Positions 1-64,000 of a DNA stretch of 64,000 nt are shown here, piece by piece. Each line of letters opens with the position of its first letter. The first letter of the stretch is position 1. The translations under genes and the position numbers were made by a program. The notes under the pieces are model-generated. The model was not told the DNA's origin. It worked only from the letters and a program-made list of their open reading frames with translations, and ran no database searches. The stretch is from Marsupella aquatica (Eukaryota > Plantae > Marchantiophyta): assembly GCA_973895155.1 (NCBI GenBank), contig OZ316891.1, positions 11,592,771 through 11,656,770 of the forward strand. Direction: 5' to 3'.

Positions 1-1238
1 AGCAATCTCTTTGGCCACACAGGGGGATTCAACCCATGTTGATATGGTGGTGGGAGATATTTACGGTAAGTTTCAAGATTCATTGCAGTCTTCGAGTTGA
101 TGATCTAAGAGATGAGGGGATATATATTGAATGGAATTGATGTGGGGATTGTCAGCAGGTGGTGATTACACGGAAATGGGCCTTGCAGCAACGACTGTAG
201 CAAGCTCATTTGGAAAGGTTGTGATTGTTTTCTTCCAACTTCGATAAGGAACCGGTAAACCAGAGAAAAAGGAAAATTGTATGTGTGTTGTGAGGGGGCG
301 GGGGGGCAGAGGAAGGGTCGACCTTATGACAACAATATATACTGGTTTAATACTATTTACTACTACTTTTCGAGCCTCTTCCAAATGAGCTGAATGTCAC
401 TGCTCTACCACTGTGCTTATGATATTTGTTGCTGTCACAGCTTGTGCTGCCACAAAAAAGTACAGAATCGCAGGATCCACAGCACCTAGCTAAAGCTGCT
501 CTACTAATGGTGACGAACAACATCGGATCCATAGCCTGGCTACATGCCCGGAATGCGGGTGTTCGTTGTATAATGTTCACTGGAAGCTTTCTCCACAACA
601 ACAAGGTTGGTTTAGAGAATTTGCCTTCTCCATAAAAAGTACCTCCTTCACCCCTGATAATTAATAATGACTCTGCTTAGGGCTCATGAATATCGGTGCC
701 GTCAACAAGATCCCTCTTTGGAGCGATGTTTAGTATGGTGTCTGCAAAGGTGATGCATTAATCCAGAAGGACCACACTCTTAGAACAAAGGTTCAGATAG
801 TATACCTTCGATTGCTAAGGCCTAGATTATGTCCATTGTACATTATTAACTGTGAGATTTGTTTATGTAGCGGTTGTGGCGTGTATCCTTACCTCGATGT
901 CTGATTATTGTATCTGATCTGCAGCTAGCAATGCGGCTCTTAGCAGTAGCTATGGAGTTTTGGTCTAAAGGCAATATGAAGGTGGGCAGCTTATTTCTCT
1001 GTGGTATAACTTAGCCTTACCTTCGTTTCAGATTGATGTGGTAATGCAACTGCTAGTGTTCAGAGAAGCATGTAGGGCTTAGACGCTCTTCCACAATTGT
1101 GCAGAGCAATCTAGTGACAAGTGTGTTCACACCATACAGGCAGTATTCTTGCGACATGAGGGGCATGCCGGGGCTATGGGAGCTCTTCTAAGTGCATTGG
1201 AGACGTCGAATCCTCTGGATGATCTGCTGCTGACTTGA
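1..1238 (+). CDS. PANK: Type II (eukaryotic, Fumble-family) pantothenate kinase, 3' part; exons 1-65, 159-217, 441-605, 925-981, 1140-1238
   Basis: Spliced translation [34 protein letters not shown]...[19 protein letters not shown]...[46 protein letters not shown] matches type II PanK motifs; all introns GT-AG; TGA at 1236-1238; gene starts upstream of the window. Confidence 0.9.
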
Positions 1239-1701
1239 AGGTGGTTGCAGTAACGCTCTTATTGCTTCGACTGAAAAACGGTTGTGTTGTATTTTGTCGT
1301 TTTACCAAGCAGAAGAATAGCTGGACTCATTTGGGTCATGACCTTAACCTGGCGACTGCTAGCGTGTGGTTATCTGGTGTGGATGATTCATTATCAACAG
1401 CGTGTGCCAGAGGAAAGGGGTCAGTACCTCAATCATTTTAGAGTATCTAGGATAGATCGCCCTTGTACAGAGAGGCTGCTGTCCAATAATTTAGTAGTGC
1501 TCGATCTGACCTCTAGTAATTAGCAATCAGGTTTAACTCAGGTTCTCAAGTCCAGTGAAGAAAAAATGCCGCAGCTTCATTTGTTATTGTAATTTAAGTT
1601 GATGTTGTACTTAATACAACAAAATTCTGTGATATCTAGAACCCGCGTCTCGTCCGGTTGAAGTTAGGACAATGGGTCTGTTGTGTAAACTGAAGCAAAG
1701 C

Positions 1702-1855
1702 CGCTTGTTGGAGTCATTTCTGTGATAGGTTTAGAGAATACAATAAGAGTTGGAATTTTAAGAATACAATAAGAGTTGGAATTTTAAGCTGCTTGTTGGA
1801 GTCATTTCTATGATAGGTTTGGAGAATACAATAAGAGTTAGAATTTTAAGAATTG
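1702..1855. repeat. Local tandem duplication (GCTTGTTGGAGTCATTTCT..GATAGGTTT x2; GAATACAATAAGAGTTRGAATTTTAA x3)
   Basis: Direct repeats read in the sequence downstream of the PanK stop codon. Confidence 0.8.
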
Positions 1856-3313
1856 CTCTGTGCATATGTAGCATTGGTAGAACTCTGTTATCTCTGCCCC
1901 AATAGCCCATGTTGTCTCTGCCACGACTGATACACAGCAAGCCTACCCTAGCTGCCACGACTTGTCATAAACAATCATGACAACTGCAGGATGGATCTCG
2001 GCAGGCAGAGACAGCGTGAGGATAAGGCACTCATTATTGGAGGGTGGCCCCAAAACTCGCTTTATGACCATTACGTTCTGTTTTGCCATCCCCCTGGGAT
2101 TTATCCCTGCTCCCTAATGCTGAATGGTCCTGGCTGTAATTTAGCAATATTTTGACTTGAAGCTTGATAACAGTCTAAGCAACTCTCAATGCTTTAAAAA
2201 ATGGTCGGTATTTTGGATTTCAGTTCAGTTTCTCAACCAAGATTCTGTGTAAGGTCATCTGGGTTCGCTAACTACATTTCTCAGGTTACACTATGATAGA
2301 TGCCTTGCATGACAGTATTCTTCAAAGATGAATTACACATGGACTCTGGGCGAGCCCCAACTAAAAAATGGTGCCCAAAGGCAGTATGGTCAATTTGAGG
2401 CAAGAGCTCCAGTATGCCACCCTCGGAAGTTTACCTTAGAAAAACTAGACTCTGGAATCGAGTGCATTCAGAGGCGCAAAACTTTTGGGAAACTTACCCT
2501 GAGTATTCTCACGTTCGGACTAAACCGCCCCATTCAGACTATTGCTGAGCACGTCCAGAACAGTCAAATTCAGCAAATGACCAAGCGCAGGTGGATCAGC
2601 CCGGAAACTCGTTGGAGCAGAGATCAAAGGAGTCGAGCTTGGTGACCTGAACCTGCTAGGTATTACCCCACTGAAGATGTTTGTTGACAGGTTGAGGAAA
2701 GACAGGGACTGTACACTCCCAAGAGACGAGTGTGCCTGTTGGATTCAAGCCCGCAAGGTTGACACTAAATATTGACGTGCACTGTCATGACGGACCCCCT
2801 AAAGAACAGAAACCAGAACCACTGTCTGGTGTGCTGTTCACACTGCGGAGTGGACCCAGCGAACGCCCTTGAACCGCTCTTTCCGTTCAGCAAGACATTC
2901 CTGCACATGCACATCATAATCCGTGATCCTGTCAGTACGATCGAGTGAGTCTACGGACTTCAAGCGCATCGAAAGTCAGTGAGAGTGCATGTACGTATTG
3001 AGCTTACTGGTCCTCCACGCCACTACGGTACGTCAAGCAAGCTGATAGCCAAATAAGTCTCCTTGAAAAAAAATGAAGGAGGGCAAGATACAAGAGAGAG
3101 TTTCATGTTCAACTCGAGATCCAAAGGCACCTAAGTTTCTATTCTTTTCTATCTATCTATCTGGTTTCTGTTGCACATTCAGTTTGTCCAATGGGTTGCG
3201 GCCCGAATTACCTGACCTGTCGATGTCAGATTGTTCCTCGCCATGACTGAGAAAGAGAAGCGTTGCGAATAAAATCCTCCATCCACCGTTGCCCTGGGGG
3301 TTTTCACAAAACC

Positions 3314-6034
3314 TCAATTTGAAACCTCCCTCCCTGTAAGTTTCGAAAACAATTTCAGACCCTCTCTTAGAAGGTCACCTGCCTTTCTAAACACATTTGT
3401 CAGGATACTGTACGTTACGAAGTCCGGAACAAAGCCCTGTCTGGTCATCTCCTCGAGTACATTGTAAGCCTCACGAACCATGCCTGCCCGATGTAGCCCA
3501 GTCAAGACCGTATTGTAGGATACCAGATCAAATGTACGTTTTGTTTTCATATCTCTGAAAACTTTCAACGCCTCATCCATTCTGTCGGACTTGCACAGCA
3601 CATCAAGAAGAATATTATAAGTCACTACATCTGGTTTGCAACCAGAGGTTACCATTGCTTTGAAAACGGTTCCAACCCCGTCCACATTTCCTGTCTTGCC
3701 TAGACCTCTTATAAGTGATGTATAAGTGATCGCATTGCCATTAATACCCGAGCCAATCATGTCATCAAAAACCTTTTCTGCTTCATCCACTTGACCGGCT
3801 TTGCAGAGGCCATCAATCATAGCAGTAAAAGTCACAAGATCAGGCTGACATCCTGTATCTTTCATTCGTTCAAACAAGTGCAAAGCTTCATCTACTCTTT
3901 CCGCCTTGAAGAGGACATCAATAAGTGTGGTGTATGTCACAGCATTTGGGTTGCTGCCTACGTCTTCCAAGAATCGGAAAACCTGCCACGCTGCATCAAG
4001 ATTTCCAGCTTTTCCAAGACCATAGATTAGAGTGTTGCATATCTTCAGTTCAGGCTTCCAGCCTTTCCCTACCATCTCTTCAAATAAACTGTACGCCTTA
4101 TCGACAAATCTCGTGCTGGCAAGACTACTCAAAAGTATCTTGCTTGCAGTCATGTCATCCTCAACAATTTCCTGAGCCAGTCGAATGGCATTCTCAACTT
4201 GATTGCTTTCGCACAAGGCGAGAATAAGTATCCTATAAGTGACCAGATTGGGGCTACAGTACTTTTCCTTCATCAGGTGGAAAAGTTTGTATGCATCTAA
4301 TGCTTTGCCAGATTTGCCAAGGGCATAGATAAGGGTATTGAATGCAACCACATCAGGCATGCAGTGCCGTCGCGCCATATCCTTGAAATGGTTAAAGGCG
4401 TCCTCTATTCGTCCAGCCTTACACAAGCCATCGATCAGCTCACTATGTGTGACCAGATCTGGGTTGCAGCCATCTTTGAGCATTTTCTCAAAAACGTTAA
4501 AGGCTCCCTCGACATCGCCCGTCTTGCACAGAACATCAATTAAGGTGTTGTAAGTGTATACATCAGGGTTCACCCCAAAATCTTTCATTTCCGCAAATAC
4601 TTTGAAAGCCCCGTCAACGTCTCCGGACTTGACAATGCTTGCAAGAAGGACATTGAAAGTTATGGCATCCGGACGACAACCCTTTTCTATCATTCTCGCA
4701 AATAGCTGGGAGGCTTCATCAACCTTGCCATTAATCCGTAGACTGTACAATATGGCTGTGTAGGCAACAACATCAGGAACACATTCTCCCATCTCCATGC
4801 TGTTCAGCAGCTCGAGGGCCTCTGTTTCACGACCACTCTTGCATAACTTATCTAATAGCACAGTGTAAGTGACCACGTCAGGGACACAACCATCAGCCTT
4901 CATCTCTACAAAAAGCTTGTATGCATCTTTCAGGTTTCCTTTCTTGCTCAACGCAAGTATTAGACTGGTGTAAGTTACCACATCCGGAGAACATTTGTTC
5001 TGCTTCGACTGTTTAAAAAATCTGCAGGCAAGATCCAGTTTGCCCGACTTGCCGAAGATATCGATCATTGTATTGTAGGATACAATGTCAGGATGACAAC
5101 CTCTGTCTGACATTTCCTCAAATAGCTTAGCAGCTGCATCCACCTTGCCTGCTCTGCCAAAGCCATCAATAATTATATTGTAGACCATTACGTTGGGGAA
5201 GCAGCCCTGCTCTTTCAATTCGGACAAGAGAACATGTGCCTCGTCAACTTTACCTACCTTGCAAAACCCTTTCACAAGAATCCCCAGGGTGTAGCTGTCA
5301 GGCTTACATCCTTGGTCCAACATTTGTTGATAAACCTTGTAAGCTTGATCACAATGGCCTGCCTTCACGAGTGAGTTCAAGAGACCATTAAAGGCAGTGG
5401 TATTGGGCTTGCACCCAATACTTTTCATCCCAACCAGAGCTCCTACCCCAGCTTCCCACATCCCAGCACGACAGTAGCTTTGGGCTAGCTTGGTATGAAA
5501 TCCAGGGGTAATCTGGTGACCCGCTTGGGACATGTCTTCACCCAATTGCTGTATTGCTTCATACATAGTTCCTCTTCCTAAATTCGCAAGCAGGGTTTTG
5601 TATACAAGTGCATTGTGCTTGTATCCAGACTGTTTCCCGGCCCACTGATAAAACCTCAAAGCCAGATTCACATCGCTCTGGCGCTCTACGACCTTCACTA
5701 CGAGCGAGGGTCGTAGCTTCACCCTTAGTTCCTTCATAAATACATCCAGTAGGGGTTCCCAACCCTCAGCAATTAGAACGCTGCAAATTTTATCCACGTG
5801 CATTTGCAAAGGCACAAAAGGCAAAGCACTCATCTTAACAGCAGCACCATCAACTCTTCTCTGGTCTGCATGGCCTGAGATAGCATCCGTCCCTACAAGA
5901 GCAGGTGCTCCGCTGTTGCAGGCCTTCTCGACGTCTACACTGCTGGCTACAGAAAAACTCTCACTCGCACGATCCACGGCGGTGCACATAGCTCTCCTGG
6001 CCGCTCTAGTTAACGAACTAGCCATCCTCATCAT
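3314..6034 (-). CDS. P-class pentatricopeptide repeat (PPR) protein, 906 aa, single exon, probable mitochondrial presequence
   Basis: About 20 tandem 35-aa motifs (PDVVTYT.LI..L.K.G....A..LF.EM...G); no E/DYW domain; Arg/Ala/Ser-rich N-terminus MMRMASSLTRAARRAMCT. Confidence 0.95.
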   Translation of the reverse strand: MMRMASSLTRAARRAMCTAVDRASESFSVASSVDVEKACNSGAPALVGTDAISGHADQRRVDGAAVKMSALPFVPLQMHVDKICSVLIAEGWEPLLDVFMKELRVKLRPSLVVKVVERQSDVNLALRFYQWAGKQSGYKHNALVYKTLLANLGRGTMYEAIQQLGEDMSQAGHQITPGFHTKLAQSYCRAGMWEAGVGALVGMKSIGCKPNTTAFNGLLNSLVKAGHCDQAYKVYQQMLDQGCKPDSYTLGILVKGFCKVGKVDEAHVLLSELKEQGCFPNVMVYNIIIDGFGRAGKVDAAAKLFEEMSDRGCHPDIVSYNTMIDIFGKSGKLDLACRFFKQSKQNKCSPDVVTYTSLILALSKKGNLKDAYKLFVEMKADGCVPDVVTYTVLLDKLCKSGRETEALELLNSMEMGECVPDVVAYTAILYSLRINGKVDEASQLFARMIEKGCRPDAITFNVLLASIVKSGDVDGAFKVFAEMKDFGVNPDVYTYNTLIDVLCKTGDVEGAFNVFEKMLKDGCNPDLVTHSELIDGLCKAGRIEDAFNHFKDMARRHCMPDVVAFNTLIYALGKSGKALDAYKLFHLMKEKYCSPNLVTYRILILALCESNQVENAIRLAQEIVEDDMTASKILLSSLASTRFVDKAYSLFEEMVGKGWKPELKICNTLIYGLGKAGNLDAAWQVFRFLEDVGSNPNAVTYTTLIDVLFKAERVDEALHLFERMKDTGCQPDLVTFTAMIDGLCKAGQVDEAEKVFDDMIGSGINGNAITYTSLIRGLGKTGNVDGVGTVFKAMVTSGCKPDVVTYNILLDVLCKSDRMDEALKVFRDMKTKRTFDLVSYNTVLTGLHRAGMVREAYNVLEEMTRQGFVPDFVTYSILTNVFRKAGDLLREGLKLFSKLTGREVSN

Positions 6035-7263
6035 CAGCGTAACAAACGTTGCAAACTCGTGTTATACACAATACAGACATGGACCACGATGCTTCTTCCA
6101 CAAACACCCTCTGTCGGCCAGGCGTACACGTCTCAGAAGCAGCTGATTGCATTTTACGGCCAGACATAGATCCGATCCTGCTCTCCAAGCTGGAAATGGC
6201 GAAAAATGCGCCATCGCAATGCCGAAACAACAACCAAAATGTCACAGGGACATAAAGCGATCCAAGCGCCAGCGTCAAGGTTGATTCACGACTGCATACC
6301 TGAATCTAGTGGCGCAGCTCCCAAATGGCCATCCATCACCCTTTGAGGATTCGAAACAATCCAAGTCTCTGCATCGGAGAACCCTAATTCGACAAACTCA
6401 AGCTCCTGAATCTGTCCTCGGTTCACTGCAAGTTGAGCTCAAGATTGAGCTGAGCCGGCTGATGCGGGGCATTCCATGTCTGAAAATTACCCGAGAGTCG
6501 AAGACCAAATCCAAACGATTGTGTCTCCAACTCATTTCTTGTTACCAAAAGAGCAACTCGACCAATGTACTAAAAATACATATATCTAGCTGCCCAAAAA
6601 TGAAAAGCCCCAACCAAGAGACATGATCCCAAAGGGGAGGCAACAAAAAGGCTAGGGGAGAGAACCAAGGCCGCCCACAAAAGTCACAAACCCCCACCTA
6701 AAACCCTAACTAAGAGTCTGGTAAAGTTTTGGGGTGAACTACATGGGAGAGAGGGTCAAGCAACTACCTAGAATATATTAGGGTGCCCAAGGGCAAAAAA
6801 GGCCTAACCGGGAGACATGATCCCAAAGGCAAAGGAACCCAATGAAGGGAAGGAAAAGAGGAGAGAGGGCCCCAAGAAAAACTACCTAGAAGCTCTAAAA
6901 ATTGAAAAGGGCCAAACAAAGTATAATGGACTGACAGACCAACCTGGAACCAATTGGCTTAGGTCGGCTGGCCAGGGGATTAACCTACAGTAGAACTGAG
7001 AGGTCCCACTTGCAAGGGGTGTGAAGTGTATGTGTGTATGTGGATGGGTGGGGTGTAGTGGTGGCAGTACTGGTTACTCTTCAGTTGCTTTGAGGCCTTG
7101 GTTTAACCCTCTCTCCCTCCTAGTCTGGTCCCACAGATCCATGGGTGACTTCCCCTTGCGGCTGCCTTACAGAACTGCATGCTATGGAATAGATTGTTTA
7201 TCCTCTGTTAAATGGGTCTACTTTTGGTTTCAAGGCAAAAAAAGAAAACATTGGCCTCAAAAG

Positions 7264-7566
7264 TGTTGAGCATAGATGATATTCACAATGGTAAACCCAT
7301 GACACATTCAGTGCACAAGTAGTCGACACAAAAGATACTAGGTTCACCTTCTCAAGCCTACGTCTACAGGAACACACAAGAGAACTTTATTGAACCCCTA
7401 AGCCTGTTGGCCATACCAAATTCTCCAACAGTGGAAGCTCTCTTTATCTTTCAAGTGGCTTCATAACAATGAGACTTAGTTCCACTTATCCAAGCACACA
7501 CCGCTTAGCATATAGTGTGCAACTTACTTAAACCACGCATTTAGGTATAAGGGGCTCCACGTAACA
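7264..7566 (-). mobile_element. Degenerate solo LTR of the same Copia lineage as the elements at 9433 and 20800
   Basis: Begins TGTTGAGCATAGATGA and shares AGTCGACACA, GGTTCACCT, CTACGTC, GGAACACACAAGAG, ATAACAATGAG and CCAAGCACAC blocks with those LTRs; no matching TSD found, so the right end is approximate. Confidence 0.7.
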
Positions 7567-9432
7567 CGGAGTCCCCATACGAAGTGTATTTAGCCAGCAA
7601 AAGGACGGGCTACGTAGCAACGCCTCCCCTCCACCGTTCGATCAACACTCATAGTTGTGCCTACCCTCAGCCATAGGATGCGATCTATGGCTCAAATCGT
7701 AGGTCTCGTTGAGATCTACGTCACTCTCCAAAAATCCTCGCAAAAATCTCATACAAAATGGTTTATTATTTTTAAGAGGAATGATGGAAAAACATGGTGC
7801 GCTCTGATTGGCTGGATTCAAAATTTGAATTTTTGGGGGAAGATCAATCTAAGCTATCTGATTGGTTTGCTTCCACAAATCTCATTTGTCTATCATATTG
7901 GTCAATCTATGGCTCAAACAAAAGACCTCAAGGAGATCTATGGATGGGTTTTTTCCGTTTTGAAAATGGGTTGATATTTCTCAAATGGAAAATAAAACAA
8001 ATCTAAGCCCTCCTGGCCGTCGATTTGTTGATTTTGCAATCTCTGCTGTTCATTGTTTATTGCATCTTAAAATCTTGTCCGTCCACATTAGAAGGCAATC
8101 TAGGGAGCAAAAGAAAGATCTCGACGAGATCTATAGTTGGGTGTTTTCGGTTTTGAAAATGAGTAAATATGCACTCCTGGTAGGTTTATGCAACGCATGG
8201 AAAAGTAAACCGCCCTACGGGACTCATGCCGTTCAACAATGAAATTTAGTGAACTTTGGAGTTGTGAGCCATCCCTCCTGCCCGATCCTGGACTTTCCTG
8301 CGCCTGCCCAGCATTTATGGCCGTACAGTACCAGGCTTCCTTAAATACCCCCGAGGCATGGTTTAACCTAACCACGTCTCCGACCGGATCTCCAATTACA
8401 GTTAGCCTAACTATGGTTACATGTCGTAACCCTAGACCTAAGAGTAAATGTCTATAGTAACAAAAAGAAGAAGGCAAATGGCAACCCACAAACCTACAAT
8501 AGGAAGATGAGAAATAGGAGGTATGTCAGATTTAGTAATTGACTCTCCTGTTTTATTGTCAAATCCCATACTTTGGCACTCTTTTTAGGTTTATTACTAA
8601 GTGACATTTTAATTTGTCCATAAGCTGGTCAAGCAAAATGACTTTGTTTAGTTTGGATCAAGGTCATTTTTCATCATCCTCCCCTCAATGTCAATACACC
8701 TAAACCTAGAAAGACAAACATATCAGAGATGTGTGAGATTTAGTACATTGAGACTCTTTTATGTCAAATTGTAGACTTTGTCACTCTTTTTAGTTTAATT
8801 ATTAGGTTGCTCTTTTTTCACTGTTTGGAAAGCAAAGTAACTCTATTAGTCTGGAATAATCTACCAATCAACATTCTGTCAGGTTTACTCATGGGATGGT
8901 TGTCATCATCCTCAATTTAACCTCAGCACTCTAGCCCACCCTCAACCAAGGGGGATGGGGGGAGTCGAGCAGCCAACCAGGAGGGGGTTGAGCAATTTGG
9001 GCATGTCTGATCAAGAATGAGCCCATATCTAGTGTCGGAACTCAGTCTGAAAGTGCAATATGGATGTCCCCTAAGGGGCAAGCCTTGGCTAAGGTGCCCA
9101 GTACCCATTGCCAAGGATCTACAATAAATAGGGTTGAGCTTGAGCATGCTGTAATATCTCCAAATTCGAGAGGGATGTACATTATGTATCACAATTCTGC
9201 TGGCTCTGGATATGGTCATGTACTGTCCTAGCATGGGGTTTGGGACAAAGGTAGCAAAAAAATGAGCATAAGATATCTCAAGCATACCATAGAGCTCGCC
9301 ATAAAGACTTTGTGAAGGAGTGAGAACAAATTGGGGACATTGATGGATGGTGCGACATTTTAAGGAGGGGGGAAATCAATCGTAAAGAGTTCGGGTTAGT
9401 TGCCATAGTAATTCTTCAGCATTAGCATCTCC

Positions 9433-9776
9433 TGTTGAGTACAGACGACATTCGTAACAACAAGCCCATGAACCATCCAATGCACAAGAGTCGACACAGA
9501 GAAATATGTGGTTCACCTCCACATGAGGCTACGTCCACGGGAACACACAAGAGCTTTACTGCACTCTAGGCCGACCGGCCATACCAAGCATCCACAGCAC
9601 AAGCTCTCCCTATCTCTCAACTAGCTCCGTAACAATGAGCCTAAGTTCCACCAGGGTCTTGCATCAGCCCTGGCTTAATACACAATAGCACTACCGCTAA
9701 CTTTAGCTAAGTCCTAACCCGAGTTAGCTTAACTATAGTTAGCTCATGAGTCACAAGACTAGAGCAATATCTAACA
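9433..9776 (-). repeat. 3' LTR of outer Copia
   Basis: TGTTGAG...CTAACA, adjacent to PPT; direct repeat of 32138-32481. Confidence 0.95.
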
Positions 9777-12137
9777 AACTCCCCCTTGACTCTTGTCTTG
9801 GGGACTGGACTAAATGTTACCATATGGAATCCTCAGCGGGAAGTTCTAGACAATCACCAAACCAGGTCTCCCCCTAAAAACCACAAGGGTTAACTTAGAA
9901 GGGTTAACTTAGAAGGGTTAACTAGAACTAAGCCGTAGCCAAATAGGAATGAGTAATCCATATACAAATAGTCACACATTGCTAAATAACTCTACTTGCA
10001 CTACAGCTGCAAAACCTGCAAAGTAGCACGGTGTCTTGAGAAACTCTCCAAAATAATCACTTTGGTAAAAACATCAGCAGGATTGAACTTTCCATCAATC
10101 TTGACTAGCTCAAAAGTTTTATCAGACAATGCTTGCCTGATAAAATGGTACCTGATATCAATGTGCTTCACCCTGCTATCCATCACCTGGTTACAACCAA
10201 TTGAAGAGCACTCTGACTATCATAGTTAGAGTTAGTTTGCCATGCTCTAAATCCATCTTCGCGATCAACTTATCCAACCAAATTGCTTCCTTTGCTGCTT
10301 CTGCTGCTGCAACATACTCTGCTTCTGTAGTTGACTGAAATATACACTTCTACAAGGTAGATTTTCAACTGATACATCCTCCTTCAAGAGTAAATACAAA
10401 CCTAGTTGTAGAACTTCTTGTATCCAGACAGTCTTCATAGTCAGAATCTACATAGCCAACTAACGTTCTACCTGGTCTTGCATCAAATAGTAATCCATAG
10501 TCCTGTGTTCCCTTCAGATACCTGAGAATCCACTTCACAGCTTCCCAATGTAACTTCCCTGGATTTGACATGAATCTGCTAATCTTGCCCATCGCTAGGG
10601 CCAAGTCAGGCCTAGTACAAGTCATCAAATACATCAGACTACCTACTGCTGTCGTCTGTTATCAAACAGTAAACACCTATATTTTCCTTGTTTCACACCA
10701 AATACCGTTTTAATCGTATCACGAGGACGTGGAGGGACGCTATTTGGACATCCTCACACCGGAAAGGAGTAGATTCGTTTCCGCTCCCAGAAATGCATTT
10801 TTGATCAAGTCTACCGACTATTTTTCCGTCCTCACTTTTGATCAAGTCCCATGGACTACAGTCTCTCCCTTCCTCTTGGTCTCCAAAGAAGTGCTGTCAC
10901 CACTCCCCTAGCTCACAGGGCCGACCAAACCTTGCAAACTTCTCTTAAAAATCCGCTTGGGGGATTCTGTCACAAAAGCATACCAATACGGCTACAGGAA
11001 GGACACAACTATGAAGGAAAAATAAATCATAACACACAACAAAAATCGAAGAGTCATACTGAATCCATAGCTCTTGGTGAACAACGTAATACATCGTATG
11101 AGCAACCCGGCCTCCTCTCGTCTATTCAACTCCTGCCTCACTAGGACGATGCGCACTCCTCACCTCCCTACTCCAGATGATTCCTCCTCTATGTCGCAAG
11201 CTAACACTCCAAATTCACTCTAGATTGAGTCCCCCCCTCCTCTGCCCTTACCAGAGGTTGCTATTAAGTACTGAAAATCAAAATATCCAAGCACCCAAGG
11301 GCAAAGGGCCACCACCCCTTCTCGGGCGACGCCACTAATTCTAACACCTCGAACCTAGAACATGCGGCACACACATGTTTTAAAATACTATTCCTTATTG
11401 GACACCAATGGTGCCTTCATTGGCGTCTATCAACGACTAACTATTCCCTACCCTACTCTTCTGACTGATCACTACCTTCTTCCCCGGAATGGCCACTGAC
11501 ATCCTCACTATCCGACTGAATTGATGCCACCTTGGTCACCCCCGTATACGTGCAGTTGAAAACTCAGGCCTATCCCTCATCCACCTCTTTTAGGCTCGTC
11601 CAACCTTAAGAGTGCTCCCATAATCCTTCCCGACAACCACAAGGCTCGAACAGCCCCCCAACTTTAGCTCGGTATAGCCAAGGTTCACCCAACAGTCCAT
11701 GTACCATACTCGGTCACTCACTCAGGTACCCCGAGGTTGTTGCCCATAATTCCTAACTCCCTTCTCTTCTTCCCAAAATTCAGTAGCGCTAAAAAGGGGA
11801 GAGTCTTGTTTTAGAGAACTCATGCCCAAGTGGGAATGGAGAATGAGGAATAGTAAGAGAAGCGGAGGGTTTAAGTAGGCTTACAAGAGTGTGACCCTTT
11901 GGTCATTTCCCCTTCCAAGTCAAACCCCCTTCCAATCCTTCTTGCTCATATCCCTCCAAGTGTAGCAACTATCATGACCACCAACTACTCCCCCATGAAG
12001 TGTCACATTTTTCAGAGCATCAACTACTCCTATGACAAAGTGTTACGTTTTTCAGAGCATCAATTACTCCCTTAAAACGTGCCCAGTACCCACCCCGGTT
12101 ATTTTTCTTTCTAATTCTTTGTATCTATAGGGAGATA

Positions 12138-15100
12138 TATTAGAAAAGGTTTAATTGGTAGGCCACCGTCCAAAGTGGTAGACCACCGTCCTTAGTTGTA
12201 GGCCACCGTCCTAAGTGGTAGGCCACCGTCCTTAGTTGTGGGCCACCATCCTAAATTAGTGACTTAAATTAGACCATGAGGTGAACTATATTATAGGCAC
12301 ATGTGAAGGAATGTGTAGCATGAGAGAATACATAATATTCTCGTTTGACTTGACTTTGCATCCAAAGGATGCCACTCCATGTATAAAACCCCTCACTACT
12401 CAATGACATACACACCACATTTCCATATTCTTGGGCTCATGGATTTCTAACATGGTATCAGAGCCTTGTTGCGTTACTTCTGAATTGTGGGACTTCATAT
12501 TTCTTGTGAGGAGAGGAGAGTTGGTCTAGAGAGAGGATTCCCCCTCTAGAACTACTTGAATCAAATTTGAAGAAATAAGAATTGGACTCAATTCCCTACC
12601 AATTGATGAGAAAAGTTTTTCAAGTAGGTACATCGGGCAGCAAGACAGATTTTTTTTGTTGGGGGGGAGCAGTTGAGGCCAAATCTAAGCACGATTAGAT
12701 GGCATTTCAGAAGGAGCAAAGTTTGTCAAATTCACGTTTTGGGAGAGAGGACGCTTGATCTCAAATTTTGTTTTTGGCATTGTGAAGAATGTGACGACGC
12801 AGATGCAATGGAAAGCATTCCGAGTAGGTCATCTGTGGTGAGCAACAATAGAAGTGTTCTATTGTGAATGCAGTGCTTCTTGTAGTGGTCAAGAAGATTT
12901 TTTGCGGTGGCAAGAAGATTATTGGATAGTGATCCAGTCAAAGGCATTGGTCCTTTTCTTTTGAGTAGCGGCTCAACATGACGTCAAACATGAAGATCCC
13001 AAAGTTTGATGGCACATATTTCCAAGTGTGGAAAAGAAAATTGACTTTGAGTTTCAAAGATGAGAAGCTGATGGGAATTGTTGATGGCACTAGCCCGAAG
13101 CCAACAATAACTCCAACGTACACCCCAATAAAAGATGAATTGGAAGAGTGGGATCACAAAGACAACAAGGCACTTCGAATTTTGACACAAGGCATGGAGA
13201 ATTTATAAGCACATCATATCAGTAGTGCCAAGACTGTTGCGAAAGCATGGTCAACACTTCTCAACATGTTTGAAGCAAGTGATGCCATAACCAAGATGTA
13301 TCTTCATGACAAGTTGGCCACTCTCAAGATGAAGGAAGGAGAAAGCGTCATAAAGCATGTACATGCTTTTAAGAGGAATTTTGGAGCAACTTAATTAATG
13401 CAATGGGAGCACCAGTGTCAGATGAGGATGCACGATTGGCACTCATGAGGAGCATGCCTCAAAGTTGGAGGGGGGAAATTATTCCTCTAAGGAGGGATAC
13501 AACTCTTACTCTTCCGTCCTTGATTGCATATCTATTGCAAGAGGAAACGATGCAAAAAACAGAGGACTTGGCAGGGTTGACAACAACACTTTACATTGAC
13601 TTAAGGCTAGGGTCGAAATCTACCATCTCACAAGGTAGTAATTTTGGGAAGGCTAGCACCTCCCAAAAACCATGGAAGGAGAAAGCTTCCAAGATGAAAT
13701 ATCACTTTTGTAAACGGAAAGGACATTTTATTCGCGACTGCAAAGCAAGGATAGCCAAGGAGGGAAATGATGCCAAGAAGATTCAAGCGAACTCAGTCAT
13801 ACATAAGTTGTATGTGGCATCAATTGGGAATTTCGATGAAGGAGATTCAAGTTGGTATGTGGACACAACTGCATGCAACCCAACATATGGCGGATCATCG
13901 AGAAAACTTTGTGGAATACAAAGCTTGGGATCATGCCCAAGTAGTGTATTTGGGAGATGAGTCGACCTTGCAGATTGCTGGAGTGGGAAGTGTTCCCATT
14001 AAACTCCATGATGGTTCAGTGAGGATGGTGGAAAAGGTGCTTCGTGTACCTTGTCTCACAAAGAACCTATTTTCAGTGAACCAACTTGATGAAGAAGGAG
14101 GAGAGGCTATCATCAAGAAAGGTTCATGTACTTTGAAGAGTCCAACTGGCTCTATCATTAGTACTTTCTTTATTGTTAACAAGTTATATAAACTTGGTGT
14201 AACTGTAAGCCTCCACAGTGCAAATATTGCTATCACAACAAGTGGGGCGATGTGGCATAAAAGGCTTGGCCACATCAATGAAGCTAGAATGCAACAACTG
14301 CAAAACCACAACATGGTGGAAGGTATTGGTAAATTTGATGGAGTTTCTTTGTCTAATTGCGGAGCCTGTGCAAAGGCAAAGTCTACAAAGTTGAAATATC
14401 CGAAGGGTGGAAGATCAAAGATAATTGAACTTCTTGCCTTAGTTCATTCAGATATTTGTGGCTCAGTTCGCACTGCCACTCATTCAGGCTATGTCTACTT
14501 TATCACATTCATTGATGATTTCTCGAGATATTGTACCATATATCTCTTGAGGCACAAGTCAGAAGCCTTTGAGAAATTCAAAGAGTATAAAGCTCTTGCA
14601 GAAACACAAACCGACAAAAAGGTTAAGGTGTTGCAGTCTGACAATGGAGGAGAGTACAAGTCGACAACCTTTGACCTATTTTGCAAGGAACATGGGATTG
14701 CAAGGCAATTTACAGTTGCAGAGACTCCTCAACAAAATGGAGTAGCTGAGAGAAAGAATAGAACACTAGTGGAGACAGTTCTATCCTTGTTGAATCATTC
14801 AGGTCTATCTCGATCCTATTGGGGGGAAGCTATTCATATAGCTAATTACCTTCAAAATCAAACACCCACAAAAGCACTAGATGCCGACAAGACACCATAT
14901 GAGCTTTGGTATGGGAGAAAACCAAACTTGTCACATCTCAGGGTTTTTGGATGTAGAGCACATCTTAACATCAACAAAAACCATCGAGGAAAGCTTGACA
15001 ATCATGCCGAAGATTGTATTTTTTTGGGATATCCAGAAGACTCCACATCAAGAGATGTCTATAGGGTTCAACGAACAACCGATCGCAAGGTGATTGTGGC

Positions 15101-17447
15101 AAGAGATGTTCGATTTAAAGAAGACCAGCCCGGTGGAAAAGGCCCAGTTACTTCAGAGTTGGATGATCCGATGCTATTTGAACTTCCAATAGCACTAGCA
15201 CCAACACCAACTCCAGTGGGAGCACCAGCACTAGCACCAGTGGGAGCACCGGCTTTAGCTCAAGTCGGAGCTAATGCACCTGATGTTAGAGAAGAGGCTA
15301 CTAAAATTTCAGGCACATCTACTTCAAGAGGACCACAACCAAGTAGTCCACTACCACGATCCAGGTCCACAGAATCATTTGCAACATATTTTGATGAATT
15401 TGAAGGTTCGATAGAAGATGATGCCTCTACTCACGTTGAATTCTCAGAACCTGAATTTGGAAGGGGAAAGAGGAAGAAGATACCAACGAGGAGATATGGT
15501 TTTGACTCTGATTCAGCCATTGTGGCCTTAGTGATTGAATCTGGTCCAAGAATGGTGGAACCTACTTCTTTGAAGGAGGCACTTACAAGACCAGATGCAG
15601 AGGCAATGGAGGAAAGCCATTAATGATGAGTTAGACTCATTGAAGAAAAACAACACATGGACCATAGTCAAGCTTCCTCAAAATTGAAAGGTGATGGCTG
15701 CAAGTGGGTTTTCAAGTTGAAGTACAACCCGAATGGAAGCATTGCAAGATACAAAGCTAGACTTGTAGCCAAAGGCTATTCTCAAGTCTATGGGGTTGAT
15801 TACTTGGATATTTTTTCACCAGTAGTGAAAATCATATCTATAAGGCTCATTCTATCCTTGGTGGCCTTTTATGACCTTGAGGCCATCCTTTTAGATGTGA
15901 AGACATCATTCCTGAATGGTATACTCACGAAACCAATCTACATGGAGTTGCCTGAAGGATTAGAGTAGTTGGAGAAAATTCTTGACCCTGAAATGGTATG
16001 TCTCCTATTGAGGGCATTATATGGCCTCAAGCAATCCTCTAGGTTATGGTATAAGAGGATTGACACTTTCTTGTTAAACATTGGCTTTAGAAAGTGCGTA
16101 GCTGACTCAAATGTGTACTATTATGAGTCAGGAGGAAACTTTGTGATATTAGCTCTATATGTTGATGATTGCATACTTGCAAGCAATGACACCAACATAT
16201 TAGCTAAAGTCAAAATGACACTCATGAAGGAATTCGAGATGAGTGACTTAGGCAATATACATAATTGCCTTGGTATGGAAATCTCCCACAACAGAGAATA
16301 GGGTTGGCTCAAGATGTCTCAAGAGAGATACATCTTGGACAAATTAAGCACTTTCAACATGGAGAATTGCAAGGCAGTGCATACTCCAGTTGAGTTGGGC
16401 TTAAAGCTAAGCAAGGAGGATAGCCCACAAACTGAAGATGAAAAGTTACAGATGGAGACTGTACCATACCAGAATGCAGTTGGAAGCCTCATGTGGGCTA
16501 TGATCTGCACAAGGCCTGACTTATCCTATGTAGTTGGATCAGTGGCACAATTCATGTCCAATCCAGGTCCAAAGCATTGGATGACTGTGAAGCGAATTTT
16601 TCGGTACTTGAAGGGCACATCAAGTATGGGTTTGGTGTATAAAAGATCAGAATCTTTTATTCCCTTACATGGATATACTGATGCTGATTGGGGAGGAGAT
16701 ATTGACACAAGAAGATCAACCTCTGGTTATTGTTTCATGCTCTCAGGTGCAGTAGTGAGTTGGGCAAGCAAAAAGCAAAAATCTGTAGCCTTGTCTAGCA
16801 CCAAAGCAGAGTACATGGCCTTATCAAAGGCACGCACTGAGATAGTATGGTTGAAAAGACTTCTTGGAGACTTGCATCATCAGCAAGCAAGAGCCGTTAT
16901 TCATTGTGATAATCAAAGTGCTCTTAGCTTACTTGAAGCGTCTCGGCTTCATGATAGGAGCAAGCACATTGATATTCAATATCACTTTAGTAGAGAACTA
17001 GTTGATAGTGGTGAAATAGAAGTAATCTATTGTCCCACTGAGGAAATGGCAGCGGACATTCTCACCAAAGGACTTCCAAAAGACAAACACATTTATTTGA
17101 GAAAAATGCTAGGGCTTTATTAGAGTTCTAATTTAGTCACTAAAGTGGGAGTATTAGAAAAGGTTCAATTGGTAGGCCACCGTCCAAAGTGGTAGGCCAC
17201 CGTCCTAAGTGGTAGGCCACCGTCCTTAGTTGTGGGCCACCGTCCTAAATTAGTGACTTAAATTAGACCATGAGGTGAACTATGTTATAGGCACATGTGA
17301 GGGAATGTGTAACATGAGAGAATACACAAGATTCTCATTTGACTTGACCTGGTATCCAAGGGGATGCCACTCCATGTATAAAACCTCTCACTACTCAATG
17401 ACATACACACCGCATTTCTATATTCTTGGGCTCATGGATTTCTAACA
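12138..17447 (+). mobile_element. Ty1/Copia LTR retrotransposon of a different family, full length but frameshifted and with stops
   Basis: LTRs 12138-12452 and 17152-17447; PBS TGGTATCAGAGC at 12453; purine tract AAAGTGGGAG before the 3' LTR; TSD AGATA/AGATG; gag (UBN2-like, zinc knuckle), integrase (WHKRLGH..C..C, SDNGGEY, PQQNGVAERKNRTL), RT (LYVDD), RNaseH (ADWGGD, ADILTK). Confidence 0.95.
12978..17123 (+). pseudogene. Disrupted gag-pol of the plus-strand Copia
   Basis: ORF pieces 12978-13208, 13403-13960, 13767-15623, 15657-15968, 15969-16301 and 16314-17123, separated by stops and frameshifts. Confidence 0.9.
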
Positions 17448-18760
17448 AGATGTGTTGGCTCGTCCTCCCTTCCCTTCTTTTAAAACAAATGCCTTGGGCT
17501 TGGGCCCAGCCCTAGCCTCCCAAAAGAAAAAATGACTTAGTCAGGAAGTGCCCCTGACTGATGCCCATCCGGGAGTCCACAAGAAAACTAATTTTAGTCT
17601 CCTCTAAAAACGTGCCCAGCCCCATAGGATTGGGGTTTTAATTTTTCTTTTATTTTCCCTCCTTCCCCTTCCTTGGCCTGTTCCTAGAATCCGTCTAATG
17701 CTCTCCCCAAAGGCATGAGGCCCTATGGGGATCCTCCTCCTGCTCCTTCTTGCTGCCCCCAACTTTACCTTGGGCTTGCCTCCCCATGGCACGAGGCCCT
17801 ATGGGAATCCTTCTTTGATTAGTTTTGTTATTAATGAGGTTTTAAACCCCCCTAAAGCCCCCAACTTTAAACTAAACTGGGCCCCCCACAAGGATCTCCA
17901 TACCCGGGGTCCCAAAAATTAATTTGTGGTACCCCTTTAAGATGCCCAATTTTATTCCCTCCCCCCGGGACGAAAAGCCAGGAAACCACGAACTTAGGAA
18001 AACACTAAAAAATAAAAATAAATTACTGTCCAAATCCAAGGGCTCCACCCTCTATGCACCATGACCTTATAATGGCATCAGTAACTTAGTTATGTTAAAG
18101 AAAAATATATAGTAACCATAGGGTATGCACATCTGGCTTATTTACAAAGAAAACCTCATTAAACAGCTAATGTTGGGCTTCGGCCTCGGTGACATTGTCA
18201 CAACTGCCTTCTCATAAGGAATCTTAGCCATCAGACCTTTCTCCACAGCATCTGTAGGAGAGAAAGCCGATGATAACTTGAAATGTGAAGCTAAAGGAAT
18301 ACTTATTGGCTTACAGTTTTCCATGTTGAATCGTGCAAGTACTTTCCCCGCATACTGGCCTTGACTCAAGCACAACTGTCCAGTATCAGAGTTCCTAAAA
18401 ATATCCATCCCTAAGATCCTCTTGGCCTTACCAAGATCCTTCATCCTGAATTCAACACTCAATTTTGCCTTGAGACTGTCAACCTCAAATTGATCTTTAG
18501 TCACAATCAGCATGTCATCCACATAGATCACGAGAATGATGAAACCAAACACATCATTCTTGACTGATTTCGTATACACACAAGGATCATACACCATCCT
18601 TGTAAAACCTTGAGCAAACATAAAATCATCAAACCGCTTGTTTCACTGTCTGGGAGATTGCTTCAATCCATACAAGGACTTGAGCAATCTGCAAACTAAA
18701 TTCTCTTGGCCTTTCTTTATAAAGCCTAGTGACTGTCTCATGAAGATCATCTCTTCCAAG

Positions 18761-20769
18761 TGTGACGGGGTCCCCATCTCGAAAAATCACCATTAGGTGT
18801 TATTGGCAAGATGCATGTAAATAAATAAGCCAATATACACAAGAGTTTTCCAATTTCTTAAAAGTTAATCATCCCGGTGTGTGTTCATGTCGCGCTGGAG
18901 GGCCGGAGCTATTTAAACCCGAGAGGAACTATTTTTTTAATTGACCCTTTGCTCTCTTGGGTCTTGTCGTTGTGGGAGAAGAAAATTAGGCATCTTAAGG
19001 GGATACCACCAATTAATATTTGGAGACCCCGGCAGTTTTTCTTGGCCCCGGTGTAATATGGCGGAGTCAGCTAGGGAGGAGGATCCCGCAAGCCGTGGAG
19101 CACCAGATGGAGTCAGTCGGGGAGGAGGAGCCCGCGAGCCGTAGGGCGGGCCGTAGGGCGCTAGGTGGAGGGCCCAAAGTAAGGCTGCGTGCCCGCAAGT
19201 TGGGAGGCAGCAGGCGCGAGACAGAGGGCCGCCCCGGGAGTAGCGAGCCCTGGGAGTAGCGAGCCCCGGCAGGAGAAGGCAAGCAGGAGTAAAAGCTCCC
19301 ACGAGTGGGGTAGTAGGCGCAAGGAGGAGGCCGTAAGCCGGGAGTAACTCACCCAAGTGCCGAAAGCAAATGCATTTTCTTTCCCACACCTCATTGCGGA
19401 AAGCTCTCGACATATCTCCCTGTTTTTTTTGAAGTATTCCCTTGGCGCTTGGCTTGGAGAGCTATGAAATTTGATTGAGATCTTGTGATGATAGCAACAG
19501 TGGCAGCATTGGGTGACTTTTGGGAATTGAGAGTGGTTCTTGATCGGGAGATGGGGAGCCTCTGGCCAGGCCCCGGGAAGGACTCCCCCGGCAAGGAGAA
19601 TAGTAGGTGTTACACCCACATCAGCGGAGAGTGCCGGCAGTGAGGATTCCTGGGGGTGGAGTCCCAGTTCCGTGAGTGAGTCGGGGGAAGACTAGTGAGG
19701 CGTACGGACGTTGGTCGTACGGATTTTGAATTATGCAACACCTTGGATGAGGGGAATCACGGGCTTGTTGGAAGGAGCTCAAGGAGCTAATTCTGGCAAG
19801 GTGTGGCACGCCCAGAACGGAGTCAGGATGAAGAAGTTATGAGCTCGGGCGTATTACGGATTCAAACATTCGTAACTTGGTCGTCCGGAGTCCGTTTACG
19901 GATTCGTGATCAGGAGGAGCAGAGTTATCTAGGGCCCCCCTCAGGGGAGTAGTTCAAAATGGTTGAGGGTTTTGACCTTGAGTGGCCCCCTCACTTCCCC
20001 GTGACTACCAAGTGCGATTGGCATCGTCGAAGGCACCGACGGTCCCATAGTTAGATTAGGGTGTTAGAAGCATGTGTGTGCCACATGTTTTAATTAGGTT
20101 AGGGATTCCTTGTGGAAGGGTTTTTTGCGGCGCCGCTAGGGTAGCCGCCATCGTTGACCCCGTAAGGGGTGCTTTGGTGTGTTTTTTCAGTATTTAGGGG
20201 GAGAGCCCCGGAGTAGTGGGGGGGAACTCAGTCTAGTGTTTGCTTAGGGAAGTTAGCTCATAGCCAGAAGAGGGAATCAAGCCAGAGTAGTGAGGTAGAG
20301 GTGTAGCACCTGCCCCAGTGAGGCAGTAGTTGGGCAGACGGCAGGAGGCCGGGTTGTCCTTGCAATGTGTTATGACGTTTTGCCAAAAGATATGGATTTG
20401 GTTTGATTCCTCAAGTTTTGGTGTGGCGTTATCTTTTCTGGTTCACGATTGTGTTCTTTCCCCAAGAAGTGTCTAAGGAATACTTGCATGGATTGGTCGA
20501 CCATATGAGTAGGGGGTGGTGACAGCACTCCACCAGCGACCAGTAGGAGTGTGTGTGTGGCGTAGTGCATGAGACTTGATCAAAAGTAGCGGGACTAGTC
20601 GGTAGACTTGATCAAAAACTACATTTCCGGGAGCGGAAATAAACATACTCATCCTACATGCAATAGAATCCTAATAGCGTCCCTCCACGTTCCTGTCATA
20701 CGATAACAAACAATTTTAGTAGGAGTAAATACGTATTTGTCGTGTAAATCATTTGATAAGCAGGTGACA
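18761..20769 (+). mobile_element. Large solo LTR (2009 bp), related to the 10650 solo LTR and in opposite orientation
   Basis: TGTGACG...GGTGACA termini; TSD CCAAG at 18756-18760 and 20770-20774; shares TTTCCGCTCCC.GAAATG...TTTTTGATCAAGTCTACCGACTA with 10778-10820 as reverse complement; AATAAA near the 3' end. Confidence 0.85.
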
Positions 20770-21058
20770 CCAAGTTGCCATAGAGAAAAGCAGTAACAAT
20801 GTTGAGCATAGACGACGATCGCAACGGCAAGCCCATGAACCATCCAACGCACAATAGTCGACACAAGAGATACGTGGTTCACCTCCTTGAGGCTACGTCC
20901 ACGGGAACACACAAGAGAGCTTTACTGAACTCTAAGCCCGTCGGCTATACCGAGTCTCCACAGTGTAAGCTCTCCCTATCTCTCAAGTGGCTCCATAACA
21001 ATGAGCCTTGGTTCTACCTCTCCAAGCACACATGCCTCTTATGATATAGTGTGCAACT

Positions 21059-21238
21059 TAGTTGTACCTAACCACATAGTTGTACCTAACCACATAGTTG
21101 TACCTAATCACGTAGTTGTACCTAACCACATAGTTGTACCTAATCACGTAGTTGTACCTAACCACATAGTTGTACCTAATCACGTAGTTGTACCTAACCA
21201 CGTAGTTGTACCAACCCACGTTGTTGTACCAACCACGT
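21059..21238. repeat. 18-bp tandem array (TAGTTGTACCTAAYCACR x ~10) in the LTR U3 region; second copy at 27178-27357
   Basis: Seen directly; gives the (V/I)VVPNH pseudo-ORFs; units are adjacent with no spacers. Confidence 0.95.
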
Positions 21239-21465
21239 CATACCTAACCTAGACGTAAGAGTAAATACCCAACAATCTTCCCCTTGACTCTGGTCTAGGG
21301 GAGAGTAATACTGCCAATGTATATGATCCCTCAGCGGGAAGTTCTGGACAGAAACCAAACCGGTTTCCCTCTCTAACTAGAGCAAACCAGAACTAAGCCG
21401 TAGCCTAATACATAGGAATGAGGAAGAGCATATATCAGTAATTACAATGAATGTTTAAGAAAACT

Positions 21466-24400
21466 CTACTTGTGATGCAATTGCAAAACCTGCAATACGT
21501 CACGGTGTCTAGAGAAACTCTCCAAAGGAATCACTTTGGTAAATGCGTCAGCCGGGTTGAGTTTACCATCAATCTTGACTAGCTCAAACAAATTATCAGA
21601 CACAGCCTGCCTGATAAAATGGTACCTGACGTCAATGTGCTTCACTCTGCTGTCCATCACCTGGTTCACAGCAAGGTGGAGCGCACTTTGACTATCACAA
21701 TGGAGCTTCACATTCCCCTGTGGCAATCCCATTTCAGTGATAAGTCTATCCAACCAAATCGCTTCCTTTGCTGCTTCCGCAGCTGCAACATACTCCGCTT
21801 CTGTAGTAGACTGAGCAATACACTTCTGCAAAGTAGACCTCCAACTTATGCATCCACCGCCAAGTGTGAACACGTATCCTGTTGTTGATCTCCTTCGGTC
21901 CAAATCTTGTCCATAGTCAGAATCTACATAGCCAATCAATGATCTAGCATTCTTTGCATTCGCATCAAATAAAAGACCATGATCCACGGTACCCTTCAAG
22001 TACCTGATAATCCACTTCACTGCTTCCCAGTGTACCTTCCCTGGATTCGACATGTACCTGCTCACCTTGCCCATAGCCATGGCAAGATCAGGTCTAGTGC
22101 AAGTCATCAAATACATGAGACTCCCCACTGCCTTGTCATATGGAACCTTTGACATCAACCCCTTCTCTGTGTCATCCGTAGGACAGAACGCTGATGATAA
22201 CTTGAAGTGTGGAGCCAACGGGGTACTTACTGGCTTGCTATTCTCCATGTTGAACCTTGCAATTACCTTCCTCGCATAACTGCTCTGCGTCAACCATAGC
22301 TTGCCAGCCTCCAAGTCCCTACTGATCTCCATACCCAAAATCCTCTTAGCTGGCCCTAAGTCCTTCATCTTAAACTCTGCACTAAGCAGTGCCTTGAGCT
22401 TAACAATCTCAGACCTATCCTTGGCTGCAATTAGCATGTCATCCACATAAAGTACTAAAACAATGAACCCAAAGACAACATTCTTCACCGGTTTCAAATA
22501 CACACAAGGGTCAAATACACTTCTGTGAAAACCTTGTGACCGAATCCAATCGTCAAACCGCTTGTTCCACTGTCTTGGTGACTGCTTCAACCCATACAAG
22601 GATTTCAGCAATCTGCAAACCAATTCCTCCTGTCCTCTCTTCACAAAACCTAGCGGTTGTCTCATGAAGATCACCTCTTCCAATGTGCCATAGAGGAAAG
22701 CTGTGACAACATCCATCTGATCTAGGAGCAGACCAAACATTACAACAAGTACACACAATAGTCGTATTGTAGAGTACTTAGCAACTGGTGAGAAGACCTC
22801 ATTGTAATCCACACCTTTCTCTTGTGTGAATCCCTTTGCTACCAATCTAGCCTTGTAGACCTTCGATCCACCTCCTATGGAATTATCCTTCAGCTTGTAA
22901 ATCCACTTGTTGTCCACCACTTGCTGACCCTTAGGCAGCTTAACAAGCTCCCAAGTTTTGTTGTCCTTTAGTGACTGCATCTCCGTTTGCATTGCTGCAG
23001 TCCACTTCTGCTTCTCCTTTGAAGCACTTGCCTCATGAAATGAAGAAGGTTCTCCTTCTTCCAAAATTAACGCATCACCCTCATCATCAGCTGTAAAATC
23101 ATCCTCTTGCAGTTGAGATGAATCAACCCACTGTCCATACCTTGATGGAGCGCGTACAGTGCGACCAGATGTTCTTCTAGCCGATGACTCCGGTTGATCT
23201 GCGTGTGCTGGTACAATTTGAAGCTCAACAGCATCCACTTGCTGCTCACCAGCATCAACAAACTCCTCTGGTTCCTCTGGCACAGGAACCAGCTCCATAA
23301 TTGGAGCAACTCCTTCTCTCCGGTCATGCACCTCATAACCAATCTCCCCCTCAACGAGATCCGGGATAGGAGATTTTCCTTTGTCAGTACGGGAGACCTG
23401 AGTATTCTCCCCCTCCTTCAATAATCTGGATTCATTGAAGGAAACATCCCTACTGACAACGAGCTTACAGGCAATAGGATCCCATAGCCTATAGGCTTTC
23501 ACACCACTCTGGTACCCAAGAAAAACACATTTCCTGGAGGTAGGATCCAACTTGGTCCTATTCTGCTTTGGTGTGAGAGCATATGCATCACTTCCAAAAA
23601 TTACCAAGCCATGATAGTCTGCTTGCCGCTTATAGCGCATCTCAAACGGTGTTTTGAAATTGATAGCACTAGAAGGAGAAAGATTTACCAAATAAGCTGC
23701 GGTATTGACAGCTTCTGCCCAAAATTCTTGTGGTAAACCTGATTGGCTTAACATACTCCGTGACCGCTCCAACAGTGTCCGATTGAGCCTCTCAGCGACA
23801 CCATTCTGCTGCGGAGTATAAACTGTGGTGAGATGGCGAGTTATCCCCTGTTCTGAACAGTACTCTTCAAATTCCATTGAAGTGTACTCCCCGCCGTTGT
23901 CTGACCTCAGACTCTTCACCCTTGTATCCAAACACTTGATCGTGTTTCCAGTCTGATTCTCCACCTGGGCCTTCCACTTCTTAAAAATGGACAAGACATC
24001 AGACTTATGCGTCATGAAATAAATCCACACAAATCTTGAGTAATCATCAATAAATGATACATAGTACAACTTTCCAGAGTGTAAGGGAGTCGGGGATGGA
24101 CCCCACACGTCACTATGTATGTACTCAAGAACCGCTTTGGAATGATGAGTTCCAACACCAAAAGCACGACGATGCTGCTTTCCAAGAATGCAATGCTCAC
24201 AAAACTCTAATTTACAAGATTGCAAATCAGAAATGAGTCCATTCTTCCGTAAGATAGCCAAACCCTTCTCACTCATGTGGCCTAGCCACAGTTGAGTCAT
24301 CTCCTCGTGAGACTTGGTTACATTGGCCTCTCCACATACAGTATTGCCCTGTAACACATACAAATTCTTTTGTCTACTCCCCTTCAAAATCACTGTCTCT

Positions 24401-24729
24401 CCCGACCTGACTTGAAGTTCACCATCAATAACGCTCCATTGATGACCATTTGAATCCAACACACCGAGTGAAATCAGATTCTTACGCATGCCAGGTACAT
24501 ACCTGACTCCGGACACTGTGCGCACAGCGCCATCAAACATTTGAATCTTCACAGACCCAATTCCCTCAATTTGACAGGAGTGATCATTTCCCATCAGAAC
24601 TGAACCGTTTGAAATAGAGTAAGAACTGAAAAACTCACGAATGTAACAAATATGAAAAGAGCAAGCACAATCAAGAATCCACACATCATCTGCTCTCCTA
24701 GATGACGTGCACAGGGCATACCCCCGGCT
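21466..24729 (-). CDS. Pol (protease-integrase-RT-RNaseH) of the young Copia, in frame with gag behind a single UGA
   Basis: Open frame of >1070 codons: WILDCAC (PR), SDNGGEY and PQQNGVAERLNRT (INT), LYVDDMLI (RT), YVDSD and NPADAFTK (RNaseH). Confidence 0.95.
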   Translation of the reverse strand, partial: SRGYALCTSSRRADDVWILDCACSFHICYIREFFSSYSISNGSVLMGNDHSCQIEGIGSVKIQMFDGAVRTVSGVRYVPGMRKNLISLGVLDSNGHQWSVIDGELQVRSGETVILKGSRQKNLYVLQGNTVCGEANVTKSHEEMTQLWLGHMSEKGLAILRKNGLISDLQSCKLEFCEHCILGKQHRRAFGVGTHHSKAVLEYIHSDVWGPSPTPLHSGKLYYVSFIDDYSRFVWIYFMTHKSDVLSIFKKWKAQVENQTGNTIKCLDTRVKSLRSDNGGEYTSMEFEEYCSEQGITRHLTTVYTPQQNGVAERLNRTLLERSRSMLSQSGLPQEFWAEAVNTAAYLVNLSPSSAINFKTPFEMRYKRQADYHGLVIFGSDAYALTPKQNRTKLDPTSRKCVFLGYQSGVKAYRLWDPIACKLVVSRDVSFNESRLLKEGENTQVSRTDKGKSPIPDLVEGEIGYEVHDRREGVAPIMELVPVPEEPEEFVDAGEQQVDAVELQIVPAHADQPESSARRTSGRTVRAPSRYGQWVDSSQLQEDDFTADDEGDALILEEGEPSSFHEASASKEKQKWTAAMQTEMQSLKDNKTWELVKLPKGQQVVDNKWIYKLKDNSIGGGSKVYKARLVAKGFTQEKGVDYNEVFSPVAKYSTIRLLCVLVVMFGLLLDQMDVVTAFLYGTLEEVIFMRQPLGFVKRGQEELVCRLLKSLYGLKQSPRQWNKRFDDWIRSQGFHRSVFDPCVYLKPVKNVVFGFIVLVLYVDDMLIAAKDRSEIVKLKALLSAEFKMKDLGPAKRILGMEISRDLEAGKLWLTQSSYARKVIARFNMENSKPVSTPLAPHFKLSSAFCPTDDTEKGLMSKVPYDKAVGSLMYLMTCTRPDLAMAMGKVSRYMSNPGKVHWEAVKWIIRYLKGTVDHGLLFDANAKNARSLIGYVDSDYGQDLDRRRSTTGYVFTLGGGCISWRSTLQKCIAQSTTEAEYVAAAEAAKEAIWLDRLITEMGLPQGNVKLHCDSQSALHLAVNQVMDSRVKHIDVRYHFIRQAVSDNLFELVKIDGKLNPADAFTKVIPLESFSRHRDVLQVLQLHHK

Positions 24730-25764
24730 TCATAAAACATACTCATCATTGAGTAAATCAGCTTCTCCATCAGCCCTAGCCACATTTGCCGATGAAGTTT
24801 CCGCTGCCTTTCCCTTACAGTCTCGCTTGAAGTGTCCAACTTGGTTGCACTTCCAACATGTCACCTGCCTCCTCTGAGGGGATTTACCCTTGGACTTAGA
24901 TCTGGATTTAGATCTAAACTGGGTTCTACGGTCCCCAGTTGGTCGCTGCATACTCCTCCCACGGTTAACATTGAGGGCAGCACCAGATGATGAAGGCTGT
25001 GACGTGATGTGCATCTTCTGCTGAAGATCATCACTAAGCAGAGAACTTACCACGTCATTGTATGAAATGGTATCCCTATCACGATGCAACAACACTCGTG
25101 ATAGGGACTGGTAAGATGGAGGCAATGAACTAAGAAGCTGCAGAGCCTTCGTCTCATCATTCAAAGTCTCCCCAAGGTTTTCCAAGTCAACGACCATGTC
25201 GTTGAAAGCATCCACATGGTCTTGCAACTTCGTACCAGATTCCTTCATCCTGAAACTCATCAGTTTGTAGGAAGTGTAGAGCCGGTTCGACAACTCCTTG
25301 CGGTGATACTTGCTCTGCAATTCCGCAAATAAGGACATGCAATCCTTATGTGCACCCAACTGCTTGATGATGGGAGGCATGAGATAGAGTGTAACACACC
25401 ACACTCCCTGCTCCTGCATGCGGTCCCATTGTTTCTCATCAACATCGTCTTCACGAGGGCTCAGCAGTTGGCCCATCCCTGACGCATAAAGCACTCCCTT
25501 CACCTGCTTCTCCCATAGCAAGTAGTCAGAGCGCCCATCATACTTTGTCACTTCATACTTGGGTCCCCCAAGCTTGAAAGTCCCCATCTTCTTCTTTACC
25601 GTGAGCTCCGGTAGTAGTACTGCTTCCTCCACCACACGCCGCACCGGTGATGGTATCGGTGTCACGTGCTCTTCCTCCTGCTCCTCTCTCTGCCCCTGAA
25701 ACCTCCGCGGTGACCCTCGTGCTTCAAGTTCCACGTCTTCGAAAAACTCCTCCGAATCACTCAT
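24730..25764 (-). CDS. Gag of the young Copia (344 aa)
   Basis: KYDGRSDYLLWEKQVK, UBN2-type LLSSLPPSY, CCHC knuckle CWKCNQVGHFKRDC; ends NDEYVL-TGA. Confidence 0.93.
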   Translation of the reverse strand: MSDSEEFFEDVELEARGSPRRFQGQREEQEEEHVTPIPSPVRRVVEEAVLLPELTVKKKMGTFKLGGPKYEVTKYDGRSDYLLWEKQVKGVLYASGMGQLLSPREDDVDEKQWDRMQEQGVWCVTLYLMPPIIKQLGAHKDCMSLFAELQSKYHRKELSNRLYTSYKLMSFRMKESGTKLQDHVDAFNDMVVDLENLGETLNDETKALQLLSSLPPSYQSLSRVLLHRDRDTISYNDVVSSLLSDDLQQKMHITSQPSSSGAALNVNRGRSMQRPTGDRRTQFRSKSRSKSKGKSPQRRQVTCWKCNQVGHFKRDCKGKAAETSSANVARADGEADLLNDEYVL

Positions 25765-28146
25765 ATGAGAAAGTCACAAAAAATGTTGTTTTTCACAACT
25801 TCTCAAAAAACTCGAAACTCAACACCGCCGCGTAGCCCACAAAGCTAGGAGTCCAATACTGAAAACCGAAATCAAAATCGAAATTTGACGGAAAAGTTAT
25901 TCAAATTTCGGTCGAGGTGGGTAAAACCTTGGGAAACTCCCCCGTTTTGACCACCTCAGGGAATAACCGAAATACCAAGTACAACCCGTTGTCGGAATTG
26001 CGATGTGATTGGTGCGCTGCATTGCCAACTTCAATGGCTACGACCTCGCCGAAAAATAACCAAAAAAGTTATCGTTCGGCGGATGAAATCTTTGTCGGAC
26101 GGTCAAAAAATAGCTCTCTGGTTTTTTGGAATATTCTATGACCCTTGTACAGGCCCTGTGGGAATTTTGGAAGAACAATCGAGGGGCTGACATGTGTCCT
26201 CGAACCCCCAAAACCCCCTACCACCCTTCGTCGTCGAAATCTGGTCGCGTGCGCAGAAAATACACATGGCAGAATGTACCCCTCGACACCAAACGCAAGA
26301 TATCTCACTCGGGTTTTGACTAAATCAAGATCCGATTTCAGATTTGGAAACTAGACTCCGAGGCGATGAAGATCGATATAAGAAGCACCCAAAACAAGGA
26401 AAGAACGAGGGAGAAAAAAATTGGTAAAGATGACAGATTTCTCTCAATTGCCATAGCCAATTTCGAATCAGTTTTTCAAAGAGAAAAAAATGGTACCTTG
26501 TCAACAACGAATGTTGATCAATTGCACTTGGTGCCGTCACCAAGTCCAACAAGGTAATTGATTTTGCTTAGCCTTCCTCTTTGCATCAAAGAGCCAATCC
26601 CGGACTCAAAAACAATCGTCTTGCCTCAATCTCTCCGTTGAGTCAAAACACTTGACGCTTCTCCCTCCGAGTCGATTGCCAACTTTCTTCACAAAATCCA
26701 GAACGACGAAAACTTAGATCTCTCTGCACCACGAGCTCCGTTCAACGATTTCTTCACACCGTTAGAAAGCTCTTGCCCTGATCTATCCGTTGAGCCCATA
26801 AACTCCAAGTTCCATGCGATGGAACTCTGGAAAATCCACCAACACTCAACGCTGGAAAAACCGTCATGAAATCCCGTCACGAACACACGTCACCTCCCAA
26901 GCATGCTCTGATACCAATTGTTGAGCATAGACGACGATCGCAACGGCAAGCCCATGAACCATCCAACGCACAATAGTCGACACAAGAGATACGTGGTTCA
27001 CCTCCTTGAGGCTACGTCCACGGGAACACACAAGAGAGCTTTACTGAACTCTAAGCCCGTCGGCTATACCGAGTCTCCACAGTGTAAGCTCTCCCTATCT
27101 CTCAAGTGGCTCCATAACAATGAGCCTTGGTTCTACCTCTCCAAGCACACATGCCTCTTATGATATAGTGTGCAACTTAGTTGTACCTAACCACATAGTT
27201 GTACCTAACCACATAGTTGTACCTAATCACGTAGTTGTACCTAACCACATAGTTGTACCTAATCACGTAGTTGTACCTAACCACATAGTTGTACCTAATC
27301 ACGTAGTTGTACCTAACCACGTAGTTGTACCAACCCACGTTGTTGTACCAACCACGTCATACCTAACCTAGACGTAAGAGTAAATACCCAACAAACAACA
27401 TCCATTTGATCCATCACCAGACCAAAAAAACACAACAAGCTGACACAAGATCCAAATTGTGGAATACTTAGCCATCGGTGAAAAGACCCCATTATAATCC
27501 ACTCCTTTCTTCTGAGTGAATTCCTTGGCAACAAGCCTTGCCTTGTAGATCTTCTCTCCACCCTTTGAAAGACTATCCTTCAACTTGTAAATCCACTTGC
27601 TGACCTCTTGGAAGCTCCACCAGCTCCCATGTCTTGTTGTCACTCAAAGATTGCAACTCCCTCTACATTGTTGCATTCCACTCATGCTTATGCTCTGAAG
27701 CACAAGCCTCACTATACGAAGAAGACTCTCCTTCTTCTAAGATCAGAGCCATGTCATCATCATCAGGTGCAATGTCAATATCATCTAGCTTAGATGAGTC
27801 TGCCCATTGACCATACCTAGTAGGAGCTCTAGTAGAATGATTGGAAGTTCTTCTAGCAGATGACTCAAGCTGATCTGTTGCTACTGTTGGCTGAATTTGA
27901 GATACCCCAACAACAATCTGCTCCTCTTGTTCCATCACAGGAACCAGCTCCAAGCCCGAAGCTTCTTCATCTCTCTTGTCATGAATAGCATCATGACTAA
28001 TCTCCCCCTCAACCCGGTCCGGATGAGAGATTTCTCCTTGTCAATATGGGAGTCTTGAGAACTCTCCCCCTCCTTTGATGATTTGGATTTATTAAAGAAC
28101 ACATCTCTACTAACAATTAGTTTACAGGTTACTGGATCCCATAACC

Positions 28147-28446
28147 AGACTCAACCGAACACTATTGGACCGCTCGAGGAGTATGTTGAGTCAATCATGC
28201 TTACCACATGAGTTTTGGGCTGAAGCTGTCAACACTGCAGCTTATTTGGTAAATTTTTCTCCATCTCTAGTTCTATTGGAATCAAGACGCCATTTGAAAT
28301 GAGGTACGGGCGTCCAGCAGATTACTCACATCTGAGGATTTTTAGATGTGATGCTTATGTACTTACACCTTCCTAGCTTTGATCCAAGCTGGAGTCCAAG
28401 TTGAAGAAGTGCATTTTCCTTGGCTATCAGAAAGGTGTGAAGGGTT
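28147..28446 (+). other. ~300-bp inversion inside the outer Copia integrase
   Basis: RLNRTLLDRSRSMLSQ...FWAEAVNTAAYLVN...FLGYQKGVKG reads on +, while the flanks QNGVSE and LWDP read on -. Confidence 0.9.
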
Positions 28447-31400
28447 CAGAAACACCATTCTGCTGAGGAGTATAACTTGTTGTGAGATGGCGAGTAATCC
28501 CCTCCTCCTTACAATACGTTCCAAATTCCCCAGAACTATATTCACCGCCGTTATCCGATCAAAGATATCTCACCTTATTACCAGTCTGATTCTCTACTTG
28601 GGCTTTCCACTCCTTAAAAGCGGCAAAAACATCAGATTTATTGTGTAAAAAATATATCCACACATACCTTGAGTAATCATCTATGAATATGACATAGTAT
28701 AACCGTCCAGAATGTGAGGGAGTAGGGGCTGGACCCCACACATCACTATGTACATACTCAAGTACCTTATTGTTGGTGTGAATTCCAACTCCAAAGGGTT
28801 TCATGTGCTGCTTCCCAAACACACAATGTTCACAGAATTCCAACTTACAAGATTGCAAATTAGAAAGTAATCCTTTTTTCTGAAGAATAGCCAAACCTTT
28901 TTCACTCATGTGGCCCAAACGGAAGTGCCACAGCCGGACCGTCTCCTCATGAGATAAGGTTACATTGGCTTCATCACAAACTACACTACCCTCCAAAACG
29001 TATAGATTGTTATATCTCTTTCCCTTCAATACAATTTTAGTACCAGTTGAAACCTGAAGGACACCATTAGCAGAACTCCATTGATGGTCATTTGCCTCTA
29101 AAATTCCAAGTGAAATGAGATTTTTCATCATGCTGGGAATATGTCTCACATCCCTCAACGTTCTCACAACACCATCAAACATCTTAAATCTAACAGATCC
29201 AAGTCCAACTACTTGACATGGGATTCCATTTCCCATCAACACTGACCCATTGGAAACCGTGTAAGAACTGAAAAAATCTCTCCTAGAGCAAATATGAAAG
29301 GTACATGCACTATCTAGAATCCAGTCATCACTACCTGGATTTGACACTACGTTGAGAGCAAAACCTTGGCATCACAATACATAGTCATCATCATCGAGTA
29401 AATCTACCTCATGCAAGCTCGATGCCGTGTTAGCTGATGTAGTAGGGGCTTTTACTCAACAATCCCTTTTCATGTGGCCAGGCTTGCCACAATTCCAACA
29501 TGCAAGAGGCTTCCTCTCTTGCGATTTCCCTCTGGATTTAGATCTCCCCTGTGATGTAGATATAAACCTGTTCTGCCTATTTGAGCGCTACGTTGCTCTC
29601 CCACGGTTCACGTTCAGCGTAGTGCCAAAAGAAGATGTTGTCTGTGATAGACCCAGCTTCTTCTAAGTATCATCAGACAGTAAAGAGCTCACCACCTCAT
29701 TATACAAAATGGACTTAAGATCTCTGTACAAGAGCACCTGTTTCAAGCCTTGATATGACGACGGTAAGGAGCTTAGCAAAAGCAAGGCCTTATTCTCATC
29801 TTTAACTCCTTTTCCCAGGTTTGACAGATCCACCGCTAGACTGTCAAACTCATCCAGGTGATCCTGCATCTTGCTCCCTTCCTTGAGCCTGAGGCTCATC
29901 AAGAGAGACTTCTTGTACAGCCGGTCTAACGCATCTTCCTGGTAGTACTTCTCTCTAAGGGCCTTAAACTGTGACGCGCAATCCGCATAATTATCCAACT
30001 TCTTGATGATGTGCGACTTGAGATAAAGCATCACTGCATTGACAACAATCACCTGCTCCTGTCTCCACTGTTTCTCTGAGATCTCCTCTTCTCCATCATA
30101 CTGCTCTCGCGAAGAGAGCAAATGAGCTAAGCCCATGGCCCGTAGAACACCCTTCACTTGCTTCTCCCACATCAAGTAATCAGTACGACCATTGTACTTC
30201 TCCACCTCAAACTTCACTCCTCCAAATCTGGCCATCTCCCTCTTCTTCCCCACTACTGACAGCTCTGATAGTAGTATAGTTTCCTCCATTGCACGCCGCA
30301 CCAATGATCGTACCGGTGTCACTAGTTCTTCCTCAAATGATAGCAGCTCCTCCTTAGACTCTCCATCTGACCGTCGCGATCCTGAAGCTCCACCGACGCC
30401 AATTCTTCCGGTATCCTTCGAGTCACTCATATGAAACAATCACAAAAAAACATCTTTTTTTGAAACTTCTCATAAAACTCAAACTCAACACCGCCACGTA
30501 GCCCATGAAGCTAGGAGTCCAATACTGAAAGCCAAAATCAAAATCAAAATTTGACGGAAAAGTTATTCAAATTTTGGTCGGGATGGGTAAAACCTTGGGA
30601 AACTCCCCCGTTTTGACCACCTCGGAGAATAACCAAAATACCTAGTACAACTTGTCGTCAGAATCGCGATGTGATTGGTGCGCCGCGTTGCTAACTCCAG
30701 TGGCAATGTCCTCGCCAAAAAGAACCAAAAAAATTACCGTTCGGCGGACATAATCTTTGTCGGACAACCAAAAAACAGCTCTCTATTTTTTGGAAATATT
30801 CCCACACAGTCCGACAGGTCTCACAGGGGGCCGTTCCCCCTATCGAAGCGCTTAAAACAGAGGGCGACAGGTCCTAGTACCAAGTTAAACAAGAGGGAAG
30901 AAAAAAATGCTATTAAAAGCGCCCTAAAGGGGGTGCTAAAGCCCCTCAACTAAATATACGCCTTAAAAATGCACATCCGCGTCGCGCATACATGAGGCGG
31001 GCTAGGCAGGGTATAGAAAGGGCGTATGGCCGAGGGCGTACCCAAGCGGATGCGTATGCAGCCGCGTACGTACTGTGGTCGCGAGCCAGGAGGGAGGAAA
31101 TTGCGAGGAGCCGGCCGGAGGGAGCCCCCGGCTTGCAACGGCAGCACGAGGGGTGCGAGGGGTGGCGAGGCGCTCGAAAGGCGCTGGGCCGGCAGCCGGG
31201 CCCGGGGAGGGCACAAAGGGGCGACGGGGAGGCGCCCGAGTTTTGAATGAGGGAGCGGGGCAGGGCTGGCTCGCGGAATAAGGGGCAGCAGCAGCCGGCC
31301 GGCGTTGCGTAGGGTGCCGCGCGCCTGCTAATACGGGGTGCGGGGGGGTGCGAATACACAGGGTCACGGGGGCCGGGAGGGAGTATGAGGTGTGTATACA

Positions 31401-32137
31401 CACACCAAACACCCCCTTACAACGAAAAATGACCCTTATGAAAAAACTTGAGTTCTCACCTCAAAAAACCCCTATTTACACTAAGGAAAAGATGAGTGTC
31501 GACGGTCCAAAGTTGTTGAATTTCACCGGCACAGTCTGCCGCTTCAGCTGAGTAAACAATTTCTGCCGCGTCGCCTTCACTCCGTGTCAAGTGCCAATTC
31601 TGGGCTCAAAACGACCGCCTCATCGTGATCAATCCGTTGAGCCGTAGCACTTCGCGTTTCTTCCACCGAGTCGGACGTCACGAAGAGAAACCCGGTTCAG
31701 ATGGGAACAAGCTCCATAGCTTGTGAAAAAACCTGAACGCCTCCGTCACTCGTCACATTGCACTCGGTAACAACTCGACAGCAACTCAGCTACCAAAACG
31801 ACCAGCTCGCTTCAACCTTCAACTTGAGCTATAATGTGCGACCCCTCCCACACCGCACAGCTCACACCGTTGAAAAATGCAAACTCTGGTCTCTCCCCCG
31901 AAAAGCCTGCGAACACGAATAAAACCTAAACGACGCAAATTTCAATTCCTCCGCACTACGGATACTGATCAGCGAGTTCTAACCACCGTTAGAACGCCCT
32001 CTCACTAACCTATCTGCACAGCCACACACATTCGAGTTTCATGCGACGAAACTCCGAATGTGCCACCGACAATGAACGCTGGAAAAAACCCATCACGAAA
32101 AAACCTCGTCATCTCCCATGCATGCTCTGATACCACT

Positions 32138-32481
32138 TGTTGAGCATAGACGACATTCGTAACAACAAGCCCATGAACCATCCAACGCACAAGAGTCGAC
32201 ACAGAGAGATACGTGGTTCACCTCCACATGAGGCTACGTCCACAGGAACACACAAGAGCTTTACTGCACTCTAGGCCGATCGGCCATACCAAGCATCCAC
32301 AGCACAAGCTCTCCCTATCTCTCAACTAGCTCCGTAACCATGAGCCTAAGTTCCACCAGGGTCTGGCATCAGCCCTGGCTTAATACACAATAGCACTACC
32401 GCTAACATTAGCTAAGTCATAACCCAAGTTAGCCTAATTGTGGTTAGCTCATGAGTCACAAGACTAGAGCAATATCTAACA
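32138..32481 (-). repeat. 5' LTR of outer Copia
   Basis: Adjacent to PBS TGGTATCAGAGCA; direct repeat of 9433-9776. Confidence 0.95.
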
Positions 32482-33859
32482 TCTCCATGATGAACCTTTG
32501 GGACACCTTGCCTTATAATCTTGCACATAAATATCCAGAAGTGCATAAAATTAAGTCCCTAGACTTTTTTTTGCCTTGAAAAAGCCAATTGAATTCCATT
32601 CAAATAGCCAACATACAAGGGGGAAGGCCCCAAACAAGGGGAACAACCGAAAAGACCAGAGGTCAGGGTGCAAAGACCAGTGAAGCCAACACTAAGGAAG
32701 AAGCTAAGCCCCTAATTAAAGGAGAAACTAAACAAGAGATTTTAATAGGAACTAGAGTAGGAGCAGCACACTCCTAAGGACCGGCCATTGAAAAGGTGCT
32801 TATTCTATAATGCATACAGTGGATAAAGCTGAAGCCTGCACTTACATAGACGTTGATAGTAGACTATTATACTGTTAACTAGCCCTTGTCTAGCTATTCT
32901 CACCATGGATAACCCACAAATGAGGTTTTCAATTGGGAGGTGCACTTTAAATAAGTTTTTTCTTAATAAAATAGAAACTGAGATGGAGATACTTGGGCAG
33001 GTTTAATTAACATCTCCCAAAGTCATCAGCAGATGTCAAGTTTAGTCCAATTCAATCTGCTCTTTCCATGTTTTGTTTAAACATGGGTTTTGTTCCAAAT
33101 AGTCTTGGGCTGGTTTCCCATGTTCCAAGTCATCAGTTGATCTCAAGTTTAATCCTAGACCTGACTTTTCAATTTGCTCTTTCCATGTAAAGTGGGTTTT
33201 GTTCCAAACTGTCTCAGGTGGGTTTAATGTTCTTTGGTAGGCCTCAGGCTCAATTTGAGATAAAACACTCAGTTCAATCCACTCTTTGCATGTAGCAATG
33301 GTTCAATTTGTTCTGGGTTTAAATAGGGCGTCCCAAAGCTCCAAATGTGATGGACATTAACTCTATAGTTCTAGGTTATGGACACAAAAAGTTAAAGACT
33401 ACCAAATTATTAGTCCATTATAACTTTTTGCTATAAAGATTGGTCTTATCCCATGAGCATTAGTCACTGTAAAGGCTATTGGAGAAAAACTAACAAAACT
33501 TTTACATAACTTTGTGAATCACAGACAACAAATATAATGGGTTTTCTCAATAGCAAAAAAAGTTGAGGAAAACTATAAGTTTTCCTTATCAATTATAATA
33601 TTACTCCCAAACACAGGGCACTTGAATAGTGGGCCATGGGGGGCTCTATTCGAATAGTGTGCCCCGGGCATTTGAGTTTTGACTAGTGTTTTAATTTATT
33701 GTACTTGAAGGGCATTGTGTTCAAAAATGAGCATTATGTTTGAATCTTGGCTTTGTGTTTCAGTGTTACATTGTCATATGATTCACAAATTTCTTACCAT
33801 TTGTGCTCAATGTAGAGTAGTTTAGGGAGTTTAGGGTCAGCAATCAATCACAACGTCCA

Positions 33860-34465
33860 ACTCAAACATAATCATGCCCATATTTGAACATAACACGCCA
33901 ATATTTGAACACAAACACCAGGGTGTAATTTGAGCACAACACCAATATTTGAACATAACTCCGGGTGTTGTGGGCATTGTGTTAAAAGATGTTTGGGTTC
34001 AAATGTGTTTTTGTTCATAGGACCTCCAAAATTGCATTTTCAAACAAATCTCCAGGGCACTCTGTTTGGGGGAAGATGGGCAGGCATCCAGATTAGACAC
34101 AAAAAAATTGCCTATATTTGAACACAATTCCAGGGTGTTAATTGAACACAACACCAATATTTGAACAAACACAACGCCAGGGTGGTGTTGTGTTAAGATG
34201 TTGTTGGGTCAAATGTGTTATTTTCACCCCCAAAATTTGTGAAAAAAAGAGTTGGGTCAAAAGTGTTTCCACGCCACCCCCCCCCCCCCCCCCCACCCCA
34301 CCAAAAAAAATAAAATTAAAAATTGCATTTTTGAACAAAACTCCAGGGCGCTCTGTTATTAGGCATCCAGACTACTGTAGACACAAAAAATTCGAAGATG
34401 GGTAGGCATCCAGAATAGACACAAAAATTCGACGATGGGTAGGCATCCAGATTAGACACAAAAAT
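33860..34465. repeat. Degenerate short repeats (ATATTTGAACAC/TAA; GATGGGYAGGCATCCAGA.TAGACACAAAA x4) with a C18 run
   Basis: Seen directly upstream of the RNase T2 gene. Confidence 0.65.
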
Positions 34466-35805
34466 ATTCAATCAAGACGGCATCGAGATGTCCCGTCCCA
34501 CAATCGTGCAATCACTGTATGTCGTAACTCATCGATCACATCCACAATTACAGCGCTGTGCTGTAGCATTCAATTCAATCCAAGCTAGTCCAGTCCAATC
34601 CAACGACATGACATCTGACTATCTGAGAGTCCCATCCATCAGAACCTCGTGAGTGCCCAGAATCGAAGGGTGGAACAGTTGTACTGTGCTGTGCTGTGCT
34701 CCGTGCTCAGCAAAGATGGTTCGTTCTCTCAGACCTTCCTGTAACCTTTACAGGAAAAATTGCACTTGACACTGGCCCACGGAAAAGCTTGATCACCAGA
34801 CGATCCTGCCCATGCAAAGACCATCATTACGTTTGTGGCATATACATTGCAGATTCCACTGGATTCGTGGCATATACATTCAGGATTCCCCCGGCACCCG
34901 AACGTGTGCGGTGCCGTTGCGCTGTGCTGCGTATGCATTGAGCTCGATTTGTCTCAGGTACGAGTAATAATGGGTGACGCGTTCTTGTTCTTGCTTTTAT
35001 TAACGTCGGAAGAGGTTTCTTCCAATATTAAGGCAATATAAAACAGCATGATGCGCTCCGCTCCTGCTTGCTTCCTGTTTGCGATGATGATCTAAGTGCG
35101 TTTCAATCCTTGTTGGTGTTTTGATGACTCGTCACTATTTTGTGGTTGATGTTGCCCCTCGCTCATTCGCTCATATATTATACTCTATTGACTTAGTTGT
35201 AAACTAATAAGAAACCTTCTGTCGTGGCGAAGGGGCATTCTCCTATGATTCGTATTTATAAAGATGCAGCACTTGCTGAGAGACTGAGATAAGGAATTGT
35301 TTGGGCCAATCTAAGTACGAATCGCCGATGCGGAACACTTTTGGTAGGAGTTGGCCTAATTTCAGTTGTTGCTGAATGCTCAGAGAGGAAGCACTGCATG
35401 AGAAAGGAAGCTGTCGAATTGCTCGGCCCTGACAGCGAATTCGACCAGAATTGCGAACAGTTTGCGCAGTGCCGGAAAACAGATATAGTCGGATCGTGAG
35501 AATCGTCGAGCGAAGCAAGGTAAGCTTCAAAACGGCAGACTCGAAGTTATCTTTGAGCAAAAGAACCCCGAAGAGTCTGTTTTCTCTTTCCCTGCTTTCC
35601 TTTCATCGGTGGACGAATGAATCTAGTGTTGCGCGCAGGAATCGAAGCCAAATGAGCCCTGTTCGCAAATTTGGAAGAGCCCTGGAAGTGGATTAATCAT
35701 TATGCTTCTTGGCGAGATGCGTGTAGGATGCGCGCAACTGCTTCTGTTAGCTTACCAGGCATTTGATTGTATGTAGGCAACGGGCGGTTCGGAAGAGGGA
35801 CAGCT

Positions 35806-37167
35806 ATGGTGTCCAAAAGTCTAGTGGCGGTGCTAGTTTGCAGCATGTTTTGTGGAGCAGTGGTGCAGGCCCAGAACTTCGATTTCTTCTACTTTGTGCA
35901 ACAGGTATGCAGGAGGCCATACCTTTAACGAGGGATTGCGGAGAGATTAGAGCAATGTGTCGCCATTTGTCTCCTGTTTTGCTTACTGTTGTGTAATTTC
36001 TTGATGGGAACAGTGGCCAGGTTCGTATTGCGACACAAAGCAGGGCTGCTGTTATCCTCTCACTGGCACTCCTAAGGCGGTCTTCGGCATTCATGGCCTT
36101 TGGCCCAACAACAACGACGGCTCTTACCCTCAATCCTGTGGCAACGAGCCTTACGACGCTCAGGAGGTATCGCCATTCTCCATCACTTCCCAATCCAATC
36201 TCACCTTGACAATTTCAATCAAATTTCCAATGCAGATTAAGAGCTCTTCTATTCAGTCTCAACGATATTCGATTTTCCAATGCAAATGAAGAGCTCTTCT
36301 ATCCGGTGTTGATGACATTCATTGTTCCCACAACTGAACTTTGTACTATCCAAATAAACAAGCATTAGTCCACTGCTTCCCAATCCATCACCTGGGAAGA
36401 ACTTTTCGTTCGAGTCTCCACAATTTCCATTGCTTCCGCAACTGAAATTTGTATCATCCCAACATACAAGCACCAATCCAGTCCAAGTGCTCGTACTTCG
36501 TATGTCAATTTCGATTTGTCCTTCGTGAGTCCTTAGCTTATTGTTTGTCCCGGCTGGCTTTTTCAACTTCAGGTGAAGGATCTGCTATCGCAAATGGACG
36601 ATGATTGGGGTTCACTCTCTTGCCCTTCCAGCGACAGCGGGAACTTTTGGAAGCATGAATGGACTAAACATGGCACTTGCTCGGGCATGACCTTGCACGA
36701 CTACTTCCAGTCTGCCATCAGCCTATACGGCAACTATGACCTCACAGGCGCCCTTGCAGATGCAAGTACGTAGCTCCACACACAAATCTCTCTCTGTGTA
36801 TAACCTTGTCGGTGGACTCTACCAGATTTGGCAATAATATCTCGGTGAAGTAAGTTGATACTGAAGGCTTGTATGGGTTGCTGCAGGCATAGTACCAGAC
36901 GGCCGACATTACCAAGTAGCAGCCATGCGCAACGCGATGAGTAGCGTTCTTAATGGCCATCTGCCAGGAGTTGAGTGCAACAACGACGGACAGGGCAACA
37001 AACAGCTCTACCAAGTGTACATGTGCGTTGCCACAGATGGGTCCACTCTCATCGACTGCCCTATCCTTCCCAGCGACGAATGCAAGGGCTCGGTGGAGTT
37101 TCCGGTCTTTGACCCTTCTTCGTTTTCTTCTTCGCTGGCGTCCAGAGTAGCAAAGAGCGAGCTCTGA
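35806..37167 (+). CDS. Ribonuclease T2, class I (RNS1/RNase LE/LX-like), with signal peptide; exons 35806-35904, 36014-36166, 36573-36765, 36887-37167
   Basis: Signal peptide then FDFFYFVQQWPGSYC; CAS I FGIHGLWPN; CAS II FWKHEWTKHGTC; GNKQLYQVYMC; GT-AG introns at class I positions. Confidence 0.95.
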
Positions 37168-38134
37168 ACCTGTACTGTAGATTAGCGAAGCCTCTATGAC
37201 CTCTTCATCGAGATTTCTTCTCCGTATTCTCGAATTATGAACTTCATGGTGGAAGTGTATCGGAACTTACCTGTCAAAGCTGGAGATCTTAATCGAGATT
37301 TCTATTCACGTTTTGGAATATGGAGATCGGTGAAGCATGTATGAGCTCTTAATCGAGAATTCAAGAACGTTGGAATTTCAATAGTTCAATGCCTGTTGAA
37401 CTGTTATTGTGCGGACATGTGTGTTGCACGAGTGTTATGAGACAAGTATTGTCTGCCTGTTGAGGTGTTGTTGTGGCGAAAATGCCTATGCAAGTGGTGC
37501 TCCCGAAAAGTATTGTTTGGTGCACAAAGTGTTTTTGAACGGTGCAAAGTGTTACCGATGCAGAACACCTGGCCCGCATAGTATATATCAAACAAATTGG
37601 AAATTTTGAGATGCTATTTCGGTGCTTCTGAAGTCATCTGACTGATACTGTCCACTGACCAACTCAGTACTGCAGGATTACGGTAGTCGTAGCAATAGGA
37701 TGTCGGCGTTCGAAAGTAAGACTGACTATTCTAAAGTAAGGTTGACATCTGACTACCTCGTCCCAAAGAGTTTGGGGAAAAAAGCGTTTCTTTATGGTTT
37801 TAGAAATAACCTTCCTCGTACCCAATAGTTCCCATGGTACCACTCCGAGACAATTAGTCATTGCCCATCAGAACCTATGATTATTTGTTGGACGACATCC
37901 ACAAGATTTTAGGTGAACTTTCTGTGTACCCCTGTAAAATAGGATCTGAACCCTCTTAGCACCTCGTTGACCCACACCATTTAATTACCACATGACCGAT
38001 CCCATAACGGAAATACACTGCTGCGATGGCAATAAACATTCATTCCATGACTGCGTTCCTAAAAGGGCCAACCTGAAGGCGGTAACGGGACAATTATGAA
38101 CAAACAAACCAGACAGGAGACGATCCTCAATCTA

Positions 38135-39842
38135 ATTATCCACGTCCCAGCCCCCAAATCGACTGAGTGTCATAATTCGTATAAAGCTGAAACTCATTGC
38201 CCAGCTTGTTAGTGTGGGCAGGCCGGAATCGACATGGCCTTGCTTTCAAGCACTTCACGCTGAACACCCCCTGTATCAACATTTCCAATACATAAGAAAG
38301 GATTGGAGAACTAGCAATTACTGAAAAAAAAATTCAATAATTACCAGCAAACGGATATAGTATTGAGGCAAAATTGAGACCCGAACCAGCCACGGCTCAC
38401 ATTTACAGGTCGTGACCGTAAGAATTGTTGATGTGCTTTTTGCAGCTGACATTCTCCGAGCACTCTTTCAGAGAGAAGGAAGTAACCAAAGGACATGGCA
38501 ACGGCAGAAAACATTATAGAGTATAAGAAAAGACAGAGGACCCCAGATATGAAGCTTAAGTACAGCAGAGCACACAAGGAAGTAAAACTCCCCGTAAGGA
38601 GACTTACGTAGCCATTAGTAAGGGGTGAAGTCTCTGGATCGTTCGCGAGGTACTTCATCTCTCAAACAGTCTTCTCCAAACGCTCTTGGCTCTGCGCCCC
38701 TAAATCAGTTTCAGAAGTTGGACAGGAAGCACATTTTGAGTCCTTTTGAGTCTGCTCATTTCCTTCTACCCTCCTACAGCGAACAGCAGTCTAGATCCTC
38801 TAATTCACTTTGTTCCTCAGGGAAGCATGGATTATCTTTAGAAGGTAGACCGATCAAAGGAGCAAAGCTTTCCATCACAGCTATATTGATGTATATCTTT
38901 CAAGGAACCGCTAAATCCACGTATGCTTGTCTCCTTGCGGTTGAATAAATCGTAGAATTCATTGCAGTCAGTGGCATAGATTTGATGGACTTGCATCATA
39001 ACAAACCAGATATGGAGGGTCCGCTACGACTACATGGAAACTTTGTCGAAGCTCAGAAGGAATGTCCAGTGGCTGATTATAATCGTAGAACACAAAGTCA
39101 GCTCCATATTTACTGAATCTTTGATCAAATTCGAAAAGACGAACTTGTGCTTCATGCAGGTTAACTTTTCTGTAATGATATGAGGATGCTAAGTGATTGC
39201 TGAAACGATGAAACTCTAGTAAGTTCAGCTTAATCCTAGAGTTCTCACGAGAAGGCAACTTGAACACGAATCATCCATGCCTTACTATGCAGGTAGACGA
39301 AATGGAGATGGTCAATAAACTACAACCCAAAGAAACAAAGAAAAATCTAAAATCACACACAAGTGTTACGGGTTAGTAAAAACTCAAAAACATCTGGAGG
39401 AGCAATGAGAAGTTCATAATAGCAATCCGAATTATATGGACTAGACGCAGACAACCTCTGTAGCAACGGTTTAAGGGGAAGAATATTGCAACAGGACACT
39501 CACTTTGAGTTGCGTGTAGCAGGCAACGCAGGCAATGGGAAGCTGAGGGCCAGCTAGCTGTGAGGTGATGCAGCTCGTCGGCCACTGTCTTCAATACCTC
39601 TGCATCATACCAGAACTGGCTAATTCTCCAATTCTCTTTGACCATCTCATACTTCCTTCCTGCAGCAGCGGCATCTGCACAGCTCAGCCCGCCCACCTCG
39701 ACCTCGACCTCATTTGAGTGAGCTCACTCTGCCTCTTGCTCCTGCAGAAAACACTACAACGCCGCTGGCGTGCTTGCACCCAATTGAGGCACGTCGTCGT
39801 CGTTGTCTTCCTCCACAGTTCCAAATTTCCAATCCCTCCCAT
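38135..39842 (-). pseudogene. EEF1AKMT1: EEF1A lysine methyltransferase 1 (N6AMT2/Efm5 family) pseudogene, 4 exons
   Basis: Motifs [72 protein letters not shown]; in-frame TAG/TGA and frameshifts in exons 1, 3 and 4. Confidence 0.85.
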
Positions 39843-42179
39843 CCTCCTCGGGCTACAGCCTCTCTTCCTGAAGGTACTCAATGAGAAGGTCTGATGAACG
39901 TTTTGGTTTCGCCTCTGATCATTGCTGTCATTCATTGAAATTTGTTGAGAACATGTGTGTGCATGTATTGAACGTCTTACTGTCTGGGAAGTCTTATATT
40001 ATTTTATCTTGCACTACGGTAGTTCAATACGTGCTCTCAAATATCCGTGCCATTGCCAGTTAGATAACATTGGGTAAGAGATGCGGTTAGGGAAATGATG
40101 CGATGCGATGCAATTGTACAGAAGATATAGTGTTGCGTTAAGGGTTTCATTGCCTTAAAAATATTTTTGTATAAAAGACGTTGTAATTAATCCCAGTCTT
40201 TCCTTTGACATGGAAACTGTCAAATTTGTAATGTTACCAAGGTTAAAAACCACTAGATTGATTATCCTTACTCATGGATGTGTCAGTCTCATCATTTAGG
40301 CTGAGTTGTTGTTGTTGCATAAATGTTATTATTTTAGTCATTGTTGTTATTGTAGTGTTGTTGTTGGGGAGTGTTGGCTTTTTTTTTCTCAGTGACCCTG
40401 CCCAGGTGGAAAATCTCCACTTGGCTGCCTCACTGAGCTCTCGGCTGACCTGTTCAGCTCGGCTCCCTTGCTCTTGGTGGCCCTTGCTGAGTTGAATACC
40501 CGAAGGTCGAGTAGGAAAATTCCACTCATAAATGATTGATGAGAGCAACTGATACCAAGGACTGGTAAGTGATGGGGTTGCAATATTCCTCGAGCAGTCT
40601 CAAGTTTAATCCACCAGACACTTCTGAGCCAGTTGCAACTCTAGTCTCTGCCCAAACCAGGCATATATGAGTGAAAAAAGTGTTTGTAGTAATTGTAGGA
40701 ATATGCATATGAGAAACGGATCAATTATAATAGGGGGTTTCCCCTCTTGGGAGCCAGTTGGGTCTTCAAAAGCTGCTAAGAACATTGAGTTACATGGTCA
40801 AATTTTGTGATCCATCCTAGCATCAATTTCACACACTTCATTAACTTTGGAGTATGAAGCCCAATGGGACCTAAATATTTTCTTTGTACGTAAAGTTTTG
40901 GTCAAAAGTGAACTGGTCCATCTGGGCTACAAGGTTCACTGGGAGTTTGGCCCATACAAGCATCAGTTTCATCAACCTGCTTTTTCCTCTTTTCTAACGG
41001 AATCAAAAAGCGTTATTAGAGTAGTATTACCTTTTTGCCCAGGCCTGTCTTCCGTACAGACCGAGGAACCAATGGGAGGCCGACCTACGTCGACCGTGGC
41101 ATCTTTGCTCAGGCGCTGCCACGCAGCTCGGTTCCAATTTATAAACCGTCGGTTCAGAGCACTATCCAAAGGACACTCAGACCCTCTGAAAGCAGACTGA
41201 TCAATTTGAGTCCCGATCGATGCATTTAATGTGAGGACGTTCTACGGTCGTGATCTCGCTCACTGAGTGAGCGCACCCCGCTGCTCCGTTAGATCACAGT
41301 AATTTGTTTGGGTTGGGCCTCTGAGGAATCACTGCTCTAGGGATGGCGCCATGGCAGATTGGCAGGCCTGGCCCCCGCCGAGTCTCGCTGCAAGGTCTTG
41401 AGTACCGTTAATTAACCCCTGGCCTTGCCTCGCTTGGCCTCGCTTGGCCAGGTAGTAGTGTACAGCGTATTTGCGTCCGTTTATGAGACACTAGACTCTC
41501 AGTGTACTCTTATGACCCGGCTGTCCGTCAGTGAGTCCTCCCATACATTCAACCATGACCCGGATAGGCTTGGTCAATAAAAGGATGTCTTGAATACAGT
41601 GAATTTTTGCGAGTGACCTCGTCCCGGAATGTTGTGACCCGGGGAAGCAACAATGACTGGTCAGGCACTGAATGTGAGGCCCGACCATGCTTGGGAATCG
41701 TGACCAAAACTGAGGGTCGACACTATCAAGCTAGAGAGGACCCGATTTCAGTGTGTTCATTGCATGACCTTGTGATTTTCACATATTGCGGCAACCCCTC
41801 TCAAAGCTGAGAGTCCAAAAATATCACTGCCTATCTATACCTAGTTTTAGTGCGCCCAAGTGCATAGCAAGATGCCTGTGAGGTGGTGTTTTTTTTTCCA
41901 ATATTGAGATGCCCTCGCACACTGGTGACCAGGAACCAAAATTGGTACTTTTGGGCCAGATTTTTTTGCTGACCTCAAGTTTTGAGACACCTCAATAATC
42001 CCAGGAGATTGTAGGAGAGGGTTTACAGTTTTTTTTAATTAAGTAGCAAACTTTGCTAGATTCCACCTCAATGAAAATTCTTTGCCACATTTTGACAAAA
42101 TCACTCTACAGTTTTGTTGGGGTCTTCCTTCTAGCTAGTTTTTCACCTAGTCCCTGGCCCCATTAGCCAGAATCTCCTA

Positions 42180-42522
42180 CACTGTTGGTGGTAACTAGGA
42201 TGACTACACTAATTTGAGAGTGTCAATTTTCAGGGTCTACTTGCAAATTAATGTTACATGCAAATTAGTGTTACAGTGGTCTTAAGATTGGAAAAAAACT
42301 AGATCTAAAAGAATTAGTGTTCTGTTGGACTCAAGTTCATCCATTTTTCACTAGCAATGTAAACAAAAGTGTAAGAAAAACTATTTCAAAAAACTGACAA
42401 AATTAGTATTCCTTTGACTCACTTTTACCAAAATTCTTTTTCCAAAATCACTTTTACCCAAACACTAACTTTGTACTGTCTAACACACTAATTCTGCATA
42501 ACACTAATTACACTGAACAGTG
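42180..42522. mobile_element. Putative MITE/foldback element
   Basis: TA|CACTGTT...AACAGTG|TA ends; internal AATTAGTGTT motifs mostly on the left and the inverted AACACTAATT on the right. Confidence 0.45.
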
Positions 42523-43619
42523 TAGTAGCCTAAATACAGGGAGATCTGACGGCCAAATATTAATCTGAGAAAATTAGAAAAGGAATATTAATAGCAATTT
42601 CTCCTCACGGAAGGTGACATTGACCACCCTAGGAAAAAATCCTTTATAAAATTACCCAAGGGTTAACCCTAAGCTTTATCTGGTTAGTTTACTACTAAGT
42701 AGAGCTTTAGTTGTGTCAGGGATTGTAAGTCTCATAGGCTTTTTGGCTCCTTTGTCTTCTAAAGGGTTTCCCTTGTTTTCTCCTTTTATCAGTCCCTACT
42801 TTTGGAATCCTGTCCAATTTGACTAATTTTATTCTTCTGTGGTGTGCACTATATCTATTAGCCACCACCTTCTTGGAGATCCCCAAGGAGGATTCAACTG
42901 TGCCTTTCATCTTTTCAGGATTTTTCTTAAAATTAGTTTAAACGTGAAATTGCCCTGGGTAAAGCTAGTCTAATTTACAAACAAAAGTTCTGGACACTGA
43001 TTGAAAGGCAAAGGTAAAGGTAAGCAGATTTGGGTCCAATCAAGTTTTGTGATCAATTTGCTGTCACATCATCAGCTAAACACACTTCATCAGTTTACAA
43101 TTATTTATGGGTTCATGTCAAGTTCTGGCAAAATTCATGGCATGCTATATCTCCACCTCAATGGTTTCTGTCAAACAATCATGTTTTGTGGTGAGAAATA
43201 ATTACAACAATATGTGTTTGTGGCAACGCCAGAACAATTGGTAAACCTGGGAACAGTAAATTTTTGGGAAAATCAACAATTTAGATACCCAATATCAAAT
43301 AGTTACTAAATGTAGTTGTTTGATCACTTTTTGAATTACAACAAGTATTCTTTGGGGCCACCCATATATATATATGTATGTTCATGGGCAACCATATATA
43401 TGCATGACACACTACCAAAGAACAAATTGTACCAAACTGGAACAAGGATCCCAAACAAAGGAGACTCAATAAATGGGAGAAAACAATGGAAAATTTTCAA
43501 GAAGACCAAAAACCCAAAGGATCCCTGACAAATGTTCCCCTCAACTACAAACTAAAACCCTATGCAACCTACAACCCTACCAAGTGGCGAACTGGAAAGC
43601 TTGGTATAGTCCTGTTGTA

Positions 43620-43790
43620 AACCACATTAGAGGATCACAAAGAGAAATTTAAAGAGGGGCCCTCCCCAGGAAAATGAATTGAAATTGCCATATAGTCCCC
43701 ACACAAACCACATTAGAGGATCACAAAGAGAAATGTGAGGAGAGACCCTACCCAAGGAAAATGAATTTAAATTTCCATACAGAAGGGGCC
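43620..43790. repeat. 86-bp tandem duplication upstream of ATP synthase beta
   Basis: ACCACATTAGAGGATCACAAAGAGAAAT...GGAAAATGAATT at 43621 and 43707. Confidence 0.8.
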
Positions 43791-44385
43791 CCTTTGTGCT
43801 CAACAATTTCAGAAAAGAGTTGCTATAGTTGGTGAAAAACCTGGTCGATCCGGGTTTTGTCACAGCAAACAATAAAAAGCCAATACTCCAAGAATAGTCC
43901 ATCCAGGTGTCCGTCCGTCCGTCCCCTCATTCCCCTACCTTGGCCAAAGGCGTTGGCGCTGTTGAGACGAGGAAGGGCGAGGGCCGCAGGGGGAATGGGA
44001 GGGTCGGGGGACACGGGGCCACTGGGGGTAGTCAAGCTCGTAGTGTGGAGAAAGCGCTTTCCCTCTCTTGCTCTCTCTCTCTCTCTCTCCCGAGTCCCGA
44101 CTACCACCATAGCTAGAAAGCTTGGGCAAGCTTGCTAGGGCAAGTTCTCTGAGGCTGCAGGAACGTCGCACCGAGGGCAAGGAAGGAAGCCTCGGGATCG
44201 ATCGATCTCTCGGAGTGGATCGATCGGCCTGGAGCAGCAGCGACCGATGCATAGCAGAGCAGGAGGGCGGGGAGAGGAGAAGCTCGAAGTGTAGACGGTC
44301 GAGGAGAGAGGGAGATCTTGGCTTTTCGAGGAGAGTAAGATCGTGAGGGAGGAGGGGGGTTTGAGGAGGAGAAGGAGGAAGAAGA

Positions 44386-48316
<3,931 letters not shown>

Positions 48317-49509
48317 TCTGCTTGTGACAGATTGTCTCGACGCTATTTAAACTGGACGACTCGTCAAGGTCATTGCCCCTTGGAAAATTTGCAGCAGAGC
48401 TCTGCAACAGGCATTGTTGGGGCAAGTTTTGCATCATCTGTTGCCACTGACCAGCATCAGCTTTCAGCTCTTGCTGAGAGTTTGTAGCATTAGGTGGTTG
48501 CCCAGGGAATCCTTTTTTGCTGCTGGTAGTCTTTTCCTTGTTTACCATGGGAATAATACGTGGTCGGTTTCAAACGCTGATTACTCCTGGGTTTACCTTG
48601 GTGACCTTGTCATTGATTGTGCGCCCACCCTTGATCAAGCAGGGGCGGCTTGCAGAATGTGAACTGAATTTTGAAATATTGTCTTGAATGCGCTGGTTGT
48701 GGAGAAAATCTGTTCGCAGATAATGCCGAGAAAACCTGACTCGACGGAGTGCATGTGGTGCGTGTATGTTGTGTCTCCCTCCTCAGCACTTCTTACAAAC
48801 ACAGGCTTGAGCCCATGTTCCTTCCTGTTAGTGATAGCTCATTCTTAGACTCGCATCCAGATGCTTTGTGGAAGGGTGGACAGGGCTGGTTCTGATGGGT
48901 TCCTACCTGGCTAGAGAGTCTCCAGCAAGTGCTTCTTTTGTTCAAGACAGCTGAGTAATAAAAATAGTCACGCCATGAATTTAAAATCGAAGTCAATGAT
49001 TTAGAGTAATCTGATACTTTTTGGGTTTATGCTGCGTGTTGCATGTTGGATCTTTGTTTTCATTGCATCCTTCGCAATGGACTTACCAACTTGGTGTACT
49101 TCCCGTGTCACACGTACCCACACAATTGGTGGGCCAATTGGTCGGAGAGCTGATGGCTAGGCATTTCAGCTGTCTGAGCAAGCTGTCCAAAAGAATATTG
49201 ATCCTTCGCAGGAGTCGGATTCACCGCACTAAAGCTCCTACCACTGGAAGACTGGTGAGATTGTGATTGTGGGTTGTCTGAAACGGAAATTGCTCGAAGT
49301 TTACATGAGGGGCGGTTTGGCATGCTGTGTTGTCTTGCGGTAGTGTTGATTGGTACTGAAAAGTTGTTTCTTACAGCGCCCCGATGAAGTGCTAGCAAGC
49401 AGCTGTGTGGAAACAAGACTCACCTTAATCATTTGAAGAATCATGAGAACCTTTTTTATACTGTAACCAGGCATCCTTACTCGCCTAACCCGACGAGCCT
49501 CTTCGTTAT

Positions 49510-50187
49510 TAAATCACGCCTGCGCCTATATCCCCATTCCATGCCTCAAGTACTCACCATAAAAGGTGGAGCACTCAGCACCTTTTGTGGGAACAACTCA
49601 CGCCCATTCTTACTAAAAGTGCCCCTGAGTCATTAAATCACACCTGCCCCTATAAACTCCATTCCATGCCTCAAGTACTCATCATAAGAGGTGGAGCACT
49701 CAGCACCTTTTGTGGAACTCAAGCCCATTCCTACTAAAGTGCCCCTGGATTCATTTAAATCACACCGTCCCCTACAAGCCCACCATAAGAGGTGGAGCAC
49801 TTTAAATCACACCGTCCCCTATAAAGCCCACCATAAGAGGTGGAGCCCTCGGCACCTTTTGTGGAACTCAAGCCCATTCCTACTGAAGTACCCCTGGATT
49901 CATTTAAATCACACCGTCCCCTATAAAAGCTCCATTCAATTCCCATGCCTCAGTACTCACCATAAAAGGTGGAGCACTTCAGCACCTTTTGTGTAACTCA
50001 TGACCAGTCCTACTAAAACTGAACCTATTCAGTGTTGAGAGCCGCGGGTAACCTTTTGTGGAACTCATGCCCGGTCCTACTAAAACTGAACCTATTCAGT
50101 ATTGAGAGCCGCGGGTAACCTTTTGTGTAACTCATGCCCGGTCCTACTAAAACTGAACCTATTCAGTATTGAGAGCCGCGGGTAACC
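49510..50187. repeat. Compound tandem array: ~122-124-bp units (49510-49995) followed by three 67-bp units (49985-50186)
   Basis: Unit starts TAAATCAC at 49510, 49634 and 49756 (partial 49803, 49905); 67-bp unit CCTTTTGTGKAACTCATG.CC.GTCCTACTAAAACTGAACCTATTCAGTRTTGAGAGCCGCGGGTAA at 49985, 50052 and 50119. Confidence 0.9.
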
Positions 50188-51512
50188 TGTAGCATTTTGT
50201 GGTGCAGTTGTGGTTTAAGGTGGAGCGGAGCTTGTTATCCTTTTGCAGTGAGTCATATACGTCATCTCCATTCTCAATTTATCCCTTAAATGTAACGAGT
50301 TGACACTGACCCAGGAGTCGTTGTGGGCCTATTGTAGTGTACCCAGTAGCCCCTGAAATAAAGTTGTGGCTGGCGAGATATGAGCGTTTCTGTCTCATGG
50401 GTTCTCGAGACAGTAGTCAGATAGTCCCCTAATGCACAAGGGAGCATCTTTGTGATTCCTAGCATGAGGTTGGTGCTCCATGATGGGTCCCTGCTGTTGC
50501 TTGGCTACGAAGGGATTAACTTCTTGCACCAGGGCCAAGCCCAGTCTGAGTACTGGTCTGGTCATAGTACCTTACCTCTTTGGTAGTAGTCACTGGAGAA
50601 ACCCAGCCAGTCTTCCGCAAACGGCTTCTCAACCAATGGGCTATTATGATCATGAGAAACCAGAGACACTCAATTATTCTCTACTTTCTCATATGAACCA
50701 GCAATCCTCATCTATGCTTCGCTTCTGATGACTTGCATACCCTACTTTTTGCCCCCGACGCAAGACCCTCTAGTCATCTGCTTATCTTTATTTCCATCCT
50801 ACCTGTGGTCCCATGGAGCACATCTCTGGATATGCAGTTCAGCTTCAGCCCTGTAATGGGGCATTCACGTGGATGACAAGAGCAATCAAAGTTATGACAA
50901 AAACTCTTCACTCACGGAATGGTCCAGGTGTCCTTAGGCACACCAACTGGTTGCAAACTTTGCAACGCAAAAACTTTGGGTTCTAGGTCAGTTTGGAGAC
51001 CCCTTTATAGGGTGAAGCCACAGTCAAGATAAAGAAGGAGAAGCACATTCACAACAAATCACATTAACTAATCTTATCAATACCCTTGAAGATACAACAA
51101 CAGTAAGAAAAGACCAGTTGACATCCTAACTCAGTGCACATTACTTTGAAAAACCGAAGGTAAGAAATGACTAGTCGGCAACCAATGGGCAGCTTTCCGT
51201 TCACCCCCACCCTTGCACCGGTTCTTACGAGAGGGCTGGAACACAAGAAACATACTCACAAAATGAATGCGATGTACAGATTTCTGGAATTTTTTTAACC
51301 TACATTTGGCATTCTTTGTGAAAGACACTTGGTGGAAGGAGTGGCATTTGGCCAGTTGCCAGAATTCAAAACCGGCGCTTCAATTACGAAACAGCAACGT
51401 TAACAAAAGCCGCCATGGCCGTTTACAACAAATGCAAGCCAATAAAATTCCCAAGGTATAGGTCGCGGTGGGGAGTTCTGGTTAAATTGTGAAGATACGT
51501 AACAAGAACGCA

Positions 51513-54500
51513 TTATTTGGTGAACTTCTCAGCATCAGGATCAAGCCTCCGTTGAATGGCTTGAGCAGCCTGCAAAATGACAACAAAGGTCACTACATTT
51601 AAAAGAATAGGCCCTGTACATTTGATTCACATTCAGGTTTCCTGAAAGCAAAATGACCAAAACTGACTGATTTGAACCATTTTCATTTGCATAGGAAAGA
51701 TAGGGAAACGTTACCTCGGTATTGCCCAATCTATACTGATACTGCATTTCCTCCCGAAGCTGTGCCTGTTCTCTCATGTCTTGAGCCTGATATATTGCAG
51801 TTTGCCAATAAGTTTCACCATAGCAGTGGTTTTATGGACAAGATAAACAAGCACAACAAAGCAGCTATCAATTGAAAACGACGATCACACTTCTTAAAAA
51901 CGTATACACCAACGACAACAGCGCGAGGTCACCATGTGCGATAGATATTTGACTAGCCAGGTTCAGAAGTTAACATGACACATAAGAAGGAATAAAGCAC
52001 AAATCCTAGGAATCAACACCGGCGAAAGCTATACACACCATTCCACTTTGCATCTTTCGCATCAGAGCTTCCACCTCAGCTTCCTTCCGCTGCTCCCGTT
52101 CCTTTTGCAATTCCAGCCTGCATGATTCACCCAGCCAACAGGAAATCAGCCATCGTCGAAGCTGAATAATATGGCGACAGTGTCCTGACAAGAAGTATAC
52201 AAGACGTGCTCCGAATTGGCAAAGATATGTTTAAGTTGGCTTTCTAATAACTAATACGGTACGGGGGCAGAATTTCAGAAATCTGTCCATATCGTGTCAA
52301 ACAAGAGACACAAGAATTTCAAAACAATCAAATTTTAATTTGTCAATAAATATATGCCAACTGGCTAGGGAACTCAGATTGTTAGATTCAGTACCGTCGA
52401 TCATCTTCATCATTGAAGTCAGTACGCTCCACATTCACCAGTGCCTTCGCAATTCCCTTCATCTTTTCCTTTGTGATCTTTCTACGGTGGTAAACATCTA
52501 AATTGTAGTATCTGGAACAAAATGAAAGCATATGAGTACCTATGATCAACTACCATTCAAATCCAAATCAGATAACTATCAATTACTCTGGCACCAACAA
52601 AAAATGCGATCCAGGGTAAGAACCAACTTCTCACTTCTTTGATGGAAATGTAGCTGTGTTGTAGTCTTCCATAAACCTGCATGTGAACGAGTAGAAAATA
52701 ATTATCTCCTTTACACCCGAGTAATAAGATCGATAAGTGAGTCTTAAATGCAGAAAGCTTTGTCAGCATTAACTACCTCAGTCAGTTTAAAGACCTCATT
52801 TGAGCATTAGGTGCCACTACAGATGCCAACGACATCCTCATAAGTCACCGGCAGCAAGACAAGGTTACTCACTCCTTGAACATTTGCTTCTCCTCCCAGT
52901 TTGTCAGAGTTTCTACATTAACCTGAATGAGTACAGCGTAGCGTGTTAACGTGATGCCAATAGAACTGAAAAGCAAATTATCTGTCATCAGCAGCATCAA
53001 AGTATGAGGTTGACAGTAACCTCGACTACTTGGCTGGAAGTTGATGGCTATCTCACGTCCTACACAGAGGAGACTAGCATCTATGTTCAAGCAGTATCCA
53101 TTGTAAAAGCATTTGCAAACTGGCCCTCCTTTAACAAATCGATCACTTGCACGTTTCAAGATTCATTCTCTACCTTCTTCACCTCGGCAAGCCATGCACT
53201 AAATTCCGGTTTTTTATTCCTGCAACAAGAACAAGGAACAAAGACAACATGTTTTGATTAGAGCTGGAGTTTGGCACAAGTTCGAGCTGAGGTTGAGCAA
53301 GTTCGATTGTGGAAATTCTCTAGAAGTCAACTTCTAACTTTCACCATTCATTGTTTCATTTGCGGTAGTGTAGACTTGAAAATAAACTTTCCGTTTGAAT
53401 GTCCATAAGGTGTTGAACAACTCAATCAAGATCAATTCTGTCTCCTTCCATCCAAGGCAAGAAGCTTGATCCTGATCGTCTCCATCTACAACAGACTGCA
53501 CAGGGAGTGCTTTACGTCCAGCATGTCTTATACCTTGACTCAGTCCTGTCAGTGCATCGTACAGGATCTATGGTCGCAGGTTCCAGAAGGGAGAGAGATG
53601 AAGAGGGTGCATAAGCATCATTAACCCTAGGCCGAGCTCCTTATACCTTCGTAACCCATCATCCGTCTGTTCGATCTACTTCTATGACTACACACAGACT
53701 TAGAGCTTCAGTTCTGCTACTTCCAATTTAGGCTCCATTCATTCACACAATTCTCTCAGAGTAAGACACATTTAAACTTTTGACTTTTGCTGTTTGGAAT
53801 TGGAGATAGGTGAAATGCAACGTACCACATGTCAATATCTTTTAGAATGCCGTACTTGCCCCAGGAACTGGTAATCGGCTTTTTCGATCGCATTTCTTTC
53901 TTCTTCTTCTTCAACTCCGCCTTCGACTTCTTTTCTTCCAACTCTCTCATCTTCTTCTTCATTTTGCGCTTCTTTTCCCTCTCCAGCTCTCTCTCCTTTT
54001 CCTTCCGCCTCCTCTTCTTTCGTTGCTTCCTGGCCTTCTCTCTTTGCGCTGAATCCTCGCTTTCAGATGCCTCACTGCTACTAGTCGACGCACTCTCACT
54101 CTCAGACCCTTCATCAGATGATGTCTCCCTCCTGCGATGCTTCCTCTTTTTCCCTCTGCTGCGCTCACTATGCTTCCTACTATGCCTCCTATGCTTCTCC
54201 TGTCTCTTCGGACTTTTTTTTCTCGCCCTTGCATCATTGCTTTCCTTATCTTCCTCTCTCTCCGAGCCAGAATGATCATTGTCTACGTCTAATTTCCGTG
54301 AGCCTCTGATACGACCTTCCTCATTTCCTCCGTGATCAGTCCTATGCTTCTCCCGCCTTGTCGACTTTCTCTTTTTCTCCTTCACGTCTTTCCCGTCCTC
54401 ATCTTCTTCATTGTCTTCGTCAGAATCACCGCTGTCAACGTCGTCTGATTTCCGAGCCCCTCTGGTGCGCTCTTCCCGATTGCCGCCCTCATCGTCATCG

Positions 54501-55633
54501 GAGGTCGCGCTTATGGTATCTTCGGTTGCAATTTTACTCAACATCTGCGGTTTCTGTTCACCATTTTCCTCCGAATCCCCTCTGTCACTACCATCGTCAC
54601 CACTCTTCCGCTCTCCACTTCCGGAATCGCTTGTTTGGTGTAAATATTTAGTATTGTGCCTCTTTTCTTCATCATTGATCTCTTTACCGCTTTCCTGTAT
54701 GATAGTTTCCTCCACGTCTTGTTCCCCAGAAGATAAACTTTTCCTAATAATTCCCTGACGCGAATCCAAGTCCGAATTTCGATTCCTGCCTCCTCCTTCT
54801 GTTTCAATACTACCATTTGATCCGGGGCTTGTGTCTCTCCTTACGCGATCACTCCGTTCGAAGCCTCCCCTCTCAGAATCGTCATCTCCTCGGTCTCTCT
54901 CTCTATTATCTGGCACTCTTGTTTCAGGCCTTATCTCTCTCCTTACGTAGTCTCCCCGCCCGGAACCTCCTCTTGCAACATCGTCCTGTCTGCGGCCAAC
55001 TCTGTCTCTACTGTCTCCTCTCTTCGATCTGGGACTGATCTCTCTCCTCCCATTGTCACCCCGATCGAAACCTCTTCCATACCTGCGTTCACCACGTTCC
55101 CTCTCTCTGCTGCCCCCTCTTCTTTGTACAGGGCTCCAGTCTCTCCCCCAGCTGTCTCTCCGTTCCGAACCTCTGGCAAACTCACGTTCGCTTCGTTCTC
55201 TATATCTGCTAGGAAATCCTCCTCTTCGTGAGGGACTCCTATCTCTCCTCCTCCCGTTATCTTCCCGTTCCGTTCCTCTTGCGGGCTTATTGCTTGCATC
55301 CCTCTCGTGACTGCCTCCTCTTATCGATCCGGGGCTTCTCTCCCTCCTCACGTCACGTCTCCGTTCCAAACCTCTCGCAAACTCTTGCTCACTTCGGTCT
55401 CTCTCCCTACCGTTACCCCCTCGGTTTGATCCGGGGCTTCGTTCCTTTCTTCCGTTGTCACCCCATTCCGAACTCCTCGCAATCTCGTGATCACCTCGTT
55501 CTCGCTCTCTGCGCTCTCGTCCTCTTTCGACAGCACCTCCTTGTTTCGATGCAGGGCTTCTTCCGCGCCTCCGGAAGTTCTCCCGGTCTGAATCGTCCAT
55601 TGAAATGTGATCATCTCCACCGCTCGCCGCCAT
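51513..55633 (-). CDS. Conserved plant Arg/Ser/Lys/Glu-rich (probably nuclear) protein; exons 55633-53826, 53219-53174, 52922-52873, 52676-52635, 52511-52395, 52117-52039, 51786-51715, 51569-51513
   Basis: Eight exons splice in frame via GT-AG to give ITSSWGKYGILKDIDMWNKKPEFSAWLAEVKKVNVETLTNWEEKQMFKEFMEDYNTATFPSKKYYNLD...AIQRRLDPDAEKFTK*, which I recall as a conserved uncharacterised plant C-terminal domain. Confidence 0.85.
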
Positions 55634-56349
55634 CGAACGGAATTCCGGTCCAATAACCACAGAAAATCGGTCAAAAAATTTCGTCCCCCCGCTCACGCAG
55701 GCACACAGTTCCTACCATGTGCATCACCTTCGAACTACAATAGACCGGACCGTCAATGCTCTAACACTCGATTCACAGGCTTCGGAGCGATGTTTTCGAT
55801 TCTTCCAAACAGAGAGAGCTAGTTCAACTGCACTACTGTAGCTCAATCTGAAGTACCGGCAGAATTCCTTCACAGCTAACGTTTCTAACGTAATCGACGA
55901 CGCGGCGATCGACGGTGTTGTATGGCAGTGCTCTTCCGGAAGAGCAAGCGAAGGATGTCTCACGAAACGAAGCAGCGCTGTGGCGAATTGAGCAGAAACG
56001 GCAATATTCCGGTGCGCTTTACACGGTAGAAGAGGGAGGGCCCGCTACTGCAGCTACTGCAGACGGAGACACCTCATTCTGCTCCTGTTTGCCGATCTTT
56101 GGCGGCCGGACATTTGTAGCGGGACTTTGCCTTCACTCGGCTAAACTTTAGCGGGCCGACTGCTAAAGTCAGAGAGTCCCACCAATGCACACCAACAGCC
56201 CCGCCATAAAGAGCCAGGGGAGTTTAACACTGGTGCATCTGGGTTAGTGAAGGTCCCACTAACTTTGAGCTTCCCCACCCCTCCCAGGCTCCCACCTTTC
56301 ACACTCACTAAAATGTGCCAGTCCCAAGTGCATCAAGTGCACTCACCAG

Positions 56350-56436
56350 AGCAGACATTTGATCGAATGTGAGGGGGGCCGATCATGGTTGTCGCAGACA
56401 TTTGATCAAATGTGAGAGGGGCCAATCATGGTCGTC
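56350..56436. repeat. 43-bp tandem duplication
   Basis: GCAGACATTTGATCRAATGTGAGRGGGGCCRATCATGGTYGTC x2. Confidence 0.8.
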
Positions 56437-58856
56437 CATCAGTCTAGGTCGGGCTTCGGCTCGCTAGCTTGTGGAGCGCAAGACTGCCAGCCTTGGGAGG
56501 GAAAACCACTCATCGCGATGCCCAACCCTTTTGTCTATGGGGACTCTGTTTTCCAAGCATGTGAAAAGACTTAAAACTTGTGGATGCCAACCTTTTTTCC
56601 TTACACTATGGTTTGATTGTGTCCATCTGAATGTCCATCTGAATGTCTAGAACCAACCTTATGCTTTCCAAGCGTTTCAAAACAAACCAACCTTAAGCAG
56701 GTTGGCATCCATTGTCATACCATTGTTCGCTTCACCTTTGTGTCTACTCGAGCTTTTCTTTTAAATGGTTAAGACATAAAAATATACTCACATAACATCT
56801 AGTGTCGTCCAGAATAAATTGCACAGGTTGTAGTGTATAAATGTCCTGGCTACTTTTTCTAACAACTAGATTTAAAAATAGTTTATGTTTGGGGAGACAC
56901 TAGCATGGACAAGTACAGCTAGCGAGGCACCACACGCAGGTGGGCAGGGAGGAAGGGATAAGGGATTTCTTGGTGGATTGAATGGTTAAAAAAAACATGA
57001 TTTCAGCATTTAGCCAGGATTCAGTCCTATCCATTTCAAATTTTGTAAATAGCAGACAAAAGAGCTTTAGAGAGATTGCACACTTTTGTTAAATAGTAAG
57101 TCATGTCTAAGTGGCAGCATTGTTGAACATCAGGGAGATGGCCAGGCAATCAGACATTACAAGAAGTAGACAAGTCAGTCTGACAATTGGATTTCAAGGA
57201 GTGTCCAAGGTGAAAGGTTGGGCATGGAGGAGGTCACCACAATCCAGCCAGCCAAGAAAACTTCTTGCTAGAACGACAGTGAGTAAGCAAAACATTAGAA
57301 AAAAAAAGGAACAACACTCCATCGATTGTAGATTTATTAGTCTAATTAAACATGAATATGGGCAGGATACATGTTAATCATGCACATTTTCTCATGGTTT
57401 GTTTACAAAATCCTTGGCTCATTTATATTTGTACAGTATGGAGTGACTGAGTAACAATCCTGTGAATTTTACTGCACTATATATACAGATGGAGCAGTCC
57501 CAATTCCACACAATTATACACGTTCATGGGTGAGTGGATTGGTCAGGCTATCATGAGTCGACCATTCTTTGAAGGGACTTTTCACTGGTGAGTGGTGATC
57601 CTAGAGGTACTTTGGTGAAATGGCAAATTATAGAAAGTTTTTCACACCAATGTCATACTGATCTTACTTAAAAGCGCAAAGAGAAGCTAAAGTTGAGTTC
57701 TAGGTTTCTAGAGTGAAGCCTCTAGACCTTGAGTCTAGGGACTCACCAAAATTTTATAATCATGGAACGAAGGATGATATATTATGCATATTAAAATGAT
57801 GTCCTGCATGATTGTTTTTTTAATAATTTCATTAACATTCAAAGAATGCGGATTGAGGCTCACAGGCATTCAAAGAATGTGCATTGAGGCTCGCACCTAG
57901 AAAAACACTGTGGTTACTATATTTTACTTACTGTTATCTTCTTTGGAGTCAATTTTGGGTTTTCCATGTATGTATCGGTTATTTATAGAGTTTCGCAACC
58001 ATCAAATTACTATAATGTCCTATCCCGCCTCTTTTTCAGAATCGCCTGCTTACAAAAGTTGAAAAAAGCGGGAGTGAATCTTGATCATCCATTTGGAAAG
58101 ACTATTTTTCATCACCATTGGATGCAAACAAAACCATGTCATTGCCTCTCCTCTATGACATGCAATGCATCTTACTTAGCAGGATTACTCAAGTATACCT
58201 GACCACAACATACATATATATTTCTATACATATGTTTATTAAACACTTGGAAAAAAAAACACATAGTAGACCTTTCTTCAGGTGTACCCTTGGACTTCCA
58301 CACCCACAAACTATAACAAATAGTCCCATGGTGCTTTACCATGGTTGTCTTATTAAATTTGACGTTTGTAAGTGGGTTTAGGATTTCTCACGCTCATCGT
58401 TTTTTCTCCTCTTTCTCGTTTCTCCTCTTTCTCCTCTAGAACTTTTCTCACCTAGCTTGATATCTTTTCATTCCTTGACATATTTTGTCACCTGGATATC
58501 TTATCTTTTTGTCACCTTTGACATCTTTCTGTTTCACCCTAGACAATTTTCTCTCTCTTCAACATCTTTTCTTCATCTCTGTTTCTTTTTTCATCAGGAT
58601 CTTTTGTGCAACACAAAACATTGGGCTAATAGTGTAGAGTAACTCTTCCAACAAGATACCCTCTTTGCATATTACTCTAGCCCCGGTATCCTTCTATGTC
58701 TCTCGGTGACTTCTCAATTCATCATTCATGGCCATTCTCTGTAAACCCTAAATTGGTTCCCGAACTCTCTCTTTCTGAACAGATCGAGAGAACAACAGCA
58801 GGTGAAACCTCAATTCGCAATTTTTGTTGGATGTAATTTCATTCAAGCCTCAACGC

Positions 58857-58860
<4 letters not shown>

Positions 58861-58894
<34 letters not shown>
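58861..58894 (+). repeat. (AG)n microsatellite immediately before the DnaJ ATG
   Basis: 17 AG units abutting the ATG at 58895; GAGA tracts are common in plant 5' UTRs. Confidence 0.9.
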
Positions 58895-58900
<6 letters not shown>

Positions 58901-60120
58901 GAGGACGATCTATACGTCGTGTTGGGGATAGAAGGAGGAGATGCGAAAGTGTCGCCGCTCGAGATACGCAAAGCGTATCGCACACAGGCATTGGTTTGGC
59001 ACCCGGACAAGCAAGTAGGCAAGAAGCTTGTAGATGTTGCTGCGGCAGGTATGCGTCTCTGCTATTGGCTTTTGCTTCTCGTTTGTCCTCTTCTTTCGAG
59101 TTTTGTTGTTCTGAACCTGAACCTGCTGAACTGACGGAATATCTCGGTTTCGTGTCTGGCAGCCACCGAATTCGACAAGATTCAGAGAGCCCTTGAAGTT
59201 TTGGGAGACGAGAAGGCGAGGAAGGCTTACGATGAGCTCCGGGAGTTGCGAAAGAGTCGGCTGGAGAAGGAAAAGCAGCTCAGTTCCAAGCGCCAGAAGA
59301 TGATGCAAGATTTACGAGACCGGGAAAGGGCCTTCGAGAGTGAGAGGGCAGGTCAAAGGGAAGAAGATCTAGCCACGAAGCGCTTGCAAGCAGAAATCGC
59401 TAGAATTCGTGCTGCCAACAAGAGACGAACCACCGGGCAGGGGTTCGACTTCTCTGGCTTCTCGCAAGCGCCAAAGGATTCTCAAAGAGAAAAGTCCACA
59501 AAGACACAACGTGCACCAGCTTCAGCCCCAGCCCCAGACCCAGCTCAAGCCGCGGAGATGCAGAGTACTCTCAAGGTGTCCTGGACAAGCACGGATGGTG
59601 GGTCGAGTGGGTACACAGCCTCTAGGTTGAAAGAGATTTTCGAAGAATTTGGAGGTGTTGAAGATGTGGTAATCCGTGAAAGCAAATCTAGAAGAAAAGG
59701 GTCGGCTTTGGTGGTGATGAGCTCCAAAGAGGCAGCTATTGCTGCCACGAATATTCCTTGCGGGGATTTCTCGAATCCTCTGTTAGTTGTACCCGTATTG
59801 CCATCCACAAGTCTCCGGACCGAACCTGAGGTCAGCTCTCAAGCTGCACCTCTTAATGTCGTCGGGGCAGGTTATCGATCGTTTGAAAATGACGTCTTGA
59901 CAAAGATGCGACAGGTATGCATATTCTTCTCACAACAGCTCTGTGGAAGGTTAGTGGTTGTTGAGTTTTTTTTAATGCACACATGTAAGCTAGATTTTGT
60001 CAATTATGACAAAGTATAACGAGAATACAATTTACGCTGATACTCACTGGGTAACTGTTGCAGGCTGCTGAACGTGCCCGGGTTATCAAGGAAATGCAAG
60101 AAGAAGATGCCAAGGGTTAG
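58895..60120 (+). CDS. DNAJC17: DNAJC17/Cwc23-like J-domain plus RRM protein; exons 58895-59048, 59163-59914, 60064-60120
   Basis: DLYVVLGI..EIRKAYR.QAL.WHPDK J-domain; SKRQKMMQDLRDRER coil; TLKVSW..YTASRLKEIFEEFGGVEDVVIR RRM; C-terminal FENDVLTKMRQAAERAR. Confidence 0.9.
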
Positions 60121-61309
60121 GTTTTAGGTCAAAAGCTTGGATTTTTCAGAAGAGATTGACGCCTACAGATTGAAATGCTGGTGTAGAAACCGATATTTAG
60201 AGCGATGGAGTGGACCTAAGATGGAAACTTTTCTTTTGGGAATGGACAGTCTTCTGTCTTCGTTTGACCAAATTCATGGTTAGTATTCTAAACCTTGTGC
60301 TCTTGCTCATCCAAATCAATTTGCGAGCAAATTGGCTAGCTGAGAAGCATTGGCCAGTCTGTATACTTTCGAACGAAAATTTGACTTTTCTACTTGCTGA
60401 GGCGTTCACCGAGAAGCTTTTCCTGACGGCACATCTGACATTGAAGCTGGTCTGGTACAAAGTGCCAAAATTGCTTGCACCTAAGTGCCAGAGTGCCTTA
60501 GTTGTGACATTGTTTGGATGCGAGGAGTGGGATATTAATGTTCACTAGAGTAATCTTCATGAACTGATTTCGAGTGTGAAGTAACCCTCTTGACGACTGT
60601 TAGGTAACCTGGTGGTCTCCTAGGGTTTCTATGAACTGATAGTCTAATTAAAGCAGACTTTTGGAAAAGAAAATTTACCTTTTTACATACCCACTGCAAC
60701 CTCTTTCCCCTCGACGATTCTAATCTACTGCTTCTTCAACGAGAGGTGGTCTTGATCTATTGCACAGTGACGAGGCACGTTTGTCAAGTTATGCCTTCTG
60801 AGTATAATTTTATTCTTAAGTGCAGTGCTATGTTGTGCTTCCAGCTTGTCTCCGGTGACAACCTTCAATTTGGTTGTGGAAAATCATTGAAACGTTGCTG
60901 GTCAATACCATGGCCCACTTCCATGGAATGTTAGGTATGCATTATTTCTGGACACTCTGGAAAATGTCTTTGCTGGAGGGGTTATGAATTGTCCTCTGAT
61001 CAAGACGTCTTGACGTATGCACTTCTATGAAGTACGAAGTATTTTTTAGTTTGTCCTGCAGGTCCACATCGTGTCCTCTAGTATCTGTTGATAAACTTCT
61101 GTTCTTTTCGTCTTTGAAGCAAGAGGAGGACAGGATCTGCTATCAGGCAACATCACCTTGCATAATTATTACACGAAGTTACTTGGAATAGCCAGTGATT
61201 ATTCTGCAGGGCCGCAGCATAATTTGGCAGTGTGCTGGTGCATGGAATGCCAACGCTCGAAGACACTATCCTCATGTCCATTCTTTGGGATGCTTCCGTG
61301 GTCCGGGCT

Positions 61310-62285
61310 ATGAAGATCAAATAATGTGAGAGTACCAGAGCGGCACAAAGTTGATGTCACTGCTATCAGTAAGATTTTTCGTCATTTCGACTGCATTGCC
61401 AAACCGCAGCATTATGTTGTAGCGATCTACAGTAGGAAGGCAGTTAGTTCGGATTGATAACGTCGCGCCGTAGTTTTTCTCAGACTTGAATGTAGACCTT
61501 TATACTCGTAGTTGGGGGCACCGTATAGTTTATTTCTGCTTTCGCTTTGGAAATTAGCGAGGTGGCGTATTCAAATGGAACCCACCATCGAATTTGTCGA
61601 TGGGCATGTAACGAAAACAACTATATTCAGGCATATCTCACCTGTACACATCGGACATGCGCTTTGTTTGGGTCGCTCAATCTTCTCAGCAAGGTCTTCA
61701 GTAGTTCCAGACTTAGATGCATAAGAAATCAAGCCTGTGGACTTGGGCTATCTGGCGGCTTGTGGTAATACGCAATGCACGTCACTGCCGTCTTGTCAGG
61801 TCGGCTTGTTGGAATATTGGTGTGTATGCCGAAAAGTTCTAAAGGTTGCAGCCTAGACTTCGACTTCCGTAGATGGGTTTATGAACAACCTTTCGTGGGG
61901 CAATGAGCATTTGTGTGGAAAACGTTATGGACCAAATTCTTTTGAATGCATGTCTCCGTGAATTCGGCTTTGTAGTTTCTACGTATGCAGAAATTTTCTT
62001 GGAGTGACAAAAGCTCTGGTTCTTACTCCAAAATATCAACAATCGATGTGTCAAGTAAACAATACAGATGGGGAGTGAGATTCTCCATGAACCTGTTCAA
62101 ACAAGCTGTATTTCTCAAGCCACTCTGAAGGGCCTTGAGAATGGAAGAACCGAAGACGTGTGAGGCCACATTTGCATCTAGTTGAGATGAAGGCACAGCT
62201 CGAACGTGGGCCGCCCCACTGACTATTAGATTTTCTTCCAAGTCCTTCACTCCGGAGAACTTCACTTTTTCGTGAGAAGTCTAAT
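61310..62285 (-). pseudogene. Decayed long reading frame of uncertain family
   Basis: One frame runs ~320 codons with only scattered TAA/TAG/TGA, several plausibly from CAA/CAG/CGA; identity uncertain. Confidence 0.35.
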
Positions 62286-63029
62286 TTCTGTAAACGACTC
62301 CTTCACTTGTAAACTGTCCACCCTTGCATTGTTTTGAAAAGTGAAAGCAAAAACACATTCCCCCTAAGATATGTGCCAGAATTTAAACATCTAAGTGGAA
62401 ACAAGGATGGACACAAATGTGATGCTTGGAAGGACAAGCTAAACCTTGATGGACATGAATGCAACATTTAAATCTACTCACATGCGTTACACCTTGGCTC
62501 CAAAGATGACATACAAATATGCATGGACTGGCAATGGAAGGTTTTCAGTGGATTCCTTGGTATTCTGTCCATGCAACCCAGTTTGTTCTGCTCCACCTGA
62601 AGGAGTTGGGTTCTTTGGTTATCATTATTAGTGTATACAGGACCCCTTACACTTTCTCTCTCCACTGAGCTTTGAACATGGTTTTGGTGGAAATATGTAG
62701 CTATCTTACACTTGTTTATCATCCCACTGCAAAGTTTTGGGGAATATTGTGACATTATAAAGTTCCACTCTCAATCCTTCTTCTCTTTATTCAAGCCTCC
62801 ACTTAAGATGGTTGTGGTGGAAAAAGCTTTCGTACATTATCTATATCATGCCACGGTGAAGTTTGAGGGGAAACAGTGACTCTGTAAAGTATCTTCATCC
62901 CAGCTTCCACTTAATCATGGTTTTGTTGAGAAAAAGTATTGAAAGGATAAAATCGACATGGTTTCCATAATACCTACTCTTAAAGCACTCCACAGTTTTT
63001 ATTTTTCTGTTTTGGATAGCCTAAAATTA

Positions 63030-63755
63030 AATGACATTGATGATGCATGTCTCTCAGTTACTACAATCGACCACAATTCAATCTTTTTATCACATATGTA
63101 GATGCAGACCATTAGCTCATCAGGGATGGCACTGGTAGATCTTTATCACTTATTTTCCCTTCTTTTCTAGGGAAAGTTTCCATTATGACTTATTTTCCCG
63201 ATTCATTTGAAGTAGGGGTTTGCCCTCTCTGAACGTCTTGCTTTACCTTCATTATATTTAGTTAGCCCTTTTAGTAAACTGGTCCTTTTCATACTCTAGG
63301 GGGTAGCAAAAAGAACTGTTTTCCATTCACCCTCCCCTCTTCTATTGCATAGCATCAAAAGTCACTCACATTGATGAACCATTTCTCCCCAGTTTCTACA
63401 ATTGACTACGATTCATTCTCCTTATCTCCCATGTAGCTGTGGACCATTATCTCATCCCACTATTGCTGGGGTAGATGGCAGATCTTTATCACTTGTTTTA
63501 CTTCTTTCTAGGTTTTGGGGTTCATTTCAATTTGGTATTTGTCCTCTCTAAACCTCTTTTGCTTTTCCTCCGTTATACTTAGTTTGGTCCTTTTCAGTAA
63601 AGTGGTCCTTTTTCAACCTCTAGGGAGGGTGGCAGAAAGAGCTGTCTTCCATTCACCCCTCCCCCCTTTCTATTGGAGAGCCTCCAAAGTCACTCACATT
63701 GATGAAGTATGTCTCTCAGTTTCTGCAATCGACGACAACTCAATCTCCTTCTCAC
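63030..63755. repeat. Degenerate ~330-bp tandem repeat (about 2.2 copies)
   Basis: ACATTGATGA..TCTC.CAGTT.CT.CAAT.GAC at ~63034, 63369 and 63697; AGATCTTTATCACTT and TTCCATTCACCC each repeated. Confidence 0.75.
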
Positions 63756-64000
63756 GGAAGAACTTTAGTTTTCCAGCAGCTCGTCGACAAATCGCTTTAG
63801 TACTCATGCGCATCACATTTTCAGGTGGGCGTCTGAGAAAAAGCACCCTTTCCACTGGGACGAATGAGAAGCACTGGAGTGCGTCAATAGTCAATCGCTC
63901 GGTCAGCAAGGATTGTGCATTGTGGTCAAAGCATTGAATCTCTTTTCCCAGTTCTCTGCTGAGAGACACCCCTCATCACTGAAACGGCTGTGAACTTTTA

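Follow-up and report, generated by a model that had tools for sequence, protein, structure and literature searches.

A branch of Copia retrotransposons with liverworts as its named hosts has kept a stop codon at one position between gag and pol as an ancient, clade-wide trait, and ribosomal readthrough of this UGA is probably how its Gag-Pol fusion is made. The 64-kb window (the whole stretch of DNA analyzed here) contains a young element and an older relative that both carry the stop (Table 1).

Table 1. Features of the two related Copia elements in the window
Feature	Position	Strand	Remarks
Young Ty1/copia element	20800..27393	-	6.6 kb, bounded by LTRs and TSD
5' LTR, young element	26919..27393	-	475 bp, TG...CA, with 18-bp tandem array; no differences from 3' LTR
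3' LTR, young element	20800..21274	-	475 bp, identical to 5' LTR
TSD TTGTT, young element	27394-27398 and 20795-20799		5 bp
Primer-binding site, young element	26905..26916	-	TGGTATCAGAGC
Polypurine tract, young element	21276..21285	-	
gag ORF, young element	24733..25764	-	344 aa; C-terminal end DLLNDEYVL, same end motif in relatives; PF14223, PF00098
CCHC knuckle, young gag	near 24814-24861	-	
In-frame TGA, gag/pol boundary of young element	24730..24732	-	Conserved
SRGYAL, six codons 3' of TGA	24712..24729	-	Second Y/F-A-L motif; putative protease N-terminal cleavage site
Candidate 11-bp hairpin	24681..24710	-	Begins 19 nt 3' of TGA
pol frame, young element	21466..24729	-	1087 codons: protease, integrase, RT, C-terminal RNase H region
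Older related element	9433..32481	-	LTRs 32138-32481 and 9433-9776; TSD GGAGA
TGA at aligned codon, older element	29372..29374	-	

The young element has identical LTRs and the target site duplication TTGTT, and is therefore very young. It displays the TG...CA LTRs, 5-bp TSD, primer-binding site, polypurine tract, and domain order of a Ty1/copia LTR retrotransposon; its Pfam matches run PF14223, PF22936, PF00665, PF07727 (Gag, protease, integrase, RT), while the same Pfam scan of the element gave no match to an RNase H model. We take its primer-binding site, TGGTATCAGAGC, to be of the initiator tRNA-Met type, and suspect that its REXdb lineage is Tork; the single gag-pol ORF that prevails in named REXdb lineages such as Tork is, however, absent from it. 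The minus-strand frame from 25773 to 21466 comprises 1436 codons and just two stops, the TGA at 24730-24732 and the terminal TAG. The first in-frame AUG 3' of the TGA is codon +46, and the catalytic WILD motif lies earlier, at +17 to +20. About ten 18-bp units are arrayed in the young LTRs (27103-27389 and 20984-21270), an array absent from the older LTR. Near position 24285, three codons present in the older copy and in some contigs are missing from the young copy; they belong to the integrase N-terminal zinc-binding region and include its first His, and the young copy may have moved with help in trans.

The LTRs of the older element show 16 differences in 344 bp, and its RT is split by the young element and further insertions. 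Besides the aligned TGA it has four further stops within 658 codons, and by a simple ratio the chance of a decay stop hitting exactly the aligned codon is <1%. The preliminary description had quoted both junction sequences, and these are indeed present in the window; its statements that the young TGA is the only internal stop, that no AUG lies between it and the protease active site, and that the older copy has TGA at the same codon agree with the frame, the first AUG, and the alignment, respectively. The young (25815-26136) and older (30481-30801) elements share 84-88% identity in the leader just 5' of the gag AUG, above the identity of gag itself, and this leader is likely a packaging or expression signal.

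The insertions in the RT of the older element (9433-32481) form a nest that includes the young element and others, among them a plus-strand, frameshifted Copia of a different kind (LTRs near 12109-12452 and 17126-17447); stretches of the nest near 18764-20770 and 10649-12109 have inverted similarity to each other. Elsewhere in the window, an LTR-like remnant (7261-7529) is 74-81% similar to the LTRs of both elements, and tandem repeats occupy 49497-50188 and 63012-63755 (units of about 67-149 bp and about 333 bp). Host sequences include a minus-strand PPR frame of 915 codons (3314-6061) that ends in TGA, a minus-strand frame of 651 codons (53756-55711) that is charged, of low complexity, and without a Pfam match, and a plus-strand DnaJ plus RRM exon (59135-60019). 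A changed nuclear code is unlikely, given that the PPR frame terminates at TGA.

Three Gag searches yielded 193 distinct proteins, 59 of them close relatives (at least 38% identity over at least 100 residues) and 134 distant. Among the close relatives, 23 stop short of the knuckle and 36 reach it; of the latter, 30 terminate at the site, 6 are irregular (P0017, P0019, P0023, P0028, P0058, and P0157), and none is fused to a protease. The conservation proposed earlier from two copies thus extends across the lineage. P0019 corresponds to locus L002, where a TAG occurs earlier and the TGA is nonetheless present at the site. The 30 site-ending Gags end 35-60 residues past the start of the knuckle, with an acidic tail and almost always a final Leu (YAL in 9, YVL in 7), and have a median pairwise identity of 58%, as measured on 25 long ones. 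The distant proteins comprise 39 fused, 6 site-ending, 36 ending otherwise, and 53 without a knuckle. The Gag profile search had no length limit, unlike the long-protein search, whose nine matches are all fused at 26-33% identity and in which the absence of closer proteins is weak evidence. The viral and prokaryotic collections contained no useful relative, L003 being a knuckle-only match.

A quick tree of 77 rows, restricted to ending or fused proteins with at least 170 residues before the knuckle, places 29 ending rows in one branch (SH-aLRT 96) with a core of 26 rows (SH-aLRT 100) and no fused row inside; seven ending rows fall outside the branch. Its named hosts are Calypogeia fissa, Marchantia polymorpha ssp. 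ruderalis, and Riccia fluitans, most members being unnamed, and the Atlas matches of P0001 are Copia Gag clusters of Streptophyta only. Judged from these relatives, the host of the window is likely a liverwort. Several distant Gags (P0078/P0194/P0195, P0077/P0196, P0176, and P0144) also end at a matching place with an acidic-hydrophobic tail; the distant site-ending Gags come partly from Prunus, Cajanus, and Salvia records and sit on separate branches among fused forms. Known as proteins only, these Gags may derive from gag-stop families of independent origin, from spliced short forms, or from decay.

Four junctions are available as DNA, those of the young and older elements and of two metagenome loci (2 of 313 candidates), the other Gags being known as protein only. 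Every one of the four junctions has the sequence YTR-TGA-WGC-CRR, and the distance between the stop and the protease Trp is exactly 16 codons in each; the codons after the stop are AGC-CGG in the young and TGC-CAA in the older element, and AGC-CAG and AGC-CAA in the other two. Because gag pS among these loci is saturated (0.73-0.81) and just 20 of 111 invariant gag residues use an identical codon in all four, the shared TGA can be considered a modest argument for the importance of the codon as such.

Contigs of four sequencing runs cover the junction (389, 94, 175, and 49 contigs from organisms A, B, A, and A, one possibly the window's own). TAA at the stop accounts for 0.34, 0, 0.83, and 2.8% of the summed depth in the four runs, values that are shares of contig depth rather than copy number and that miss rare variants lost in contigs. 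CGA is found in one contig in each of the three organism-A runs, run X4 has one further contig with an Arg codon (seen by eye at a loose contig end), and no change of the third base is listed among the contigs of the four runs. In run X1, codon +2 shows 12% variation, in contrast to the low variation at the TGA. If the TGA were a neutral terminator, nothing would prevent its drift to TAA, yet the TAA share is low. The preliminary description had proposed weighing TGA against sense codons in other copies: in these contigs TGA prevails, but CGA or Arg codons occur in single contigs. It had also cautioned that CGA to TGA is a common mutation, a concern removed by the contig variants, the four DNA junctions, the tree, and the 30 site-ending Gags, which together refute a shared decay stop. 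There are four other stops in the older copy, but 30 relatives with a median pairwise identity of 58% end at the same residue, and the young copy has no other stop inside gag-pol, leaving a decay mutation shared by chance with a negligible probability.

Early pol in the four junctions has a pN of 0.18-0.29 versus a pS of 0.47-0.67. The comparison of selection called for earlier, carried out on the pol side, thus shows purifying selection, and this result and the 1087 open codons indicate that Pol is expressed from stop-bearing elements. Translation likely covers the codons directly after the stop as well, because Ala-Leu at +5/+6 is kept in all four junctions with Leu encoded by four different codons, i.e., it is conserved as protein. 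Fused P0062 has a single DYAL motif 10 residues before the protease Trp, while stop-bearing elements have a Y/F-A-L motif on both sides of the stop, the downstream copy at the distance from the protease Trp seen in P0062. The motif near the protease is presumably a cleavage site, and the pair is likely a duplicated Gag/protease cleavage site.

Exceptions came from the Pol side, where a search gave 20 matches: 16 begin downstream of the stop position, which is compatible with the stop without proving it, 1 is a fused Acer protein, and 3 belong to the liverwort branch and show no stop at the aligned position. With these three, the stop appears to be nearly, not strictly, fixed in the clade. P0217, which looks decayed, has Trp at the stop position and Cys at +1; P0218 is missing the stop together with the six codons after it (seven codons shorter), the shape expected from a putative deletion between the repeated motifs. 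These two are single-member clusters grouped together inside the clade. As fused forms they might serve as rare helpers from which Gag-only, stop-bearing copies borrow Pol, and the young copy did move recently despite its three missing integrase codons. This is nonetheless very unlikely, given that the Pol of stop-bearing copies is under purifying selection across saturated synonymous divergence with 1087 codons open, that both fused forms are single-member clusters, and that one of them looks decayed.

The third protein, P0210, has Asp at the aligned stop codon and forms a sister branch with P0231, both being Calypogeia fissa gene models with a common initial Met that lies 19 residues ahead of the protease Trp and 3 upstream of the stop position. 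They represent either an ancestral, fused arrangement or a Pol that begins at its own AUG. The latter would suit an independent production of Pol, whether through reinitiation at a non-AUG codon, internal entry, or a weak promoter in the junction, partly as in Tca2, whose junction contains a weak promoter (PMC2194720). We regard such a route as quite unlikely: the four junctions have no AUG before +46 and no common near-cognate start before the protease motif, the AUGA overlap does not match the pol frame and is gone in TTG-TGA copies (the older copy and a variant at 24733 in contigs), and the retention of an in-frame TGA would be left unexplained. An AUGA stop-restart was rejected, being in the wrong frame and not conserved, as was ribosome hopping between flanking Leu codons, which match in only one of the four junctions.

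The context UGA-AGC/UGC-CRR falls outside the plant-virus types CAA-UYA, UGA-CGG, and UAG-GGG-GGC (directly 3' of the stop), and the base after the UGA is A or U. The preliminary description was right that the context is not CARYYA; the undescribed signal it supposed is reduced to WGC-CRR, all that the junctions have in common, and a hairpin without statistical significance. The candidate 11-bp hairpin forms in the young copy and in L001, 19 nt 3' of the stop. Scored on four rows, with the structure taken from one of them, 82% of cells are paired with one compensatory pair, and 78 of 500 shuffles score as high; RNAalifold recovered the inner six pairs. Folding z-scores 3' of the stop in the four regions range from -1.4 to +1.6, none significant by nested folding. 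Between the young and older elements there is no local rise in synonymous conservation after the stop (0.55 vs 0.43-0.62 elsewhere in pol), and a long-range pairing scan gave two matches in the young and five in the older element, none at matching places. WGC-CRR and the hairpin 19 nt downstream are the candidates for a stimulating signal.

The main rival to readthrough is splicing: the AG two bases past the TGA, or another nearby acceptor, might allow a minor RNA that skips the stop and fuses pol to a more 5' portion of gag, comparable to Ogre or foamy viruses. TGAAG|C (phase 2) is found in three of the four junctions, phase-2 GT sites at -844 nt are common to all, and three have at -336 nt a strong-looking phase-0 donor matching the splice consensus G|GTRAGY. 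Yet that AG is absent from the older element, which reads TGA-TGC (with Cys at +1, as in P0217), no single-phase acceptor is common to all four, neither the young nor the older copy offers the phase-0 donor an acceptor of that phase within 60 nt, and the shared GTs fall in conserved Lys-Tyr and Val-Val codons. Splicing near the protease is the norm in Arabidopsis copias as reported in PMC5580714, but a stop inside an intron needs no TGA retention, and we consider splicing improbable here.

Readthrough of the UGA is the sole reading that accounts for a stop kept both in frame and as TGA, and with the fewest extra assumptions; no near-cognate start or AG after the stop is common to all four junctions. 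We therefore favor it as the probable mechanism. Most ribosomes would halt at the UGA and release Gag with its acidic Y-V/A-L tail, while a minority would insert a near-cognate residue, Trp, Cys, or Arg, given as plant UGA readers in PMC2194720. The latter ribosomes would continue through the six-codon linker, in which the second Y/F-A-L motif is the likely site of protease release. Gag excess would then be set by translation, not by splicing as in Arabidopsis copias, and the stop cassette would likely go back to an ancestral Gag/protease cleavage site that underwent a short duplication. Alteration of the UGA in RNA (A-to-I editing to a Trp codon) or its reading as selenocysteine would each demand UGA specifically, and P0217 does have Trp there; to our knowledge, however, neither process has been established for nuclear mRNA in land plants, and TGA terminates the host PPR frame of the window, making both exceedingly improbable. 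Taken as a whole, the proposal that an old liverwort Copia clade controls its Gag:Pol ratio through a cleavage-site duplication around a new UGA, read through by means of a signal (UGA-WGC-CRR, to which a downstream hairpin or a remote element may contribute) that differs from all three plant-virus types, is tentative, and we would put it at somewhat below an even chance.

The preliminary description held that plant Copias normally encode one gag-pol ORF. In a plant survey, the Copia lineages with a determined layout are indeed mainly single-ORF, with the exceptions of Bianca (spaced ORFs) and SIRE (mixed) (PMC6317226), but this background was incomplete with regard to Tca2 (PMC2194720) and the SIRE elements with a single stop. 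Tca2 (pCal), a Ty1/copia element of Candida albicans, has gag and pol in one frame with a single UGA between them; its bypass mechanism is described as unsettled, and its 300-nt junction gave no readthrough in S. cerevisiae (PMC2194720). Tca2 and the liverwort clade are both Copia with gag-UGA-pol kept in one frame among copies. Tca2, however, is fungal and has a purine-rich spacer and a predicted pseudoknot, while the liverwort junctions show a weak hairpin at +19 nt by nested folding only. Independent origin of the two layouts is likely because distant relatives of the liverwort clade are mostly fused (24-35% Gag identity, some auto-named TNT 1-94).

Among land-plant Copia elements, 22 SIRE elements (10%) have a single gag/pol stop (GAG:s:PROT-INT-RT-RH), and in the same survey single stops are common in some Gypsy groups (PMC6317226). 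The stop characterizes a minority of the mixed-layout SIRE lineage, in contrast to its near fixation in the liverwort clade, and SIRE elements average 9.9 kb with a 3' extra ORF in 74% (PMC6317226), whereas the young element is 6.6 kb without one. Tork, Ale, Ivana, and Angela are single-ORF polyprotein copias (PMC6317226), and Arabidopsis copias make extra Gag by EVD-type splicing (PMC5580714). Such single-ORF copias resemble the young element in Met-type primer-binding site, 5-bp TSD, and domain order, but they encode one polyprotein, with splicing for Gag in Arabidopsis, while in the liverwort clade a genomic stop codon ends Gag. Plant-virus readthrough types I-III (CAA-UYA, UGA-CGG, and UAG-GGG-GGC 3' of the stop; PMC2754532) and MuLV share with the clade an in-frame stop before the polymerase or protease region (PMC2754532, PMC8310308), and in the TMV context Trp is reported as the residue incorporated at UGA in planta (PMC2754532, PMC8310308); UGA-AGC/UGC-CRR is unlike the contexts of types I-III.

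We found no report of a gag-stop-pol copia in liverworts in the literature, although Gao et al. 2003, Havecker et al. 2004, and two supplements of PMC6317226 may already list such elements; the main text of that survey does not mention liverworts or Marchantia, and the portions of PMC12513842, PMC2829016, and PMC8310308 available to us describe no such liverwort layout. The gag-stop-pol layout itself is known, and what appears to be new is the liverwort-associated, clade-wide junction with its noncanonical context and a plausible origin by cleavage-site duplication.

How a Copia gag stop is bypassed has been a standing question since the Tca2 study, and plant copias have been thought to use one ORF plus splicing. 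Annotators of transposable elements will wrongly label such elements as broken or nonautonomous, and gene callers will list their Gags as host CCHC proteins, as suggested by the Marchantia, Riccia, and Calypogeia records. The stop kept across dozens of diverged families, including Marchantia members, provides many natural variants and a tractable host for defining the bypass signal. If true, duplication of the cleavage site and readthrough of the stop would constitute a clade-wide endogenous readthrough system in land plants, open to test in Marchantia.
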